In this document: piece after piece, positions 1 to 64,000 of the stretch
Layout of the letters: each line of letters starts with the position of its first letter
Position numbering within the stretch: the stretch's first letter is position 1
The notes under the pieces: model-generated
The model's input: the letters and a program-made list of their open reading frames with translations, nothing else
Told to the model about the DNA's origin: nothing
Databases searched by the model: none
Made by a program: the position numbers and the translations under genes
IMG/VR virus record: IMGVR_UViG_3300028800_000001
Span: 263,296 to 327,295 of that record
Length of the DNA stretch: 64,000 nucleotides
Reading direction: 5' to 3' (one strand)

Positions 1-220
1 GACTTTCGCGCAACCATTTTTCTAGTGCATTTTGATTGCCTTGATATGCTTTCCAGGCATCTCTGGCACACAGAGAAATTAAGGGCATTGCTGGATAGAG
101 TGTTTTCGTCTGCCGATCAAGCACCCGACCGCACGGAAGGTTTTGCCAACGTGGATGATTCTTCTCTTCATCATCCACCAGATACACATTTTCGTTTCTG
201 AGATATCCTATAATTTTCAT
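1..220 (-). CDS. Small partner (putative immunity) protein, truncated by window edge
   Basis: Hand translation from ATG at 220: MKIIGYLRNENVYLVDDEEKNHPRWQNLPCGRVLDRQTKTLYPAMPLISLCARDAWKAYQGNQNALEKWLRES...; paralog of 2172..2420, 11896..12174 and 13008..13220. Confidence 0.75.
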   Translation of the reverse strand, partial: MKIIGYLRNENVYLVDDEEKNHPRWQNLPCGRVLDRQTKTLYPAMPLISLCARDAWKAYQGNQNALEKWLRES

Positions 221-240
221 ATTTCTTTCTTCTTTCTTTT

Positions 241-1029
241 TTAACAATTGTGGAAGCGATACGGGATCGAAGCCGCATCTAGCTTATCAGTGATTGCTTT
301 GGTTGCATACTTACGCTCCATGAAGACCACTTCTTCAATGTGCTTCACGCGTAACCCCTTGTGATACTGCACCTCTGGATAGGAACGCACCTGCTGCACA
401 CTGGTATAGGAGAGGACGGTGTTGAGGTAACTGGTATCCACTGCTCGGTGATCAGGCGCGGCTACTGGCATTGCCACCAGTTCCATATAGCCACCAAGAG
501 ATGCCTTTCCCAGGCTGTCATCAAACGTAAAGGTCGCTTTACGAGCCACTACATCACGCTTGAACTTTACGGCGATTTGGCCGTACATGCCAACGCTATC
601 ACGGCTTCCTCCCAGCTCACCGTCTGGACTATTGGTCATATATCCGTAGACCGGACGTTTGGTTGGCTCCATATCTTCTGGATAGGAGAACATTGCCAGC
701 TCAAACCTTGCGCGTCCGTCAGGATGATACGAGCCACAAGAGTTCCCTGTTTCAAACTGTGATTTGAAGCGTCCTTCCTCAAGAATCTTTTCGAAGGCCG
801 TAGAACGAACACGCATCCAAAGACCACTTTCGTCTACCAGCTTTTTGACGTGGGCGTCTACCAGCTTTAAAAAAGCTTCAGCCGTGATGCCACGATAATT
901 TGCATGATATTTGACGGTATTCTCAGCATCCTTGTCATAGACGGCCAACATCTTGTCAGAAGGGCGAACATCTTTCAGACGATTGGATGCACCAGGAAAG
1001 CGTTTTGTCGTTGCAACAGCGGTACCCAT
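241..1029 (-). CDS. DUF3626-like protein (putative ADP-ribosyltransferase-fold effector), no KYN leader
   Basis: RFKSQFETG, RPVYGY, MYG, TFTFDDS, YPEVQYH motifs; AGGAG RBS. Confidence 0.7.
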   Translation of the reverse strand: MGTAVATTKRFPGASNRLKDVRPSDKMLAVYDKDAENTVKYHANYRGITAEAFLKLVDAHVKKLVDESGLWMRVRSTAFEKILEEGRFKSQFETGNSCGSYHPDGRARFELAMFSYPEDMEPTKRPVYGYMTNSPDGELGGSRDSVGMYGQIAVKFKRDVVARKATFTFDDSLGKASLGGYMELVAMPVAAPDHRAVDTSYLNTVLSYTSVQQVRSYPEVQYHKGLRVKHIEEVVFMERKYATKAITDKLDAASIPYRFHNC

Positions 1030-1089
1030 AATAATCTCCTTGAATTAATTATTTTTTTATTTTCCCGCGTAAATCTCTTTACAAAATTA

Positions 1090-1143
1090 ATTATATGCCA
1101 CTAGTATGTAAAAGACAAGCTTTTCTTCTATGAATATTCAGAA
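1090..1143 (-). promoter_or_regulatory. Sigma70-type promoter with conserved upstream 13-bp element
   Basis: Minus strand TTCTGAATATTCA-N12-TTGTCT-N17-TATAAT. Confidence 0.65.
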
Positions 1144-1161
1144 ATACAGAAAAGTGGTACT

Positions 1162-2103
1162 TTACGCATGTGGGTTTTTTGCACGATAGGGAATGCCCAA
1201 TGCTTTCAGCTTTTTTACGACTGCGGGTTTGATGTCAGAGCCGTTCTCAAAGACGACTTCAGCAATGTGAGACGTGTTGACGCCACCATGATATTGTGCT
1301 TCAGGGTACGTAGGAACTTCAGCAAGACTGGCATACTTGAGAGGGCTGTCATATTTGAGTGCTGCGAAGCCTGTATGATCTGGCTTTGAGAGTGCAGAAG
1401 GCAGCAAATAGCCAGCAGAAGAGAGTGAATCGTTGCCTGTCCAGGTTGTGTTGTCTTTTATACTCTCTTTTAAGCGTACGGAGACAGAGCCGTACATATC
1501 AACGGTGTCACCCCAACCGGCCTTTGTGGGATCAGCACTTTTGAGGCGTCCATCGCCGTCAGCCGAGAGATAGCCGTATATCGGACGATCTTCATCTTCA
1601 GTTTTCATTTGGTCGTAGCCAAAAAGGTCTTCTTCCACACTAGCGCGATGCCAAACATCCAATAATCCGCCAGATTTACCGGTTTCATGTTGTGATTTGA
1701 AGCGACCATCTGTCAACACCTTGCCGAGTATTTGTGGACGCACTCGTATCCAGGGCTGTGCATCCTTAAAGAGATCAACTGCTTTTTGATCAAGCGCTTT
1801 GGTGTAGTCTTCAACGCTCATGCCAGCTTTGGCTGCTTTAAATGCAAAGACCGTGGCCTTATTGTTGTTATACTTATCAATGATTGCTTGTGGTGGTTTG
1901 AGCTTTTGTAAAATCTTAGGCACAAGGTTATTGGGATGCAGTGGATTCTTCGGTCCTGGCGTTCTGGTGCCATCGCGTGCCACAATCAGGTGCGCTTCTC
2001 CTGCGGTAGAAAAGCGTCCAAGATGATCATGATGTGGGTTGTACTTCTCTTGAAGTTGCAGCACAAGACGTTTAATCAGCCGAATGTCTTTTTGAAAATA
2101 CAT
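1162..2103 (-). CDS. DUF3626-like effector with KYNPHH..G.F leader
   Basis: EKYNPHHDHLGRFST leader; RFKSQHETG, RPIYGYL, TWTGNDS, YPEAQYHGG. Confidence 0.72.
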   Translation of the reverse strand: MYFQKDIRLIKRLVLQLQEKYNPHHDHLGRFSTAGEAHLIVARDGTRTPGPKNPLHPNNLVPKILQKLKPPQAIIDKYNNNKATVFAFKAAKAGMSVEDYTKALDQKAVDLFKDAQPWIRVRPQILGKVLTDGRFKSQHETGKSGGLLDVWHRASVEEDLFGYDQMKTEDEDRPIYGYLSADGDGRLKSADPTKAGWGDTVDMYGSVSVRLKESIKDNTTWTGNDSLSSAGYLLPSALSKPDHTGFAALKYDSPLKYASLAEVPTYPEAQYHGGVNTSHIAEVVFENGSDIKPAVVKKLKALGIPYRAKNPHA

Positions 2104-2171
2104 ACAAATCTCCAGGCAGAAAAAAGTGTGGTTGCTTTTTATTTTGTGTGAAGATTTGTATGAACGAAGTT

Positions 2172-2420
2172 TTACGAAGCAGGAATGATTTTGACACCTT
2201 TGAGCAATTCTTCTAGCTTGTTTTGGTCACCATCATACTTTTGCCAGGGATCACGTGCTCCCAGCGATACTAAGGGAAGGGGTGGATACAGTGTTTTACT
2301 ATTGAGATCTAACACACACCCATATTTCAGGTCTTTGTTTCCGTGTTCTGGCACGTCGGCTGAGAGGACATAAAGATTGGGATCGTCAGGATGCGATGCA
2401 ATGATTGTTTGTTTTCCCAT
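2172..2420 (-). CDS. Small partner (putative immunity) protein
   Basis: G.VLD...K.LYP.....L..R..W..Y.G.Q..L.E.LK pattern shared with three paralogs; AAGGAG RBS before ATG 2420. Confidence 0.7.
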   Translation of the reverse strand: MGKQTIIASHPDDPNLYVLSADVPEHGNKDLKYGCVLDLNSKTLYPPLPLVSLGARDPWQKYDGDQNKLEELLKGVKIIPAS

Positions 2421-2436
2421 TGGGGGTTTCTCCTTA

Positions 2437-2883
2437 CTATGCAACTTTCTTTACTACTACTAATAACAAATTTTTGAGTGCCAAAATTTCTGCATCCTGT
2501 GCTTCAAGATGCTTTTTTAGCTCTTCATTTTCATGAAAGATCTTGAGCGTGGTTTGATACGTTTCTTCCGCTTGCAATTGCTGATGTCTTCCTAACACGT
2601 CTTGCCCGACCGATAAAATTGATAAGGCAACTAATTGGATGAATGTCTGGCTTGTCCACTGCACATACTGATTGGCGGTTGCATGAAAACCAGGAAAGCC
2701 AAGGATGGCAAGAAATACAAAGAAGTAAGCACACCACATGTTGCTGAGCACATTGGTTACAAAAACCGCCACACGTTGATTGAAGCCACCTGCTTTGCGT
2801 TCTAATGCTTGCAACACATTGACGTTACGCACTTTGTGTGGGTGTTCTTTGTGTTCATATAAAGTTACTTTGTGATCACTCAT
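2437..2883 (-). CDS. DUF1003-like membrane protein
   Basis: Two hydrophobic segments, QLVALSILSVGQ motif, C-terminal coiled coil. Confidence 0.55.
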   Translation of the reverse strand: MSDHKVTLYEHKEHPHKVRNVNVLQALERKAGGFNQRVAVFVTNVLSNMWCAYFFVFLAILGFPGFHATANQYVQWTSQTFIQLVALSILSVGQDVLGRHQQLQAEETYQTTLKIFHENEELKKHLEAQDAEILALKNLLLVVVKKVA

Positions 2884-2896
2884 CGCTTCCTACTTC

Positions 2897-4234
2897 TTAC
2901 GAATAATAAAAGGTCACACCAGGGCAGTTGGCTACCCCATTGGAAACAATGCCTACGGAAGCACGACCACCTCCACCAATGCTATAAATGCTGCCAACTG
3001 TAGCATTGGCTGGAATAGAAAGCAGCTTTGTTCCACTATTGGTGGTGGCATTGTCATAGATATCAAGCTGCGCGGTTCCGGTCGTTGTCACTACTGCACT
3101 CCAAAGATAGCCAGGAGTGCCTTTGACCACCACATTACCTGCGGTATTGGCAGCTTGCGCAGCGTTCGCCGTCGCTCCAGCCGTGAGCCATGGATTCGTA
3201 TTTTGTGTATTTCCAGGCTGCACTGTCCAGGTTCCTGCTTGCGCACTTTGCATCCCACCAGGAGCAGAACTACTGGTGTAGAGCTCTAGTGTCGCGTTTG
3301 CGGTGCCGCTGGTATACGCCGTCATGCGCACACGAAAGTAGCGAAACGTCACCGCTCGTTCATAGATGACACTCACTGTATTGGTAGTAGTTGAGAGTAG
3401 TGAGCCACTGGTAACATTGGTCATGAGCACATTGACAAAAGCAGCGCCATCATTAGAACCTTGAAATGTGAGTGTTCCTGAATAGGCACTAGAACTAATA
3501 TGAATACTCAGCCATTTATACGCACTGACATCTGTAGAGGGAACCAGATCAGCATTGAGTGATGCGGCGCTCAGCCCTGTTTGTTCAGTAAAGTTTCCTC
3601 GTACTGCCTGTGAACCAGCGGCGTCTATCATTGCTTTATTTGTGCCAGCGCTATCAACCACAGTGACTCCACCGACAAGATTGCTTCCAGCAGGAAGGCT
3701 AGAGAGCAAACTAATATCACCGGTTGCAGCGCTTGCATTTAAGGTTACCGTGAGTGTTTCTGTACTTCCAAGCACACTTGCACGCACACGTATCTTTGTC
3801 AGCCCTGCACAATTTCCTCCTAGCTCCAACGGGCCAGGGCCAACAATGCTTTGCACTGATGTGCTGGTCAAAGAGCCGCCCACTTTTATCCCTTTGGCGA
3901 TCCAGTTTGTGCCATCGACACTGCCATCGACCACGATTGTTGTTGCAGAAGTAAAAGTGCTCAGTGCCACAATTTCTGCTTTCCAGCTTCCTTGACCAGC
4001 ACCAAGAGAAAGGACAACGGTGCCACCAGCAATCGGTGTTTGCTGCGTGCTTTGTGCAGCAGTAATCGTACCGCTTACGCTGAGATCGCTCGTGCTACTG
4101 TAAAGTGGGTTGACAGCAACTCCCAACGCATTATCAGACGTATCCACAAGCACTGTTGGGTGCACAATCATTACCGTACTGTTCGGGCCGGTGTCCACGC
4201 CTGGGACGGTTGGCTCTGTTTGATTAATAGGCAT
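2897..4234 (-). CDS. Virion structural / fibre-like beta-rich protein
   Basis: Ser/Thr/Gly/Ala-rich; two repeated beta-sandwich-like units (GSVDGTNW / GSNDGAAF ... RVR); N-terminus nearly identical to that of 5370..5822. Confidence 0.55.
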   Translation of the reverse strand: MPINQTEPTVPGVDTGPNSTVMIVHPTVLVDTSDNALGVAVNPLYSSTSDLSVSGTITAAQSTQQTPIAGGTVVLSLGAGQGSWKAEIVALSTFTSATTIVVDGSVDGTNWIAKGIKVGGSLTSTSVQSIVGPGPLELGGNCAGLTKIRVRASVLGSTETLTVTLNASAATGDISLLSSLPAGSNLVGGVTVVDSAGTNKAMIDAAGSQAVRGNFTEQTGLSAASLNADLVPSTDVSAYKWLSIHISSSAYSGTLTFQGSNDGAAFVNVLMTNVTSGSLLSTTTNTVSVIYERAVTFRYFRVRMTAYTSGTANATLELYTSSSAPGGMQSAQAGTWTVQPGNTQNTNPWLTAGATANAAQAANTAGNVVVKGTPGYLWSAVVTTTGTAQLDIYDNATTNSGTKLLSIPANATVGSIYSIGGGGRASVGIVSNGVANCPGVTFYYS

Positions 4235-5368
4235 CTATTGTATCCTTCCACTGGTGTGCCGCATTTCCCTGATATAAGGAGAGCCCACCACTGCTTTATA
4301 GAGTGAGTTGAGAAAGAAGTTCAGCCAGAGATTTTGATAGGCTACGTAGCCTGCGGGAAGTGTGGGATGAATATTGTCCACATCAATTAAGCTTTGATGC
4401 GTAGAAAAATACGCATAGAGATCAGGGCCAAGAATGATGGACGGAAAACTGGCTTTGAGTGTCAAGATCTTGGTATTAATTGTAGGCGCATTCGCCAGTA
4501 AATTCGTCGTATTGCCCCAACAAATTGTCTTTGGTAATACCACCGTTTTCCCAGCACCAATCACGGCATTGATCATGGTGGTCATGTTACTGATAAAATT
4601 CGTGACGTACGTTCCGCCCTGGTTTGCATCATTGGTACCGTAGAGGAGTCCCACATATTTACCAGGAAAGAGTGCAAGCCACGTCGCAATATTGGCCGCG
4701 CCTTCGACTGCCGTAAACCCACCAATGCCGCCATCCTCCATCAAAGGAAAATTGCTGACCTGGGCATTGATTTGTGCAGGGAGTGTGGTATCGGTGTGCA
4801 AAAAACCTTGTTGCGCAATAGAGTCGCCATAAAAGATCCAATCATCAGCCAGCCCATTTGCTTTATGCACATCCATATTGATCTGCACATTATTGTTAGA
4901 AACCGATCCATTGATTGCAGTGATGCGAATGCGCACCCATTTGTACCCAGTGAGATTCACACTATGCTGACGGCTGTGATAGACGTTTCCGGTTACCGTC
5001 GCAAGCGTTATCCATCCACTTGAGGGTAAACTTCCACCGGCTGCACTATTGGCATCAATCGTGTAAGCAGCAGGAACGTTATAGGAATTATTGCTAATCA
5101 AGGTCGGATCATAGGCACCCGTTGAGGGATCGTTATACCAGACCACAACAGCCGTCGTGAGACTACTCACACCAGAAAGATCATAGGCCAGATACACGGC
5201 TTGCGTCAGCGTGCCACTGTCTGTATTTCCTGTGGGTGCTGTGAGGCAACGCCAATAATTGCCATACGTGCTGTCGTTGGCTTGCGAGGCTGGAAACGCA
5301 CCTGAAAAGTCATCATTGGTATAGGCAGGCACACCACGTGAGATCAGGGGCATTGGAGCTATCGTCAT
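4235..5368 (-). CDS. SGNH/GDSL hydrolase with N-terminal carbohydrate-binding-like domain
   Basis: FYGDSI, GIGG, YGTND, DNIHP catalytic blocks. Confidence 0.8.
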   Translation of the reverse strand: MTIAPMPLISRGVPAYTNDDFSGAFPASQANDSTYGNYWRCLTAPTGNTDSGTLTQAVYLAYDLSGVSSLTTAVVVWYNDPSTGAYDPTLISNNSYNVPAAYTIDANSAAGGSLPSSGWITLATVTGNVYHSRQHSVNLTGYKWVRIRITAINGSVSNNNVQINMDVHKANGLADDWIFYGDSIAQQGFLHTDTTLPAQINAQVSNFPLMEDGGIGGFTAVEGAANIATWLALFPGKYVGLLYGTNDANQGGTYVTNFISNMTTMINAVIGAGKTVVLPKTICWGNTTNLLANAPTINTKILTLKASFPSIILGPDLYAYFSTHQSLIDVDNIHPTLPAGYVAYQNLWLNFFLNSLYKAVVGSPYIREMRHTSGRIQ

Positions 5369-5369
5369 A

Positions 5370-5822
5370 TTAATTCCAAGCCCTGACTACAATATTGCTC
5401 GCGCTTGTTCCATTGACGTTGCTAATGCCTGGAGTATAGAGATGCAGCGCTGTTACCTGCACATCCAAAAATAGCGTTTGTCCAGCAGCGAGTACTGGGC
5501 TTCCTGCGGTAGCTGTAACATCTAAGTCCCATTGGATATTGCTAGCCGTGTTATTTTGCACCATCAAATGTGAGATAACGGTGGTGCCAGCGGCTCCCCA
5601 TTTAAAACTATAATCAGTGGTAGCCGCCGTTGCCGCGCCATTAGAGGCGTAGGCTGCAACGTAGCCTGATTGGACGGTTTGTTCAACAAAGAGAGGGTTG
5701 GCAACAATCCCAAAGGCATTATCAGAGGTATCTACAAGCACGCTTGGATGCACAATCATCGTGGTGCTATTGGGGCCAGTATCGACACCAGGAACGGTTG
5801 GTTCAGTTTGGTTGAGTGGCAT
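5370..5822 (-). CDS. Small structural (decoration-like) protein
   Basis: Shares ~45-aa N-terminus MP.NQTEPTVPGVDTGPNST.MIVHP.VLVDTSDNA with 2897..4234. Confidence 0.55.
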   Translation of the reverse strand: MPLNQTEPTVPGVDTGPNSTTMIVHPSVLVDTSDNAFGIVANPLFVEQTVQSGYVAAYASNGAATAATTDYSFKWGAAGTTVISHLMVQNNTASNIQWDLDVTATAGSPVLAAGQTLFLDVQVTALHLYTPGISNVNGTSASNIVVRAWN

Positions 5823-5896
5823 TGTTTTCTCCAGTACAAATCATTGCAACAGAAATGCTATTTTTGTTTGTACTGAAGAATTTAGGAGAAATACAG

Positions 5897-6814
5897 TTAT
5901 TTTTGTTCGTGGCCTTGCAGGGCAAATGCAGTGCGATCTTCCCCAATGCAGAGCCAGAGATTTTCAAACAAGAGTGCTTCGGCAGGAACACTCATTGTTG
6001 GAAAAGCAGCATCTTTGTCAATATACGCTAAAGTGCAGTGTGGTGTAAAGCCATGTGTGTTGTCAATAGGAACAGGCAGAGACGTTCGAAGCTGTTCACG
6101 CCACTCTGCTATCCCTGGAAGGTCTACAGAGGCGTAAAACGGCAGCGTAGCGCTCTCTGTGGGGGTGTTTGTGAAGCACCCGATCCCTGAGACAATGCCA
6201 TGTACCGGAACCGCGTTTGTCGCATAGTCACCGATTGCTTTTTTGAGCTGTGCGGAAAGGGCATCAGGAACATTCTCAGCGCTTCCTAGTATCATCAAAG
6301 TGACATGCAGCTCTTGTGGCTCACATTTCCCTTCACAGTCCAGTGCTATTTTTTGTGCGGCATCTGGCTCCAGATAAAATGCCACCATGATTGGCAAGGC
6401 CGACACAGGTTTAGGTTGCTCTGGTGTTTCTTCTTTGCGTAGCCACAGCGTCTTTAAAAAAGAAACATGCTCTTCGTTGGCGCGAAAGATTGGCGTCTGC
6501 AAAAAGTCTTTGACAGCTATATCGTGTGCTGCAAGATAGCCAATTAATTGTTCTTCATTCTTGACAGGCAACGTCCATGTCGTCTCTTCAAAGATGCTTT
6601 TCTTCTTTGCAGGTTCTTCATCTGAAAGGGTTGCGCGCTCCTCTTCTGGGAGATCATCAAGATTTTCACAAGGCAGCACACGATTCAAAAAATCTTCACG
6701 TGCTTCATCAGTCAATTGGTGCCGTTGCAAAAACTTGGCAACGCGGCGTGAGAGATCAGGTGACATATTGTCAGGTACACTGCTTTTTGCACTATCGTCT
6801 TTGAGTATTTTCAC
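5897..6814 (-). CDS. 2H phosphoesterase (LigT / Acb1-like) with N-terminal helical extension
   Basis: Two HxT motifs: LHVTL and PHCTLAY. Confidence 0.8.
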   Translation of the reverse strand: MKILKDDSAKSSVPDNMSPDLSRRVAKFLQRHQLTDEAREDFLNRVLPCENLDDLPEEERATLSDEEPAKKKSIFEETTWTLPVKNEEQLIGYLAAHDIAVKDFLQTPIFRANEEHVSFLKTLWLRKEETPEQPKPVSALPIMVAFYLEPDAAQKIALDCEGKCEPQELHVTLMILGSAENVPDALSAQLKKAIGDYATNAVPVHGIVSGIGCFTNTPTESATLPFYASVDLPGIAEWREQLRTSLPVPIDNTHGFTPHCTLAYIDKDAAFPTMSVPAEALLFENLWLCIGEDRTAFALQGHEQK

Positions 6815-9800
6815 AAAGTGTCTCCATTCAAAATGGTTTTGCCTACACGGGTTGCTGTTCTATTTAAAACTACCAGAAAGTCAGCACGTTTATTGATCGA
6901 ATCTACATGAGAGCGATCAACATAAATGGCATCATAGCCCTTCATTGCGGCGTAGCGACCAGGATCGTTGGCAAGATCAAAGAGCCGATCAATGCGGCGT
7001 GACTCCGTATACTTCCCAGCATCATCCAAGGCTTTGCCCCGTGTACGCAAATCATTCTTGTAGTCAATCCACTCATTGATTAAACGTCCCTTCTCAATTG
7101 CGGTGGTATTTTTGAGTACGGACATATGCAGCACATCATCGCCATAAGTAGCGGCCACATGAGACGCACTATATCGGTCAGATACTCCTTCTGTGGTAAG
7201 CGCGGTATAGGTTCCGTTGCCATAGACGCCAAGTCCTGCAAAATAGTGCCCACTTTGATAGCTTGCAGCATAGCCCAGGCCGTCAGAGGGATCACCACCA
7301 TCATCCACACCGCGATAGAGCTCAGCCTCACCGTCTTTAATGTGCTGCGCAAGCACATTATCTTCAACCACATGTGGAGGGCCATCAAACCCCTGTGCTT
7401 TATAGATTTCCTGTAAGCAGGCGTCGGCATCCGTGGCGCTACTGCTTCCTGGGATTGGGCCTTTGCCTGTATCCATATAGTTTTTGACGTAGGGAATATC
7501 TTCAGGGTTGCTATATTTGGCTTCCGTCTTCTGAAATTCCTGGTTATCAGGGTGTTTCGGTCCTTTCTCGCGGGTACCATCAGCATGCACAAGCAGGTGT
7601 GCATTTTCTGTCGTGGTAAATTTCCCTACGTGATCATGCGCAGGGTTGTACTTTTCTTCAAACTGCTCAACACTTTTTGTTCCTGAGACGCGGTAAGAAA
7701 TGCCTTTGGCTTTGAGTTGTGCCTCAAGCGGTGGTGTAAGCTCATAATCATTATGAAACACAATTTCTGCAATAGTTGAGGTGTTTAGACCACCATGAAA
7801 TTGTGCCTCTGGATAGCCGCGTACATCACTCACGTTTTGGTAGGTCAGTGGATCTGGACCATGCACACTAAAATTGGTATGATCAGGATGCAGCATGCTT
7901 CCTGGCAAGAGATAGCCACCCATACCAAGTGAGTCATCACCTGTCCAGGTGGTTTTTTGCTTCACCTCTGGTTTGAAGCGAACCGCAACGCCTCCATATT
8001 CATCAACAGAGTCGAACATGCCATGCCGCGTCTGTCTCAGGCTTGCGCCGTCAGGATGATCGCTTAGATAGCCGTAAAGTGGACGCTGCTCTTTGGCAAG
8101 ATCGTCTGGATAGCCAAAGAGATCATGTTCTGCTTCAGAACGTGAATCGTGATCCATAATTCCCGCAGAGGTATTGGTTTCAAATTGCGACTTGAAGCGT
8201 TCATCATCCAATATCTTTGAAAGAATTGTTGGGCGTACCCGCATCCAAGGTTCTGCATTCTTGAGCAGTTCCACGGCTTTGTCATCAACGGCTTTGTTGT
8301 ACTCTTCAGCCGTCATGTTATGCGTCTGCGCATGCTTTTCAGCGAACGCTGCACCTTGTATGTCATATTTTTTGAGGACGGCGTCTGGTGGACGCACCTG
8401 TTCTAAGATATCTTTTTTCTGATTATCAGGATGCGCCGGTCCTTTTTCAGTGGTACCATCACGATGCACTAAAAGGTGGGCATTTTCGGTGGTCGTAAAT
8501 TGTCCATTGTGCCCGTGGGCTGGATTATATTTCGCTTCGCCTGTGAGCAGCTCTTGATCACGTGCGGATAAATCTTCTAGCGATTGCACACCCATCAAAC
8601 GATTGAAAAAGTCCTGACGCTCTGCGAGTGTCCAAGAGGCCGCAACAGGGCCAGCAAGAAACTTTTCTACCAGTGGTACTAGATCAGGGGCAAGCGTATC
8701 AGGGATTGTGTTAATGGCTTGATTTTCTGCATCAGTGATTTGATCTTTATGTTCTGGGGTATCATCATCTATTTCCTCGTCATTTTGCTTCTCCTCTGGT
8801 AAATACAATGAAAGATCAAGTGGTTCATGCATCTTGCCGTGGCTGCGATGCCCTGGCTTTTTGCGCGGCACAGGGATAACGCCATGAGCAGGTTTGCCGT
8901 GAGGAGCCGCATGTGGTTTTGCAGCAGGTGCGCCGTGAGCAGCAGCAGGTTTCTTGAGTGGCTTCACGCTCGTTGGCACTGCTGGATGCTTTGGTGGCAT
9001 TCCACCGGTTTGTGACTCAGGGTGTGCCGTAATCTTGAAAAAGTCTTCCCAGGTGGGATTCTTCATTCCAGCTAGCTGATGCAAAATCTCAAAACGTTTT
9101 GCGAAACCTAACGCTGCTTCATCATTGGCTGCATACTCTTTTGAGAGGATCAGGGCTTTGGTTTCTTTGGTGAGAAACTTTCCCAGGATGCCATGATCAA
9201 TGCTGTTGCGCAGAAAACTTTTTCCAATGACTTTCATCAGAAAGCTATGCGACTGGATTGCAATATCTTTTTTGACGAGTGCCGAAGAAAGTTGTGTCAG
9301 GTTAATCTTGCCGGTCTTTTGATTGAGGGTATAGTGTCCAGATTGATCTTGTTTCATGCCAAGAATATATTCCAACATGCCGACTTTGGTCACCTGATCA
9401 GGGGGCATTTTCTCCATTGCCTCGGTTGCCGTCTTATCATCCAGGGGAGTGCTTTTTACATCCTCAGAGACCACTACGGGCTCTTTGTCCACTGTTCCAC
9501 TGTGGACTACAGGCACCGTATCAGAGGCTCCTACCAGATCTGCAATGCGGCTTGCACCGGTCTGTGAAAAGGCAATGCGCGTGCTACCAGTGGGCACAAT
9601 ACGATACGTCTTGCCATTAATGTTGGCGGTATAGACGCCGTCAGCCCCTCTGGTCATTGCCCCTTTGTCGGAGAGGGCTTTCGCAATGTGGGCAGGCATG
9701 GTGGTGAGCACATCAGCGTGCACACCGCCTGCGCCATCATCAGCACCGATGAATTGTCCGGTCGTAGTGCTGTGATTACGGTTATATTTTTCTTCAGGAA

Positions 9801-9870
9801 GATAGAGTGTAAGGTCAGGTTTCTCCTGTTCTTCTATCTCTTTACGAAAGAGAGCATAATGATACTTCAT
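6811..9870 (-). CDS. Multidomain polyprotein: degenerate kinase-like domain, DUF3626-like domain and C-terminal ART-like domain, separated by KYN motifs
   Basis: Three KYN..H...G.F motifs; central RFKSQFET/RPLYGYL/YPEAQFHGG; C-terminal LYRGV...GVYGNGTY...GYDAI...VVLNR. Confidence 0.7.
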   Translation of the reverse strand: MKYHYALFRKEIEEQEKPDLTLYLPEEKYNRNHSTTTGQFIGADDGAGGVHADVLTTMPAHIAKALSDKGAMTRGADGVYTANINGKTYRIVPTGSTRIAFSQTGASRIADLVGASDTVPVVHSGTVDKEPVVVSEDVKSTPLDDKTATEAMEKMPPDQVTKVGMLEYILGMKQDQSGHYTLNQKTGKINLTQLSSALVKKDIAIQSHSFLMKVIGKSFLRNSIDHGILGKFLTKETKALILSKEYAANDEAALGFAKRFEILHQLAGMKNPTWEDFFKITAHPESQTGGMPPKHPAVPTSVKPLKKPAAAHGAPAAKPHAAPHGKPAHGVIPVPRKKPGHRSHGKMHEPLDLSLYLPEEKQNDEEIDDDTPEHKDQITDAENQAINTIPDTLAPDLVPLVEKFLAGPVAASWTLAERQDFFNRLMGVQSLEDLSARDQELLTGEAKYNPAHGHNGQFTTTENAHLLVHRDGTTEKGPAHPDNQKKDILEQVRPPDAVLKKYDIQGAAFAEKHAQTHNMTAEEYNKAVDDKAVELLKNAEPWMRVRPTILSKILDDERFKSQFETNTSAGIMDHDSRSEAEHDLFGYPDDLAKEQRPLYGYLSDHPDGASLRQTRHGMFDSVDEYGGVAVRFKPEVKQKTTWTGDDSLGMGGYLLPGSMLHPDHTNFSVHGPDPLTYQNVSDVRGYPEAQFHGGLNTSTIAEIVFHNDYELTPPLEAQLKAKGISYRVSGTKSVEQFEEKYNPAHDHVGKFTTTENAHLLVHADGTREKGPKHPDNQEFQKTEAKYSNPEDIPYVKNYMDTGKGPIPGSSSATDADACLQEIYKAQGFDGPPHVVEDNVLAQHIKDGEAELYRGVDDGGDPSDGLGYAASYQSGHYFAGLGVYGNGTYTALTTEGVSDRYSASHVAATYGDDVLHMSVLKNTTAIEKGRLINEWIDYKNDLRTRGKALDDAGKYTESRRIDRLFDLANDPGRYAAMKGYDAIYVDRSHVDSINKRADFLVVLNRTATRVGKTILNGDTL

Positions 9871-10493
9871 TCGGACTCCTCAACTTCAGCCAGAACGCGC
9901 TCCAGCGCAATTAATTGTTCATTGGAAAGTTTTTCCAGATCAATTGTTAGCTTGTTATGGGTGACGCTTTCTGAGAGCCCTGGAATGTTCTCCATCGCAA
10001 TTTGTTCCGTTGCTGCACCACGTGCCACACGCTCCAGGGAGGAAGCTTCTTTAAAGAGCATGACAGCAGCAGTGGCTCCAAAACGTTTCTCTTTAATCAG
10101 ATCAGTGATTTGCTGTGCTGCTTTAATTGCCATACCAGAGCCGAGTGTGGCATGATTCTCATTCATCTTCTCAATTTCAGCATCACGCTTGCGCTTTTTC
10201 TCTTCTAATTGCTCTTTATCATAGCTACGCACCTGCTCTTGCCAGCCATAGGCACTGCTCCAAATGCCTATTTGCTTATGTGAAGAGCTAATTAATTTTT
10301 CTCTCTTCTCGTCCGTGACCTGTGGTGGAAAAACGCCACTGGCTAGCAGCCGTTCTTGTTCAGCACGCAGCCGCTCCTCCACCAATTGTTCAGCAAGCCT
10401 GCGCAAGCTTCTGGTGTAGCCTTGTTGTTTATAAAGTTCTAATGCATAGAGTGAACGGGTGGTTTCTTCACCCTTTGGCAGTTTACGCGCCAT
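9867..10493 (-). CDS. Putative terminase small subunit
   Basis: N-terminal RSLRRLAEQL helix, WSSAYGWQEQVRSYD motif, C-terminal DLEKLSNEQL typical of TerS-like proteins. Confidence 0.5.
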   Translation of the reverse strand: MARKLPKGEETTRSLYALELYKQQGYTRSLRRLAEQLVEERLRAEQERLLASGVFPPQVTDEKREKLISSSHKQIGIWSSAYGWQEQVRSYDKEQLEEKKRKRDAEIEKMNENHATLGSGMAIKAAQQITDLIKEKRFGATAAVMLFKEASSLERVARGAATEQIAMENIPGLSESVTHNKLTIDLEKLSNEQLIALERVLAEVEESE

Positions 10494-10610
10494 ACTTGTC
10501 TCCCCAAGAGATAGTTTTCTTTTTCGTATTTGGTATTTCTCTTTGAGAAGATTTGGAGATTTGATGGGGGATTAATTTTTGAGGTTGTTTCTTTTTCTAA
10601 GTATTTTTTA

Positions 10611-10850
10611 TTACATGGTCTCAATAGAGAGTTCGTTGTCCTTTTTTTTAATTTCTTTTGCCCATAAGACACTGGTGAGCGTTTGCAACAAATAGAGGAG
10701 AATCTTTTCATCAGGAAGATGTGTTTCCTCTTTTGCACCAGCAATAACGTTGCGTAATTCTTCCTGTTTTTCTCCTGTATAGGTAAACACCGATGCAGCA
10801 AAAGAAATAGTTCCGTATACCGTTGGCCCGTAGCCAATTTCTAGCGTCAT
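10611..10850 (-). CDS. Small hypothetical protein directly after the kinase-like effector (possible partner)
   Basis: 79 aa ORF, AGGAG RBS. Confidence 0.55.
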   Translation of the reverse strand: MTLEIGYGPTVYGTISFAASVFTYTGEKQEELRNVIAGAKEETHLPDEKILLYLLQTLTSVLWAKEIKKKDNELSIETM

Positions 10851-10865
10851 ATCATCTCCTTTTTT

Positions 10866-11816
10866 TTAATCAGTAAAGAAGGAAGCAGGTTTTCTTTTTT
10901 TGGCGTCCCTACTCTCCCATGGAATTGTTGCAATGACCGCATTCAATGCATTCATCGTCGGATCTTTTTTGCTTTTACTCAGTAGTGCAATTGCATGCAA
11001 ACGTAACTCCAATGCTTTGATCGTACGATCATTCGCTCCAGTGTAACGTGCCATCCGTACAATTTCGTCAGCATGCTCTACAAAAGATCTGAGTACTTTT
11101 TTATTAAATGGCTTCTCGTTTGGATCAGTAGAGCGGGTACCTGTCGCATCTTTAAAAGGGGGCGTGGTGTAATTCGTTGCAATCTTTGACTCAAAGTCAT
11201 TGGTAATTTCATCAGTGCGCAAAGCAAGTCCCATATCGATAAGTTTTAATCCCTTCTCGCCTTTTTGTGTTGAATCAACTAAATAGTTCCCTAAATGACG
11301 ATCACGATCATGAACGACATACTCATAGAGACGAAGTTTCGCATAATTCTCTATACTTAATTTGCTCACCGCAGCCACGCGCTGTTCTTTTGAGAGTGCA
11401 AGCATTGGTGTTCCCTCAACCCACGGCTGGACAGTAACATCTTGTCCATTACGTGCCATTTTTTGCACTGGAAGAGTAAAGTCGCTCACTCCAAGCACGT
11501 CAGCCGTCTTCGATGAAAAAACTGCACGTTCTTCCTGATTGGAAATGCCCATTGCGTCTGCTTCATCGCTGTTCTTTTTTACCAAATAGTTTTTTCCAGC
11601 AATGGTTGTCTTGTAGGTTGCATTCAAACTATCGCCACGCCCAAATTGCTGCAATGATGCTGTTTGAAGTTGCCCCTGGCTAGGAAAGCGTTTATCACTA
11701 TTTGGAGTCATATCTAGAGCCGAAGGCGATGACGCAAATCGACCATCTTCCTCATCGTGATAATAATTGTACTTGCGCTGATAGGCATATCTTCGTAACC
11801 GTACGGCTCGCGGCAT
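10866..11816 (-). CDS. PI3/4-kinase / HipA-like kinase effector with KYN leader
   Basis: RKYNYYHDEEDGRF leader; LVKK, EERA, DRDRHLGNYL and LIDMG kinase motifs; RBS before ATG 11816. Confidence 0.75.
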   Translation of the reverse strand: MPRAVRLRRYAYQRKYNYYHDEEDGRFASSPSALDMTPNSDKRFPSQGQLQTASLQQFGRGDSLNATYKTTIAGKNYLVKKNSDEADAMGISNQEERAVFSSKTADVLGVSDFTLPVQKMARNGQDVTVQPWVEGTPMLALSKEQRVAAVSKLSIENYAKLRLYEYVVHDRDRHLGNYLVDSTQKGEKGLKLIDMGLALRTDEITNDFESKIATNYTTPPFKDATGTRSTDPNEKPFNKKVLRSFVEHADEIVRMARYTGANDRTIKALELRLHAIALLSKSKKDPTMNALNAVIATIPWESRDAKKRKPASFFTD

Positions 11817-11895
11817 CTTACATCTCTCCTGATACAAAAGGATAATTAATTATTTATTTTGTGAGTGCGAGACATTTCTTTTTAAAATTAATTAT

Positions 11896-12174
11896 TTACA
11901 TCGTTTCGATATCATGTCTATCTTCTTTTTTCTCAGCCAAACTATCGGCAACAGGGGTTGCATCCTTTAGCCATTCTTGTAGTACGTCTTGAGAGTCGGT
12001 GTAAGGTTCCCACTCTTGTCTGCTTTGCAGTGTCGCAAGGGCATTGACTGGATACAGTTTTTTCTCATCACTGTAGTAGATTTGCCCCAGGTGTTGTGTA
12101 CGTCCATAGAGCATTCCTGTGCCCAGGTCAAGCAGGTAATACCCATCTTCGTCACGTCCAAGTATTTTTTTCAT
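11896..12174 (-). CDS. Small partner (putative immunity) protein
   Basis: GQIY...KKLYP...LATLQSRQEWEPY...QDVLQEWLK. Confidence 0.7.
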   Translation of the reverse strand: MKKILGRDEDGYYLLDLGTGMLYGRTQHLGQIYYSDEKKLYPVNALATLQSRQEWEPYTDSQDVLQEWLKDATPVADSLAEKKEDRHDIETM

Positions 12175-12187
12175 TTTCTTTTCTCCT

Positions 12188-13006
12188 TTAAAGCTTTACC
12201 GTAAATGGAATGCCTGCGCTGTTCAGTGCCTTTTTTATAGGGGCTGTTGGTGCTTTCCCATGAAAGGTAACACTTTTGATATCGCTTGTTGAGACTCCAC
12301 CATGCACCTGTGCTTCCATATATTCATTTGCCAGATCACGTGGTCGCAAGGGATCAATACCGTTATAGAGTGGATAAATGCGACTATCAGGATGCGTCAC
12401 TGGTTGTGGAATGACGCTTTCGTAGTGTCCACCAGAGGTCATTGCCAGTGAATCACCATAGGTCATAGTAGCACGATCTCGTGTTTCTGGCTTTAGTTCA
12501 ACAGCTACGTTCCCATATTGAGAAACATCTGCATCAGTATTGTCTCCATGAGTATCTTTTGAGAGATATCCATAAATGGGACGGTTCTCCACCCCTGCTT
12601 TTGCTTCATCAAATCCAAAGGCACCAGATTCTAGTTTATCTCTTGAATCTTTGGCAACGCTTCCGCCACTCTTGTTTGTCTCGAATTGACTTTTGAAGCG
12701 ACCGCCATCCAATATTTTTTGGAGTGCTGACGGTTTTACTCGTACAAAGAGTCCAGTATCTTTGACTGCATCTTGCGCTTGCTTATCAAGCGTTGCTTTG
12801 TAGGCATCAGGTGAGAGACCATGACGCTCCCCAAAGATTTCGTAACGCAGATGGGTGTTGTCAGCAAACTCAGAGGCCCAGTGCTCTGTAGGATGTACTC
12901 CCAGGCTTTCTAGTGTCTTGCCGGAACCACCCTCAGAAATAAATTCACCATTTGCATCGCTATGCGCATGATTGTATTTCCTTTGGACTGCGTAGCGAAA
13001 CCGCAT
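12188..13006 (-). CDS. DUF3626-like effector with KYN leader
   Basis: Start MRFRYAVQRKYNHAH after GGAGAG; RFKSQFET, RPIYGYL, TYGDS, YMEAQVHGG. Confidence 0.72.
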   Translation of the reverse strand: MRFRYAVQRKYNHAHSDANGEFISEGGSGKTLESLGVHPTEHWASEFADNTHLRYEIFGERHGLSPDAYKATLDKQAQDAVKDTGLFVRVKPSALQKILDGGRFKSQFETNKSGGSVAKDSRDKLESGAFGFDEAKAGVENRPIYGYLSKDTHGDNTDADVSQYGNVAVELKPETRDRATMTYGDSLAMTSGGHYESVIPQPVTHPDSRIYPLYNGIDPLRPRDLANEYMEAQVHGGVSTSDIKSVTFHGKAPTAPIKKALNSAGIPFTVKL

Positions 13007-13007
13007 A

Positions 13008-13220
13008 TTACTCTCCAACCTTCTTTGCCGTCTTGAGCCACTCATTGACTTTTTCTTGTACACCATCATAGGGCTCCCAGGCAGTTCCACGCGTGAGCAT
13101 CGTGGCAATGGATTGTGGTGGATACAAGAGATGTTTCTCTTGATCATAAATCTGGCCCATTTTTTCATCTTCAGTCAGGATGAAGCGTACTCCATCATCA
13201 GAGACAGCAAATATTTTCAT
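13008..13220 (-). CDS. Small partner (putative immunity) protein
   Basis: GQIYDQEKHLLYPPQSIATMLTRGTAWEPYDGVQEKVNEWLK; coupled between two effector genes. Confidence 0.7.
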   Translation of the reverse strand: MKIFAVSDDGVRFILTEDEKMGQIYDQEKHLLYPPQSIATMLTRGTAWEPYDGVQEKVNEWLKTAKKVGE

Positions 13221-13222
13221 GG

Positions 13223-14170
13223 CTATGATGCTCCTGCTACGCTATACGGAATATTTTCTCGTTGTAATAATTTAGTCAGCGCCGCGCTTGGTGCTTTACT
13301 ATGAAAGACAACGTGTGCAATGTGACTTTTTGAGACACCGCCATGCATTTGTGTTTCGGTGTACACATCTTTGATGAGTGAGGTATTTCCTTCTGGACTG
13401 TTATAATTGCTTGCTGCGGTCCCTGTTGGCTTGAGTACTGGATTAGGGAGCATTCGTGGTGCATCCTCACTTCCTCCTTCGTCAAGCGAATCGCCAAGTG
13501 TAAACGTACTTTTTGCCCTCACTTCAGGTTTGAAGCGGATTGCCACATCACCGTAAGCTGAGGCAAAGTTTTGTTCGCCATTTGCACCATCACTTAAATA
13601 CCCGTAAATTGGTCGATCTTCTGACTTGGTCTTTTGATCATAGCCAAACATCTGCTCTTCTTGTTCAGCTCGACTCTCAAGATAGTTGGTCAGTTTGATC
13701 TTATTGGCTCCAATAGCCGCGCCGGTCTTATTGGTTTCGAAGGCACTCTTAAAACGACCATCAGTAAGAATGCCTTGCAGTCCTTTGCTTGATGTTCGTG
13801 TCCATAACTCTCCAGGCGTTACCAGGGCAACAATGTGTGCATCTTCGCGTGCTTTGAGTGCATCAGCCGTGATAGGTTTTCCTAAATCCGTCCATGAGTC
13901 AGCAAAGTTCTTGAGTCGCTGATTGTACGTAGCTTCAAAATTCTTTGTCCAGGCGGCACTCGGATGCACATTTTTCAGCACCGGATCAAGTTGATTGTCA
14001 GGATGCTTTGGCCCCAGCGTTCGCGTTCCATCACGTGCGACAGAGATATGAGCTTCGCCAGCCGTTGAGAACTGTCCCAAATGATTGTGATGTGGGTTAT
14101 ATTTTTGTGCCCAGGCATGTGCCAACATCCGCATCCGTTTCATACGATCATAGAGAAAAATGTCTTCCAT
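13223..14170 (-). CDS. DUF3626-like effector with KYN leader
   Basis: QKYNPHHNHLGQFST leader; RFKSAFET, RPIYGYL, TLGDS, YTETQMHGG. Confidence 0.72.
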   Translation of the reverse strand: MEDIFLYDRMKRMRMLAHAWAQKYNPHHNHLGQFSTAGEAHISVARDGTRTLGPKHPDNQLDPVLKNVHPSAAWTKNFEATYNQRLKNFADSWTDLGKPITADALKAREDAHIVALVTPGELWTRTSSKGLQGILTDGRFKSAFETNKTGAAIGANKIKLTNYLESRAEQEEQMFGYDQKTKSEDRPIYGYLSDGANGEQNFASAYGDVAIRFKPEVRAKSTFTLGDSLDEGGSEDAPRMLPNPVLKPTGTAASNYNSPEGNTSLIKDVYTETQMHGGVSKSHIAHVVFHSKAPSAALTKLLQRENIPYSVAGAS

Positions 14171-14182
14171 CAGAGCTCCTTG

Positions 14183-14458
14183 CTATTTACTCGCATTTTT
14201 TCTTTTTGTTCGCATGTACGCTAATCGTTTTTCAAATTCTTCAGCAATAAGTTTATTGGTTTGATAAGTCAGATGCGGATGCCATCCTCCAGCTTCAGGA
14301 AGGCCATTGACAATACGTAAGATATCTTCAATCATTTTCATACGTTCGTGGCGAATAGCCTGATCAATGCTACGCAGTGTGACAAAGATACCAAACAGCA
14401 AGATCAGGAGGAAACAGCCAAGACTGATCAGGCCATGAGCCACGATCCATTGGCTCAC
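14183..14458 (-). CDS. Small membrane protein
   Basis: N-terminal hydrophobic helix; GGAG RBS. Confidence 0.5.
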   Translation of the reverse strand: MSQWIVAHGLISLGCFLLILLFGIFVTLRSIDQAIRHERMKMIEDILRIVNGLPEAGGWHPHLTYQTNKLIAEEFEKRLAYMRTKRKNASK

Positions 14459-14566
14459 GTAAAGCGCTCCTTTCGAAAGAAAAGCACAAAGTAGTGTTTG
14501 GAGGATTTTGTATTGGTGAAGAATTTGGAAGGATGTGTCTAGTATACCGCAGCGCGTGACAAAAGG

Positions 14567-15010
14567 CTATACTTTGTTGAGGGCTGTTGTGACTGCAATA
14601 GAAACGCCAGCCGCCGCGCCAATAATAAGAAACGTTTGACCATAGGCTTTGAGGATTCCAAGGCTACTCACACGTGCTTGCGCAATGAGCACTCCAAGTG
14701 CACAGGTGATGAGCGCACATAAGAGCAACGCAAGTGGTTTGGGCGCAAAAGCAAAAGGTAACGAAGGGAGCAGTATGCCAATACAAGAAGCAACACCGAT
14801 CACCAGGGCATACTTGACGGTGTTCACATTCGTCACATCAGAGAGATATGCCCCGCCTGTCATCGAAATACCAGAGGCCAGGGCCAATCCAACGGCTGAG
14901 AGTACTAATGCATGTGTATCACCGATGATGTATCCGGCTGCAATCACGCCAAGAATGCAGGTCATCCCATCAAAACTACCAAAGATGGCCTTACTGACGA
15001 TTTCCTTCAT
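14567..15010 (-). CDS. VIT1/CCC1-family membrane transporter-like protein
   Basis: IFGSFDG, GISMTGGAYLS, LLPSLPF motifs. Confidence 0.75.
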   Translation of the reverse strand: MKEIVSKAIFGSFDGMTCILGVIAAGYIIGDTHALVLSAVGLALASGISMTGGAYLSDVTNVNTVKYALVIGVASCIGILLPSLPFAFAPKPLALLLCALITCALGVLIAQARVSSLGILKAYGQTFLIIGAAAGVSIAVTTALNKV

Positions 15011-15386
15011 AATGCTGCTCCTTTAAGAGTTCTAGGATTTGGAGTTGTTGATGATTGATCTTCAGTAAAAGTGCATTTGTCTCATACATCTTTTCAACCT
15101 CTGCGGCTTCAATGGTGTCACGGGCACGATCTTTTCCAGCCTGTCTATTTTGACTCATGAGAATGAGCGGCGAGCTAAACGCTGCTTCTGCTGACATAAA
15201 GAGATTGCACAGAGTAAAGGGGTAACTGTCCCAATGATAGAACCAACCAACACTGTTGAGTAAAAACCAGAGAAAGAGCAACGCTGCCTGAATCAAGATA
15301 AAGTTCCAATTACCTAACGCTTTGACCGCACCATCAGCCAGCCGATCACCCGCGTCATGCGGAAGATGTATATTCATACGCTTCAC
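14991..15386 (-). CDS. DUF1003 membrane protein
   Basis: GDRLAD...G.W.FI, DSYPFTLCNL, PLILMSQNRQ. Confidence 0.85.
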   Translation of the reverse strand: MKRMNIHLPHDAGDRLADGAVKALGNWNFILIQAALLFLWFLLNSVGWFYHWDSYPFTLCNLFMSAEAAFSSPLILMSQNRQAGKDRARDTIEAAEVEKMYETNALLLKINHQQLQILELLKEQHYEGNRQ

Positions 15387-15760
15387 GCATCTGCTCCAAA
15401 TTCTGAGAGTGCTAACTTTGCTTCGTGTTCCTCCACCATGCGTTCAAGTTCTGCGGTCTCAATGCCATGTTCACGTAACATCTCAACCGCATACGTGACC
15501 AGAAAGAAGGCACTATCTAACAGCTTTTTGAGTTGCTCAAGATCATTGTCCATCAAGCGTTCCTCTCTTGACATGAATCCGAACTTTTGTGCATGTTCTG
15601 TTCCATCTTCTCCACGCAACCAGGAAAGAAGAAGTCCAGAAAAATCCTTGACTTCTCCCAGCCCGTAGGGTGGATCAGTGACACACAAATCGATAGAGTT
15701 TGTCTGAAGGTGACGTAAGACTTCTAAGCAATCGCCATGAATGACCGTATCAAGCATCAT
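15383..15760 (-). pseudogene. Truncated N6/N4 DNA methyltransferase remnant fused to unrelated C-terminus
   Basis: IHGDCLEVL...IDLCVTDPPY present; SAM-binding motif absent in only 125 aa. Confidence 0.6.
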
Positions 15761-16626
15761 TTTGTCCTTCTGGTCTTTTTGGTGGGATCAAACCTTTCTC
15801 CGGTTAACTGGCGTTGCATGCGTTCTTCTTCGCGTTCTAAGCGAAAGCGCTGAATACGTTCTATCTCATCACGTGGTGGCAAACATTTCCACATCTGCTG
15901 CATACTGTAGTACACAATAGAATAGCGAAACGAATCCTGTTCCAACTGTGTAATGGGCGTCACACCATGCAAAATGTTTTGGCCGTCAAACATGAGCAGC
16001 GAATTATTACGCAGTTCAAAGCCCAGGCCGTATTCAGGCACCGCAAGATAGCCACCAAGCACGTTGCGTTTAAGCACAATCATGTTTGACCACACATCAC
16101 GAAAGTTGCCTGCATCAAAGTGATAAGGGAGAGGATTATTTTTGTTCACGATGCCAGAGGTGAAGACGGATTCGTCAATCTTCCAATTTTCTAGCACTTT
16201 TTCGGTCATCTCCATGTGTTGTTGATAGAGCAGCGGCGCAAATTCTTGGTAGTAGTGCGCAACTTTGGCCGCATAACTCACAATGATGTCATGCTCATCA
16301 GGATGTTCTACATAACAACTCGTGGCAGTGCAGTAATCACGACGCAGCGTGTTGCGTGGCAAAAAGCCAACGGTGCGTGATTGAGCCATCATGCCACCTG
16401 TGCGTATCTCCAGCTTGTAGTCAATCGTTTGCAGTGCTTTGATCAGCGCGCTGTTATCTTCTTGTAAGAGGAGATAGACAATCTTTGGCTCAGCATTCCC
16501 TGGCTCATAGATCACTGTTGGTTCGCTGATCAGCGTGTCATAGTCTTCGTCTTGCGCATGACGCAATTTGTACTGCGAAAGATCAAGTTGCTTTTTTGTT
16601 GCAATCCTAGTGTAAAGATCTGCCAT
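15757..16626 (-). CDS. TET/JBP-like 2OG-Fe(II) dioxygenase (copy 2)
   Basis: YHFDAGN (HxD), LHGVTP (H), RYSIVYY (R). Confidence 0.8.
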   Translation of the reverse strand: MADLYTRIATKKQLDLSQYKLRHAQDEDYDTLISEPTVIYEPGNAEPKIVYLLLQEDNSALIKALQTIDYKLEIRTGGMMAQSRTVGFLPRNTLRRDYCTATSCYVEHPDEHDIIVSYAAKVAHYYQEFAPLLYQQHMEMTEKVLENWKIDESVFTSGIVNKNNPLPYHFDAGNFRDVWSNMIVLKRNVLGGYLAVPEYGLGFELRNNSLLMFDGQNILHGVTPITQLEQDSFRYSIVYYSMQQMWKCLPPRDEIERIQRFRLEREEERMQRQLTGERFDPTKKTRRTK

Positions 16627-17440
16627 ACGCACCTTCCCTGTACGGGTTTTCCATCCCCAAATCAATGCCCTGCTCTTCTAAGTAGCGCGCCAAAAAGAAT
16701 GCGAGCACATCTGGATTTGCTTTGATCTCTTCACGGGCGCGTACTTCGCGCAGGCCACTCACCATCCAGGCAAATTCGGAAGGGGAACAAATGAGCACAA
16801 TTTGCCGAATAAGCCCATTTTCAAATTGCTCACGATTTTTGCTTGGAACACCTCGATAGACCGGTGGTGGAATATCTTCAACGACCCGTGGCAAATAGGG
16901 GGCCAGTGGTGCTTCTTCACCATCATCCTCGTCTTCTTGCTCTTCTGAAATCACAGAGAGATAGGAAGGTGTCACAGCAGGACGTACCATTTCAGGCAGC
17001 GCTTCAACAGTTTTTGGAATACTTGCGAGCAAGGTTTGCAACTCTTGTTCTGAAGAGCCCAGTGCATTCAGATCAAAACCGGCTTCATTTTGTTCACGAA
17101 GTAATTGCAAAAACATCGTTTGGTCTACGTTTTGCTCATTATGAAGTCGGTTATCGGCCACTAGATAGGCTTCCACTTCACGCGGTGACCAGTTCTTCGG
17201 CAAAATGTCGGCACGTAACTCATCCCACTGGAGATAGAGTGCCGCCTCGACCACACCATGACCGGCAACCAGCAAATAGCGCTCATCGTCTTGCTCCTGG
17301 CACACAATAGAGCGTACCTGTCCGAAGCGCTTGAGACTGGCTGCAAGGCGCACAATATCCGCATTGGTATGGATTTTATAGTTTTTAGGATGTGCTCGCA
17401 CTGCGGCAAGCGGAACAATCTTATTCGTTTTGAAGTGCAT
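16607..17440 (-). CDS. ParB/Srx-like N-terminal domain protein
   Basis: HPKNYKIH, SLKRFGQ, LVAGHG, YLVADNR. Confidence 0.8.
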   Translation of the reverse strand: MHFKTNKIVPLAAVRAHPKNYKIHTNADIVRLAASLKRFGQVRSIVCQEQDDERYLLVAGHGVVEAALYLQWDELRADILPKNWSPREVEAYLVADNRLHNEQNVDQTMFLQLLREQNEAGFDLNALGSSEQELQTLLASIPKTVEALPEMVRPAVTPSYLSVISEEQEDEDDGEEAPLAPYLPRVVEDIPPPVYRGVPSKNREQFENGLIRQIVLICSPSEFAWMVSGLREVRAREEIKANPDVLAFFLARYLEEQGIDLGMENPYREGAYGRSLH

Positions 17441-17515
17441 CTTCTCTTCCTCGGTGCGCAGTGAATTAATTATTTTTTCACGCTCTTCTCTTTTTTATTT
17501 TTTAAAAATAATTAT

Positions 17516-17713
17516 TTATTTCTTTTCGCATTTACACTGTTGGAAGAAGGGGAAGCGCAACTCAGACTGCGAAACAAAGCTATGAAATACCAGTGCCCCG
17601 CCACAGCGTGTACAGATCAGGGCACACCAACCATGTGCAACATAGAAGAGCCGATCCCCTTGATGATAAATTCTGACTTCGCTATGCTTTTCGGTCAGTT
17701 CTCGCATACTCAT
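17516..17713 (-). CDS. Small Cys-containing hypothetical protein
   Basis: CTRC...CKC; ATGA overlap with upstream ParB gene. Confidence 0.4.
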   Translation of the reverse strand: MSMRELTEKHSEVRIYHQGDRLFYVAHGWCALICTRCGGALVFHSFVSQSELRFPFFQQCKCEKK

Positions 17714-18306
17714 CCTAGCCTCGTGATATCCACCAATGATAAGAGGACACGAAAACGCTCTGTGTCATCGGGCGCAACAATATGGCGCATGAGCCGTTCA
17801 TAGCGTTCTTTTATTTCTGGTGTAACACGCAAACGAATATACACTTCTTCTTTGGTTTCAAAAAAGATTTCCTGCTGTTCTAGCTTTGGCATACGGCTAT
17901 TTTGTAACAGCTTTTGTAGCTCACCATCATCGTAGCCTACAGAGAAGAGGTCAAACCCTTGCTGCTCTTGCAAGAGGTCAAGGAGCGCTACTTCATCATC
18001 TTCTGCCAGTTGGCTCAGGCGATTATCTGCTACCATGATTGCATTGATTTCAGTCGGTGCAAGATCTGGTGGCAAAATATCGATGTGTACCTCCTGTGCC
18101 CCTTCAGCACGCATTGCCTCCACCATTCCGTGTCCAGCTACAATAAGGTAGGTATTGGGCGCGCCTTGCTGCACAACAATACTACGGAATTGTCCAAAAC
18201 GCCGGTAACTGGCTTGTAAGTGTTTCATCTGTTTGGCTGGATGATGGCGATAATTGCCAGGGTGCGGATGTAGTTGCGTGAGGGCAACCCGTTTATTGGT
18301 GATCAT
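17710..18306 (-). CDS. ParB/Srx-like protein with possible C-terminal ribbon-helix-helix
   Basis: Likely start MITNKR; HPGNYRHH, RFGQ, IVAGHG, VADNR; YIRLRVTPEIKERY. Confidence 0.75.
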   Translation of the reverse strand: MITNKRVALTQLHPHPGNYRHHPAKQMKHLQASYRRFGQFRSIVVQQGAPNTYLIVAGHGMVEAMRAEGAQEVHIDILPPDLAPTEINAIMVADNRLSQLAEDDEVALLDLLQEQQGFDLFSVGYDDGELQKLLQNSRMPKLEQQEIFFETKEEVYIRLRVTPEIKERYERLMRHIVAPDDTERFRVLLSLVDITRLG

Positions 18307-19141
18307 GTTGCACCTTCTCAATGGTACTTTGTAATCGTTTTTCCTCACGCTCGGTACGCTTCTGGCGAATGCGTTGCATTTCTTGCCCAAGAGGCAAACA
18401 TTTCCACATACTTTGCAGTGAATAGTACACAATAGAGTAGCGATAGCCATCAGGGCGCGTTTGTGCAATAGGGGTTACCCCATGCAACAGGTTTTGTCCA
18501 TCGAACATGACCAGTGAATTATTTTTAACAGCAATGCCAAAGTTATATTCAGGAACCGACAAAAGACCACCACTGGTTCCTGCGCGAAAGACCAGCATAT
18601 TTGACCAGACGTGTTTGAAGTTTCCTGCATCAAAGTGATACGCCAGTGGGTTGTTTTTATTAATAATGCCAGAAGTAAAGACAGAGCGCTCAAGTGTCCA
18701 GTCTGGCAACACTTTTTCCACCTGCTGTTCGTGGTAACTATAGAGCTCTGGATTGTAGCGCTCGTAATAGGTTGCAACACGCTTTGCGTAGGACGTAATC
18801 AGGGCATGCGCCTGCGCACTATCGCGAGCCAGAGAAGAAACGGTACAAAAATCATCACGAATGGTGATGCGTGGACGAAAACCAAAGATACGACTTCGCG
18901 TCTTCATTCCACTGGTGCGCTCTTGCTCACGATACTCAATGCGCTTCAGGCAGTCAGTGATTGCACGACAATCATCATCGAGCTCTAGGTAGACAATAGA
19001 GACGCGTCCACTTTCTGCGTCGCGCACCACTGTAGACGTTTCAATGCGTTCTGCAAAGTCGGCTTCTGTGGCACTACGGAAGCGATAGGATTGCAAATCA
19101 ATGACACCGCGTGTGCGTGTCATCACCTGTGGCTCTTGCAT
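18293..19141 (-). CDS. TET/JBP-like 2OG-Fe(II) dioxygenase (copy 1)
   Basis: YHFDAGN, LHGVTP, RYSIVYY; close paralog of 15757..16626. Confidence 0.8.
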   Translation of the reverse strand: MQEPQVMTRTRGVIDLQSYRFRSATEADFAERIETSTVVRDAESGRVSIVYLELDDDCRAITDCLKRIEYREQERTSGMKTRSRIFGFRPRITIRDDFCTVSSLARDSAQAHALITSYAKRVATYYERYNPELYSYHEQQVEKVLPDWTLERSVFTSGIINKNNPLAYHFDAGNFKHVWSNMLVFRAGTSGGLLSVPEYNFGIAVKNNSLVMFDGQNLLHGVTPIAQTRPDGYRYSIVYYSLQSMWKCLPLGQEMQRIRQKRTEREEKRLQSTIEKVQHDHQ

Positions 19142-19995
19142 TACGCCTCCACTGGCATTGGCTCAAGGGCATGTTCTTTGGCATAGAGCCGTAAGAACTC
19201 AGTAAAGACATCCGTATTGGTATCCAGTTGCCATTTTGCCCTGGCCTGTGAAAGGACATTCATCACCCAAATATATTCCTCTTGTGAATAAATCAGCACA
19301 ATCTGGCGAATAGTTGTGGTGTTATAGGTATGTAAGAAGTCTTGTGGAGTGGTGCCAATAATTTGTTCGGGGGCCGCAAAGACGGTGGTTCCTTTTTCGT
19401 CAGAAGTGGCAACGGTTCCTGGTGCATACACAGGGCTATAAGGTGCTGGCGTAAAAAGTGGATTATGCGGGGCTGGAGGACCATCATCCTCTTCCTCAAT
19501 ATATTCTTGATTGACACGCATGGACTCACGAATAGCGCTTTGCGCTTCTTCTTGTCCACCAAAGGCCATTTCCTCTAGCATACGTGCCATATCTTGCTCA
19601 GAAGTTCCTAGCGACAAAAGGTCAGCACCAATGGTAGCTTGCTCACGGAGTAGCGCGAGTAACTTCTCTTGATCATCGTGGCCTGCGTCGCTGAGCTTAT
19701 TGTCAGCAACCAGATAGCCAGAGACCATGCTGTCGTCCCAGGACGCAGGCAAGAGATCCGCACGTAGCTCTTGATAACCTAAACGGCGTGCCGCTTCGAA
19801 GACGCCATGACCAGCGACCAGCAAATAGGTACCATCAGGCTGTTCTTGACACACGATACTTCTGCCTTGTCCAAAGCGGGTGAGGCTAGAAGCAATATTG
19901 CGTAGTTGTGTTTCGGTATGGACACGATAATTCTTGGGATTTGGACGCACCGCAGAGAGGGCAATGCGATGGTTTTCTTTCAGCATTTCTATCAT
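19141..19995 (-). CDS. ParB/Srx-like N-terminal domain protein
   Basis: NPKNYRVH, RFGQ, LVAGHG, YLVADN; C-terminal IRQIVL shared with 16607..17440. Confidence 0.8.
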   Translation of the reverse strand: MIEMLKENHRIALSAVRPNPKNYRVHTETQLRNIASSLTRFGQGRSIVCQEQPDGTYLLVAGHGVFEAARRLGYQELRADLLPASWDDSMVSGYLVADNKLSDAGHDDQEKLLALLREQATIGADLLSLGTSEQDMARMLEEMAFGGQEEAQSAIRESMRVNQEYIEEEDDGPPAPHNPLFTPAPYSPVYAPGTVATSDEKGTTVFAAPEQIIGTTPQDFLHTYNTTTIRQIVLIYSQEEYIWVMNVLSQARAKWQLDTNTDVFTEFLRLYAKEHALEPMPVEA

Positions 19996-20096
19996 AAAAA
20001 CTCCTCAAAATGACAAAGCCAGAGATAAGTGGATGTTTTTCTCTACTGAAAATTTGAGGAATTTTGTATAGGAGGATTGCTGCTAGTATAGCATAC

Positions 20097-20669
20097 CTAA
20101 GAAATAAACAAAAGAGAAAGAAGTGTTTCTACATTGCGCCGCAACTGTGTTGGAGTATCATTACGCAGGTGATAGCTTGGAATGGTGTGCTGATAGGCGA
20201 GAAAGACGTTGTTGATTTGGGTCTGGATACCTTTCACCCAACTCTCACTCTGGTTCCCTCTGGCCTTTCTCCGCAGCAATGCGGCCTCGCTACACAGTTC
20301 CACGAGCGTCACTTTCCCAGGAAAATTGGTTGAGAATAATTCAATACAAGAGCGCGTAAAGATGCGGCTTCCTTCAGCCAGCAACGTGTACTCTTCGAAA
20401 AAAGGATGCTGTAGCTTCTCGCACAGCGCTGGAATATCGCACAGCAGCGCGGTCGAGAGACGATCTGTCCCTGCAAAGACTTCGTTCTCTGCGTAGAGCC
20501 CAAGAAGAAGTACACGCGTCGAGGGATAGAGCTGCCCACGAACTGTACCACAACGAAACTGTGTACTGGCACAGGGGCCAAGGGCCGGAAGCAAACTGCG
20601 CACTGTGGTGGTTTTGCCAACTCCAGGCGCGCCGCCAAGAAAAACAAACGCTTTCACAAAAAACTCCAA
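20097..20669 (-). CDS. P-loop kinase, 5-hydroxymethyluracil DNA kinase-like
   Basis: GGAPGVGKTT Walker A, GTDRLS, EGSR, RRKARGNQSESW; context of DNA-modification genes. Confidence 0.7.
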   Translation of the reverse strand: MEFFVKAFVFLGGAPGVGKTTTVRSLLPALGPCASTQFRCGTVRGQLYPSTRVLLLGLYAENEVFAGTDRLSTALLCDIPALCEKLQHPFFEEYTLLAEGSRIFTRSCIELFSTNFPGKVTLVELCSEAALLRRKARGNQSESWVKGIQTQINNVFLAYQHTIPSYHLRNDTPTQLRRNVETLLSLLFIS

Positions 20670-20981
20670 GAAGAAGATAGATGTTTGGTGTTTTTTGTGA
20701 AGATGAATATTTTTTTCTCTAACCCCTCTATAGGACCAGTCTTATACAAGAGTAATAACAATCTAAGAAGATATATTACTTCTCTCAGTCTTACTCATAT
20801 ACCAGTCTTTAGAAGAGTAAGTAAGTATAGTAATAACTATATATCTTCTATAGTATATAGTCTTTCTTTTTTTTCGGCGCTCTATAAGCTATATTCTCCA
20901 AAAATCAGGACTTTATAAGAAAATCGAGACCAATTTTCACCAGTTTTGGGCGCATTTTCAAAACTCTCAGGAAAGTCGCAT

Positions 20982-21413
20982 CTAGTCCTCCCAACGTAAT
21001 TTCCAAACGTTCATACGACTTTTCTTTCCTTGTACCGTGGCCGAAAGGACAAAGCCCTGCGCACGATAGAATTTGTTGGCGTCAATGGTTTCAATCGCTT
21101 TGAGACTCACACAATGTTTTCCTGCCTGATGCGCGGCAAGAACGGTACGTGCTACCAGCATGTTTCCAATACCTTTGCGACGAGTATTTTGATCGACACA
21201 AAGATAGGAAAGCGTGGTTTGTTCGTCACGACGATGGTGAAAGAGCACAAAGCCCACCAGTTTTTCTTCTTCCCAGGCCGTAATAAGACTTTCATGCTTT
21301 ATTGCTTCAAAGTATTGTGGGTAGAGAATAAAGCCAAGCTCTTTTTTACTGGCAGAAGCAAGACGCGCAAGCAAAGGAACGTCTTCGTCACACGCGGGGC
21401 GTAGCGCAATCAT
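20982..21413 (-). CDS. GNAT acetyltransferase
   Basis: RRKGIG acetyl-CoA motif, ANKFYRAQGF. Confidence 0.9.
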   Translation of the reverse strand: MIALRPACDEDVPLLARLASASKKELGFILYPQYFEAIKHESLITAWEEEKLVGFVLFHHRRDEQTTLSYLCVDQNTRRKGIGNMLVARTVLAAHQAGKHCVSLKAIETIDANKFYRAQGFVLSATVQGKKSRMNVWKLRWED

Positions 21414-22288
21414 ATGAGACTCCTCAATTGACTACAGAGCAGCGGTGCCATGCGTACTCCAGAGCCACCCATCGCAGGAGCATAATAGATGTCATCTTGT
21501 TTGTAGAGTTGTTTTTTGAGTGCCATTGCTGGCCTCCATCCTTCTATCAGGGGTTGCTCTTCTTCCGCAACCAGGACAAGATCACCGGTAAGCCGCGCAA
21601 AAAGTTCTTTCCAAAGCGCATACTTTGGCTCCATGCTGTAGCCTTTCAGTTTCTTTTGCGAGAGGGTAGAACTGCCTGCATAGTGATAGGGGGTATTCGG
21701 CACAAGATTGGCATAGGCAAACTGAAAACGATTCTCTCGTAAATAAAAGGTTGGCCGCGCTGGTGAGGCAATAAGCACTTCTTCAGAGACCAATAACTTT
21801 ACTTTGCGTGACCAGCCCCATACATAGTGATCGGCAATGCGAAAGCCATGTGAAATGATCTGTTGTGCGCCAGTAGGCACATCGTCAGTGCGCCGTTCGG
21901 CAAAAAAGAGCCGACTTTGCTCAACAAAGCGCTGAACATTGAAGTGATAACTTGGATACGCACCAAGATAGAGAGGTCCGATATGGGTGAGAATATCATA
22001 TTTGGCTCCATGTGGCGGATGTTTACTGGAAAACCAGAATGCGCCATTTTCACTCAGGCGTCCCAGGTGTGCCGTCCAGGGTGCGCCTCGCTGGTGCCAC
22101 TTTGACCAGCCATGGTAGGCTCGCATCTCTTCTGGCTCTCCGCTTGGATAGATGAGCCCTGTACTGGCTTTCCAGGCAACATGTTCCGCATCGATATCGT
22201 TCCAGGTAAATGCTTTTTTTGCGGCGAAGAGTTCCCAGGCAAAAAAGGCACCAAGAACGCCCATGCCATGTAAATGATAGTGTGTCAT
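21410..22288 (-). CDS. FAD-dependent oxidoreductase (DAO/glycine oxidase-like)
   Basis: N-terminal GMGVLG, ASTGL, EGWRP, GGSGVRMAP. Confidence 0.75.
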   Translation of the reverse strand: MTHYHLHGMGVLGAFFAWELFAAKKAFTWNDIDAEHVAWKASTGLIYPSGEPEEMRAYHGWSKWHQRGAPWTAHLGRLSENGAFWFSSKHPPHGAKYDILTHIGPLYLGAYPSYHFNVQRFVEQSRLFFAERRTDDVPTGAQQIISHGFRIADHYVWGWSRKVKLLVSEEVLIASPARPTFYLRENRFQFAYANLVPNTPYHYAGSSTLSQKKLKGYSMEPKYALWKELFARLTGDLVLVAEEEQPLIEGWRPAMALKKQLYKQDDIYYAPAMGGSGVRMAPLLCSQLRSLI

Positions 22289-23190
22289 CGAAGAAGTAAG
22301 ACTCCTGTCTTTTTATAGAGTGTTTTGCGCACGCGGTCTGGCCCATTCCAGCCATGCACTTCTCCCAGGTAGGCATCAGGGAACAACTCAGCGCGTAAAC
22401 TAAAAAGTTCTTTAGCTTCTAGTGGAGAAAGCGTGTAAAGTTGCGCAAGCATTTGATCAATATCATGACCGATATAATAGCGTCCTTCATAGACGGCGTG
22501 AAAGTCACAGAGCATTGTTTCCAATTGTGCAATATGCAGCACGATATCATGTTTGTGTACACGGCGTAACAAATCTTCTCCTTGCTCGTCAAGTATGCGT
22601 ACTGCCTGTGGGGTGTTACCAACAACGGTGGGATAAAAGAGAGCAAGTCCTTGTCGTGGGCCACTAGAAAACTCATTGCCCATATTGGGTGCAACGAGCG
22701 GATAGTGATGCACACTCATGAGTATTTCACAGGTCTTATATGCAGCCCAGCGGCCATTGCCCCAAAAGCGTTGCAGGCGATCTGTGAGCGTTTGCCAGTT
22801 TGCATAGGGATCGCTACGGGACAATCCTTCTTGAAAAAAGGCCGTGAGACTTTCATAGGGGCGCGTGATTTCCTGCACAGAGAGCAGGTGCTTGCTGATA
22901 GTGCCGCCACGAAAGCCACGCCGTTCGGTCGCACAGGAGAGCCGCGCAAACTGCGCAGGCAGCGCACTGCGCACAGGAGTGTGAGGGTAGACGCGTGTTA
23001 CAGAACCAAGATGATAATAGCTGACGTAGAGTAGCGTATGCCAGAGCGCTTCTTCAGGAGTGAAGTGGCTGTAGAGTCGTTCAAGAAGTGGGTACACCGG
23101 ATCAACATCTTTGGTAAGCAACTGGGCATGACAAAAGGAAAGGAAATCTTGAAAAAGTTTATCTTCTGAAAAGAACATTGGATATTTCAC
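22285..23190 (-). CDS. Amino acid:DNA transferase (aGPT-Pplase2 family, HhH-GPD fold)
   Basis: DVDPVY, TERRGFR, GNGRWAAYK, SGPRQGL, ETMLCDF, GRYYIGHDID. Confidence 0.8.
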   Translation of the reverse strand: MKYPMFFSEDKLFQDFLSFCHAQLLTKDVDPVYPLLERLYSHFTPEEALWHTLLYVSYYHLGSVTRVYPHTPVRSALPAQFARLSCATERRGFRGGTISKHLLSVQEITRPYESLTAFFQEGLSRSDPYANWQTLTDRLQRFWGNGRWAAYKTCEILMSVHHYPLVAPNMGNEFSSGPRQGLALFYPTVVGNTPQAVRILDEQGEDLLRRVHKHDIVLHIAQLETMLCDFHAVYEGRYYIGHDIDQMLAQLYTLSPLEAKELFSLRAELFPDAYLGEVHGWNGPDRVRKTLYKKTGVLLLR

Positions 23191-23282
23191 TTTCTAGCAG
23201 CGCGGAGAAGAGCGTAGCAGGGTTTGCCCACCATCGCCTGAGTATTTCACGCTTTGAAGAGGACAAACCCTGAAAACGCTTC

Positions 23283-23666
23283 TTATTGTGAAGGAAGCTG
23301 TACCGCAGGAGGATTGCCTGGAACACTAGGGATCACTCCTGTTGTGCCACTAGGCAGTGTTCCCTTGCCACCCACATCTTTCCAGAAACGTTGCTCGGCT
23401 GTTTCTACAACGGGCTCTGCGGCAATGATAACTGGAGTTGCGTCAGGGACATTGACTCGCAGGTAATGCAGCGCGCCATTGATAAAGGAGAAAACAGCAA
23501 GCGTTGCGCCTTGCGTGACAATCAGTTTGATATCGTTGCTGTTTGGGGCAAGCAGGAGTGTTCCAATGGCCTCCAAGAAAACGATAGCAGCGCTGATAGC
23601 AAGCTGTAAAAATGTGTGGATGAGTGCGGCCTTTTGAGCAGAAGACATATGCATCCCTTTCTTCAT
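23283..23666 (-). CDS. Holin-like membrane protein
   Basis: Two TM helices, hydrophilic C-terminus. Confidence 0.4.
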   Translation of the reverse strand: MKKGMHMSSAQKAALIHTFLQLAISAAIVFLEAIGTLLLAPNSNDIKLIVTQGATLAVFSFINGALHYLRVNVPDATPVIIAAEPVVETAEQRFWKDVGGKGTLPSGTTGVIPSVPGNPPAVQLPSQ

Positions 23667-23754
23667 ACAAATGAAAAAGTATCATGTTTTTTCTATGAAG
23701 ATTTAGGATATGTTCCTCAGTATACCGGACTTCAAGAAGAGGTGCAAGAGTGGG

Positions 23755-23958
23755 TCAAAAACCATGCTCTTTTGCTTGGCGCACATCCTCTTCGCTATAA
23801 ACAAAGGTTCCGGTAATTGTTGGATGCTGTTCACTATACTTTTTCATCAGCCGATCCATCGCTTTGCGTGCGATTTTATATGCTCTTGGTGTCGCGCCAG
23901 GATCATATAAGACTTTTCGCAATCGTGCCTGTTCTTCAAGAAATTCACGGTCGTTCAT
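23755..23958 (-). CDS. Hypothetical protein
   Basis: GAGAG RBS, 67 aa. Confidence 0.45.
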   Translation of the reverse strand: MNDREFLEEQARLRKVLYDPGATPRAYKIARKAMDRLMKKYSEQHPTITGTFVYSEEDVRQAKEHGF

Positions 23959-24098
23959 CAGGTTCTCCTCTTTTTAGTACTTTTTGTTTTGAGTATAGCA
24001 GCCGTGTCCTCCATCCCAGTTTTGAGTTTTCTCCAAAGTGGCTCTGATTTTATAATAGGATGGAAATTGGACAATATAGTAAATGAGATACGAAAAAA

Positions 24099-24629
24099 GT
24101 GCTAAAAAAAGAAAGTGAGACGGCTGTGAGCTGTACTGAAATTTACGTTGAACGAAAAAATGGAGATGTTGAACACTACGGTGATGCCCATAACGCCTGG
24201 GGTGGAGCGATGCATATCTGGATGACACTTAAAGAGCACTACGCCATCAGTGGTCGTGATCTCTTTGGTGGCTTTGAAGCGCTCTGGAGTCGCATTCAGG
24301 AATACGCACCAATGGATCAGTGGGTGCTGGCCTCCACCTTTGATGGAATGATCATTCCTGTCGAGACACTGGGCATTTTCCTTGGGCATCTCAAGAACTT
24401 CATCAAAGCGCATCCAACGGACACCTTAAAAGAAGAGTTGAGCATTCTCACGCGAGCGCTTAGTGACACAGAGGTGGTAGGCGTGTGCTTCAATCAGACC
24501 AGTGTCAATAGTAATCCCTGGTATGTCTACAATTCTGAAGAAGACGAAGGACGACCATACAATACGCAGCAGGACAGCGACCATCAGCGTTTAACGCCGG
24601 ACTACTTTACTACTTCTGAAAATACCTAG
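24099..24629 (+). CDS. Hypothetical phage protein
   Basis: Long ORF with protein-like composition; start uncertain. Confidence 0.55.
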   Translation: MLKKESETAVSCTEIYVERKNGDVEHYGDAHNAWGGAMHIWMTLKEHYAISGRDLFGGFEALWSRIQEYAPMDQWVLASTFDGMIIPVETLGIFLGHLKNFIKAHPTDTLKEELSILTRALSDTEVVGVCFNQTSVNSNPWYVYNSEEDEGRPYNTQQDSDHQRLTPDYFTTSENT

Positions 24630-24665
24630 AAAATTATTGACTTTTCCCGTGAAAACGGGTATACT
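24614..24665 (+). promoter_or_regulatory. Sigma70-type promoter with conserved upstream element
   Basis: TTCTGAAAATACC-N10-TTGACT-N17-TATACT. Confidence 0.65.
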
Positions 24666-24674
24666 GAGAGTACG

Positions 24675-25265
24675 GTGAGTGCTGTACTCTCCAGGTTGCA
24701 AGAGAGAAAAAAGATGTTTGAAAGCAATATGCACAGAGTGTACGGCGATGCCTACACCATCAGCGCCTCCTACCAATTGCAGGAAGATGGTCTCTATGTA
24801 CATGATCTGGACAAAGATGGCATACGACTCCTTTCTAGTGTGGAGATATCCACCATCAATACCTATCTGGATACGCATGTACGCGCCAAAGATTCTGTCA
24901 ACGACATCGCTTTTATGGGAAACCTTTCAGGCTACGCATATCAGAAACTTCGCTTAGAGCAGACGCAAGCAGACATGCCAGAGGTTGTAGCGGGGCGCTG
25001 GATTGTGACGTGGCCGTATCTTACCAGAACTCCCACGTCAGGCAGTCTTGCGGTGCGCCACGATCTTTTTTACGATTGGGTATGTGTACTCAAAGCCAGC
25101 AAGCCACAAGAAATTTTAGAGTATCTTGCAACGCATCTCTTACTCGATGAGCTGATTACCTTTCAGGAAGAGGAGGACGCCGTCTACGATTACCCGTCAT
25201 TTCACAAAGAGATACGAAGCAGGGAAAGAGAACGGCGCGTACAACGAAACGGCACTATCTTATGA
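24675..25265 (+). CDS. Hypothetical protein
   Basis: ORF directly after promoter; ATGA overlap with next gene. Confidence 0.55.
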   Translation: MSAVLSRLQERKKMFESNMHRVYGDAYTISASYQLQEDGLYVHDLDKDGIRLLSSVEISTINTYLDTHVRAKDSVNDIAFMGNLSGYAYQKLRLEQTQADMPEVVAGRWIVTWPYLTRTPTSGSLAVRHDLFYDWVCVLKASKPQEILEYLATHLLLDELITFQEEEDAVYDYPSFHKEIRSRERERRVQRNGTIL

Positions 25266-25597
25266 GTGATTACTACAACGAGTGCCTGGAGACGGTGAAG
25301 AACCGTTTTCCCGAATTGCTCTTTGAGCTCTATGACCGACGTGATCCGGTGTATCTGCGCAGCAATTTTGATACCATCGTACAGGGGATTGAGCATCTGA
25401 TGCCGGTTGGTGCTCAGGTCTGGACGCTCACCCTCGCAGAGGCGCAAAGCGTCACCGCAATTGGCTATCTAGAACTGATCAAGCGCAGCGACGAAACCGT
25501 TAAGATTGCTTTTATGGATGTTCCAGCACAGTATAAGCAACCAATTCTTGAGAGTCTTGCCCTGTTCTTTAGTATTCAGGAGTTGGAGAAACTATGA
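25262..25597 (+). CDS. Hypothetical protein
   Basis: Translationally coupled on both sides. Confidence 0.6.
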   Translation: MSDYYNECLETVKNRFPELLFELYDRRDPVYLRSNFDTIVQGIEHLMPVGAQVWTLTLAEAQSVTAIGYLELIKRSDETVKIAFMDVPAQYKQPILESLALFFSIQELEKL

Positions 25598-25896
25598 GCG
25601 TGTACGTTGATCCGCTTTTTACTACCACGCCAAAGGCGAATTGGGCGTATAAAAAAGCATGCCATATGACGGCTGACACTGAAGAAGAACTGCACGCAAT
25701 GGCAGAGCGTCTGGGACTCAAACGCTCCTGGTTTCAAAATCATCATCCACGCGCCGTCTTCTGGCATTACGATTTAACCGTAAACAAACGCAGGCAGGCC
25801 ATTGATTACGGAGCTGTTCCCATCACAGGGCAGCAAGTATTGGCACGTGTTCTGGCATACAACGAACGAGAACGAAAAGAGAAAGAAACGAATTAA
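25594..25896 (+). CDS. DUF4031 family protein
   Basis: VYVD, CHMTADTEEELHAMAERLGLKRSWFQ, HYDLT. Confidence 0.85.
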   Translation: MSVYVDPLFTTTPKANWAYKKACHMTADTEEELHAMAERLGLKRSWFQNHHPRAVFWHYDLTVNKRRQAIDYGAVPITGQQVLARVLAYNERERKEKETN

Positions 25897-25983
25897 TTAA
25901 TTTTTCAACCTTCTTTTTATAAAAATAAAAAATAATTAATTATTTATTTCCAATCTTACTATGAGAAGGAGGATCTTTTTTTT

Positions 25984-28560
25984 ATGGCACTAGCACTCGC
26001 ACCGCGACCATATCAGCAAGAAGCATTTGATGCGATTATGGCACAGAATATCAAAGCATTGGTGAAGCTCCCGACAGGGTGCGGGAAAACTTTGTTGTTC
26101 CCGATGTTGGCAAGGCATAAACGTTTTAGCAAAAAGATAACGCTTATTCTGGCAGAGCACGAAGAACTGTTAGAACAGGCCCGTGATAAGATTTTGCGCA
26201 TGTACCCCAATGCTGACGTTGGTATTGTGGGCTTTGGGAAAGCGGAGTGGGACCATCGGATAATTCTAGGGGGCGTGGATACGCTTTCCTATTCAAAGCG
26301 CTTAGAGAAATTGGCAACGCTGGATATCGGGTTAGTTATCTGTGACGAGTGTTTTCCGGCAGGAACACTTGTTGACGGGCGTCCTATTGAGACGTTGAAA
26401 GTTGGTGATACTGTCACGGCGTTTGATGAGAAAACGCAGACGTTTGCACAAAGACGTATCACTTCTGTCTCTCAGAAGTCGGCAGTAAGACTTTTAAAAA
26501 TTATAGTAAATGGTGCATCGGTAGTATGCACGCCAAACCATCCATTTTACACTGAATCTGGATGGAAATATGCTGAGAACATTTTGGTAGGAGAGAGAAT
26601 ACTGTATGCAAATCTTACTAGCAACGTGCCCGATTTGCGAGCAACAATTTCCGGTGTTGGAAAGTCACAAGCGAATCAAGTTCAGGAAAGGAATTCCAGT
26701 GTTTTGCTCACCAACATGCACAAAGATTGCAGTCTCAAAGATGAATTCAGAGAGAATGGCGAAGACAAACAAGAAATATGCTTCGCAGCGTATGAGAAGA
26801 AACAATCCGATGCGCAACGAATCTTCGAGAAAGAAAATGAGATCAACTTTGGTGGCAATGGGACATGTTCCGAAGATTCGTGGGGGCAACGGAAAAGGAT
26901 TAACAGTTCCGCAGCGGCTTTTGTTCGAGAGACTTGGTTGGGAACCGAAAGAAACTATTGTGAGAACGAACATAGTGAAAGCGGAGAATCTAGAGCGGTA
27001 TCCAACACATTACAAGGTGGACATTGGCAACGAAGCGCTGATGATAGCTATAGAAATCGATGGGGGGTCTCATTATTCGATAATGAGGAGAAAACAGGAC
27101 GCGAAGAAAACGAAGTTTCTTGTTGGAAGAGGGTGGACGGTATTGAGGTTTACGAACCAGGAAGTGATGGAACATTTGGAGGATTGTGTCCAGGCGGTTC
27201 AGTCTACAATTTTGAAGTCGAAGACCTCCATACCTATACAGCAAATGGCTTCGTAGTTCATAACTGCCATCATGCGGTCACCAAGAGCTATCTAGATATC
27301 TTTGCGGCCTGCAAAAATGCTTTTTTGTATGGCAATACTGCAACGGTGGATCGCCATGATCAGCGTGACATTACGGCTATCTTTGGCCCACCGGTTTACA
27401 GTAAATCTATTAATGAAATGATTGATGCCGAATATCTTTGTGGCATCGTTCCTTTTACTATTCGAACACAGAACACCATCAATGTTGCGGTTTCTGCAAC
27501 CTCTGGTGATTATAGTGAAGCGCGGCTGGAGCAGGCCGTCAATCGAAAGGATCGTAATGATTGCATCGTTCGGGCGTGTTGTGAAGAAAAGTATGGTGGA
27601 CCTGATTTGCCTACTGTTGTCTTTTGTGCTGGTACGCAGCATGCGAAAGAGCAGGCTTTGGCATATGTTCGAGCAGGAATACCTGCCGCGCATATTACGA
27701 TGGATGTTCCCAAAGAAATTCGTGAACAGCATTATGCTGATTTTGCTACCGGCGCAATTAAAGTCCTCACCAATGTCCAAATTCTTACTGAAGGATGGGA
27801 CGCGGATGTACGAAGGATTGTGTTTGCCCGTCCTACAAAAAGTCGCCCTCTCTTCACTCAAATGCTGGGGCGCGGGACTCGTATCGCTCCTGGTAAGGAA
27901 GCTTGTATTCTCTTAGATTTTACCGACAATTATCTTGACCATGATCTTGAGCCCTGCACACTAGAAGATGTTCTTGGTGTACCAGTACGCGAAGGGGTGG
28001 ATTGCCGAGAGGTTATTCGTAAAGAGAAGGAGGCCAGTGGTGGCGCGGTTCCTGAAGACGGTGAAGAGAAGAAAAAGCGTGAGAAGCAGGAAATTGACGA
28101 GCGCAACAAACTGGTTGAGAAGCAGCTCACGTTCCGCTACAAGTGGCAGCAGGTGCAAGGTGGCGCATACATTGCCACCGTTGGCGATAAGCGTGCCGGA
28201 GGCGATTTGATCCTCTACCCATCAAAAGCCGGTGGTTATATCGTCGGGGTCTCCTATAAAGAAACACCAATGGCAAAGCAACCAAAAGAGGTGGTGGTTG
28301 CAAGAAACGTGCCGCTTTCCTGGGCTCAATCAATTGCAGAGCAGCAAGGGAAAAACTTGCAACTGGGCAATTATCAATTTATTGATCCTGATGCTCCCTG
28401 GCGGAAAAGTAAGCCATCGCAGGCGCAACTTGACCAAATCAAAATGCTTTCAAAAGCAACTTATGGGAAAATTCTTCCAAAGAAGAATATGACCAAGGGT
28501 GAAGCTTCAGAACTGATCTCTAAAGGGTTTGCGCTCTTGCAGCAAAAAGGGAGAAAGTAA
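25984..28560 (+). CDS. Superfamily 2 DEAD/DEAH helicase (Irc3/UvsW-like) containing an intein
   Basis: RPYQ, LPTGCGKT, DE[intein]CHH, TAT, LTEGWD, QMLGRGTR. Confidence 0.9.
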   Translation: MALALAPRPYQQEAFDAIMAQNIKALVKLPTGCGKTLLFPMLARHKRFSKKITLILAEHEELLEQARDKILRMYPNADVGIVGFGKAEWDHRIILGGVDTLSYSKRLEKLATLDIGLVICDECFPAGTLVDGRPIETLKVGDTVTAFDEKTQTFAQRRITSVSQKSAVRLLKIIVNGASVVCTPNHPFYTESGWKYAENILVGERILYANLTSNVPDLRATISGVGKSQANQVQERNSSVLLTNMHKDCSLKDEFRENGEDKQEICFAAYEKKQSDAQRIFEKENEINFGGNGTCSEDSWGQRKRINSSAAAFVRETWLGTERNYCENEHSESGESRAVSNTLQGGHWQRSADDSYRNRWGVSLFDNEEKTGREENEVSCWKRVDGIEVYEPGSDGTFGGLCPGGSVYNFEVEDLHTYTANGFVVHNCHHAVTKSYLDIFAACKNAFLYGNTATVDRHDQRDITAIFGPPVYSKSINEMIDAEYLCGIVPFTIRTQNTINVAVSATSGDYSEARLEQAVNRKDRNDCIVRACCEEKYGGPDLPTVVFCAGTQHAKEQALAYVRAGIPAAHITMDVPKEIREQHYADFATGAIKVLTNVQILTEGWDADVRRIVFARPTKSRPLFTQMLGRGTRIAPGKEACILLDFTDNYLDHDLEPCTLEDVLGVPVREGVDCREVIRKEKEASGGAVPEDGEEKKKREKQEIDERNKLVEKQLTFRYKWQQVQGGAYIATVGDKRAGGDLILYPSKAGGYIVGVSYKETPMAKQPKEVVVARNVPLSWAQSIAEQQGKNLQLGNYQFIDPDAPWRKSKPSQAQLDQIKMLSKATYGKILPKKNMTKGEASELISKGFALLQQKGRK
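26350..27264 (+). mobile_element. Intein (305 aa) inserted in helicase Walker B (DE/CH)
   Basis: Starts CFPAGTLV, block B CTPNHPF, ends VYNFEVEDLHTYTANGFVVHN followed by Cys. Confidence 0.9.
26606..27256 (+). CDS. Vsr/DUF559-like endonuclease nested in the intein in the +1 frame
   Basis: CPIC...CSPTC zinc ribbon, YKVDI, IEIDGGSH, DAKK..FL...GWTVLRFTN; AGGAGAG RBS upstream of ATG 26606. Confidence 0.8.
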   Translation: MQILLATCPICEQQFPVLESHKRIKFRKGIPVFCSPTCTKIAVSKMNSERMAKTNKKYASQRMRRNNPMRNESSRKKMRSTLVAMGHVPKIRGGNGKGLTVPQRLLFERLGWEPKETIVRTNIVKAENLERYPTHYKVDIGNEALMIAIEIDGGSHYSIMRRKQDAKKTKFLVGRGWTVLRFTNQEVMEHLEDCVQAVQSTILKSKTSIPIQQMAS

Positions 28561-28866
28561 ATGCTTATTGGAATGTATCCAACGCTACTCAATACACAGG
28601 GGCTTCCGGTTTCGGTGTCCCTGTTCGAGTTCCTTGCCAGTGATTCGCTAGAGGAATTGAAACCATTTGCTGTACAGGAGGCGCAAGAGAAGAACAAACG
28701 TCAGTTCATTGCGCTACTTGGAGGTCGTTACGTCCTCATTGATACCCATTGGCGCGCAAGCGAGTACTTTCAAGCGTGTCCCATAGTAGCGCAATTTGCA
28801 AAAAGTGGCAAAGAGACCACACGAAAGAAGAAAAATCATGAGAATAAAAATTACCAAGTGGCTTGA
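28561..28866 (+). CDS. Hypothetical protein
   Basis: Immediately follows helicase stop. Confidence 0.5.
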   Translation: MLIGMYPTLLNTQGLPVSVSLFEFLASDSLEELKPFAVQEAQEKNKRQFIALLGGRYVLIDTHWRASEYFQACPIVAQFAKSGKETTRKKKNHENKNYQVA

Positions 28867-29350
28867 AGTGAACATGACCGTAGAGGTGGAGGATGAAGAG
28901 GAAGCAGCGCAACTAGCAGGAGAAATCAGCGCACAGTCGCCAGTATTGGAGGAAATGCACTTACTTGCGTTTAACTATAAAACGGTTCCGCACACAACAG
29001 CATTTACGAGAGAACTGGTACTGGAGGCAAACGAAGCACACATGGATAAGACAGTGCGATTACCTGGGATGGTGATGACACCGCCCATTGATAGCAGTTA
29101 TTGGCTCTTTCGGGTGCAGCTCTATAAAGATCAGGCCATCGTAGGCTTCAAGAAATTTGGCACCATCGGCATTGGGTTTGCAAGAGAAGAAGATTGGAAT
29201 ACGAACTTTCCTTGTAGTTGCTCAGTTGAAGAAATTTATGATCATATTGAGCACAACAAAGAATACGAAGAGATCAGCAAAGAGGAAGTGCTAGAGGCGA
29301 TCACATTGGTGCGTGATGCGGCTCTGGAGTATCAGAAACAGGAATGCTAG
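28838..29350 (+). CDS. Hypothetical phage protein
   Basis: Acidic ORF in operon. Confidence 0.55.
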   Translation: MRIKITKWLEVNMTVEVEDEEEAAQLAGEISAQSPVLEEMHLLAFNYKTVPHTTAFTRELVLEANEAHMDKTVRLPGMVMTPPIDSSYWLFRVQLYKDQAIVGFKKFGTIGIGFAREEDWNTNFPCSCSVEEIYDHIEHNKEYEEISKEEVLEAITLVRDAALEYQKQEC

Positions 29351-29649
29351 AGAGAGAAGATTTCACCTATGCGGAACGTTATGCGCTGCTTTCTCGTGAG
29401 GCCAACGCACTGCTTAGCACCTGGATGGATAGCCACGGCGACTTCATTCATACAGAAACGATAACCTGCTGGCATCTTTTGTGCTTTTTGGAGGACCATC
29501 ATAAGAGTGAGACGTGGTCCTTTGGCTACAATGGCGTGTACTGGTTTGTAGGGACAGAGGGGAGCGGCTTCTCAGGCCGCACACCATTTACGGCACTGTG
29601 GAGCGCTCTGGTGCTTATCCTTGAGAAAGAATTACGGGGAAATACATGA
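29344..29649 (+). CDS. Hypothetical protein
   Basis: Coupled overlaps. Confidence 0.5.
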   Translation: MLEREDFTYAERYALLSREANALLSTWMDSHGDFIHTETITCWHLLCFLEDHHKSETWSFGYNGVYWFVGTEGSGFSGRTPFTALWSALVLILEKELRGNT

Positions 29650-29924
29650 CAGATATACATAATGCAACAAAAATACAAGAAGTAATGGAAGAAGAATACG
29701 AACGCGATTACGAAAATGGGCGCAAAACTTTTGCACGCGCTTACGCAGAATCGTCAGCACTCGGAGATTTTGAGACGGCGCTCACCACGGCCAAGCTTTC
29801 CGCAGAACTGCGCTATCGCAATTATCCGCATTGTAAAGAAACGATGGAGCGCATGTTGGCGTACGTCATGGGCCGCATGATGGGATGGAAAGAAACACAA
29901 GAGGAAAAGAATGAAAGAATTTAA
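29646..29924 (+). CDS. Hypothetical protein
   Basis: EEEYERDYENGR motif also present in the next gene. Confidence 0.55.
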   Translation: MTDIHNATKIQEVMEEEYERDYENGRKTFARAYAESSALGDFETALTTAKLSAELRYRNYPHCKETMERMLAYVMGRMMGWKETQEEKNERI

Positions 29925-30384
29925 ATATTATCAAACTACTTGTTTTTTTTGCGATGAACAGGAAACAGTGCGTGTCGTTTCAGTAAGACAACGTGGTACT
30001 GGTGCTGCACTGGCAACTGATGTACCACTAAGTATAAATGGTTTTGGGCTGACTGATACGTACGATGAGCAGACGCGCTGTAGTAGTTGCGGCCACGAAG
30101 CAGAACTTGAACTGTATGAGGTCTCAGGGCTGCGCATCCTGGTGGAAGAAGAGTATCTCAAAGACTATCAAAATGGACGCCATGAGTTCGAGACTGATTA
30201 CGGCCATGAATTAGAACTGACAGAGTATCCAACGCTCGGTGACTATTCCGCAGCATTTCCGGCAGGAAGAGTTGCCACCTTTCAGATCTATGAACACCAA
30301 TCGCCATCACTCGAATCGCTCTCGCGTGCACTCTGGTTTTTTACTGGCTGGATGCAACGTTGGACTGAAGTGGCAGAGGGGTAA
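29911..30384 (+). CDS. Zinc-ribbon hypothetical protein
   Basis: CFFC...CSSC; EEEYLKDYQNGR. Confidence 0.55.
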   Translation: MKEFKYYQTTCFFCDEQETVRVVSVRQRGTGAALATDVPLSINGFGLTDTYDEQTRCSSCGHEAELELYEVSGLRILVEEEYLKDYQNGRHEFETDYGHELELTEYPTLGDYSAAFPAGRVATFQIYEHQSPSLESLSRALWFFTGWMQRWTEVAEG

Positions 30385-30458
30385 AATCTTCTGCCACTAT
30401 TATTTTTCGCAAGCCTTTTTTGCGAGAAAGAAAAAGATACACAGAAAGAGAAAAAGAA

Positions 30459-30776
30459 ATGAACTTCCTCGAACAATGTTTAGTAACCAATGGTCTTTTT
30501 AGTATGCCCCAGGAAATGATCCTCTGTCAGCGCCACGCACAGTTTCGTCGCATGCAAGGTGAACAAGTTATGGCACAATGCCGTCTTCAGGGCGGTATGT
30601 GCAATGACTGCATGCAACAGGGCATGATGAATAACAACGGCGGCTTCGGTATGATGAACAACGGTTTCAATCAGGGCTTTGGCGGTGGTGACACCATCAT
30701 CGAAGAGACTGTTATTCAAGAGACCGTGATTGAGGCCGATCCTTTTAATGATCCCTTCAACAATAACGGCTGGTAA
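30459..30776 (+). CDS. Gly/Asn/Met-rich low-complexity protein
   Basis: MMNNNGGFGMMNNGFNQGFGGG; Cys/His cluster. Confidence 0.5.
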   Translation: MNFLEQCLVTNGLFSMPQEMILCQRHAQFRRMQGEQVMAQCRLQGGMCNDCMQQGMMNNNGGFGMMNNGFNQGFGGGDTIIEETVIQETVIEADPFNDPFNNNGW

Positions 30777-30835
30777 TTCTTACCTGGAGTGAGGCGATTC
30801 TTCGCTTTCACTCCCTTTTTTTAAGAAGGGGAACG

Positions 30836-31078
30836 ATGAGTATTCTTCATTTTTGTGAACTTCAGTGGATGATCGACCAGCTTGAGATATGTGGGTATAA
30901 AGATTGTACTGAGCAGGTAAAACCTTATTATCAGGGAGAGTACCAGTACCTCTGTACGTTTGATCGACCGTTTGCAGAGCAGGACGCGGGGCCAATCTAT
31001 TGCCAGACGGTCAAAGATCTGGTAGAACTATACCGCAGTGTGATCGTACAAAAAGAAGTAAAAAAAGAAAAAGAATGA
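30836..31078 (+). CDS. Hypothetical protein
   Basis: AAGGGG RBS. Confidence 0.45.
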   Translation: MSILHFCELQWMIDQLEICGYKDCTEQVKPYYQGEYQYLCTFDRPFAEQDAGPIYCQTVKDLVELYRSVIVQKEVKKEKE

Positions 31079-31087
31079 GAAAAATAT

Positions 31088-31411
31088 ATGCCCAATCGAG
31101 AATTAATGGTTTCTCTTACCGATAGCGAATGGATGTCGCTGATTGACAAAGAGCGCGGTGGACTACCACCTTGTTGCGCGAATATTAGTGAACTTCGTGA
31201 TCAAATTATTCTCCTGGCACGTGAGGGCGGCAATCTTCCACCCTGGAATGGTATGGCCTATCTCAGAGCGTATCGGGTGTGCCTGGATGGTCATCCTTTT
31301 ACTGAGACACATTTTCCAGAACTATTAAAGTTGACGAAGGATGTTGCACGTAGTATGGGCGTAACACTTGAAGAGCTCGGTGCGTTTCCGCATGAGGGCA
31401 ACGGCGAATGA
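31088..31411 (+). CDS. Hypothetical protein
   Basis: ORF in operon. Confidence 0.5.
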   Translation: MPNRELMVSLTDSEWMSLIDKERGGLPPCCANISELRDQIILLAREGGNLPPWNGMAYLRAYRVCLDGHPFTETHFPELLKLTKDVARSMGVTLEELGAFPHEGNGE

Positions 31412-31800
31412 CGACCATCATCCTTGGGCAGATCAGCAAGCGAAAGTATTATGAAGCCCACTACGGGCCTCTTTCTTGTTACACCATGACGGTGAAGTCG
31501 CTCCCAGGTATAGAAAACATCGCCTGCCTCACCCCCACGAAGGAACTTGTCTATGGGCACAAGGGCTATCAAGGCTACGAGCCGCTAGACGATGATGCGT
31601 ACACGGAGCGCTATATAGGACGCCTGAACGCACATATGCGCCAGATTCGTCTGTGGTATCGTGCCCTGGCTGCGCAAGAAACAGTGCTTCTGTGTTGCTT
31701 TTGTCGCAAGGGGGCATTTTGTCATCGCAAGATTGTGTATGCGCTCTTTGGTTGGCTCAACAGCCGTCTTGATCTTTCCTATACGCTTATCTTGGAGTAG
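31408..31800 (+). CDS. DUF488-like protein
   Basis: LTPTKEL, YTERY, LLCCFC....CHR. Confidence 0.55.
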   Translation: MTTIILGQISKRKYYEAHYGPLSCYTMTVKSLPGIENIACLTPTKELVYGHKGYQGYEPLDDDAYTERYIGRLNAHMRQIRLWYRALAAQETVLLCCFCRKGAFCHRKIVYALFGWLNSRLDLSYTLILE

Positions 31801-31806
31801 TTGGTT

Positions 31807-33531
31807 ATGGCAGCACATTTTCTTCTTCCCAAAAACCGTGAAGAGATTCGTCTTTTTGGCGCGGGGATGGCATTTCATCTCGCGCTGACGGAATACATCA
31901 AAGAGGAACCAAAGACCATTGAGGAGTTACAAAAGGCCGCAGAATATGCTTACGGCGTCTTAGAGCAGAGCGCTACACGCGTTGGAAAAACGCTGAGCAA
32001 TGATGATGCAAGCGCTAAAGCGTTACTTCTTGAGGCATTCTTTTGGGGTTATCATCATTGTACACGTATGCTCAATGAAGAAGGTTCGAAGTGGGCCAAT
32101 CTGGTCAATCATGTCAAGAACACGAAAACAGAAGTAGCGCTGGATATTATTTTTACACAGCTACGTGCTGACTGGGAAATACTTTCTGCGACACTTCCAC
32201 GCAAAGATGATGAGTATACCTGTGCCTATTCGGGGTGTCATGATCCGATTGTGGCGATTGTACGCACCATCACGCTTAAAAATGAACAGGGCAGACCGTT
32301 TACCTTTAAGCTTGGCGGCTGCAATGCGCATCTGGACGCACTTGCGGCGCAACTACGTGATAACGGGAAACTTCAAGTGCTCTTAGAAGAGATGGCTCCT
32401 GAGATCTTTTTGACAAAAAAGATACTTGCGGCGCGCAAAGAGAAGTTGCTCATTGATCGCTTTCGCATTGCGCAGCGCTGGGACGAGAGTAGCGCTGAAT
32501 ATCGTGGAATGCAGCAACAATTTGGGGAACGCGGTGTGCAGTTCTCTTTTGCCTTTGTTGATGCCTACGTGGATATTGCGAAGAAGTATGAGCTGACACC
32601 ATCAGCCGGTGCTTTTGTCCTCAGTCTGCCACCCATTCCTTTTTATAGAGCGATTGCCGAAGCTGTGGACTTTGCAGAGCGTGTCTTCATTACGTTTGAA
32701 GAGCCGATAGAATCGCCCTATGGCGCATGTTCTGGCTACTCCTTTGGTGTAAAATCATTAGAGAATCTTCTCTATGCAAACCGCATTGTACCGCATTCTA
32801 AAGGGCAGTTAGAGAAGATGCGCGCTATTATGTTGCAAGAAAACAGCACGACGGTTGGAATTGATGCCTTTGCGGAAAGTGGGCTGGCGATCTGGACACT
32901 CTCGTTAGAGCTTCCTCGTACCATCGTTCCTGGTGCACCACTTCAACCCATTTACTTTATGACGCAAAGCTGGCAGCAGTGTACGAGCGGCGAGTGTGGC
33001 GACGGTAAACCGGTGTGTGCAGCCTGTACAGCTATCAACGCGTGGTATTATTCACTTTACAGCAATATTTTACGGCTTATTGCTGGCGACTACGCAATGG
33101 AAGAAGAATCGTCAGGTCAGTTCCCAATAAAGAGTCGCACCTCCAAGCGAAGGCAACCCGATAAAGAGAAGTATTGGAAGATACGCGACGTGGAGGTGAC
33201 ATATGAGTACCATGTAGTGAGTATGGACGCGTTACTCAAGAAGAGTAGTGTGGAAGCCCTGCCAATAAAGCAACATCGTGGTTCCTGGCTGGAGAAACTT
33301 GATCCTGAACACATCGTGTATGTACGCAAAAGAATTAGTCTCAAGAAGGGGAGAACACTCAAAGATCCCCGTTACCATAAATACATTTTGGCACACGGGG
33401 GTAATCCTGAAGAAGGATACACGATTGCGGTCAAAGACCATGAGAAACGCATACCAATGAAGCTTGAGACGCTGACAAAACTGGTAGAACGTGTGGAGGT
33501 CAAGGGGCCAACATTCTTGAAGAGGGAATAA
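31807..33531 (+). CDS. Large hypothetical protein with Cys clusters
   Basis: 574-aa ORF; no family recognised. Confidence 0.6.
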   Translation: MAAHFLLPKNREEIRLFGAGMAFHLALTEYIKEEPKTIEELQKAAEYAYGVLEQSATRVGKTLSNDDASAKALLLEAFFWGYHHCTRMLNEEGSKWANLVNHVKNTKTEVALDIIFTQLRADWEILSATLPRKDDEYTCAYSGCHDPIVAIVRTITLKNEQGRPFTFKLGGCNAHLDALAAQLRDNGKLQVLLEEMAPEIFLTKKILAARKEKLLIDRFRIAQRWDESSAEYRGMQQQFGERGVQFSFAFVDAYVDIAKKYELTPSAGAFVLSLPPIPFYRAIAEAVDFAERVFITFEEPIESPYGACSGYSFGVKSLENLLYANRIVPHSKGQLEKMRAIMLQENSTTVGIDAFAESGLAIWTLSLELPRTIVPGAPLQPIYFMTQSWQQCTSGECGDGKPVCAACTAINAWYYSLYSNILRLIAGDYAMEEESSGQFPIKSRTSKRRQPDKEKYWKIRDVEVTYEYHVVSMDALLKKSSVEALPIKQHRGSWLEKLDPEHIVYVRKRISLKKGRTLKDPRYHKYILAHGGNPEEGYTIAVKDHEKRIPMKLETLTKLVERVEVKGPTFLKRE

Positions 33532-33621
33532 TTTCATCAACATTTAACAAAAGTACTTGTTTTTTCCTTGATTTTTGGGTACGCTTAACAAGCATTCGCT
33601 TTTGTAGCGCGTCCTTGAACT

Positions 33622-35997
33622 GTGAACAAATACTCAAGGGAGTTTTGTATGCGCCACCTCAAAACATCTGTGACTCTTTTTGCATTATTCTTTGTAGTCT
33701 TCTTTTTGAGTACCTCCACTGTAGCCGCGAAACCTGTAGCTGGTCCTGTCGTACTTTCTGGGGACATCCTTCCTGGTATGAAACCAGTGAGCGGGGCAGT
33801 GGTCAATTTACAAACGTCTATCCCGATAGAGTTATCCCTGTCAGTGCAAAATCAGCCAGGGCTCAATACATTGCTTGCAGAAATCTACAATCCGCAGTCC
33901 ACAGAGTACCATCACTATCTAGCAAAAGGGCAATTTGCTACGATGTTTGGGTCGTCACCTGCGCAACAAACACAAATCAAACAGTTTCTTACCCGTAATG
34001 GCCTGACATTTGATAACTTTGCCAATAGCAACTTATTGGTGCATGCGCATGGTTCACTTGCGGCCATTGATCAGGCGTTTGCCGTGAGCATGCAAACGGA
34101 ACAGATCAAAGGCACGAAGTTCCTGGCGAATACTGTAGAGCCATCGGTGCCAGCAGCAATAGCTCCACTCGTAACAGGTGTGCAGTTAGAACAAGCGCCA
34201 CAATCGCTCTTCGTCAAGCCGCAAGGAAGAACAACTGGTCAACGTTTTCTCACGCCATCAGGGTATGGCCCTGCCGATATTAAGACGGCCTTTAGTGGCA
34301 CGTCTTATCTTGGGACTGGAAGTGGACAAAAGATAGGGGTTGTCGGGTTCGATGTACTTGCAGCTAGTGACATTACTGCCTATGAACGGCAGTACGGTGT
34401 CATTTGTGGCACCTGTAATGTGAGTATAACTACTGTCACTACAGGAAACACCGCAACTGATGTCGATATTGAACAGGCATTAGATTTCGAGCAAATTATC
34501 GCACTCGCGCCATCAGCCACGTATTACTTCTATGACGAGGAAAGAAACGACTTTACTGGATTTCAGGATAATATTGCAACTGTTGCAAGTGCCGACGTGG
34601 TGAACACTGCTAGCTTGAGTTGGGGATGGGATTGTGAACAAGCGCCAGGTTCTACCATAAAATCATCTGTGAATACCTCCCTGGCTACCATGTCCAGTCA
34701 AGGGCAGTCATTCACAGATGCTTCTGGTGACGATGGTTCTGCGCAAGCAGATGTCTGTGGAGGTGGTGTACCTAATGTTGATTACCCTGGAACAGAACCG
34801 AATGCGCTCACAACTGGTGCGGTTCATGTTTCTGCAACGAGCCCACTTGCGCAGACGAATTGGTACGATGTTTCTGATCCCACTCCTGGTTTTCAGTGCA
34901 GTTCTGATCCGGTCTGTGAAAGTGGAGGTGGCGTAAGTACCTACTATGCAGCCCCCGCCTGGCAAACGGGCACAGGAGTCACTGAAGCTACATATAGCCA
35001 AACAGGAACGTATTGTGGACAGAGTACAGGTGTGCATTGTCGAGAGATGCCTGATGTTTCCGGCGATGGAGGCACAGATGGCAGTCTAGTTGGTGATCTT
35101 GCACTTTATGATAGTGGAACATGGGGATTAGTTTTTGGGACAAGTGCCTGTGCGCCGCAATGGGCAGCATTCATCGCCGATTTCAATGCTAGTTCAGGAA
35201 CCACTATTGGGACGCCAATGACTAGCCTCTACGGCTTTTGGAACGCGACCCAGAATGTTGGGTACAACGGTTTTACTGACGTAACCACTGGTTCTTCAGA
35301 TTATTATCCTGTTGGAACTGGATATGATATGGCAACAGGGCTTGGCACCCCGCGCCTTGACCAACTCCTTTGGGACTACGAAGGCTTTTTAGGTTGGGAT
35401 AAATTTGGAAATCGTAACACGATTAGTAGTGGATGGAACGGCACAAAGAACGCGCAGGACGGTCAGGCGTGGGCTGGCGATCCTGTATCCAATGCTGCTT
35501 TTAGCGTACCTGTTGCAGGCGGTGAGGGTGATATCGCGCCTTCTGCCAATACGAACTTCAATGGACAGCTTGGACCATCTAGTAGCGATGATGAGCAAGT
35601 CGTAATTGAGGCGCAGGCGTCTTCATGGACCAGTACCAATCTCGGCGCAGTAGCGAGATGGAGTTCCAACTCGAACTGGTACAGAGCCTACATCAATGGC
35701 ACAAATTTAAAAATTGATAAGCTGGTCGCAGGAACAGCGACCAATCTTGCTACCTTTGGCTTTACCGCATCAACCAGTACAAAATACTGGATTAAGTTCA
35801 AAGTCGTAGGGACCACGCTAGAAGCAAAAGTTTGGGTAGAAGGAGGTTCTGAGCCTGGAAGTTGGCAGGCAACGGTTACTGATTCTAGTTTCTCATCTGG
35901 GAAAGAAGGTATTCGCTTTGGAGTGGGGAATGGAGTGACCGCGAATCTCTTCGCGTTCTATGGAGGCAGTGGTTTGAAGTTTAAGCCAGTAGCATAA
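33622..35997 (+). CDS. Secreted S53 sedolisin/kumamolisin-like peptidase with C-terminal concanavalin-like domain
   Basis: Signal peptide, pro-kumamolisin domain (IYNPQSTEYHHYL), EQALD, SGDDG, PDVS, GTSAC, GYDMATGLGTP. Confidence 0.88.
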   Translation: MNKYSREFCMRHLKTSVTLFALFFVVFFLSTSTVAAKPVAGPVVLSGDILPGMKPVSGAVVNLQTSIPIELSLSVQNQPGLNTLLAEIYNPQSTEYHHYLAKGQFATMFGSSPAQQTQIKQFLTRNGLTFDNFANSNLLVHAHGSLAAIDQAFAVSMQTEQIKGTKFLANTVEPSVPAAIAPLVTGVQLEQAPQSLFVKPQGRTTGQRFLTPSGYGPADIKTAFSGTSYLGTGSGQKIGVVGFDVLAASDITAYERQYGVICGTCNVSITTVTTGNTATDVDIEQALDFEQIIALAPSATYYFYDEERNDFTGFQDNIATVASADVVNTASLSWGWDCEQAPGSTIKSSVNTSLATMSSQGQSFTDASGDDGSAQADVCGGGVPNVDYPGTEPNALTTGAVHVSATSPLAQTNWYDVSDPTPGFQCSSDPVCESGGGVSTYYAAPAWQTGTGVTEATYSQTGTYCGQSTGVHCREMPDVSGDGGTDGSLVGDLALYDSGTWGLVFGTSACAPQWAAFIADFNASSGTTIGTPMTSLYGFWNATQNVGYNGFTDVTTGSSDYYPVGTGYDMATGLGTPRLDQLLWDYEGFLGWDKFGNRNTISSGWNGTKNAQDGQAWAGDPVSNAAFSVPVAGGEGDIAPSANTNFNGQLGPSSSDDEQVVIEAQASSWTSTNLGAVARWSSNSNWYRAYINGTNLKIDKLVAGTATNLATFGFTASTSTKYWIKFKVVGTTLEAKVWVEGGSEPGSWQATVTDSSFSSGKEGIRFGVGNGVTANLFAFYGGSGLKFKPVA

Positions 35998-35998
35998 C

Positions 35999-36043
35999 AA
36001 AAAAAGAGTGGAGAAAGTTTTTCTTCTTTCTCCACTCTTTTTC
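35999..36043. terminator. Bidirectional intrinsic terminator
   Basis: AAAAGAGTGGAGAAAG...CTTTCTCCACTCTTTT between convergent genes. Confidence 0.8.
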
Positions 36044-36050
36044 TAGATTT

Positions 36051-36476
36051 TTACGAATGCGATTGCAGCATCCAGCCGCGCAACTGAGCATCTAGCTTTT
36101 GATTGTCAACCAGTGTTGCGAAGACCTTATGGCTATCAACGACATTTCCTTGATGGTAGAGTACGTACAGTGTCTCTTTTTGTTTAGCAGTGGAATGTGA
36201 GACGCATACCCTCCAACTACCAGGAAGGATAAGATCGCCAAGGGAGAGCATTTCGTAGGCTTCAACGAAGTTTCTCGGCATACTCCCATTTTTATACTTG
36301 GGCTGCATGGCAAGATCGTCAATATCGCTCGCGTCGTACGACCGGTCTTCATTCGGGCACTGTTCTACAATGCCATTGATGACATAGAGAAGCGCATCCT
36401 CAATCTTTTCATCGTTGCCGCTGGCAAACGCAATCTCCAAACTTTTTCGAATATTGGGAAATCTACTCATTTTCAT
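36051..36476 (-). CDS. Hypothetical protein
   Basis: ORF in minus-strand operon. Confidence 0.5.
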   Translation of the reverse strand: MKMSRFPNIRKSLEIAFASGNDEKIEDALLYVINGIVEQCPNEDRSYDASDIDDLAMQPKYKNGSMPRNFVEAYEMLSLGDLILPGSWRVCVSHSTAKQKETLYVLYHQGNVVDSHKVFATLVDNQKLDAQLRGWMLQSHS

Positions 36477-36915
36477 CTATCTCCATATTGGGGCATCCAC
36501 ACCAGTAGAGCCCTTCGTCTAATTGTTCGGCTTCGTAAATGTTGACTTCGTGTTCACAAAAATTGCAGATGACCGTCTGTTTTGGGCCATCCGTTATCTC
36601 TTCAAAATCTTCTTCAAAATCGTATACATCCGCAATTGTGGGGAATCTGGGAATATGGGAATGGCGCGCATTGAGAATTTGCTTTCCCTCCGTGGCCTGG
36701 GCTAACTTTTGCAACAGGCGGATAAAGTGTTGAATCTTCTGGTTATAAGGTGCGAACTCTGTTGCCTCTACTGTGCCATTTTTGCACAGTAACATCGTGC
36801 GTAACTGTAAAATGAAGGGAACTGCTCGCTCAGGTTGTATGAGCGCTTCGAACTGTTCAAAGGCTTCTAACCCCTCTTCGATATGCTGCTGTAGCACTTT
36901 GTCATTGATTTCCAT
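36463..36915 (-). CDS. Hypothetical protein with C-terminal zinc ribbon
   Basis: CNFC...CGC. Confidence 0.5.
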   Translation of the reverse strand: MEINDKVLQQHIEEGLEAFEQFEALIQPERAVPFILQLRTMLLCKNGTVEATEFAPYNQKIQHFIRLLQKLAQATEGKQILNARHSHIPRFPTIADVYDFEEDFEEITDGPKQTVICNFCEHEVNIYEAEQLDEGLYWCGCPNMEIDENE

Positions 36916-37318
36916 GAAAACTACTTTCTATGAGAAAATTTCTAACTGTGGATTGGCAGGCAATAAAACTTTTTTCACGCCTGGATAGGACGGATACTGT
37001 GCGATAAATTCACTGGGCACGATGATATTGTTCTGCTGTAGGAACGTTTTGTATGCCGTGTAGGTAATCTCTTGCTCAACGGTTCGCCAGAGGACGCGAT
37101 CCTCTTGCTCAGCGCGTAGCAGTGTCGGAATCACAATTTCTTTCCAGGCCGTTCGATAGGCTTCTTGATTGCGGCTTTTCCTAGCTTTTCAATACAGAAG
37201 TTCACCGCTTCTTGTTCGTGCATATTATAGTGCGTGAAGCCATCAACGATATCGCTAAAACGAGCGAGGAGCCCGTTTGGCTGTTGCAAAATTCTCCAGG
37301 CCATCTTTGTCTTCCTTT

Positions 37319-38002
37319 CTACGCAATCCATACCAGGACGCGTCTATTCAACTTTTCTAAGGCTTCTCGAATGGCTTGGAGCCCTGGATAGCCATTCAAC
37401 TTTTCTGGCAGATGCACATCGTGGTGTGCAAAAAATTCTCTGTATTCCTCGTAAGGCGTACCATCATTCGTGCGCCAGAGGATACGTCCCTCCTGCTCGG
37501 CTTGCAGCACTGCGGGGATCAAAATGTTTTTCCATGCGCGTCTCTGTATTTCTTGGTCGTCAAGCATCAGTTCTAGTTGAGAGTCTGCGCCAAGCATATC
37601 AACAACAAGCCGACGCCGCGCATTAAAAGTGAAGAGGCCAGTGCGCAGTGCTTGTTCTGGAATGGCGCTACTGGCAATCATAGGTATAAGAAAACTGAAA
37701 GATGGGAAGACGTGGAGTGCCTCTGGTTCTTGCGGCCACTCGTACGCCATAATCGGTCTCCAGCTCTGGTAGTTCTCGCCATAGGCTTTTTCACCAATTT
37801 CTTCTTCGAGACGCCTCTTTGGTGCTTTGAGTAGGATCTTTTTGCCACGTATCCAGAGGGTATATTGATCTTCAGACCAGGACTCAGGATCGCCTGCGTA
37901 GTGATGAATAACGTGTCGCTCAACAAACATATCAGGGGCAAGAAAAAAGATATCGTCCTCGCCGTATTCTTCTTTGAGCCATTGTTCAAATGTTGTGTTC
38001 AT
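37319..38002 (-). CDS. Hypothetical protein
   Basis: 227-aa ORF; its C-terminus resembles small ORF 36928..37134 (EQE.R.LWRT...Y..F...YPG). Confidence 0.55.
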   Translation of the reverse strand: MNTTFEQWLKEEYGEDDIFFLAPDMFVERHVIHHYAGDPESWSEDQYTLWIRGKKILLKAPKRRLEEEIGEKAYGENYQSWRPIMAYEWPQEPEALHVFPSFSFLIPMIASSAIPEQALRTGLFTFNARRRLVVDMLGADSQLELMLDDQEIQRRAWKNILIPAVLQAEQEGRILWRTNDGTPYEEYREFFAHHDVHLPEKLNGYPGLQAIREALEKLNRRVLVWIA

Positions 38003-38014
38003 TTTTCTTCTTTC

Positions 38015-38365
38015 TTATCTTCGTTGTCTTCGCTGGCGTGTTGCCAGCGGCAACTTGGCGCGAATGCTATCAGGGTATGCTACGTCAAGTACTCTGACAG
38101 TCTCTAGTCCAAATTCTTCAATCAAAGGCTGCATCGCTAACTCCAGCATGAGATCGCCATGCTTGCCTTCAGGCACAAAGATATCAAAGTAGCAATCCGG
38201 TCCTTTGACGCCAGTGTATTTCGCTTTGTACTCAAACGTGAGCGCGTGCATAACGGTGCGTATATTTTCCCAACATTTTCCATGCTCTGCTTCTGGACTC
38301 CCCCATGGACTCGGATAGAATTCGATCACTACGATGGGCGTTTCTTCGCCAGGAGTAATGGTCAT
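38015..38365 (-). CDS. Hypothetical protein
   Basis: AAGGA RBS. Confidence 0.5.
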   Translation of the reverse strand: MTITPGEETPIVVIEFYPSPWGSPEAEHGKCWENIRTVMHALTFEYKAKYTGVKGPDCYFDIFVPEGKHGDLMLELAMQPLIEEFGLETVRVLDVAYPDSIRAKLPLATRQRRQRR

Positions 38366-38400
38366 TCACTTTTTCCTTTTTTGCAAAAAATGGGAGTGGC

Positions 38401-39588
38401 TTACGCCACTCCAGTTTTAACGGTGTCAAGCACCGCACAGTAGTAGAGAATAGTGGTTTGGATGCCTCTAAAGCTATCATCGTGCTTTTTAACTTTACCT
38501 TTGATGACGTAACTCTCACCTTCAATCAGTAGGTCTTTCGGAGTGAACCATGTGTATTGGTTCCCTTCTGCATCCTCCAGGTGATAAATGTTATTGACAG
38601 AGCCGCGTTTAAAGCCAGGGCAATAGTTGACGCGTACCAGCGTCAACGTACGCGTGATTTCCTCGTCTACGTTTCCTTGAAATTGGCTCACCTTTTTCTC
38701 GGTGCGCCGCGAAATCTTATGCGCAAGATCATAGGCTACAAAGAGGGAAGCGACCGTTCCACAGAATTTCCAGGGGATACTGTCGCTCTTGCAGGCCACC
38801 CACAGATTATGATGATAATCACTCGTGCTTTCGTTGATGACCAGTTCGCGTATCCAGGTGAGTGCCGTTTGTACGCGCTTTTCGTCTTCGTTGTTTGGTC
38901 GCGGCGCATCTTGATCTTTTCGCACATCGTCAATCATGAAGAGCGCGGTCTGTGACGTTTTTGCCAGTGGCTCGTAGCTTTCGTGCACCATCTTGGCGGA
39001 AACCCACCCGTAGGTACGGATTGCGAGGGCCACCCAACGCAGGTAACTTTCAGTGCCGATTCCATCAATACGACCAGCGCATCCCTCCTCGTAGGCACCA
39101 CAGGAGTCGCCTGCCAGTGACAACAGCTCTGCGTATGAGGCCATCGCCTCTGGGCTTTTGTGTCCTAAAAAGTCTTTTAAGCAGGTGCGACCAACCTGTT
39201 TGTAAACGCCGGTTGCGTTTTGACGCAGAATAAAGGTGTTGTCGCGTCTGCGATTGGTGTTACACTGTTCGCACTGCTGGGGAACATGGCGAAACTGGAC
39301 AAGCTCGCCTTCGTGGGTCATTGTTGGTACAGAGCGTAAAATATTGCCGTCTTCGGTGTGATCGACAATCGAGATGAAGCTCCATCCGTTGATAATAGGA
39401 GAATCGCCTGTGATCTCAATCTCAAAGTGGCACAAATCGATGCCACCGAGCTCTTCAACCTTGATCATCTGTGTACCAACAACAGAGAGCACAATAGGAG
39501 CGCATTTTAAGCGTTTCGCCTTGCGGTTGAGGACATTAATCTTCTCTTGAAGTTTATCCATGTTGGGCTGTGGAATGAGGTAGGTCAT
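38401..39588 (-). CDS. Conserved phage protein with Zn site and C-terminal OB-fold-like domain
   Basis: CEQCNTNRRR, QVGRTCLKDF, YTWFT...IKGKVKKH; own promoter; hairpin at 38384..38419. Confidence 0.6.
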   Translation of the reverse strand: MTYLIPQPNMDKLQEKINVLNRKAKRLKCAPIVLSVVGTQMIKVEELGGIDLCHFEIEITGDSPIINGWSFISIVDHTEDGNILRSVPTMTHEGELVQFRHVPQQCEQCNTNRRRDNTFILRQNATGVYKQVGRTCLKDFLGHKSPEAMASYAELLSLAGDSCGAYEEGCAGRIDGIGTESYLRWVALAIRTYGWVSAKMVHESYEPLAKTSQTALFMIDDVRKDQDAPRPNNEDEKRVQTALTWIRELVINESTSDYHHNLWVACKSDSIPWKFCGTVASLFVAYDLAHKISRRTEKKVSQFQGNVDEEITRTLTLVRVNYCPGFKRGSVNNIYHLEDAEGNQYTWFTPKDLLIEGESYVIKGKVKKHDDSFRGIQTTILYYCAVLDTVKTGVA

Positions 39589-39652
39589 CGATTTTTCTCC
39601 TTGAATTAATTATTTTATTTTTTCGTTTTCACAAAATCATTTTCTAAAATTA

Positions 39653-39706
39653 ATTATAGGCCAGAACGGGTTAAAAGACAAGCATTTTTTCACTGTATTT
39701 TCAGAA
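39653..39706 (-). promoter_or_regulatory. Sigma70-type promoter with conserved upstream element
   Basis: TTCTGAAAATACA-N12-TTGTCT-N17-TATAAT. Confidence 0.7.
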
Positions 39707-39754
39707 TATAAATAAAAACCGCTCAAACTTCTTCAAGATGAGCGGTATGCGAGG

Positions 39755-40015
39755 TTAGGGAAGCAGGGCTGTTTGTGCATCAATGAGGTGCTGTAAGTTT
39801 TCTACAAAGGCGAGACTAAGAGTGATTTGCTCTTTGACTCTGTTCACTTCTCCTTGCGCGGCTGCAATAAATTCGCGCTGTTTGGCGTAGAGCCCCTGCT
39901 TTACTTGTCTGATTTCATCTTCAATAGCGGGGCGCTCTTCGTCTGAAGAGGCGATGAGTCTTTGCCTGAGTGTTTCAATGGTGGTGTAGTGTTCGGTAAG
40001 TTGCGCGTCTAGCAT
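39755..40015 (-). CDS. Coiled-coil hypothetical protein
   Basis: Heptad-rich; start uncertain. Confidence 0.45.
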   Translation of the reverse strand: MLDAQLTEHYTTIETLRQRLIASSDEERPAIEDEIRQVKQGLYAKQREFIAAAQGEVNRVKEQITLSLAFVENLQHLIDAQTALLP

Positions 40016-40046
40016 TTGTAAATGTTCCAAAGAGGTCTCCTTTTTA

Positions 40047-40349
40047 TTAGAAACTAAAACCGCGCTTATGCGCGTACTGTTTACTGTGCAGATACAGGGT
40101 TGGCACAATGCCCAGGTCAAGAAATTCGTCGAGGATATTGCAGATCCCACCAAGTGCCTCTTCGTCAGAGACAACTTTCATGAACGGATTCTTTTTGCTG
40201 TACTGCTCAAAATAGAAGTTTAGTTTGTTCAATTTCTTGAGTAGCGCTTTATCCTCTCTTGCCATGCGCAACATGTTCAGGCGGGTGCGCTCATCAATGA
40301 CGGTTTCTTGGAGTCTTTTGACGACTGCGAGCATTTCATCGGTGTTCAT
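40047..40349 (-). CDS. Hypothetical protein
   Basis: AAGGAG RBS; upstream TTGTCT/TATACT promoter-like boxes. Confidence 0.55.
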   Translation of the reverse strand: MNTDEMLAVVKRLQETVIDERTRLNMLRMAREDKALLKKLNKLNFYFEQYSKKNPFMKVVSDEEALGGICNILDEFLDLGIVPTLYLHSKQYAHKRGFSF

Positions 40350-40464
40350 TGTGCTTCTCCTTGATTTTTCGTTTATTTCTTCTATACGAGAAGTATACGC
40401 CAGGAAAAGGACAAAGACAAGGGTTTTTTCATCGCATTGTCAGAGATGAAAAAACCCTTGAGAA

Positions 40465-41358
40465 CTACTTACTTTGGAACGGGTTGAGGAGAATATTACT
40501 GCCATTGGTTGAAAGGGTGCTCGGCAGGTGTCCGTCCCATTTCTGTTGGTACATCTGAATTAAGAGGTACTGCAAGTATTGTGGTGACTTTGAGAGCTCA
40601 GCATTAATGATCTGAATTTGCTGTGCCTGTGACTGCGCTTGTATCTTGGCCGCGTCAGCCGTGTACTGTGCCTTCAGTTTTAAGAATTGCGCCTGTGTGG
40701 CATCTTGCTGGGCTTGCTGTATCGCATCAATACTGGTTTGCTGCGCTTTACTGTAGTGCGGCTGTCCAAGTGAGATTTGTTCAATTGTGACGCCATACTT
40801 ATTCATAATGGGGGTGAGTTGCCCCATCATTGCGGTCTCAATGGAGTTGCCGTGTGAACTGACATCTTGCCACTGATAAGCTCCACCGACCTGATTGAGA
40901 GCATGAATGACGCTTTGGCGAATAAGCTTGGTGCTGACATCGTTATTGAAGCTACCATCCAGCGGTACTCCAGGCATCAGAAAGTAGAGCTTGGCTGGAT
41001 CGGTCACGCGCCACTGCGTTGTGATATCAACCTTGAGTGGAATACCGTTTAAGGTGACAAAGGTGACACTGTCATCACCGCCTTGCTGGCCTTCGGCAGG
41101 ATTGGCGACCATTGCCAATGTTTGCAAGGCGACAGGATATTCAAAAACCGCTTGTCCGTTCCACGAGTTGTACCAATTGAAGGTACTCTGTGGCAGGATG
41201 GTCACATTGGGTTGCCCATTGGCACTTCGCTGTGTGTAGTTGATTAAGAGCCCTACTTGCCCCGCGTTCACGCGGTAGGTAAAGCTACTCATAATAAAGA
41301 CAATCAGAAGAATAAAGAGCACGAGCGCGGCTCCTACGCTGATAAGAAATTTGGTCAT
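40465..41358 (-). CDS. SPFH/band 7 (prohibitin-like) membrane protein
   Basis: N-terminal TM, VNAGQVG, coiled coil, QKWDGHLP. Confidence 0.85.
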   Translation of the reverse strand: MTKFLISVGAALVLFILLIVFIMSSFTYRVNAGQVGLLINYTQRSANGQPNVTILPQSTFNWYNSWNGQAVFEYPVALQTLAMVANPAEGQQGGDDSVTFVTLNGIPLKVDITTQWRVTDPAKLYFLMPGVPLDGSFNNDVSTKLIRQSVIHALNQVGGAYQWQDVSSHGNSIETAMMGQLTPIMNKYGVTIEQISLGQPHYSKAQQTSIDAIQQAQQDATQAQFLKLKAQYTADAAKIQAQSQAQQIQIINAELSKSPQYLQYLLIQMYQQKWDGHLPSTLSTNGSNILLNPFQSK

Positions 41359-41559
41359 TGGTTACTCCTCACGCCATGTCTGGCGAATAGTTGTTTTGGT
41401 TGTTCGAAAATTTTTGCGTATCCAGAGTGCAATTCTGGTAAGTTGTTTCGCAAAGAGTGCGATGCACACGGTGATCACGCTGAGTGCACCAAGTACAGGA
41501 AAGACAATCCATTGCCACATTGATAGTTTCCTTTCATAAGAAGAAGAACGAAAAAGTTT

Positions 41560-41883
41560 TTAAACAATAAAAAAGCCATAGTTTTTGGCTTCCTCTAACC
41601 AGATGAGTAAATCCACTACACGCTTCTCGTAGAGTGTTCCCCACGGCTCTTCGCGCTCCTGTGCGAGGTATTCTTTGGTCAGCCGGTGAAGTCTGGCCGC
41701 AAGGCGCTTACTCACATAGTGCCCATCATTGGCATAGTAGTATTCTTCTTTCCCTTTGGTCAGATAGCCACGTGCTTCAGCCATGCGTATAATATCGCCC
41801 CAGGCTACAGAAGAAGGGAGGAAGTTTTCAAGCTCCACTCCCTCTGGTATGGCGTTGCGTTTGGCTGCAAGTTCATATCCCAT
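41560..41883 (-). CDS. Hypothetical protein
   Basis: Likely start MGYELAA after GGAG. Confidence 0.5.
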   Translation of the reverse strand: MGYELAAKRNAIPEGVELENFLPSSVAWGDIIRMAEARGYLTKGKEEYYYANDGHYVSKRLAARLHRLTKEYLAQEREEPWGTLYEKRVVDLLIWLEEAKNYGFFIV

Positions 41884-41887
41884 TACT

Positions 41888-42247
41888 TTACTCCCACGGA
41901 TAATCGGCAGGGCTTGCTGCCTGTTCAACGATTGCATCGAGCGCTTCACGTGAGCGCATTGCACCAGCCCAGGCAGCACGTAGATAGGTCTGCCCATGCC
42001 GCTTGTTTTCCTCCAGGTACGCTTCACGGATCTTGTCATGCTGCGCTTTGTTGGACGCAAGTGCTTCGCGTGCACTCTCCAGCGTAAATCCTTCTTTTTC
42101 GAGAAGGGCAATTCGCTCTTGTATGCCTTGAAAGACACCACCATCAGCTCTGGCCTCGCCGGAGGCGATTAAGCGCTCACAGTAGGTGATGAGGCGCACC
42201 GTTTGGTGCAGTGCGCTGTAGTGTTCGTAACTCGTAATTCCCTGCAT
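41888..42247 (-). CDS. Hypothetical protein
   Basis: Likely start MQGITSY. Confidence 0.5.
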   Translation of the reverse strand: MQGITSYEHYSALHQTVRLITYCERLIASGEARADGGVFQGIQERIALLEKEGFTLESAREALASNKAQHDKIREAYLEENKRHGQTYLRAAWAGAMRSREALDAIVEQAASPADYPWE

Positions 42248-42261
42248 TTTTCTTTTCCTTT

Positions 42262-43149
42262 TTAATAGTTCATTGGCGCACGCCAGTAATCGCAGTGATC
42301 TATCGTGCCGAGCGATTGACTGCTGAACCATCCGCCGTCGCCGTTATGCTTGCAGCGCACCAGGACGCCGTTGCCATCTTGCCAGAAGGTTTCCCATGGT
42401 TTTGAACTGTCAGAGGTAACCGCTTCTAATTGTGGGTTAACCAGTCCTGGCGGGAATAAACTGCCATCAAAGGCCGGTAACTTTTTGCACTGTGTCGCAA
42501 CACCAAAGCCGTCTTTGGCAAACCAGCTCCCGTCATTCGGTTTGGTATGCAGACACACGCTTCCATCGCTCCAGAAGCTTTGCGCATCAATATTTTGTCC
42601 AGCGTTAATGGAAACCAGCACCGCAGAAGGATCAACCCATTGCGGATGTGCAAATGGTTTACAACCGGTGACCGATGTTGCGGTATTGCCCCAAAAGGTA
42701 TTATCATGATTGCAAATGCTCATCTTGCCGTTCGGTAACAACCAGACGGATTGTGTGAGCTCGTTGTAGCCCATATTGATTGCGGCAAACGTTGCGGTAC
42801 TTGGCAGTTGCGCTGGGACGGCAAAATGATCGCAATCTGACGGATCAGCAGTAAGATTATCCCAATCATTATCGTGGTAGCAGCGAATAACGTAGCCAGC
42901 GCGAGTCGGGTCATACCAATACGACTCTGTGGTTTTACTATACTTTCCCGCACCCGCAGAGGTGACATCAGCCAACAGCAACTTTGAGGTCGCTTCCTGC
43001 TTTGTGGGTTGCTGCGTTGCGTTATGAATACAGGAACCGACACCAAAGAGCAAGAAGCCAATAACGAGACTTACCAGTATTGTGCTTATTGCTGTTTGAC
43101 AGCCTTCGCCGCTACTTGACGAGCGACGACGACCATAACGATCTTCCAT
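42262..43149 (-). CDS. Membrane-anchored protein with four Cys/Trp repeats
   Basis: TM helix then four [EQ][ST].W...C.H units. Confidence 0.6.
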   Translation of the reverse strand: MEDRYGRRRSSSSGEGCQTAISTILVSLVIGFLLFGVGSCIHNATQQPTKQEATSKLLLADVTSAGAGKYSKTTESYWYDPTRAGYVIRCYHDNDWDNLTADPSDCDHFAVPAQLPSTATFAAINMGYNELTQSVWLLPNGKMSICNHDNTFWGNTATSVTGCKPFAHPQWVDPSAVLVSINAGQNIDAQSFWSDGSVCLHTKPNDGSWFAKDGFGVATQCKKLPAFDGSLFPPGLVNPQLEAVTSDSSKPWETFWQDGNGVLVRCKHNGDGGWFSSQSLGTIDHCDYWRAPMNY

Positions 43150-43218
43150 AAAATCTATCCTTTTTTCAAGAGAGTATTCTTTACTTTCTTCAACGTATAA
43201 TCAGATCAAAGATCAAAT

Positions 43219-43683
43219 TTAAGAATCAAAGTAAATGTGCAGTGTTGGCTCTTTGGTAAGCATGAGTGATGCCTCTTTACAGATAAAGTGCATCCAGGCG
43301 AGAATGGCTTTTTGCCGCTCCGCTGCACCTTTTTGCTGACTGTAATACGCGACTGCATCAGGGTAATCCTCATCGCAGCCTGCGATGATTTCGTTAAGCA
43401 GCGTGAGAAATTTGGGAGTGATCGCAAGGAATACGTTGTTCGTAGCCTCTTCCCACGGACCACCGTAGATGTAATCTTCCAGGCTTTTCCCTTTTGCATT
43501 TTCAACCATGAGCACATCGCCCATTTCGTGCTCCAAGATGTTGATTTCGTTTTCTTTTCCAGCGAAGATTGAAAATCCTAACTCTTTGGTTTTTGTGCAG
43601 GACATAGGTTCGATAACGCTCTGACGATGATTGTCCGTAGTTTCTAAAACAAGGTTGCCAACGCTGATCGTGACAAGGCTCAT
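43219..43683 (-). CDS. Hypothetical protein
   Basis: AAGGAG RBS, ATGA overlap. Confidence 0.55.
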   Translation of the reverse strand: MSLVTISVGNLVLETTDNHRQSVIEPMSCTKTKELGFSIFAGKENEINILEHEMGDVLMVENAKGKSLEDYIYGGPWEEATNNVFLAITPKFLTLLNEIIAGCDEDYPDAVAYYSQQKGAAERQKAILAWMHFICKEASLMLTKEPTLHIYFDS

Positions 43684-44408
43684 AGCTGTACTCCTTTATT
43701 ATTTGCTGTGCGCACTCGTACTAAAAAATCCTCTAAAGTCTTTTTCGTCTCTTGCGCGGTGAAATCTGGCAGGCTGCTCAGCGCCTTGCATTCTTCTAGA
43801 TAGTTATAGAAGTGCTCAAGCGTGCGTTCATGTTCCCAACATGCCTGTTTTTCTATCCCCTCTATCCCTTCTTTGCGATACGCAAGTAGCGTTTGTATTG
43901 TGGGCACATCATATTCTTCTGCGAGCGTTGGGAGGCAATACTCAAGGGAACCAGAGCGCATCAGGTGAACGGCCATCAGTAGACAGCGATAGCAATGCAA
44001 CAACTTCTTCACGTCGTTGAGCTGCATACGTTTCTGTTGATTAAATGCCATGCCCCGATAATGATCAGCGCAGCGCTTCGAAAAACAACCAACAGCCAAT
44101 TTTTTGAGTTCCTGGTGCGCAGCTCCACTCACCAGTGGATCAGGTGTATAGAGGTCTTCGAGCGCGCTTCCGTTTCCTTTGATGAGTAAAAGCAGGTGTT
44201 TCTTCAGGTCGTGGGTCACCACTTCTAGATTCTCTTCTGGACGCTTTATCTCGATAGTATCGCCACCAGAAGGGAAGCCAAGTACATGCTCTAATGGAAG
44301 GCAATGCACGCCGTGAAAGTCTTGATCGGAAAACGATCCTTGCATGCCATAGAGGTGTGAACCGGAAAGCCCTAAGAATAAAATGGGGTATGGGTGGTCT
44401 AACTTCAT
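43680..44408 (-). CDS. YcgL-like predicted nucleotidyltransferase
   Basis: SGSHLYG...SDQDFHGV, KGN..ALE, KKLLHCYRCLL. Confidence 0.8.
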   Translation of the reverse strand: MKLDHPYPILFLGLSGSHLYGMQGSFSDQDFHGVHCLPLEHVLGFPSGGDTIEIKRPEENLEVVTHDLKKHLLLLIKGNGSALEDLYTPDPLVSGAAHQELKKLAVGCFSKRCADHYRGMAFNQQKRMQLNDVKKLLHCYRCLLMAVHLMRSGSLEYCLPTLAEEYDVPTIQTLLAYRKEGIEGIEKQACWEHERTLEHFYNYLEECKALSSLPDFTAQETKKTLEDFLVRVRTANNKGVQL

Positions 44409-44418
44409 AAAAGATCTC

Positions 44419-44751
44419 CTACAAAAAGTATTCAATATTACATTCACCTTGATGAAAGGTGAACTCCATCGGGCCAGCCTCATCATCCAGGGTCAGCTTG
44501 CTGCCCTCTTGGACGTAAGGGGCAAGAAGAATGAAAAAGAGCTCAAGAAATGCCCCGTTACCATTGTGGCCTTGCACCGTCAGTTTATTTTTATGGACGG
44601 CAAAGGTGAAGTCCCAGGCCGTGAAGAAGTCTTCAACAGTCCTGGCCTGAGACAGCGCAGTATTGGTGCGGTGAAACTGTGTAAAGAGTTTTTGCTCAAT
44701 CGCGTCACGTTCGTCAAGATTGAGCAAAAAAGCATTGGTCGCAATGTTCAT
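44419..44751 (-). CDS. Hypothetical protein (paralog of 44751..45104)
   Basis: T.EDFF, FF.LLAPYVQ, DE..PM.F. Confidence 0.55.
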   Translation of the reverse strand: MNIATNAFLLNLDERDAIEQKLFTQFHRTNTALSQARTVEDFFTAWDFTFAVHKNKLTVQGHNGNGAFLELFFILLAPYVQEGSKLTLDDEAGPMEFTFHQGECNIEYFL

Positions 44752-45104
44752 TAAAAGTATCTCTTTTCCAGGGTGAGATACGCCATCGTCACTTCGCCGT
44801 CACGAAATTCGATACGCATTGGCGTTTCGTCTTTTGCCCATACCAGTAAGAAACAGTTTTGCACATAAGGGGCAAGTACTTCGAAGAAGGTGCGCAGTCC
44901 ACTGCCGTATTGGTCTTTTATTTCGGTGATATAGACGTTATTTTCAAGAATCACCGTCTTGATTCCGTAGAAAGTGAAAAAGTCAGCAATGGTATCCTTA
45001 TGCTTTGGCTCATGCGAGAGTCTACGTGCGTAAGCTAAAAGTGCAAGATATAATTCTGGGAAACGCTCGTTACTGAGTACGAAAGTATTCTGTAGTAAAA
45101 TCAT
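44751..45104 (-). CDS. Hypothetical protein (paralog of 44419..44751)
   Basis: T.ADFF, FFEVLAPYVQ, DETPM. Confidence 0.55.
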   Translation of the reverse strand: MILLQNTFVLSNERFPELYLALLAYARRLSHEPKHKDTIADFFTFYGIKTVILENNVYITEIKDQYGSGLRTFFEVLAPYVQNCFLLVWAKDETPMRIEFRDGEVTMAYLTLEKRYF

Positions 45105-45820
45105 AGATTTAATTCCTTTAGTTTTTCTTCAAACAGCGTGTTGCGCTCTGCCGTCAGTCCAATAACTTGATAGCCTCCAAGGTCTTCGTCAGGTTCCAAA
45201 AGTGCCACTGCGTTTCCGTAAGGTGGATCATCAGGCGTACACAACCGGTAATGATAGACGCCGTATTCAACACCATCAACGGTGACATCAATTGTGTCTT
45301 TCCCCCAGATACAGAGCTCCACCGTATGCTTTGGGTTGTCAAAGCGGAGTGTGCGTGCTGCGTCTTCTCGCAGGGCGTTAAGATGCTCTTCAACGTCTTC
45401 GAGATAAGGTTGTGGGTCAACAGGATAGCGCGCTAAGAGTGTTCTCGCCTGTTCTACTGAAGTACACCAGAAGAGGTTCGCCTCAGTGACCGTTCCGTTA
45501 TCGCTCACACGGATTAAAACATTGCGTTCATCATCGCTATCTTCATCAACGACCACAAGCAACTGCTCGTCATCACGGCAGGCCAGTAAGCGTTCACGTG
45601 CATCGCTGTAGTTGCGCTCTGCCATCCAACCAAGTTTGCTTGCCTCTTGGAGTGTTCTCGGTGGTGTCGCATTCTTAATAGGATTGCGAAGCAAAAATGC
45701 GCGTGCTTCACGCTCCCAGTGAGCAGAAAATGTTTGTTGGCTCAGCCAGTGCACATAATTGCGTGGCACCGCGCTCAGCCCTTTGCCTTTGTGTTTTCCA
45801 AACGGAAGTAGTTCTTCCAT
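45101..45820 (-). CDS. DUF3820-like N-terminal domain protein
   Basis: LPFGKHKGKGLSAVPRNYVHWL. Confidence 0.6.
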   Translation of the reverse strand: MEELLPFGKHKGKGLSAVPRNYVHWLSQQTFSAHWEREARAFLLRNPIKNATPPRTLQEASKLGWMAERNYSDARERLLACRDDEQLLVVVDEDSDDERNVLIRVSDNGTVTEANLFWCTSVEQARTLLARYPVDPQPYLEDVEEHLNALREDAARTLRFDNPKHTVELCIWGKDTIDVTVDGVEYGVYHYRLCTPDDPPYGNAVALLEPDEDLGGYQVIGLTAERNTLFEEKLKELNL

Positions 45821-45829
45821 ACGACTCCT

Positions 45830-46291
45830 TTAGAGAAAAATGAGATCAGTCTCGGTCACGCTTTCTGATTGCATAACAGTTAAGCGAGCGAGATCAAACG
45901 CTGGGTCTTTATACCCATCAAACATCGCAAAACGGCGTACCACGCGGTTGTCGTACGCCATCTCTGGCACGAGCTCCAGGTACAGGATGCAATCGTCGTA
46001 GGCGTATGGTACCCACAGCCAGACGTAGCCGACGAGCTTGCCGTTGATGACGAGCGGATACTGTGTGTCTTCTTCGTACACCTTTGGACTAGTGGGGAGC
46101 GCATCGATTTTTCTAAAGTAGCGCTCTTCTTCAATGGTTAACCGCGCTACCACCTGACGACCTGTCCAGGCCCAAGGGAACGAACCGTCGCTGTTGCGTT
46201 TGTACTTTGCGGTGTTCTTCATGAGACGCGCACAAGAATTGGCGAACGTTTGGATAATTCTTTCGGAAACGGCGCTATCGGTTGTAAACAT
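45830..46291 (-). CDS. Hypothetical protein
   Basis: GGAGG RBS. Confidence 0.55.
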   Translation of the reverse strand: MFTTDSAVSERIIQTFANSCARLMKNTAKYKRNSDGSFPWAWTGRQVVARLTIEEERYFRKIDALPTSPKVYEEDTQYPLVINGKLVGYVWLWVPYAYDDCILYLELVPEMAYDNRVVRRFAMFDGYKDPAFDLARLTVMQSESVTETDLIFL

Positions 46292-46292
46292 G

Positions 46293-46592
46293 CTAGACCT
46301 CCTGGTTGTACTGGTTGAAATAACCGTTAATTTTTTCGAGAGAAGAAAACCAGAGATATGCGGCGTTTTGGCCGTCGATCTGTGCTTTTCTACAGAAGGT
46401 TGGAGCGAGCGCTTTGACTACATCCACCTGAACGTTTAACTGCATCACACGGTACAGACGCTCTTGCTCGTGCCAGTAGTAGGCGCTTCCGTCTTCTTCC
46501 TGCCAGACCTGTATCTTAAACTGACGCATGATCAGGTGTGCGGTCGCGGTCATATCCTCTGGTGCTTGTGCGTTCTTTGGAAGTTTATTCAT
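46293..46592 (-). CDS. Hypothetical protein
   Basis: AAGGAG RBS, start MNKLPK, promoter upstream. Confidence 0.55.
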   Translation of the reverse strand: MNKLPKNAQAPEDMTATAHLIMRQFKIQVWQEEDGSAYYWHEQERLYRVMQLNVQVDVVKALAPTFCRKAQIDGQNAAYLWFSSLEKINGYFNQYNQEV

Positions 46593-46637
46593 TGCTCTTT
46601 TTCTCCTTGAATGTTTTCGTTTATTTCTTATACAGGA

Positions 46638-46728
46638 AGTATAGCTGAAAGGCGCTTCTACGTCAAGTATTTTTACCATGTATTTTCAGAAAAAAGAGGT
46701 TGACAGCCAAAAAAGTCTCTGCTATACT
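46638..46728. promoter_or_regulatory. Divergent promoter pair sharing the conserved element
   Basis: Minus: TTCTGAAAATACA-N12-TTGACG-N17-TATACT; plus: TTGACA(46700)-N17-TATACT(46723). Confidence 0.7.
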
Positions 46729-46734
46729 AAGGAC

Positions 46735-47015
46735 TCAAGACTGGTGGCTAAGGCTCTTGCGGGTTGCTTCCCAATAAGAGAGTTGAAGGTGCGAAGAGAT
46801 AGAACGGTAGGGACTGTTTCTGCGGGGGTCGAAATGGAAACTATCAACGCGGAGCCACTCTCTTCCGTAGTAGGGCAGATGGTGTTTTTCTTGAAGACGG
46901 ACAGCAGGCGTTGAGAGAGAAATATCTTTGTTCCCAGGCACCGACCTGGAAAACGGTAGAGCAAAAAGCTTGCTCGGCAGAAAAGAACCTATAAATTATA
47001 GGTTCTTTTCTTTTT
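46735..47015 (+). ncRNA. Candidate structured non-coding RNA (~270 nt)
   Basis: Bounded by a consensus promoter and the terminator AAAAGAACCTATA-AAT-TATAGGTTCTTTT; no convincing ORF; several complementary segments. Confidence 0.45.
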
Positions 47016-47340
47016 TGCCAGCGTAGTACGCACCATCACGCAACATTGTGCGTACTACTTTTTGGCAGGCAGTGCATTGATGCTTGCGCACGAGTATCAC
47101 ATGTGGTGTTATGACACCGCTGGCATTTATGCTATTTTGATCCCACTGCTCTTCTGCAAGAAAAACAAATTCGTGCGGTCCTTTCCCTTTCTTGCAGAAA
47201 TCTTTGGGATACTTTGCTGGGTGCCTTGGCAATTCTTCAGCCATCATGGAAACGAGTATATCATTTTTTGGGTGGCTTTGCTTTGGGAGCGGTTTTATCA
47301 CGATTATCAATCGTGCCATATTTTTCTTTATTAGGGGCAA
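46996..47340 (-). CDS. Hypothetical Zn-binding protein
   Basis: CKKG...H...CTAC; start uncertain. Confidence 0.4.
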   Translation of the reverse strand: MPLIKKNMARLIIVIKPLPKQSHPKNDILVSMMAEELPRHPAKYPKDFCKKGKGPHEFVFLAEEQWDQNSINASGVITPHVILVRKHQCTACQKVVRTMLRDGAYYAGKKEKNL

Positions 47341-47564
47341 GACGCATATCGGGCGCGGTTGCCTTTTTGGGTTTTCCCATAATAATCCTCCTTATGCTTT
47401 CGCGCCAAGCGCATAAATGATAGCGGCAACGAGTGCGAGCACTGCGACGATACCATAGATGATTGCGTGCACGTATTGGCGTGCCATTCCGGCAGTGATC
47501 GCGATATCACCGCAGCGAACAGTAATAAAGACAAGCATGACAAAAAGTGGTTGTACGAGCATGA

Positions 47565-48704
47565 TTAGTTTCCTGTAAACTCTGAAGGGACGACATTTTG
47601 TGTTGATTTGAGTAATTCTTCCAGGTAACTGAGCACTTCGGTTGAGGTGATCTTTTGCGTTGTCGGCTGATTCGCCTGTAATGCACTCAGTTCTTTGGAA
47701 AGTGCGGTTGCGTTGGCGATAGCTGCGTCACGCTGTTGTTGCAAAATAACCATTTGTTTGCTCGTATCAGTCAGTGTTTGCTGGAGTGTTGCTGCTTGCT
47801 TTTGAAAGTTGGCCGCTTCTTCGGCTTCCTTAAAGAGATTGTCAATATGCGTCATATAGCAGTTGCTTGCCCCTGGAGGACTATCAAGCAGGTGGGAAGG
47901 GTCATAACTGATTTCACCGCGTTCAAAACGCTGTCGCGTTGCAGTACGGCCCTGATGATCAACAACAGAATGTCCAACATTGTCGAGTGCTTTCTCTTCG
48001 TTGCTTATTGGCAGGCCAAGGAGCGTAATGCCGTTGAGGCCAATATTGCCGACGTTTTGATAAAAGGCGAGAATATCGCCTCCAAGAAAGCAGCCATTCT
48101 TTTTGCATTGCCAGCGATTTGTGCCAACCAACTTAAAATAATTGGCAACAACAGGATTTCCGATATCAAGCATGGTATTTGCTCCTAAGAAGGTGAAGAG
48201 GCCGTCCCACGGGTACGTACCTGGGCAGTCGCGTCTGCTGACAGGATCGATAGAAAAGTGGCCGGTGATACCGCCTGTGGCGTCGGCTTTACGCGTCGGA
48301 ATATTCCAGCGCTGACAAATATGTTTAATGAGTGTAAAACTTGCCTGCTGCTGTTGTGGGGTGAGTGCGAGGCCATTGGTGACGTTATTGACGTGTTCAA
48401 TAGAGATAGTAACTAAGTTAGGATTGATTGACCACCAGGAATCCGCGCCTGCGGTAATCACCCCGTTTGCCCATGCCGCGTCATGTTCGCTGACGCATTG
48501 CACAATAATTCCATCACGTCCAACGACGTAGTGAGCTGAGACTTGCGATGCAGGGTTGGCAAAATAGTTGGCAATATTTTGTGCGGTTGGATCGCCTTGT
48601 GATCCGGTACCATGCAAAATAAGATGTGTAGGGCTGTGCCCATAGCGATTCGTCCACATATTTGCTGTTGGTATCCAGAGCGCTCCTGGTTCGTCCATGA
48701 TCAT
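47565..48704 (-). CDS. N-acetylmuramoyl-L-alanine amidase (Amidase_2) endolysin
   Basis: LILHGT, SAHYVV, AAWANG, ISIEH, GH...CPG; C-terminal LGLPISNE...QRFERG wall-binding-like segment and coiled coil. Confidence 0.88.
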   Translation of the reverse strand: MIMDEPGALWIPTANMWTNRYGHSPTHLILHGTGSQGDPTAQNIANYFANPASQVSAHYVVGRDGIIVQCVSEHDAAWANGVITAGADSWWSINPNLVTISIEHVNNVTNGLALTPQQQQASFTLIKHICQRWNIPTRKADATGGITGHFSIDPVSRRDCPGTYPWDGLFTFLGANTMLDIGNPVVANYFKLVGTNRWQCKKNGCFLGGDILAFYQNVGNIGLNGITLLGLPISNEEKALDNVGHSVVDHQGRTATRQRFERGEISYDPSHLLDSPPGASNCYMTHIDNLFKEAEEAANFQKQAATLQQTLTDTSKQMVILQQQRDAAIANATALSKELSALQANQPTTQKITSTEVLSYLEELLKSTQNVVPSEFTGN

Positions 48705-48948
48705 TCTCCCAAAACAAAAAAAGAGTAGAGAAACAAAAAGTAAATTTGTTTCTCTACTCTGAATATTTTTTATTTTTTAGCGCGTTGTAATTTTAGTGTG
48801 ATAGAGTACATGCTGCTGATAGTGACGACGTAAGAAAGAAAGTACAAGTGAACACAAAACATAGAGCATGATAACGGTCACGGTAACTCCTCGCACTGAG
48901 TTCTGTCCCTAGTATACCAGTTTCCTGTGCCTCCTGCAAAGAGGGGGG

Positions 48949-49236
48949 TTACTTATATGTCACGTCGTGGCGCATTGAACTGGTGTACTGCGCACACAGC
49001 GTATCCTTTTTCTCGTCTAACTCACGAAGTGCCTTTTCGCAGCGCTCTATTTCTTCGTTGTACAGTTTCAGCGTAAAATCTGTAAGCTCTTGAGAGGTGA
49101 CGACCTTTGGTAACGCTTCTTTGAATTGCTGGATCGTGGCTATTCTTCTCTTAATTTCTTGTCCTTTGCTGTCTAGCGCGCTGAGGAGCAATTCAAACAT
49201 TTCGTTATCAACCACTATTGATCTACCTTCCTGCAT
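48949..49236 (-). CDS. Coiled-coil hypothetical protein
   Basis: Resembles C-terminus of 49223..49843. Confidence 0.45.
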   Translation of the reverse strand: MQEGRSIVVDNEMFELLLSALDSKGQEIKRRIATIQQFKEALPKVVTSQELTDFTLKLYNEEIERCEKALRELDEKKDTLCAQYTSSMRHDVTYK

Positions 49237-49843
49237 AGCCTTTTTCCCTTCGTTGCATATTGATCAACTCTTCGACGGACTCCAGGTGTTCCGTACGTTT
49301 CTTTAGGTGCTCTATTTCGTGAAGGATAGCGCGCATCACACTATCATGACCGCTGCCTTTCAAAGGCGTGTCGTCTTGGAGTGTCTGATAGGCACTTTGG
49401 AGCGCTTCGCTTTCGCTATAGAGCTGTGCGCGCATGCTTCCAAGCGCTACGAGCAGATCTCGTGTGGTCTCGTCGTCTTCAACATAAAACGTGTATTCGT
49501 ATTGCATTGGTGTATCTTTTCTCACCTTCGGGGTGTAGCGAAAGTAAAACCTTGGATAATAATCATCATCATAGTTGGTGCCAAACTCCAGCCAGATATG
49601 TTTATCGTAGGTATCAATGAGTTCATAGCCGTCTCCAAAAGAACCGACAACGCGAACGTTCGCAAAGGCAAAACCGGAGAAAATGAGGCCGCTTGCATCG
49701 TGGCTCGAAACAGTCTCCAGATACGAACGGTAGCCATCGGAGGGGTCTTCTACTACTTCCCAGACACTCTGTCCCAATTTAAAACATTGGTTATCTATCC
49801 CATAAAAGGGATAGCTTTTTCCAACTATCTCATTAAATTCCAT
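49223..49843 (-). CDS. Hypothetical phage protein
   Basis: EDPSDGYRSY, FGTNYDDDYYP; GGAGG RBS. Confidence 0.6.
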   Translation of the reverse strand: MEFNEIVGKSYPFYGIDNQCFKLGQSVWEVVEDPSDGYRSYLETVSSHDASGLIFSGFAFANVRVVGSFGDGYELIDTYDKHIWLEFGTNYDDDYYPRFYFRYTPKVRKDTPMQYEYTFYVEDDETTRDLLVALGSMRAQLYSESEALQSAYQTLQDDTPLKGSGHDSVMRAILHEIEHLKKRTEHLESVEELINMQRREKGYAGR

Positions 49844-49857
49844 GACCTCTTCCTCCT

Positions 49858-50295
49858 TTATTTTTTAAGCAGCTTGTTCGCAAACGAACAATGTAGCAAA
49901 CTTGCGATCTTCTCTGGCGTCAAGGCAGCGACACGACTTGCAGCCGGTGGTGCGCCTGGGCGATGAATTTTCCAGTGCACTTCGACAATGCGTCCATCAG
50001 AAAGTACATAATGATAAACCTCTTCTGGATGCTTTGGAGGCGTCACTTGGTACAGCTCGTCTTTAAACTCAAAGATAATTTTATCTTGCACAATCTCTCG
50101 TGCCAGGATGCCATCGCCAAAGACGGCTGCAAGTGTTTGCCAATCAAGCCCCTGCGCTTCTAAAAGCTCAGAAACAATAGGTGGGTGGGTTTCAATCCAA
50201 CTTACTCCAAAGATGCGATAGTCTGGGAAGATAATATACGGTGTTCCTACGGTATCCAGTTCGTAGGTTTTCCCACCATATTCAAATGTAGTCAT
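49858..50295 (-). CDS. Hypothetical protein with two internal repeats
   Basis: Start MTTFEY; FEY/FEF...Y...D.RI..V.W repeated; promoter 50327..50380. Confidence 0.55.
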   Translation of the reverse strand: MTTFEYGGKTYELDTVGTPYIIFPDYRIFGVSWIETHPPIVSELLEAQGLDWQTLAAVFGDGILAREIVQDKIIFEFKDELYQVTPPKHPEEVYHYVLSDGRIVEVHWKIHRPGAPPAASRVAALTPEKIASLLHCSFANKLLKK

Positions 50296-50326
50296 ACGGT
50301 TCCCCTTTCTTGTACTAATCCAGGGA

Positions 50327-50380
50327 AGTATAGACAGTTCTCTTGTGAAAGTCAAGAAAATATTCTTTGTATTTTCAGAA
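50327..50380 (-). promoter_or_regulatory. Sigma70-type promoter with conserved upstream element
   Basis: TTCTGAAAATACA-N12-TTGACT-N17-TATACT. Confidence 0.7.
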
Positions 50381-50408
50381 AAATAAAAAAGAGCTTCAAA
50401 AGAAGCTC

Positions 50409-51758
50409 TCATCCAAGGGACTCTTCTTTCTTTTTGACGTTTTCTTTGAGGAGTCCATGCTTGTTACAAAGGTATTTCACCACTGTGTAATAGCGGTTGC
50501 TAATACCAAGTTCTTTGCAGACCTCGCCGCGCTTCACTAAGCCTTCCTGGCACACTTCAAGAATGCGGTCTACGATGTACTGCTCAACGTCACCGTAACC
50601 TGGAATATCAATTATTGCGGTGAGCGGATCAGTATTTGGTGAAAATTGCCGCATGCCCTGATAACTATGTGTGCGCACCAGTGTATAGATATGATCAGCG
50701 CTGGTATATGGGATAGCGACAATCATGGCTTTTTCCATTGTGGCCGCGTCCAGAATACACTTTCCGATAGCCATACGTAAGCGTGGTAGCAGTGTCTTAA
50801 TCGAAAGCTTTGTGAAGCCGCTCATACGGGCGTGATCATCGCTACAGAAGAACGCATAGTGACTGGCGATATTGTCGCGTGCGAGCGTGGGTAGCACTGT
50901 TGCAGGCATACTCTGACCTGAGACTAGACAATACATGCGGAACTTTCTTCCCTCTAAGATGACACGCTGGATGGCGTCAATCGCGCTTTCAAACTTTTCG
51001 CCGCGTTTCTTTTTCATATGCTCGTAGAGACTTATGAGTGGAAGTTCATCAACGACTAGCCAGAGCGGATCGTCTAGACATACGCCACCATTCTCATCGT
51101 AGCGTTTGACGCGTGCATCAAGTTCCTGGTGAACTGTGGAAACATGCGAAAGAATAGTTTTGCAATCATGTGCATAGGGAAAGATAGTCTTTAGCTTTGA
51201 GAGCGTCGCATGCGGGTCAAAGATCATCACGTCCGAATTCTTCAAAATCATTTGTGCGATAAAGAAGTACAGCAGAGTGGTTTTCCCGCGCTTTGGCTTG
51301 CCGATCACGGCAGTAGACATGACGCCATCATCCATATTTTCTTTGATTGGTACCGAGCGTGTTTGTGCGAAAGCTCCAACACCTATTTCCTCCAGTGCAT
51401 AGCCCAGGATGAAATTTTCGTCATCCATATCAGGGATACAATGTGGGAAGGTTGGTGCTTCCGGCAGAGTCGTAGTAGCCGTTTCTACAGGGCGTTTTGG
51501 TGGCTCTTCCCGAAATACCCCTTCATAGATTTGCTCTTCTTCGCGCACTGTTGTTTGCGGCTCTCGTAAGAGCGGAAGCGCGCCTCCTCTGATACTGATG
51601 TTCTCTCTCCACTGTGCCCAATAGAGACGCCCCGCGCAAAAGATAAAGATACAACTGCCAAGAACGCCCCAAAACATGTTGGCGCTGATCACATTTAAAA
51701 AGAAGCAGAGAAAGGCACCAACGGTGCCTGCCCCTGCTACAACTAAGCTTCTATTCAT
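50409..51758 (-). CDS. Membrane-anchored FtsK/HerA-like ATPase
   Basis: Two N-terminal TMs, GKPKRGKTT, LVVDEL, EGRKF, SGQ; C-terminal wHTH-like. Confidence 0.8.
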   Translation of the reverse strand: MNRSLVVAGAGTVGAFLCFFLNVISANMFWGVLGSCIFIFCAGRLYWAQWRENISIRGGALPLLREPQTTVREEEQIYEGVFREEPPKRPVETATTTLPEAPTFPHCIPDMDDENFILGYALEEIGVGAFAQTRSVPIKENMDDGVMSTAVIGKPKRGKTTLLYFFIAQMILKNSDVMIFDPHATLSKLKTIFPYAHDCKTILSHVSTVHQELDARVKRYDENGGVCLDDPLWLVVDELPLISLYEHMKKKRGEKFESAIDAIQRVILEGRKFRMYCLVSGQSMPATVLPTLARDNIASHYAFFCSDDHARMSGFTKLSIKTLLPRLRMAIGKCILDAATMEKAMIVAIPYTSADHIYTLVRTHSYQGMRQFSPNTDPLTAIIDIPGYGDVEQYIVDRILEVCQEGLVKRGEVCKELGISNRYYTVVKYLCNKHGLLKENVKKKEESLG

Positions 51759-51767
51759 CCGATCCCC

Positions 51768-52868
51768 CTACAGACTATTTGCGGCTTCTTCCTCTTTTTT
51801 CAGTTCGCCAGATTTCAATTCACCGGACTTGCGTTTTGATCCTGGCTTTGGGCCACGTTTCGCTCCACGCTTGTCTCTTTCAAACTGAAAGGAGGTTACT
51901 TTGACTTCATCGGTGTCTTTTTCAGACTCCTCTACCCTATTGGGCTCAAGAAGCATGAGTGCTTTTTCTTTCCAGCGGCGCGCACTGATGATGTCCACCT
52001 GGAGATGATCAGCAATCATTTGATCGGTGACGAGCATATTGCCGTCCATGAACTTTAAGGTCTGATCAAGCTTACTCTCTTCGCGTGGTTCTTCGTCTTC
52101 TTCGATTGGCGACTCTTCGGAAGGCTCTTCTTCAGCAGGTTGTTCAGTCTCTTCTTGTGATGCTTCTTCCTGTTTGGTCTTGCCACCAACGGCATTACCG
52201 AAGACATCTTTACCGGCATCAACGGCCTCATTCGTTTTATCTCTGAGTGTGGCGATAAATCCTGGCCCCTTTGCGTCATCTCTGAGCTCTTTGAGTCTCT
52301 TTTGCTTTACAGCAGTCTCTTCAAAGTACTTAATTTGCTGATCAAGCTCTGCGGCTGTTGGAGGCTTGGAGCCAAAGAATTCCGCGATGATTGAATACAC
52401 AAGCGAGAAGAGCGTAAAACCAGAAGCAAAAATGGGATTGATTTTGAGCAACGAAAGATTAACTTTCATCTGCGCAACGTAGTGTAAAACGTTACTACGG
52501 TCGTAGACCGGCTGCATCGCTCCTGTCGGCTGCATAATCAGTTCCATGTTTTGAAAATGCGTCGCGTATTCCCAGTTGATAAAGGTGCTGTACCCTGCAA
52601 GTGCTAAGACGAACACCCAAACAATCAAAAATACCCAGATTGGCATTGATTTTCGAAAAAACATGATTGCGGTCGTGGTCACAAGCGCGGTGATATCGAT
52701 TGCTCCTGCAATCGCATACGAGCCAACAATGTTGCCTCCACCGGCTTCAAAATCGTTGTAGAAGGTCGCGATATGGTGGATTGATGCCCACATGAACGCA
52801 ACATAGCAGCCAATAAAAATTATTCTGACTAGTACTGTCATAATGGCCGCGCCCCGTGTCTTAACCAT
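51768..52868 (-). CDS. Multi-pass membrane protein with acidic linker and C-terminal HTH (Spd/DUF2637-like)
   Basis: Four TMs, AIAGAID, DQMIADHLQVDIISARRW. Confidence 0.55.
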   Translation of the reverse strand: MVKTRGAAIMTVLVRIIFIGCYVAFMWASIHHIATFYNDFEAGGGNIVGSYAIAGAIDITALVTTTAIMFFRKSMPIWVFLIVWVFVLALAGYSTFINWEYATHFQNMELIMQPTGAMQPVYDRSNVLHYVAQMKVNLSLLKINPIFASGFTLFSLVYSIIAEFFGSKPPTAAELDQQIKYFEETAVKQKRLKELRDDAKGPGFIATLRDKTNEAVDAGKDVFGNAVGGKTKQEEASQEETEQPAEEEPSEESPIEEDEEPREESKLDQTLKFMDGNMLVTDQMIADHLQVDIISARRWKEKALMLLEPNRVEESEKDTDEVKVTSFQFERDKRGAKRGPKPGSKRKSGELKSGELKKEEEAANSL

Positions 52869-53025
52869 AAAGGTATCTCTCTTTCCTTTTTCTTAAAATT
52901 TTCTCTGTATTTTCAGAAGATTATTGTTAGTATACCATACTCGTCCAATGCGCGCTAGCCTTGCGTGCGTTTTGCGTGCCTGCTTCGTTATAGAGATAAT
53001 ACCTTGAAAGGATAGTCAATTCTCT

Positions 53026-53346
53026 ATGATTCTTACCACGTATGAGCAGGAAGTACTGCGCACCTGTAGCGTTTCGAGTAAGCGCGATCACTTTTTGATG
53101 GCATCGCTTGGTCTCTCTGGAGAGGTCGGTGAAATAACAGATTTGCTCAAAAAACATTTGTTTCATTCGCATGAACTTGATCGCGAAAAAGTTATTTTGG
53201 AGTTGGGCGATGTGCTGTGGTATCTCACAGAACTTGCGCATGCCCTGGAGACGACACTTGATGCGGTGCTTGAAAAGAACGTTGAAAAGTTGCGTCTGCG
53301 GTATCCTGATGGCTTTTCTGTTGAACGTTCGCATCATCATGGCTAA
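53026..53346 (+). CDS. MazG-like nucleotide pyrophosphohydrolase
   Basis: GLSGEVGEITD, ELGDVLWY, NVEKLRLRYP. Confidence 0.9.
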   Translation: MILTTYEQEVLRTCSVSSKRDHFLMASLGLSGEVGEITDLLKKHLFHSHELDREKVILELGDVLWYLTELAHALETTLDAVLEKNVEKLRLRYPDGFSVERSHHHG

Positions 53347-53599
53347 GTGCTGTATTGCAGGATGTTCAAAAGATATGTTCAAGAAGAAAGTCTTTCCACT
53401 AGATGAGCAACGTGTCCTGGTCTGGGATTTTTGTCTTGGACACTATTTGGCACTACGGCATGTCTCTATTTGGAAAATACTGAGCTATCTGCCAGGATCG
53501 CGCTGTCCAGAACTCAATTGATACAGGGTGTGAGTGATTTTTTCACTCACACTCTCCCCTTTTGTAAAACGCATAAGGAGTGCGATGATATCAACGGAT

Positions 53600-54409
53600 T
53601 TAAAAGTCGTGATACGAAGCCCAACTCTCCAACTCATCTCGGTAGATTTTGTACGGTTTTCCGCCAGCCTTCGTGATATCTACGACGTAGGTACGCCGGT
53701 CTCCCAGCGGCGCACTAAATTCCTCCATCTCTGCACTTTCACAGATTTTTTGTCCTTCAGGATACGGAGAAGTTGCGTAGAGTTTTTCTATACGTATCCC
53801 CTCTTTCCCCATCTTAATAATCTCTTGGACGGTTCCACGTAGCAGCCGACGCGAAAAGCGGAGTTGCTCACTCTTTCCATACTTCCTGGTGGCTCCAATG
53901 CTTTTAACTAAGCATTCATAGGAATGCCCAGGCTCAAAGGGGAGTAAATCCGCAGCAGTCAGATCCCAGCCGCGTATCTCTCCACGCATGAACGCTTCAA
54001 GGCGTTCGGGTCTCAGGGCTTGAACAATAATAAACGCCACAATCTCTTCGTTTTGCTTGACCAGATAGTTGCCTCTGGGAGACGCTTCAATCATCGGTCT
54101 ACGTATAGCAGCCGAAGAGGTGTGCCCAAAGAGCTCGTGGGCCACGGCATAGACACCATCCATATCCTCTGGTGTTGCCTGCACAAACGTCAGAACTTCT
54201 TCCTCCGTTGCCTCCTCAATAGCAGCGCGAAATTGCTGCAACTCCAGAGCCGTTGCTTCAACGCTTTCACGATCATAGACGCTTTGTTTGCTTTTGGGCT
54301 TTGGAATCGCTTTAATAGAGCCATTGGCAACCAATCGATAAAATTTGCTGCGGTCTACCTGAAGACGCGCAATGGCTTCCTTTGCCGTATACACTTTTTT
54401 CTTTCGCAT
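53600..54409 (-). CDS. Excisionase-like HTH fused to GNAT-like domain
   Basis: YTAKEAIARLQVDRSKFYRLVANGSI; FVQATPEDM...KLYATS. Confidence 0.7.
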   Translation of the reverse strand: MRKKKVYTAKEAIARLQVDRSKFYRLVANGSIKAIPKPKSKQSVYDRESVEATALELQQFRAAIEEATEEEVLTFVQATPEDMDGVYAVAHELFGHTSSAAIRRPMIEASPRGNYLVKQNEEIVAFIIVQALRPERLEAFMRGEIRGWDLTAADLLPFEPGHSYECLVKSIGATRKYGKSEQLRFSRRLLRGTVQEIIKMGKEGIRIEKLYATSPYPEGQKICESAEMEEFSAPLGDRRTYVVDITKAGGKPYKIYRDELESWASYHDF

Positions 54410-54531
54410 TGTTTTCCTCGCAGATAATGGGATTTTCTTTTTCATCTTACCATGTGTTGAAACAGACAGCAACATTACAACTGTTCGCACTATTGTAGCT
54501 CGAACAGTTTTTCCAATTTGACGCCTGCTTG

Positions 54532-54561
54532 TTGACAAGTTTCCCTTTTTTCGTTTATAAT
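54532..54561 (+). promoter_or_regulatory. Consensus sigma70 promoter divergent from HTH-GNAT gene
   Basis: TTGACA-N18-TATAAT; inverted repeat ACTGTTCG...CGAACAGT at 54480..54508. Confidence 0.6.
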
Positions 54562-54632
54562 TTGAGCATAAACTGTTCCAACTATTCGGAATATCTCCAT
54601 TGTACCATAGCATGAAGAGAAAAGGAAATAGA

Positions 54633-54899
54633 ATGAAGCCACAAAAGGATGTTTTGTGCTGCACACGACGGAACTGCCTTCCAAAGGAACCGTGTCGCTA
54701 CTGGCACGATGCTCTCTATACCAAAGAGCAACGCGGCGAAGAGATGGTGGTCACTAATCACCGTAAGACCGCAACGATCCGCAAGGTCAATGATCGCTAT
54801 ATTCTCGAAGCGAAACGCCTGCTGCCTATTTCTGTTAAAAATCGTAGTGCGCTCCATCATGTAATGAATGAGTTCGATATCTCTTTAGTAGGATGGTAA
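54633..54899 (+). CDS. Hypothetical protein
   Basis: AGGA RBS, downstream of promoter. Confidence 0.45.
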   Translation: MKPQKDVLCCTRRNCLPKEPCRYWHDALYTKEQRGEEMVVTNHRKTATIRKVNDRYILEAKRLLPISVKNRSALHHVMNEFDISLVGW

Positions 54900-55118
54900 T
54901 TATGCACCCAGAAACTTTTTGTTTAAAGACGCGTTGCAATTGTCATGAGCACCATACGAATATCATTGAACTTTGGACATACTATTGGGAGGGGCTGATC
55001 ACATTTGAAAACATGCTCTCCATTTTTCGTGGCCTGACACTTTACGGCTGGTAAACTTCTCCTTTTCCTACACACATAAAAAAGAGAAAGAACAAAAAAA
55101 AACTGTTCTTTCTCTTTT

Positions 55119-55469
55119 TTATTTTCCTTGTTTGTGATCGCGTAAAAATGTCCAGGTGAGCAGCGTCTCAGTTGTTGTGTGCTGTTGGATGATCAGGCAG
55201 TTGCCGGTTTCCAAGAAACAAAAGCTGGCATCAGGGTAGGTGATAAACAGTTCATAGTGTGGCGTTTCTATAGTGCAGCCTCCACTGTGCTGATCGCTTT
55301 CTTGTTCTATTACCTGTGCGCTCCATATTTCGCGATGACAATCGCTCCACTCATAGCCACCTCTATTTGAGAGCGCATGCCGGTGCAGTGTCCAGAGATA
55401 GCCATCAAGAAGCGCACGCAGCTTTTTATAGAATTGATCTTTGTTCTTATAGGTCAGTGGTTCAAACAC
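55119..55469 (-). CDS. Hypothetical protein
   Basis: GAGGAG RBS; terminator hairpin 55078..55119. Confidence 0.5.
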   Translation of the reverse strand: MFEPLTYKNKDQFYKKLRALLDGYLWTLHRHALSNRGGYEWSDCHREIWSAQVIEQESDQHSGGCTIETPHYELFITYPDASFCFLETGNCLIIQQHTTTETLLTWTFLRDHKQGK

Positions 55470-56028
55470 GTGTTAACTCCTCTTCAAAGTAATTGCTAGA
55501 GCTTCCATCGGGCTCTTCGTAGGTATAGACGGGAACGGCGCGCACATCGTCTGCAATAGTCATATTTTCTGGCGTTACGAGAAAGCAGGCACCTTCATGT
55601 AACCCTTCGAGAATACGGACGTACATGCCTGGGCCATAGGCAAAGCGCTCATGTGCCAGAACGTGATCTTTGAGCACGCTGTCTGTCCAATTGTGGTAGA
55701 GGCCGTGCACCAGCATGCGCACCGATTTGCTGTAAGAGATTGACACCCCAACTGTTCGGTAGTAGTTATCCAGCGCAAGGAGCCGCGCAATCTCTTCTTC
55801 GTTATAATCGCTTTGGCGTTTCGCAAGATACACCGGCTCCGCAAAGCAACCATCAAAGAGACGGTGGCACGCAGGACAGACGCCTTGTCCGTGGTCAAGT
55901 AAAGTGCGCAGAGGATGATAGGTAAAGCCAACATAAAGAAGTTGATCACCGCGCCACTGGCAGGAACAACGATAAAAGCTTGGGTTTGGGTCAAGAATAG
56001 AGGCCAGCGCCTCTGTATACTCATTCAT
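55462..56028 (-). CDS. Zn-ribbon hypothetical protein
   Basis: CSC...CPAC; start MNEYT after GGAG. Confidence 0.5.
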   Translation of the reverse strand: MNEYTEALASILDPNPSFYRCSCQWRGDQLLYVGFTYHPLRTLLDHGQGVCPACHRLFDGCFAEPVYLAKRQSDYNEEEIARLLALDNYYRTVGVSISYSKSVRMLVHGLYHNWTDSVLKDHVLAHERFAYGPGMYVRILEGLHEGACFLVTPENMTIADDVRAVPVYTYEEPDGSSSNYFEEELTRV

Positions 56029-56506
56029 AGGGGGGTCTCCTTTGTACAAAAGAGCTGGCAGGATTTTTCTCCTGCCAGCCAATTACGATTGCTGTTGGTA
56101 GCCTTTGAGGATACCTTCGCGCAGCGCCGCTCTATCCTGGGCTTCTCGAAAGATAGTTTTGACGATGCGTTGAGTAATGGCGTCCTGGGCTTCCTCTGTA
56201 AAGAGGGGGTTGACGACGCGAATACTCATGCCGATAAGTGTTGCGCATTCTTGTAAGAATTGCTGATCCATAGGTCTATTCCTTGATAACTAAAAGTGAG
56301 CACAAAAGTGCTGCAATAAAAAGAAAGGCAAGCATACGTTTGGTAATGCGACCACGTTCGCGGGTATCAATACCAATAGAGATGCCAGCGCTGCTACAGG
56401 CGCTCACAAATCCTAAAAAAAGAAGCAGTCTGGTTCCGCTCACGAGAGGTTCTCCTTTGTTTTCTCTCATTATGCGTTGTAGCGCATCTTTTCTCAAGCA
56501 TGTCTA

Positions 56507-56560
56507 ACTATAGGAGAAAAATGGGCACGTGTCAAGACTATTTTCTCTGTATTTTCAGAA
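56507..56560 (-). promoter_or_regulatory. Sigma70-type promoter with conserved upstream element
   Basis: TTCTGAAAATACA-N12-TTGACA-N17-TATAGT. Confidence 0.7.
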
Positions 56561-56606
56561 GCAGGAGAATTCCACAGGTTTTTTCTGAATTTGGCCTGAA
56601 AAAGTA

Positions 56607-56635
56607 TTGCAATAACGGATGGTGTCTGCTATAGT
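56607..56635 (+). promoter_or_regulatory. Promoter for array / Tas-like operon
   Basis: TTGCAA-N17-TATAGT with extended -10 TG. Confidence 0.65.
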
Positions 56636-56674
56636 GAGGATAGAGCGCACTTCAATGATCTTTGCAAAAGCTGC

Positions 56675-56963
56675 GTACGAGCCAAACTGATAGTCGTTTC
56701 ACTGACGGGTTGTGAGCAAGGTACTACGTTTTTTCAAATACCGGATGCGATCCCTGATGAGGTGATTATTCAAATTGAATGCGAGAGTCAGTCAATCAGT
56801 TTTTCAATTTAGAAGTATGAGTCAGAAGAGATTGTTTTTTCAACGTACGCGTACGAAACGAATTCTGCGTCTCTTCGCTTACCAAGCTTGAACCAATTCT
56901 TACGTTTTTCAAAAGTTTCGTGTGAATCAGGAGCATTGTTATCTCAACAAGCTTGTTTGAACC
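56675..56963 (+). repeat. TIGR-like dual-repeat array 1 (~8 units, ~35 nt period)
   Basis: GTRYGARYC-like repeats at 56675, 56710, 56745, 56781, 56815, 56851, 56886, 56920, 56955, alternating with GTTTTTCA-like repeats and 8-10 nt variable segments. Confidence 0.75.
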
Positions 56964-56981
56964 AGAAAGGAACACCAGAGA

Positions 56982-57866
56982 GTGCCCAGAAGTACCATTT
57001 CAAAGAAGTTTAATGATGAGCTCATTGTCGAACTTGGTGAGCCGGAAACGTCCCGCATTACTGAGTTGCGCCTCACCAAAGATTTACAAAAGGCAGCAGC
57101 TCTTCTTGGCCGTGAAGAAGCTCGTTATTACGTTGATATGTACTATAACTTCCAACAATTGCGGATGGGCGCAGGATCACAGATCCGTCAGATGCAGTTG
57201 ATTGGCGAACCATCCATGATGCTTCAGTGGACGTTTACGCTCTATGAGCAGATTGAGAATGATATCAAGAGTGCACTAAGTATCTATGCTAAGGGGAACA
57301 TTGTAGGTCGCTGGGCCATGAGCAATCCTGGCATTGGGCCGGTTATTGCCGCAGGATTACTTGCCCATATTGACATTACCCGCTCGACCTACGCCGGTAA
57401 CCTCTGGAGCTTTGCAGGACTTAATCCAAAGGTGAAGTGGGAGAAGGGGCAAAAGCGCCCCTGGAATGCAGCACTCAAAGTGCTCAGTTGGAAGATAGGG
57501 CAAAGCATGGTGAAAGTATCGAATAACCCCAATAGTGTCTATGGCCCTCTGTATAAGCAGCGCAAAGTCTATGAGCAAGAGAAGAACGAGAACATGGAGT
57601 TTGCTGAGCAGGCAAAAATGATTCTGGCGACCAAGAAAATCGGCAAAGAGACCGAAGCCTACAAATGGTACGCGATGGGTAAGTTGCCCCCTGCGCACAT
57701 CCAGGCGCGTGCCGAGCGCTGGACAACGAAGATCTTTTTGAGCCACTACCATGCGGTTGCCTATGAGATTGAATATAAAAAGCCCAGTCCAGAGCCCTAC
57801 GCCCTGGCGTATCTTGGGCATCAGGATATGATCCCAGTTCCCAATTGGCCTCTGATTGAGGAGTAA
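56982..57866 (+). CDS. IS110/Nop-fold RNA-binding protein lacking a nuclease domain (TasA-like)
   Basis: Coiled coil (YYNFQQLR), PGIGPVIAAGLLAHI, LWSFAGL, WN..LK; no RuvC DEDD domain, no HNH, no IS110 SG loop; flanked by arrays. Confidence 0.72.
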   Translation: MPRSTISKKFNDELIVELGEPETSRITELRLTKDLQKAAALLGREEARYYVDMYYNFQQLRMGAGSQIRQMQLIGEPSMMLQWTFTLYEQIENDIKSALSIYAKGNIVGRWAMSNPGIGPVIAAGLLAHIDITRSTYAGNLWSFAGLNPKVKWEKGQKRPWNAALKVLSWKIGQSMVKVSNNPNSVYGPLYKQRKVYEQEKNENMEFAEQAKMILATKKIGKETEAYKWYAMGKLPPAHIQARAERWTTKIFLSHYHAVAYEIEYKKPSPEPYALAYLGHQDMIPVPNWPLIEE

Positions 57867-57904
57867 GTACTATGATGCGCACATCTTTTTCTGGTGTGCG
57901 CCCC

Positions 57905-60392
57905 GTGTGAATCAAATCAGGAACGCTTCAAACCGCTTGTATGAAGAGATATGTAAGATGTTTGAGTAAAAAATCTTGGTTCTTTCGAAATGACCGTACG
58001 AACGAGTCTTTGCGCTTTTCAAGCAAGGCGTGTGAACAAGAATGACAGTTTTTCAAGGTAGAAGTATGAGTCAGGTGTGTTCGTTTTTTCAGGAAAGGGA
58101 TGCGAGTCTAATTTACAGCGTGTTCAAAAAAAAAGTGTATGAGTAAGACAGGTCTGATCATTCAAGAAAGGTGTACGAACCGCCCATGAGGTGTTTCAAG
58201 TGGTGCGTGTGAACTATTCCTAGCGTGTTTTTAAAATAGCCGTGTGAACCGAATAAGTTGTTTTCCCAATGAAAGGGTATGAATCGCTCCTGGCGTAGAG
58301 CAAAATTACTGTATGAACGATACATCAAGTTGTTTCAAAAAAGTCGCGTGAGCACACACGCTTTGGTTGAGGCAATACATGAGAGCGAATTTTTGGATAT
58401 GGAGAGGGGTCAAGATAGAGGAATGAGTTATCTTTCACCTGCGCTTTCAGAGAAAGGGTACGAATCAGTTTAATCGTCTTTTCATTTCATGAGCATGAGC
58501 GAACTTTTGTGTAGCGTCAAAATTCTGGTGCGAATTCAATTGCAAAGTTTTTCATACAAGTGGTATGAGTCATTCCACCTGGAGGTTCAATTTAACTGTA
58601 CGAGTCGTTTGGAATGCGGTTTCAAGAACGCTGTACGAGTCAAATCACCGGTTTTTCTATGCGGGATGGTGCGAGTCAATTAATATGTTTATCGTAAACG
58701 ATGTGTATGAACGGAAGGCAACGATTTTTTCAGGATATAGGTTTGAAGCAAGTTCCATGTTTTTCGAAGTAACCGTTTGAGCCATTAAGAGCGTCTCGGC
58801 CAGCGAAAAGGTATGAGCAGCAGGGGCAACGAGTGATCAGGACATAGGTGCGAAACACTACATTGATTGTAGCAAAATACCGGTTTGAATCAATTCGCGG
58901 ATGCAATCATTCTAATGGAGTGAGCAAACTATCAAAGTGGTTTCAATTAGTAGGTGCGATTCTTGTCCTGGGTCGTTTCTCAAGACACGTGAGAGCCAAG
59001 GAAAGTGGAGATCAATTTGTGGAGGCGAACCAATACGACAGTGTTTCATGGTTTACGTCTGAGCAGATATAAGGGATTTCTCATATCATATATACGAAAC
59101 AAGAAGCCAGTTTTCACGATTGACGTTTGAGTAAGAATTATTGTTTCTTCATAATGTACGTACGATTCATCTATCTAGTGTGTCAAAATTCAAGTAAGAG
59201 TCAGCAAGCCAGTTTTCACGGTTAACGTTTGAGTAAGGTGAAAGTTTTTTTCATAGCACAGGTACGAAACGAGAAGCCAGTCTCTCCATAATTGACGTTT
59301 GAACGCCATTCAGCAGTAATGCAGATGTGAGCCATGCTCCAGATACTTTTCATAAAGGGAGAGCGAGTCAATTGTATGTCGCTGCAATACATTGTTGTGA
59401 ATGAATGTAAGACGTACCTTCAAAGCGAGCGTATGAGTAAAAGGTTCAGTTGTCTCAAACTATGAGTACGAATGGATGGAATACGTGGCGCACCAAATTA
59501 AGCGTATGAGCAAAACGGTAAGGTTACTTCAGGATGAGTGAGCGAGTTCGAATAAGGGTAAGACTCAGTTTGTAGGTACGATCCAGGTTCCATGTAGACG
59601 CAAATAAGGGAGAGAGCCACTAAAAAGGTATGATCATCTAAGGGGAACGATCCATGTTAGCTGTCCGGTCACTGATCTGGTGTGAATAAACGCGGCTTGT
59701 TTTGAACAAATAGAAGGTATGAACTATTAGCGATGTATACTTCTTAGAAGGAGATTGAGTTCTTTACGATGTGCTTTCAGATTATTGGTACGAATTATTG
59801 GCGAAGTCTTTTCATAAAAGCCGAATGAGCAAGCAATGCTGTTTTTCAAATTGCTGGTGTGAGCAGATAGCTTTAGTTTTTCATAATCGGCGTGTGAGTC
59901 TTATAATGAGTCTGTTTGTACATGGTGCACGAGCCAACCATTCTGTAGAACAAAAAGGTGACGCGAATCATTTCTAAGGCGAGTTCAAGTATAATGTGTG
60001 AGTCGCAATGAGAAGTGCAGACAAATTGCATGTACGAATTGCAAAAGGTGTATACACAAGAGAATCGTGTGAGTCAGGAATTGTGTTTTTTCAAGTTGTA
60101 GCTACGAGTTATGATAAAAGTGTCTTTCAACTAAGCAGTGCGAACACAGGATAATTGTAGTGTAAGAAACTGGTGTGATCCTTGATAGTAGTCTTTTTAT
60201 TCAACTAGCGAGAAGCAAGAAAAGCCGTCTCCATCAATAAAGAAGTTTGAACGAAGCATGATGTTTCTTTCATGTAGGTAAGTGAATCAGTCGCTATGTG
60301 TTTCAAAATAAATGTATGAGTCCAGCGAGCTGTCGTATCAGATGTTGTCTACGAAACAACAATTATGTTATTACAAAATCCTTGTTTGAACC
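57905..60392 (+). repeat. TIGR-like dual-repeat array 2 (~70 units, ~35 nt period)
   Basis: Repeat starts e.g. 57996, 58030, 58064, 58100, 58137, 58173, 58207, 58242, 58277, 58311 ... last at 60384; unit count estimated from span/period. Confidence 0.8.
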
Positions 60393-60405
60393 GAAAGGAG
60401 TTCGT

Positions 60406-61326
60406 ATGGTTGCATCCTATGCTCCAGAGCAACTGGAGAAAAGTGCGAGAAATTTACTGGCGTGCGCCAAGTGGATGCTTGCCGAAAAGCAGGCGCGGCT
60501 GAAGGAAAACCGTCCGGCCATGAAAGAGGCGGAAATTGACAAGAATACCCGCGAGCTTTTTGGCACCAATTGGGGCTCTGCCTATAATGCGCTCAAGATC
60601 TTAGAGAAACTTGGCGAAGAGTACATTGAAAAGGCCATCAAGCGGGGCATTGCTTTCAGTGCGTTGTATGCCTTTACTCATGAGGATGATCCGCAGTATG
60701 CTTATGACCTTGTGACAGAAGCTCTTGCTCGCGAAGAGATTGTCGGTCGCCCAAGTCACGATAAGCTTTTTGATTATCTCAAAAAGCTTCCTAAAGAAAT
60801 GAAAGCGCGGCCACCGGTAGAAGAGCGGGAGCCAGAAAATACACAGACAGAGGAAACCGAAAGCGCAGATCTTTCCGCACTCGATAGTCTCTTGAGCCCC
60901 TATCAGACGCGTCAAAAGCCCTACGTAAAGCCACAACACGGTCTGGTCATCATGAAGACACCAGCGCACCTGCCTATTTCTCGTGGACGGCGCGCCGTCA
61001 TTGATAGCCGCAATGAGCTGACCGAAGAGTCGCTTGCCCATATGAAGATCTACCTTGTGGCGCAAGCCAGCAACGGGAGAGTCTACGTTTCACGGCACTG
61101 GTCCTGGCTTACGATGGAACATTTTGCGCGTGAGAATAAGAAGAACGTCAACAAAGAAGAGTATATCAATAAGCGCTGCAAAGAGATGCGCGCTGCCCTT
61201 GAAGTCGATTTTAAAAAGCGAGGACTCTATCTGGTCTTTTCCGAAGAAGTACTTTCTGCGGCCCGTGACCACATCGTCCAGTTCCTCCGCAAAAAACATT
61301 ATATGGTAGGAGAGTACAAAGAATGA
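60406..61326 (+). CDS. Hypothetical protein directly after array 2 (possible HTH)
   Basis: AAAGGAG RBS immediately after last repeat, ATG 60406. Confidence 0.65.
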   Translation: MVASYAPEQLEKSARNLLACAKWMLAEKQARLKENRPAMKEAEIDKNTRELFGTNWGSAYNALKILEKLGEEYIEKAIKRGIAFSALYAFTHEDDPQYAYDLVTEALAREEIVGRPSHDKLFDYLKKLPKEMKARPPVEEREPENTQTEETESADLSALDSLLSPYQTRQKPYVKPQHGLVIMKTPAHLPISRGRRAVIDSRNELTEESLAHMKIYLVAQASNGRVYVSRHWSWLTMEHFARENKKNVNKEEYINKRCKEMRAALEVDFKKRGLYLVFSEEVLSAARDHIVQFLRKKHYMVGEYKE

Positions 61327-61520
61327 AAGATGAACTAAAAATAGAGACCTGGAGTATGGAAGATTTAAGTGCCCAGGTGACAATTTCGCCAGAGCTCTTT
61401 TCTGAAGAGATTGATGTCATCCAGGTGAAACGTGGCGAGAAAAGCGTCCTCGCCATTGTTCCTTGGGAGCTTTTTATGGAGATGTTGAGAAAACTGACGC
61501 TAGAAAAAATGGAGGAGTAG
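61323..61520 (+). CDS. Small protein, Phd/YefM-like fold possible
   Basis: IQVKRGEKSVLAIVPWELF; ATGA overlap. Confidence 0.45.
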   Translation: MKDELKIETWSMEDLSAQVTISPELFSEEIDVIQVKRGEKSVLAIVPWELFMEMLRKLTLEKMEE

Positions 61521-61729
61521 CGTAATGCTACTCCCTCAGCTATACCGCAAAAAACAATACAATAAAAAGTACCATGACCAGGATCGCAAGGGGATCTGGC
61601 AGGTGTAATTTGGCGTTCCAGAATAAAATCCCAGGAACAGAAGTCCAGCGGCCCCGATTGGGTGCAAACGCCATGAACAAGCATAAAATGACGCCAATAA
61701 CTGCGAGTGTCTTCATTGTTTTCCTTTCT

Positions 61730-62263
61730 TTAAATGTGGCAATCCACGCCAACCAGAAGGCAATTTTGATTAGCTTGAAAGAGGGCTTTGATTTCTTGCT
61801 GCCATGCGTACCTATCCTTCTCATTGGTGGTCATACCCCACCAACCAGCCTCAGCGCGCTGGTGCCACGTACCATTAGGGGTGACAACCGCAAAACATTG
61901 GAAGTCTCCCTGAACTTCTGAGACGGGAAATGCGTTCCGTAGTTTCCCGTCATCGTTGATCTCAAATTCGATCATACTCCAATAATCCCACTGAGACTGT
62001 GGGTTGTAGGTACTCAGCTCGAAGAGTCCCAGGCCGTCCACGCCACCATCATTATTGCTCCACTCTTCCATATGCAGAGCAAGTTCGTCTAGAGCGTGCG
62101 TCTTATAATGATCTGCCATACGGTCAACATCTTCTTGGGTTTTATACTTTTTGTACGGCTCAACATCCATGTTTTCGTTGTAGGGAGCCAGCAACGCGGA
62201 TACGGCTGCTTGTACATCGGTAGAATCCTGCGGCACCAGGACAACGGTAAAAAAGTGGGTCAT
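61730..62263 (-). CDS. Conserved hypothetical phage protein
   Basis: HF.V.V, LAPY.E, YNPQSQWDYW, FAVVTP.G.WH, GWWG, DCH. Confidence 0.6.
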   Translation of the reverse strand: MTHFFTVVLVPQDSTDVQAAVSALLAPYNENMDVEPYKKYKTQEDVDRMADHYKTHALDELALHMEEWSNNDGGVDGLGLFELSTYNPQSQWDYWSMIEFEINDDGKLRNAFPVSEVQGDFQCFAVVTPNGTWHQRAEAGWWGMTTNEKDRYAWQQEIKALFQANQNCLLVGVDCHI

Positions 62264-62820
62264 TCGCTCTCTCCTTCGGATGGTTCTTCTTCGGCTGCTT
62301 CTTGTTCTTCTTCGTCCATATAGAGCGCAACCGGTGCATACGTACGAAATCTTTCTAAAAGGGCTTGATCAAGATATCTTTCCAATTGCTCAACAACGAA
62401 CTTACTCTTTGAATAATGCCAGAACGGGTAATACTCTTTGAAAGGATGCCCGTCTTTGAGCATATCCGCATGCACGACATTTTGTATTGTCCAGAAGAAA
62501 TCGCCATCGCCCTCATGGGCACACTGCTTGAGTGTTTTGCCGTCAATTTGCGCAAACATGTAATCGGCAAGCGGGGTGATCATAGCATCTAAAACGCGCT
62601 GGCGTGCTTCGAGTACAGCGCGCTGACTGAGTACTGCCTCTGCTAGTTCCAATGCCTCTTTGGGCGTCCAGTATTGATTGCCATCGCGTACTGTAAAAGG
62701 GATATCTTCAAAGCAATAATCGATGGCCTGTTGCGTGATCAGGCCGTTCTCGTTCAGAAGAACGGCCCTGTCATGTGTTAACTTGATTACGTCAACGTTT
62801 TGACGCTTGTGATGTTTCAT
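62260..62820 (-). CDS. Hypothetical protein (paralog of 62820..63341)
   Basis: MKHH, NE.G, QYW.P.E, AEAV, acidic tail. Confidence 0.6.
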   Translation of the reverse strand: MKHHKRQNVDVIKLTHDRAVLLNENGLITQQAIDYCFEDIPFTVRDGNQYWTPKEALELAEAVLSQRAVLEARQRVLDAMITPLADYMFAQIDGKTLKQCAHEGDGDFFWTIQNVVHADMLKDGHPFKEYYPFWHYSKSKFVVEQLERYLDQALLERFRTYAPVALYMDEEEQEAAEEEPSEGESE

Positions 62821-63341
62821 TATTCCTCCTCGGTGGCTGCTTCTTCCTCATCGCCTGTGATATACATCGTTTCATTTTGATGCAGACGCATGTAGAGAAG
62901 TTCATAGAACAAATCCTCTAGTTGATCTTTGGTAAAGCACGTTGCCATCTTTGCTTTCCAGTACGGTTGAAAGAATGCATGCTCCCAGAACTTTTCTTTG
63001 AGGAGTACGTGGTGCGCTTCGTAGGCAAGCGCACCCCAATCGTAATGGAGCTTCTCAATTGTTTCTGTTCCAAGCAGTTCGATGACTTTCTCAACGACAG
63101 GGACAAGGAGTGCCTCAAGCGCTGTTTGCTGTGCTTGCAACTGTTCTTTGCGCGCCATCACCGCTTCTGCAAACTGGATGCACTCATTTGGCATCCAGTA
63201 TTGGAGCGGCTCGTATTCAAGCGCATGCGGCTCACAGTTATCCTCTTTTTGAAAAAGAAGCGCGCCATATTCATTGAAGAATATGCCACGCCTTCCTATG
63301 TGCATCAGGATATCAAGATCCTCTTTCTCGTGATGTTTCAT
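62820..63341 (-). CDS. Hypothetical protein (paralog of 62260..62820)
   Basis: Same motifs. Confidence 0.6.
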   Translation of the reverse strand: MKHHEKEDLDILMHIGRRGIFFNEYGALLFQKEDNCEPHALEYEPLQYWMPNECIQFAEAVMARKEQLQAQQTALEALLVPVVEKVIELLGTETIEKLHYDWGALAYEAHHVLLKEKFWEHAFFQPYWKAKMATCFTKDQLEDLFYELLYMRLHQNETMYITGDEEEAATEEE

Positions 63342-64000
63342 TTTTTTCCTTTTTGTTGTGCTTCAACCAGGGCGACCATGCGCTCTAGCTGAAGATAGCC
63401 ATCCTGGCCGTAGTCATAGTCGTGGCAATGATCATCCTCTTCGGTGTGATCGCGCTCTTTGAACCAATCTTCAAGTTTTCCCTCAACAGAGACGGTTCTA
63501 TCAAACGTCTGCTTTGCAGCCCACTCCAAGAGTTCTTCTTTGGTCACCTCTACGGTGATGTAGCTGGAACATTGTTCGGCCTCGCAACCGGTTGAAATTT
63601 CAAACTCAAAGGGACCATCGTCTTCATCTGCCACCGCGTCTTCGTGTACAACAGGTGCTTCTTGTTGCTGTGCATTGAGAAGGACGGCAAGAACTTCATT
63701 CATCGCTATACGTTCGTCATCGCTAAAACTGTAGGTATAGGTTTCAACATCAAGCATGTCTTCGTGCTCATGCACGCGGGTAAAGTAGGCGCAAAATTCG
63801 TGTGCGATCTGATCTGCGCTTTGCACTGGATGTTCTTTTACCCAATCCAACAAATCCGTCTTAGTAAGGCTGGCGTGCACAAGGCGATGATCTTTTTGCT
63901 CCCAACTGTAGTTGCTATGAAACTTTCCATTGGCATGAAAGTACACGTCGTACGTGTAGTTGAGATCATAATTAGGTACAACAAAATCAGGATCAAGCGC
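63338..64000 (-). CDS. Acidic hypothetical protein with internal duplication, probably extends beyond the window
   Basis: TK.[DE]LL[DE]W...F...H..ED occurs twice; frame appears open to the edge. Confidence 0.5.
   Translation of the reverse strand, partial: ALDPDFVVPNYDLNYTYDVYFHANGKFHSNYSWEQKDHRLVHASLTKTDLLDWVKEHPVQSADQIAHEFCAYFTRVHEHEDMLDVETYTYSFSDDERIAMNEVLAVLLNAQQQEAPVVHEDAVADEDDGPFEFEISTGCEAEQCSSYITVEVTKEELLEWAAKQTFDRTVSVEGKLEDWFKERDHTEEDDHCHDYDYGQDGYLQLERMVALVEAQQKGKK

Follow-up and report, generated by a model that had tools for sequence, protein, structure and literature searches.

The first part of the stretch of DNA analyzed here (64,000 nucleotides, hereafter the window) contains several DUF3626-like genes interspersed with a family of small genes, which raises the question of what the two families do and whether they act together. 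The first-pass annotation described the region as a polymorphic toxin-immunity-like array, in which five DUF3626-like paralogs, taken to be NAD-dependent toxins with an ADP-ribosyltransferase (ART) fold, would be accompanied by four small cognate immunity or chaperone proteins. The window closes a complete jumbo phage genome of 327,295 bp, of which it is the final 64 kb, and the array is not a bacterial polymorphic-toxin locus but the head-packaging region of this phage. All genes of interest are on the minus strand and are flanked by TerS and, on the other side, TerL; MuF, fused to the portal protein, is located 60-80 kb from the ARTs. A scan for promoters and terminators yielded counts close to the shuffled expectation and was therefore uninformative.

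The five DUF3626 domains (Pfam PF12294, gathering cut-off 27 bits) and the four small genes were recovered at the positions originally assigned to them (Table 1), whereas both counts had to be revised upward: the complete genome encompasses six DUF3626 domains and five small genes, with the additional members located outside the window. Three of the DUF3626 copies in the window (47.7, 37.3 and 34.3 bits) score above the Pfam cut-off, and the two at 22-23 bits are unmistakable paralogs, matching the paralog profile with E 1e-150 or better. The five domains are 31-41% identical in the alignment, all of them contain the motifs RFKS..ET, RP.YGY, YG, T.T..DS and Y.E.Q.H listed in the first-pass annotation, and a profile of the five copies recovers each of them in the six-frame translation of the genome with E 1e-117 to 1e-164. 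The copy inside the polyvalent protein is nearest to paralog C (53.5% identity). The paralog alignment and the similarity comparison bear out the proposed diversification by duplication. The longest open reading frame of paralog B overlaps the preceding small gene A, which disfavors the start at 13168; the real start is probably at 13045 or 13006, just at or past the end of small gene A.

Table 1. Features of the array and its surroundings (positions in the window unless stated otherwise; ART, putative ADP-ribosyltransferase)
Feature	Length	Position	Strand	Evidence and remarks
DUF3626 paralog A (SopF-type ART)	315 aa	13223..14170	-	PF12294, 37.3 bits
DUF3626 paralog B	326 aa (longest ORF)	12188..13168	-	PF12294, 47.7 bits
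DUF3626 paralog C, with leader	313 aa	1162..2103	-	PF12294, 22.1 bits, under cut-off
DUF3626 paralog D, sole copy without leader	262 aa	241..1029	-	PF12294, 34.3 bits
DUF3626 domain of the polyvalent protein	residues 548-647	within 6811..9870	-	PF12294, 23.1 bits, under cut-off
Sixth DUF3626 gene, outside the window		G000:196339-197301		Profile search of six-frame genome translation; followed by fifth small gene
Polyvalent protein	1019 aa	6811..9870	-	Leader, Pfam, alignment and profile evidence
Leader-bearing protein	323 aa	10866..11837	-	Weak kinase-like signal, PI3_PI4_kinase, E 0.0025, below cut-off
Terminase small subunit		9867..10493	-	phrog_6299, E 8.9e-14
2H/LigT-type phosphoesterase	305 aa	5897..6814	-	PF13563, E 1.9e-9; phrog_14859
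Small partner A	70 aa	13008..13220	-	Family alignment; starts 2 nt past paralog A stop
Small partner B	92 aa	11896..12174	-	Family alignment and profile; 13 nt downstream of paralog B
Small partner C	82 aa	2172..2420	-	Family alignment and profile; upstream of paralog C; alternative TTG start 2444
Small partner D	77 aa	1..220	-	Family alignment and profile; ATG at 220, alternative TTG 247; stop codon 13 nt before window start

The ART fold proposed for the DUF3626 proteins was recovered by profile as well as structure comparison, and the family within this fold proved to be that of SopF (PF12294). A profile of the phage proteins matched SopF in the PDB (7DN8/7DN9, E 1.8e-6), with the alignment pairing RPIYG, YG and the glutamate of Y-I-E-A-H-I-H-G; the SopF glutamate aligned with E272 of the phage protein is an Asp in the NAD-bound entry 7DN9. 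Structure prediction followed by a Foldseek comparison with ART folds, a check that the first-pass annotation had put forward, gave the same answer: the model of paralog A (pLDDT 84.4) retrieved 7DN8/7DN9 as the best PDB match (E 2.4e-7, probability 1.0, TM ~0.45), with DarT entries next. Residues R167, Y189, Y206, D227, E272 and Q274 (paralog A numbering) are invariant in 34 homologues. Judging from sequence and modeled structure, the DUF3626 genes appear to encode SopF-type, NAD-dependent ARTs that would be catalytically active on a bacterial target. SopF itself, a type III secreted effector of Salmonella, acts by modifying the V-ATPase of eukaryotes, with ARF GTPases as its activators (PMC10333799). 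SopF and the phage copies share the Pfam family, the ART fold and the conserved Tyr/Tyr/Glu motif positions, but are only ~15-17% identical, and the N-terminal region of SopF is absent from the phage proteins; furthermore, no inhibitor partner has been described for SopF, and the phage copies, unlike SopF, are located in a phage head module, where the target would have to be bacterial. The DUF3626 ARTs are nearer to the diphtheria-toxin-like and DarT-like ARTs than to T4 Alt.

Apart from paralog D, for which the leader searches produced no match, the DUF3626 copies carry a shared N-terminal leader. This leader spans residues ~20-60 of paralog A, where it consists of a helix followed by KYNPHHNHLGQF...GPKHPDN, and reads KYNHAHSDANGEF in paralog B. 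It is short, N-terminal and clade-specific, and is common to DUF3626 and unrelated enzyme domains, preceding DUF3626, an Alt/VIP2-type ART (ADPrib_exo_Tox), kinase-like domains and one further domain. Leader-bearing genes cluster at the portal-MuF and terminase genes, and this gene context points to the leader as a putative capsid packaging signal. A Pfam search detected neither MuF nor any other known trafficking domain in the DUF3626 proteins of the window. The polyvalent protein consists of a leader, a kinase-like region, a linker, a second leader, DUF3626 (~nt 7666-8526), a third leader and a C-terminal domain (nt 6814-7503), in that order. Its N-terminal third is paralogous to the leader-bearing 323-aa protein, of which a 326-aa protein encoded just outside the window is also a paralog, both relationships being read from the translations; the kinase identity of the 323-aa protein is a lead only because its Pfam score is below the cut-off. 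The C-terminal domain is common to four paralogs adjoining the portal gene, and a paralog matches phrog_16619, a minor head protein. Neither Pfam (at the protein and genome levels) nor a PDB sequence search returned a match for this domain, and its identification as an ART-PolyVal/AcrIF11-like ART, a language-model lead, was backed by neither search. The phosphoesterase gene overlaps the stop of the polyvalent gene.

The four small proteins encoded in the window are 25-41% identical, their alignment shows invariant positions for G, LYP, R, W, Y and Q, and each matches the family profile with E 1e-30 to 1e-38. The family, with 85 representatives in a library of 1.8 billion proteins, is acidic (median pI 4.9). 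Of the small genes in the genome, five in all, four are located directly downstream of a DUF3626 gene, and small gene C is upstream of its neighbor; the gaps vary with the choice of start codon, between a short overlap and ~20 nt. The first-pass annotation was aware of no described partner family for DUF3626, and we likewise found none in Pfam, while the literature searched names DUF3626 outside phages only. No Pfam domains were detected in 76 members of the family, and the small proteins had no matches in PHROGs or PADLOC. For the model of small partner A (pLDDT 92.7), searches of the PDB (Foldseek best E 0.17; VIA wide best Z 4.3), the AFDB clusters and the ESM Atlas gave no convincing fold match, and the small-protein folds did not match HTH, RHH or known nucleotide-binding domains; the sole hit, in BFVD, was the homologue from Bacillus phage SP-15.

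Several lines of evidence tie the two families together. The first-pass annotation took a lack of co-occurrence in other genomes as an argument against the link, and we found at least nine other loci with an adjacent pair. In a survey that included a locus search with a 14-member alignment of the small family, small genes were seen to abut a DUF3626 gene in L011, L008, L016 and a second contig, L017/18, L019, SP-15, L022, L035 and the P0016 contig; the L008 ortholog of small partner C is likewise upstream of a DUF3626 gene. The small domain and DUF3626 are fused in two single proteins, P0060 and P0066, a configuration that fits autoinhibition or regulation equally with classical immunity. The similarity of the small proteins follows that of the ART domains (Spearman 0.60, Mantel p ~0.0006), a correlation inflated by orthologous pairs from sister phages. 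Four loci have a small gene without an adjacent DUF3626 gene (L033/34, L012-15, L029 and L040/41), the P0010 small gene near BrxL/GmrSD is likewise a counter-example, and no small gene adjoins the DUF3626 domain inside the polyvalent protein. Prediction of the effector-partner complex, also suggested in the first-pass annotation, was run for pair A and gave scores of 0.81/0.82/0.79 compared to 0.00 for the best control. The score is the model's own confidence; among solved complexes, 58 of 80 attained this mark, and among mismatched pairs, 2 of 110, a calibration that is only approximate because the analysis used its own alignments. The predicted interface involves R167, Y189-G190, 204-208, D227 and E272 of the ART and D26, residues 36-50 and W48 of the small protein, that is, the most conserved residues of the small family. 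As predicted by this model, the small protein plugs the ART active site, with its conserved core lying on the catalytic residues. Furthermore, in the bacterial proteins L021 and L028, the small domain is fused to an ADP-ribosylglycohydrolase, which ties it to ADP-ribosylation; other bacterial fusions include REase-ARP and PD-(D/E)XK nucleases related to the candidate defence system PDC-S26. The effector-partner link is supported by adjacency, fusions and a predicted complex.

The explanation that we favor, and to which we give slightly better than an even chance, is that the DUF3626 proteins are virion-delivered host-takeover ARTs that, in the cell producing them, are silenced by cognate inhibitors. 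Under this model, the jumbo phage would make SopF-type ARTs together with its head-packaging genes, and the shared leader would load most of them into the capsid, to enter the next host cell with the DNA, like T4 Alt. The acidic ~75-aa protein would bind the neighboring ART, with the conserved LYPP...ARGxWE.Y core covering the NAD/catalytic cleft, such that the enzyme would be silent in the producing cell; the leaderless inhibitor would be left behind, and the injected enzyme would accordingly be active. The small protein may also guard the producing cell against related incoming ARTs, and six ART-inhibitor specificities would have arisen via duplication and divergence. The grounds for this model computed here are family membership, the fold, the conserved catalytic residues, adjacency, domain fusions and the predicted interface. 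Elsewhere, homologous DUF3626 domains occur in fusions with Phage_Mu_F, Phage_min_cap2 or a capsid maturation protease, and head-packaged phage ARTs are a general theme (PMC9503650). Not every pair fits the packaging part of the model: paralog D, although accompanied by a partner, lacks the leader.

The predicted binding and the location in the head-packaging region would also suit a folding or packaging chaperone (adaptor), one of the roles proposed in the first-pass annotation, that keeps the ART loading-competent, with inhibition being incidental. We nevertheless consider this role unlikely given that the predicted interface is at the catalytic cleft, away from the leader, that leaderless ARTs (paralog D and those of L008 and L022) have partners too, and that other leader-bearing cargo families of the same phage lack such a small gene; moreover, bacteria, where the small domain is fused to the ADP-ribosylglycohydrolase and nucleases, have no capsid. 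Alternatively, the small protein could be an activating cofactor or a substrate-recruiting subunit, by analogy with the ARF GTPases: SopF requires a protein cofactor (PMC10333799), and an obligate subunit would be compatible with both adjacency and fusions. The predicted contacts, however, extend to the Tyr, Asp and Glu that are invariant in the active site, the place that NAD has to occupy, and the fusion to an enzyme that reverses ADP-ribosylation argues for antagonism, so that we give this possibility very little credence.

A different class of explanations dispenses with delivery or with the ART-partner contact. The pairs might be toxin-antitoxin or abortive-infection modules that act inside the infected or lysogenised cell, for example, by excluding competing phages. 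Such modules would account for the gene order of toxin and then antidote as well as for the leaderless paralog D, and ART-based toxin-antitoxin pairs have been described in phages (PMC9503650); given six copies inside a head-packaging region, homologues fused to MuF or a capsid protease, and a Pfam search that detected no DNA-binding or protease-labile antitoxin domain in the small family, we view this scenario as distinctly unlikely. It is also conceivable, although very unlikely in our assessment, that the small domain recognises ADP-ribose or ADP-ribosylated nucleic acid rather than the ART, with adjacency reflecting a shared substrate. The fusions to PD-(D/E)XK nucleases, REase-ARP and the ADP-ribosylglycohydrolase, along with the resemblance of the ART fold to the DNA-modifying DarT, are in line with this notion, as opposed to the acidity of the family, the lack of a fold match to known nucleotide-binding domains, and the high-confidence heterodimer model that employs the most conserved residues of the family. 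The bacterial fusions suggest yet another reading, with a modest but appreciable probability, namely, that the small protein is an ART-recognition module, originally a phage self-inhibitor that later became a bacterial sensor or decoy for injected phage ARTs. If so, the ADP-ribosylglycohydrolase fusion would block the ART and erase its marks, and the PD-(D/E)XK and REase-ARP fusions would trigger a nuclease upon the arrival of a phage ART.

The array, which we interpret as encoding delivered ARTs with cognate inhibitors, resembles but does not coincide with several known systems. A parallel in organization is with the MuF polymorphic toxins of temperate phages and their downstream immunity genes (PMC5576092), which share with the present array a phage head-associated delivery module, variable enzymatic domains that here follow a constant N-terminal leader, and a small gene directly downstream, in four of five pairs here. 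The differences are that, in this case, the ARTs are encoded by genes of their own and have a short leader in place of a fused MuF, the host element is a 327-kb jumbo phage with six paralogs, and the partner family is outside the described immunity families, within the Pfam and literature searched. Type II toxin-antitoxin systems differ in that the Pfam search of 76 members and the fold searches found no DNA-binding or autoregulatory antitoxin domain in the small family. For the proposed delivery route, T4 Alt is the counterpart: this ART is produced late, packaged in the head and injected, and it then modifies the host machinery (general model in PMC9503650). The same jumbo phage also has a leader-bearing ART of the Alt/VIP2 type. 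Alt itself belongs to the R-S-E clade. We know of no dedicated inhibitor gene for T4 Alt. In Tre1-Tri1, a type VI ART toxin is reportedly paired with a bifunctional immunity protein that binds and blocks the ART active site and is said to carry an ADP-ribosylglycohydrolase in the same polypeptide. The L021 and L028 proteins similarly combine such a hydrolase with the small domain, but there is no sequence or fold relation, and the binding module here is usually a free-standing phage protein of 70-90 aa.

SopF-type ARTs are widespread in phage head modules, with no regulator described, and the small family is, on the strength of the modeled complex, the first candidate inhibitor for this ART family. 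If the ~75-aa protein indeed occludes the active site, SopF-type ARTs would have in it a ready-made inhibitor and structural probe. Such occlusion would also account for the production, late in infection, of several enzymes with the potential to damage the phage's own interests, and the small gene would become a marker by which effectors of this kind could be traced. The diverged pairs in one genome represent a natural specificity panel. Through the bacterial fusions to the ADP-ribosylglycohydrolase and to candidate defence nucleases, the family can be connected, in a concrete and testable way, with host systems predicted to act against viral ADP-ribosylation (PMC9503650).

Among cultured phages, the nearest example of the pair is SP15_270/SP15_271 of Bacillus phage SP-15, where a 763-aa DUF3626 protein has its start overlapped by an 80-aa member of the small family (TM 0.82 to the model). 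Unlike the jumbo phage, SP-15 has a single pair, with the small gene upstream, and both proteins are annotated as hypothetical. Small genes are also located downstream in three further cultured phages, Mycobacterium phage Tierra, Nodularia phage kac68v161 and Streptococcus phage MissE2, but with hhalign probabilities below 3% they are positional analogues only. The ARGYWEP signature was detected, weakly (E 3.5e-4), in Actinomycetia phage DSL-LC01.

The window is the final 64 kb of an IMG/VR virus record, a single contig of 327,295 bp with a 127-bp terminal repeat that is rated complete and hence represents a jumbo phage. No deposited phage has a large terminase more than 41% identical to the one encoded here, so the lineage is uncharacterised. 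Every gene of the array lies on the minus strand, and the array is flanked by the genes for the small and large terminase subunits (table).

Coordinates of the features discussed: positions in the window, except for G000 (whole record) and L006 and L007 (loci around the genome)
Feature	Location	Strand	Remarks
DUF3626 paralog A	13223-14170	minus	
DUF3626 paralog D	241-1029	minus	
Polyvalent protein, 1019 aa	6811-9870	minus	contains a DUF3626 domain
Sixth DUF3626 copy	G000:196339-197301		outside the window
Terminase small subunit	9867-10493	minus	phrog_6299
Terminase large subunit	L007 5558-7135		Terminase_6C; just upstream of window start
Leader cluster	L006 (G000:190000-203000), about 2937-12369		seven leader-bearing genes downstream of intein-containing portal-MuF fusion
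Portal protein	L006 9487-12369		split by intein
Macro domain protein	G000:2449-2760	minus	E 1.7e-12; 2.5 kb past window end on circular map
2H/LigT phosphoesterase	5897-6814		
445-aa protein	2897-4234	minus	
SGNH/GDSL-type esterase	4235-5368		
150-aa protein	5370-5822	minus	
TET/JBP-type 2OG-Fe dioxygenase	15757-16665	minus	PF12851, E 2.8e-16; within 15383-17440
ResIII/DEAD helicase	25984-28560	plus	split by intein
791-aa protein	33622-35997	plus	pro-kumamolisin activation domain, E 6e-22

All five DUF3626 domains placed in the window by the first-pass annotation match PF12294, three of them passing the gathering score and two falling slightly short of it, and share the motifs it quoted, aligning at 31-41% identity; a profile of these five sequences returns all of them with E values of 1e-117 to 1e-164 and detects the sixth copy. 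DUF3626 is the core of Salmonella SopF (PMC6682159), an ADP-ribosyltransferase (ART) with an I-Y-E triad (structures 7DN8/7DN9; PMC10333799). A profile of 34 phage homologues matches the sequences of these PDB entries at E 1.8e-6 across the RPIYG, YG and Y-x-E-x-x-x-H-G segment, the glutamate of which is Asp in the NAD-bound SopF entry. When paralog A is modeled with AlphaFold (pLDDT 84.4), Foldseek ranks SopF first, followed by the DNA-modifying DarT enzymes and Tpt1, in line with the ART fold anticipated earlier, and R167, Y189, Y206, D227, E272 and Q274 are invariant in all 34 sequences. Given the family identity with SopF, the profile match, the modeled fold and the invariant residues, the assignment of the phage DUF3626 proteins as putative ARTs is well supported.

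The four small proteins, previously grouped by motif, indeed form one family (25-41% identity), and their profile finds a fifth gene immediately 3' of the sixth DUF3626 gene. Most of the small genes follow a DUF3626 gene: four of the five begin right after, or slightly overlap, its stop codon, and the exception (2172-2420) is found on the upstream side of its neighbor. Scanning 1.84 billion representatives in full with HMMER yielded 85 matches (E up to 1e-3); almost all have 60-105 aa, and a few are tandem or fused. The family is acidic (median pI 4.9), and its consensus core reads G-R-V-L-D, L-Y-P-P and S-I-L-A-R-G-Y-W-E-x-Y-x-G-x-Q. None of 76 members matches Pfam, and the small proteins have no match in PHROGs or PADLOC; the model (pLDDT 92.7) matches no solved or AFDB-cluster fold, and its homologue in Bacillus phage SP-15 is the sole hit.

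The two families also co-occur in other genomes, a check suggested by the first-pass annotation. A small gene abuts a DUF3626 gene in two sister-phage contigs, two soil contigs (in the order portal-MuF, 300-aa DUF3626 protein, small gene), three IMG/VR phages, SP-15 (SP15_270 and SP15_271, both annotated as hypothetical), a Solirubrobacterales genome and two more metagenome contigs; four small-gene loci lack a neighboring DUF3626 gene, and three contigs were too short for a verdict. In two single-chain proteins (356 and 1654 aa), DUF3626 is followed by the small domain. Partner similarity tracks ART-domain similarity pairwise (Spearman 0.60, Mantel p about 0.0006), a correlation inflated by orthologous pairs. 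The predicted complex of paralog A with its small partner scores 0.81, 0.82 and 0.79, compared to 0.00 for all three controls. Of 80 solved complexes, 58 attain such a score, as do 2 of 110 mismatched pairs, a calibration that is only rough here because custom alignments were supplied.

The small protein could act as an inhibitor, a chaperone of the leader (the short N-terminal segment described below) or an activator. The confident predicted interface involves R167, Y189-G190, 204-208, D227 and E272 of the ART, and D26, residues 36-50 and W48 of the partner, such that the most conserved residues of the partner are seated on the catalytic residues. This predicted geometry favors an occluding inhibitor over either alternative.

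Other phages encode the DUF3626 domain in one chain with Phage_Mu_F, Phage_min_cap2 or a capsid maturation protease, directly 3' of the portal gene. In this phage, MuF is joined to the intein-containing portal protein, and the ARTs bear an N-terminal leader consisting of an amphipathic helix and K-Y-N-x-x-H-D-x-x-G-x-F, a motif that in many cases continues to G-P-K-H-P-D-N. The polyvalent protein has three leaders, one ahead of each module, and the leader also starts a kinase-like protein and an Alt/VIP2-type ART (ADPrib_exo_Tox, E 3e-21); paralog D and its ortholog in a sister phage carry none. The leader-bearing genes are all grouped at portal or terminase genes. Those of the portal cluster include the Alt/VIP2-type ART and four paralogs (330-345 aa) of the C-terminal domain of the polyvalent protein with a cousin form of the leader, GRHDQRTHGNRF; the sixth DUF3626 gene and its partner are located in the same cluster. 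If the C-terminal-domain paralogs, which are unconfirmed, are counted as ARTs, the total of putative ARTs in this phage may come to about a dozen. The leader is limited to this phage clade, with a looser H-P-R-D-x-x-G-x-F in one distant homologue. We infer that it stands in for the covalent MuF fusion as a virion-incorporation signal, a role that fits the general picture of phage ARTs packaged in the head (PMC9503650).

Under the model we propose, ARTs and inhibitors would be produced together late in infection, and the inhibitor, judging from the predicted binding geometry, would cover the NAD cleft. By context and analogy, the leader would send the ART into the capsid, with the leaderless inhibitor left out, and in the next infection the inhibitor-free ART would enter and modify a host target, protein or nucleic acid. 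The phage has further ADP-ribose-processing enzymes, namely the Macro domain protein, which may remove ADP-ribose, and the 2H phosphoesterase encoded within the array.

Pairs of ARTs and immunity proteins are a known kind of system, as are phage ARTs delivered from the head; new here are the small partner family, its association with SopF-type ARTs in particular, the expansion to six paralogs that carry a leader in place of MuF, and the bacterial fusions of the small domain. In the searchable library, which is incomplete, DUF3626 comes up in only two papers, neither of them on phages or partners. Among the fusions, two Bacillota genomes encode the small domain at the C-terminus of an ADP-ribosylglycohydrolase (PF03747, E 1e-62), and six genomes of Bacillus, Neobacillus and Virgibacillus have it ahead of a PDDEXK_4 nuclease matching the candidate defence family PDC-S26 (PADLOC). 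On these chromosomes (L023-L027 and L030), the protein is conserved and spans 430-500 aa, with a zinc ribbon in addition to the small domain and the PD-(D/E)XK nuclease. In a Chloroflexota genome, the small domain is followed by REase-ARP, described in Pfam as 'Restriction Endonuclease associating with ARP', which presumably corresponds to the restriction-endonuclease-fold domains of ARG-centred host systems; these systems have been proposed as a defence against viral ADP-ribosylation (PMC9503650). No DUF3626 gene lies alongside the bacterial fusions, which, speculatively, might represent host capture of an ART-binding module.

Several other genes merit mention. The 2H phosphoesterase and the polyvalent protein (residues about 395-440) share an acidic linker of about 45 aa ahead of their catalytic parts, which suggests module shuffling among cargo genes. 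The 445- and 150-aa proteins, encoded on either side of the esterase gene, are near-identical over their first 40 residues and otherwise different, a pattern that would suit fibre or decoration proteins that are interchangeable and use the same anchor. The dioxygenase gene adjoins those for a ParB-like protein and a short DNA methyltransferase-like fragment, and the region looks like a DNA base hypermodification cluster. The helicase, like the portal protein, is interrupted by an intein, and the 791-aa protein is a sedolisin-type protease, unusual for a phage.

Follow-up and report, generated by a model that had tools for sequence, protein, structure and literature searches.

A probable dual-repeat TIGR-TasA locus with about 78 guide units in a 327-kb phage contig

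TIGR-TasA is a known kind of RNA-guided system, published in 2025, and 20,096 tas loci have already been catalogued. In its dual-repeat form (e.g. Flavonifractor plautii FpTIGR), a solo, nuclease-free Nop-domain Tas protein is encoded in a phage setting with arrays on both sides of tas, in which edge and loop repeats alternate with two short spacers at a period of ~36 nt (PMC12045711). Arrays of 5-15 units are most common, and typical arrays finish in a truncated edge, after which comes a rho-independent terminator (PMC12045711); the mean per dual-repeat array is ~16 units (65,635 tigRNAs in 4,126 arrays; preprint 10.64898/2026.09.09.750476). TasA binds processed tigRNAs (PMC12045711), and MbTasA represses both reporter and chromosomal genes in a guide-dependent manner (preprint 10.64898/2026.09.09.750476). 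Related Tas proteins carry nucleases: TaTasR (PDB 9mty) has an N-terminal RuvC domain, 9-nt spacers and well-conserved UG...CCA boxes, and SpTasH of Salicola phage CGphi29 (PDB 9w03, 9w04, 21kl) cuts DNA with an N-terminal HNH domain. The main questions in this literature are the natural targets of the guides, the role of nuclease-free TasA in phages, and how arrays change without adaptation genes.

Here, we analyzed a 64,000-nt window that is part of a 327-kb phage contig. The locus at 56607-60392 (Table 1) is very probably a dual-repeat TIGR-TasA system of a jumbo phage, a judgement that extends jointly to the mechanism proposed below. It adds a case to the family and leaves the concept unchanged. 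New are the occurrence of TIGR-TasA in a 327-kb phage contig, the direct run of both arrays into a ribosome-binding site without a terminator, a lineage-specific gene (orf306) 3' of the downstream array, a few guides kept at 13-15 of 16 spacer bases in related phages while the surrounding repeats drift, and a local clustering of similar guides that suggests growth by duplication. Megablast of 24 kb against INPHARED phages gave no matches, and no tRNA genes were found in the window.

Table 1. Features of the locus and its flanks, numbered from the first nucleotide of the window
Feature	Position	Strand	Remarks
Divergent promoter-like site	56535-56507	-	consensus scan
Sigma-70-like promoter candidate	56607-56635	+	TTGCAA, 17 nt, TG-extended TATAGT; immediately 5' of first array
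Upstream TIGR array	56675-56964	+	chain parse; periodicity z = 3.8
tasA	56982-57866	+	294-aa nuclease-free Tas protein, coiled coil and Nop domain
Stable hairpin	57877-57901	+	directly after tasA stop; no U tract
Downstream TIGR array	57907-60393	+	autocorrelation and shuffles, z = 9.7; ~70 units, period 34-37 nt
orf306	60406-61326	+	co-directional, start 12 nt past last edge repeat; lineage-specific
orf65	61323-61520	+	small gene overlapping orf306 stop; ORF list
Convergent terminator	61535-61513	-	terminator-like site scan

The TasA protein

Our analysis established the array and its anatomy, the family and fold of the protein, the absence of a nuclease domain and a conserved processing pair. 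The protein matched the NCBIfam model TIGR_Tas_endo (NF052498) at 184 bits (3.6e-54; cut-off 100) over residues 47-260, which correspond to profile positions 1-214 of 215, and PHROG 4285 at 1.7e-45. Its best sequence matches in the PDB by phmmer were TasR (9mty_A, 1.1e-13, residues 50-293) and TasH (1.7e-10). The AF2 model (pLDDT 85, pTM 0.81) is all-helical with long helices at residues 44-74 and 79-104, and the top 11 Foldseek matches in the PDB were all TasH or TasR (E 1.3e-8 to 2.7e-5, TM up to 0.72), with SpTasH the best; the IS621 and ISCro4 recombinases ranked after them at E of about 3e-3. Thus, the TIGR-Tas-like identity and the Nop/IS110-type fold proposed in a preliminary description of this DNA are borne out by the family model passed and by the nearest structures. 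Homologues numbered 2722, mostly of 265-300 aa. PADLOC returned no matches for TasA or its neighbours.

The same description had called the protein nuclease-less, and this holds. Pfam searches with E up to 1 detected neither HNH or RuvC nor any other nuclease family. An upstream stop bounds the tasA reading frame, and 294 aa is therefore its maximum length. Ahead of the Tas core lie only ~46 low-confidence, poorly ordered residues in place of the HNH nuclease of SpTasH, with no room for a nuclease domain. A Tyr/His processing pair has been described on the C-terminal loop of dual-repeat Tas proteins (preprint 10.64898/2026.09.09.750476); Tyr273 and His280 of TasA align with the catalytic Y289 and H296 of SpTasH, and among 29 aligned homologues the tyrosine is present in 24 and the histidine in all.

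Array periodicity and unit anatomy

The ~35-nt periodicity proposed earlier was evident on autocorrelation of 57900-60392, which peaked at lag 35 (0.339 versus a mean of 0.262, sd 0.021) with harmonics at lags 69-70 and 104-106; the tasA gene and the following 2.5 kb gave codon periodicity only. Relative to 300 dinucleotide-preserving shuffles, both arrays were significantly periodic (z scores in Table 1). The longest open reading frame within the 2.5-kb downstream array is only 74 aa. Tandem Repeats Finder reported no repeats in the arrays because the copies are too unlike, and an Rfam search of the arrays matched no family. Since the copies are too degenerate for repeat and RNA searches, units were parsed with a position weight matrix (PWM) chain parse. 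Upstream, this yielded 9 units (56639-56954), of which that at 56639 is a degenerate leader, and a terminal edge at 56955; edges start at 56675, 56710, 56745, 56781, 56815, 56851, 56886, 56920 and 56955, and ~8 tigRNAs are predicted from this array. Downstream, 69 units span 57960-60383, preceded by two ragged units (57907, 57941) and closed by the terminal edge GTTTGAACCG (60384-60393). These numbers agree well with an earlier count of ~8 plus ~70. The 78 units are 32-40 nt long (mode 35).

Each unit consists, in order, of a 10-nt edge (GTRYGARYCA), an 8-nt spacer A, a loop of 8-10 nt reading GT...(T)CA, and an 8-nt spacer B. The dual repeats and dual spacers of the preliminary description were recovered, and its spacer lengths of ~9 and 8 nt were revised to 8 and 8 nt. 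Spacer A is 8 nt long in the 43 of 78 units with the loop GT at unit positions 19-20 and one base longer in 14 more; among the 59 units whose loop is T-rich, 50 have a spacer B of exactly 8 nt, and the loop CA lies 8 nt ahead of the next edge in 62 of 78. The edge dinucleotide G5-A6 is kept in 77 of 78 units. An initial GT is present in 51 edges and, counting 8- and 9-nt spacer A together, in 57 loops. A terminal CA closes 62 loops and only 29 edges, the final A alone being kept in 51 edges. A symmetric dimer needs the same box D-like start and box C-like end on both repeats to bind; the pattern seen is of this type, but box C of the edge is weak. The repeat is strand-specific: GTNYGAR occurs at 17.1 per kb on the plus strand of the arrays versus 0.79 per kb elsewhere, and only 3 times on their minus strand. 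All box positions are present in 42 of 78 units, and many units may therefore be inactive; a strict pattern fits 18. The edge core YG|ARYCA agrees with published tigRNA ends of TaTasR (...UGCG / AGCCA...) and SpTasH (...AGCG / AGCCA...), and we therefore predict that the cut falls between the two invariant bases, G5|A6. The TaTasR edge, UGCG|AGCCA, is likewise close to URYG|ARYCA here, and SpTasH shares with this locus an edge processed at ...GCG|AGCCA... and a total guide of 16 nt.

Relative to typical dual-repeat TIGR-TasA arrays, those described here have 8+8-nt spacers, a 10-nt edge and a loop whose conservation is confined to the terminal GT and CA. Loops that read GT-N-CA around a variable interior recur in two relatives of the lineage, and we therefore ascribe the weak loop consensus to the lineage rather than to decay. 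Two alternating short repeats with 8-nt spacers also set the arrays apart from CRISPR-Cas, which has a single 25-36-nt repeat with spacers of similar size, as well as cas genes. Three traits had been singled out as unusual, of which only array length, at ~78 units or several times what is typical, stands out. Arrays on both sides of the gene are a normal layout already described (PMC12045711; preprint 10.64898/2026.09.09.750476). As for degenerate repeats, preprint 10.64898/2026.09.09.750476 already describes TIGR arrays as weakly conserved and lacking CRISPR-like repeat conservation.

Operon layout, orf306 and proposed mechanism

The promoter candidate matched the consensus at 9 of 12 positions and has a TG ahead of its -10 hexamer. 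Both arrays had been placed under one promoter; a candidate site does lie ahead of them, and from its likeness to the consensus we infer that it may be the single promoter. Each array gives way, after its last edge, to a ribosome-binding site and start codon, not to a rho-independent terminator. The terminal edge of the upstream array, GTTTGAACCA, runs directly into the ribosome-binding site GAAAGGA and the GTG start of tasA, and no terminator-like site was found at 60390-60410. The hairpin after tasA is predicted to fold at -18.1 kcal/mol (z = -3.4; equalled by 0 of 200 shuffles) and could act as a stabiliser or partial attenuator. The operon likely ends with orf65, whose equivalents of 61-65 aa were called in L004, L005, L010 and L011 and whose position is conserved in a related phage.

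We consider orf306 a candidate accessory factor of the locus. It had no matches in Pfam, PHROG, PADLOC, NCBIfam or PDB sequences. Close homologues numbered only 2 among 5.8 billion proteins searched, and both lie directly 3' of same-type arrays, so that the association holds in 3 of 3 known occurrences. One further relative, of 537 aa, came from a profile search of 1.84 billion representatives; it lacks Pfam domains, and the 180 nt ahead of its gene contain no array. The AF2 model of orf306 was poor (pLDDT 60), and all top Foldseek matches belonged to the ParB family (ParB, Noc, Spo0J, SopB) at non-significant E values of 0.14-3; the modeled N-terminal helical domain may thus weakly resemble the DNA-binding domain of ParB, Noc and SopB. 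Described TasA-TasParB operons (PMC12045711, fig. S14) are similar in combining tasA with an accessory gene, in their 10-nt repeats and in having dual-repeat arrays upstream, downstream and between genes. Relative to TasParB, orf306 is weakly ParB helix-turn-helix-like, has no match to the ParB/Srx N-terminal domain and lacks the DGFHR motif from its translation, and searches of Pfam, NCBIfam and PDB sequences gave no ParB family match.

By homology with the described systems, transcription, processing position, DNA binding, repression and targeting at the locus would proceed as follows. A single plus-strand transcript, probably starting at about 56640, would carry array 1, tasA, array 2 and orf306. 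TasA dimers would assemble on each unit by contacting edge and loop at their GU (box D-like) and CA (box C-like) ends, and the Tyr273/His280 loop or a host RNase would cleave every edge between G5 and A6, yielding about 78 tigRNAs of 34-36 nt that read ARYCA, 8-nt spacer A, loop, 8-nt spacer B and GURYG. The ribonucleoprotein would recognize ~16 bp of DNA with one strand reading spacer A and then the reverse complement of spacer B, a geometry that we derived from the published TaTasR oligonucleotides (oligonucleotide table of PMC12045711). Because it would bind without cutting, we propose that it acts at loci of hosts or competitors by obstructing transcription or a different DNA transaction. 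Such programmable binding of DNA with silencing, as the preliminary description envisaged, would be the same role as that of TasA in preprint 10.64898/2026.09.09.750476; the repressor tested there, MbTasA, has no known close relationship to the TasA described here.

Guide evolution and alternative explanations

Arrays of related phages were read directly; a generic periodicity scan at lags 32-40 was discarded as noisy because coding regions yield lags in multiples of 3. One TasA relative (L007) has 31 units of GTGTGAACCA / GTGAAACCCA with 8-nt spacers and a terminator. Two others share this array design, one with about 9 units and a terminator (L003) and one with about 5 units (L009). Two strains with 47 differences across 17 kb have identical 2.5-kb arrays, so that a genome divergence of 0.3% has left the array unchanged. 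Where the array of a related phage has diverged, four units still keep 13-15 of 16 spacer bases, with 0.044 pairs at this level (at least 13 of 16) expected by chance. The spacers of these units are identical at 57 of 64 bases versus 25 of 40 for their edges (Fisher p = 0.0025), and random edge pairs agree at 5.7 of 10 bases. Of the 22 unit pairs that match at 10 or more of 16 bases, 10 are no more than 5 units apart versus 12.5% expected (p = 1.4e-4), a clustering that suggests growth by duplication, and a two-unit block is duplicated at 59092 and 59194 (47 of 68 bases identical). Collectively, array stability, guides that outlast their repeats and local clustering are better explained by targets that are fixed and selected and by growth through duplication than by rapid acquisition of spacers.

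These data also bear on other explanations. Decay of a TIGR-TasA system, with the long array mostly a fossil of duplication and drift and a minority of units yielding working guides, is a possibility that we take seriously but consider improbable. It would account for the 36 of 78 units that miss at least one box position, the small number fitting the strict pattern, the enrichment of similar units among near neighbours, the duplicated block and the AT-rich spacers (36-38% GC versus 46.7% for the rest of the window). Near-invariance of G5-A6 and an 8-nt spacer B in most units argue against it, as do the variable loop interior shared with two relatives, the guides better conserved than surrounding repeats and the array unchanged between strains. 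This same stability between strains, with partial conservation between diverged phages, is expected of fixed regulatory targets, and the guides might instead regulate the phage's own genes in temporal control of the jumbo-phage programme rather than act on host or competitor DNA; control of the viral life cycle is among the options raised in preprint 10.64898/2026.09.09.750476. We regard own-gene regulation as unlikely. The preliminary description had proposed looking for matches of both spacers in the phage's own genome. We scanned the window plus 3.9 kb with all guides in four geometries, at gaps 0-3 and up to 2-3 mismatches. In these 68 kb, or ~21% of the 327-kb genome, the true geometry gave no site with 0 or 1 mismatch, and with 2 mismatches its counts equalled those of control geometries. 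Four IMG/VR scans for predicted sites of two conserved guides gave 104 (80 of them listed), 79, 18 and 24 scattered matches; among the matches listed, neither guide had an exact site in its own 327-kb contig at gap 0 or 2. In wider collections of 596 Gb, hundreds of chance occurrences of a 16-nt site are expected. The absence of a target in these scans also weighs against the mechanism proposed above, as do the units with incomplete boxes and the missing array terminator.

A quite different reading treats the 35-bp repeats as a centromere-like or iteron array at the DNA level, bound by orf306 in the manner of F sopC and SopB, in place of or in addition to guides. The constant position of orf306 behind same-type arrays and its ParB-family structural neighbours would fit; given that those matches are not significant and come from a poor model, that same-design arrays accompany TasA homologues in phages without orf306, that the repeat is strand-specific and agrees with published tigRNA edges, and that the TasParB motif is absent, we consider it very unlikely. 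Nor does the protein appear to be a remnant of an IS110-family transposase flanked by unrelated repeats, although Pfam Transposase_20 matched at 1.8e-5 over 40 residues and relatives are named 'transposase' in PHROG and some database entries. TasA shares this motif and a fold of Nop-like RNA-binding and coiled-coil parts with IS621 and ISCro4, IS110 bridge-RNA recombinases. It differs from them in having no single bridge RNA and no DEDD/RuvC N-terminal domain (no DEDD_Tnp_IS110 match, and no room for one), and its fold is matched far less well by either recombinase than by TasH and TasR. The failed IS110 model (NF033542, 24.6 bits versus a cut-off of 140, residues 90-151 only) and the missing catalytic domain rule this origin out for practical purposes.

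With TIGR-TasA as the preferred reading, we offer a more specific model that is tentative and, on balance, doubtful. The array of this phage lineage would be a large, slowly evolving library of regulatory guides rather than an immune memory, growing by local duplication and unit shuffling. The guides would be under purifying selection while the repeats drift, the reverse of CRISPR, and edge cleavage by TasA would also make the 5' ends of the tasA and orf306 mRNAs. With ~78 guides that a 327-kb phage carries in a single operon, and near-identical and moderately diverged relatives on hand for comparison, the locus is a useful natural case for TIGR-TasA biology. If the model is true, the maturation of guides and the expression of both the effector and orf306, as a new accessory DNA-binding partner, would be coupled.

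Dual-repeat arrays flanking tasA

The stretch downstream of tasA (57900-60392) has an autocorrelation peak at a lag of 35 (0.339 versus a mean over lags of 0.262, sd 0.021), with harmonics at lags 69-70 and 104-106, and the 342 nt upstream of the gene show the same periodic behaviour. No such period was seen by autocorrelation in tasA or in the next 2.5 kb of coding sequence. Against dinucleotide-preserving shuffles, periodicity reached z = 9.7 in the downstream stretch and 3.8 in the upstream stretch; Tandem Repeats Finder and Rfam returned no matches in either. Elsewhere in the window, a 36-nt periodic signal within a 1019-aa ORF probably arises from a 12-residue repeat in the encoded protein, not from an RNA array.

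Units, each consisting of edge, spacer A, loop and spacer B, were delimited by a position-weight chain parse. Array 1, upstream of tasA, comprises 9 units and a terminal edge; array 2, downstream, opens with two ragged units, continues with 69 parsed units and closes with a terminal edge. The edge is 10 nt long (GTRYGARYCA), with G5-A6 kept in 77 of 78 units. Spacer A occupies 8 nt and is followed by GT, found at positions 19-20 in 43/78 units and shifted 3' by one base in a further 14. A loop of 8-10 nt, starting with GT and ending with (T)CA, leads to an 8-nt spacer B, the CA lying exactly 8 nt 5' of the next edge in 62/78 units. All box positions are present in only 42 of the 78. On the + strand, edge motif density is 17.1 per kb inside the arrays versus 0.79 per kb elsewhere; the - strand of the arrays holds 3 matches. 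Collectively, the ~35-nt autocorrelation signal, the chain parse and the strand-specific edge motif show that the preliminary description had the arrays and their unit counts right. Its dual-repeat layout also stands, with spacer sizes refined to 8+8 nt. Spacers of 57960-60383 are AT-rich and A-rich (spacer A, 37.8% GC; spacer B, 36.1% GC and 39% A) compared with 46.7% GC in the rest of the window; this bias may stem from the composition of the targets, from a requirement for sites that melt easily, or from drift.

According to the oligonucleotide table of PMC12045711, mature guide RNAs (tigRNAs) read AGCCA, 9-nt spacer, UGAAACCCA, 9-nt spacer, UGCG for TaTasR tigRNA1, and AGCCA, N8A, AGACAACCA, N8A, AGCG for SpTasH. 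These ends define edges UGCG/AGCCA (TaTasR) and AGCG/AGCCA (SpTasH), and the window edge, (G)URYG/ARYCA, is of the same design. The published cut position maps between the two invariant bases of the window edge; by analogy, mature guides of the window arrays would be 34-36 nt long.

Positions of features in the window and, where a locus is named, on contigs with related loci
Feature	Position	Remark
36-nt periodic signal	8716-9136	within ORF 6811-9870, - strand
Intein-split helicase	25984-28560	
Pro-kumamolisin domain protein	33622-35997	
Promoter-like site (candidate)	56607-56635	extended -10
End of array 1	56955-56981	
tasA ORF	56982-57866	NF052498 match, 184 bits (cut-off 100)
End of array 2	60384-60405	
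orf306	60406-61326	directly after array 2
Intein-split TasA homologue	L012:1-624	
tasA and adjoining TnpB/Cas12f-like gene	L008:10001-12107	
Second TnpB/Cas12f-like gene	L008:17814-19637	

TasA and its relatives

The tasA product passes NF052498, the NCBI curated model for TIGR-Tas proteins, and falls short of the IS110 model, with 24.6 bits for a cut-off of 140. Its only Pfam match is a Transposase_20 motif of 40 residues, and PHROG 4285, annotated 'transposase', aligns with it end to end (1.7e-45). The best sequence matches among solved structures are TaTasR 9mty (1.1e-13, query 50-293) and SpTasH (1.7e-10). In the Foldseek comparison proposed by the preliminary description, TasH and TasR made up the best 11 PDB matches of an AlphaFold2 model built with 29 homologues as input (pLDDT 85, pTM 0.81); the IS621 and ISCro4 recombinases ranked after them, about five orders of magnitude weaker. 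The ORF can encode at most 294 aa, about 46 poorly ordered residues and nothing more lie N-terminal of the Tas core, and Pfam contains no nuclease family match. The product is therefore TasA, nuclease-less as first described. Tyr273 and His280 align with SpTasH Y289 and H296, the residues that catalyse pre-tigRNA processing according to PMC13421893; in the 29-sequence alignment these positions hold Tyr in 24 and His in all 29. A 2026 preprint (10.64898/2026.09.09.750476) regards this Tyr/His pair as characteristic of dual-repeat Tas proteins.

Several relatives carry features of their own. In a related phage (L012), an intein splits the TasA homologue. The splicing motif at the C-terminal end of this intein (Pfam Intein_splicing, 1.6e-4) closes with HN-C, immediately ahead of the WKIGQS stretch conserved in the Tas core; no mention of an intein in a tas gene was found in the accessible portions of the TIGR-Tas literature. 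Another close homologue (P0019, 399 aa, 52% identical to TasA) ends in a C-terminal HNH domain, at residues 336-381. The HNH domain of TasH is N-terminal in PMC12045711, and that of P0019 may be an independent nuclease fusion. On a further phage contig (L008), tasA lies directly 5' of a TnpB/Cas12f-like gene (OrfB_IS605 and Cas12f1-like_TNB), with a second such gene 7 kb away; two unrelated RNA-guided systems adjoin there.

Array length, operon layout and orf306

IMGVR_UViG_3300028800_000001 is a viral contig of 327,295 bp with the window at its end. Genes nearby encode an intein-bearing helicase and an Amidase_2 endolysin, and a megablast with 24 kb brought up no INPHARED phage of similar DNA sequence. 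An intein splits the 858-aa DEAD/ResIII helicase in the window; PT-HINT and Intein_splicing both match between the helicase motifs. A pro-kumamolisin activation domain (6.1e-22) in a 791-aa protein suggests a sedolisin-type peptidase, an unusual phage cargo.

The preliminary description considered the degenerate repeats, the length of the arrays and their position on both sides of the gene unusual. Only length holds: tas genes normally have arrays before them, after them or on either flank (PMC12045711 and 10.64898/2026.09.09.750476), and the latter already notes that TIGR repeats are poorly conserved compared with CRISPR. Those papers give 'most often 5 to 15' units per array (PMC12045711) and a mean of ~16 per dual-repeat array (65,635 tigRNAs in 4,126 arrays; 10.64898/2026.09.09.750476). 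With about 78 units, the window locus is an outlier; related loci have about 5 (L009), about 9 (L003), 17 (L012), about 31 (L007) and at least 38 units (L011, where the contig ends inside the array).

Both arrays end in a common terminal edge, GTTTGAACC, followed by GAAAGGA and the start codon of tasA after array 1 and of orf306 after array 2. No terminator was detected after the arrays, in contrast to typical arrays in PMC12045711 and to the relatives L007 and L003, which do have terminators. A stable hairpin that lacks a U tract lies 3' of the tasA stop. The orf306 product had no family match in Pfam, PHROG, PADLOC, NCBIfam or PDB sequences. A search of 5.8 billion proteins yielded just two close homologues, both encoded directly 3' of arrays with the design seen here. 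Foldseek neighbours of its poor structure model (pLDDT 60) were all ParB, Noc, Spo0J or SopB DNA-binding domains, with non-significant E values, and its sequence lacks the DGFHR motif reported for TasParB. We regard orf306 as a candidate accessory gene.

Array evolution, targets and proposed function

A contig from another sample (L005) is 100% identical to the window over 17 kb. Over the same length, L004 differs by 47 substitutions and 2 indels, none within the 2.5-kb downstream array and 5 within the upstream array. Zero differences occur across 4.1 kb (57171-61313; 3' tasA, all of array 2 and orf306), and differences elsewhere are patchy (e.g., 55457-56242). Because differences are clustered, the absence of spacer turnover at this distance is only suggestive of stability.

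The more distant L010/L011 phage, whose orf306 product has 56% amino-acid identity, shares with the window a 168-nt array block of 95.8% identity, beyond which the arrays diverge. Within the diverged part, and in a different order, four of its units match window units 60067, 60138, 60245 and 60280 at 13-15 of 16 spacer bases, where 0.044 pairs with ≥13/16 would be expected by chance. Neutral common descent would predict edges as similar as spacers; in these pairs, spacers are 57/64 identical and edges 25/40 (Fisher p = 0.0025), a contrast partly built in because the pairs were picked by spacer identity, and the edges match no better than random edge pairs (5.7/10). Within the window array, 4 spacer pairs have ≥12/16 matches versus 0.34 expected, 10 of 22 pairs with ≥10/16 matches lie ≤5 units apart versus 12.5% expected (p = 1.4e-4), and a two-unit block is duplicated (59092 and 59194). 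Taken together, guide conservation, spacer similarity, neighbour enrichment and the duplicated block favour array growth by local duplication, with particular guides under selection.

The TaTasR target strand consists of spacer A, then the reverse complement of spacer B (PMC12045711, oligonucleotide table), and we scanned for this geometry with gaps of 0-3. In 68 kb of this phage with arrays masked, about 21% of its genome, no sites with ≤1 mismatch were found, and counts of 2-mismatch sites matched those of three control geometries. Exact IMG/VR sites of two conserved guides at gap 0 and gap 2 were scattered and at chance level, with their own phage contig absent among the matches listed.

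The locus is a genuine, well-formed dual-repeat TIGR-TasA: the NF052498 match, TasR and TasH as best matches and tigRNA-like edges uphold the TIGR-Tas-like reading initially offered. The novelty claimed with it does not hold, as dual-repeat TIGR-TasA is already known. Its array is unusually long, and the layout of its operon is specific to the lineage. From homology and published experiments with other TasA proteins, we propose that the system would bind its targets through guide RNAs and leave them uncut, most likely as a repressor. If the terminal edges were cut between G5 and A6, the mRNAs of tasA and orf306 would begin at these cuts, and guide maturation would then be tied to expression of both genes.
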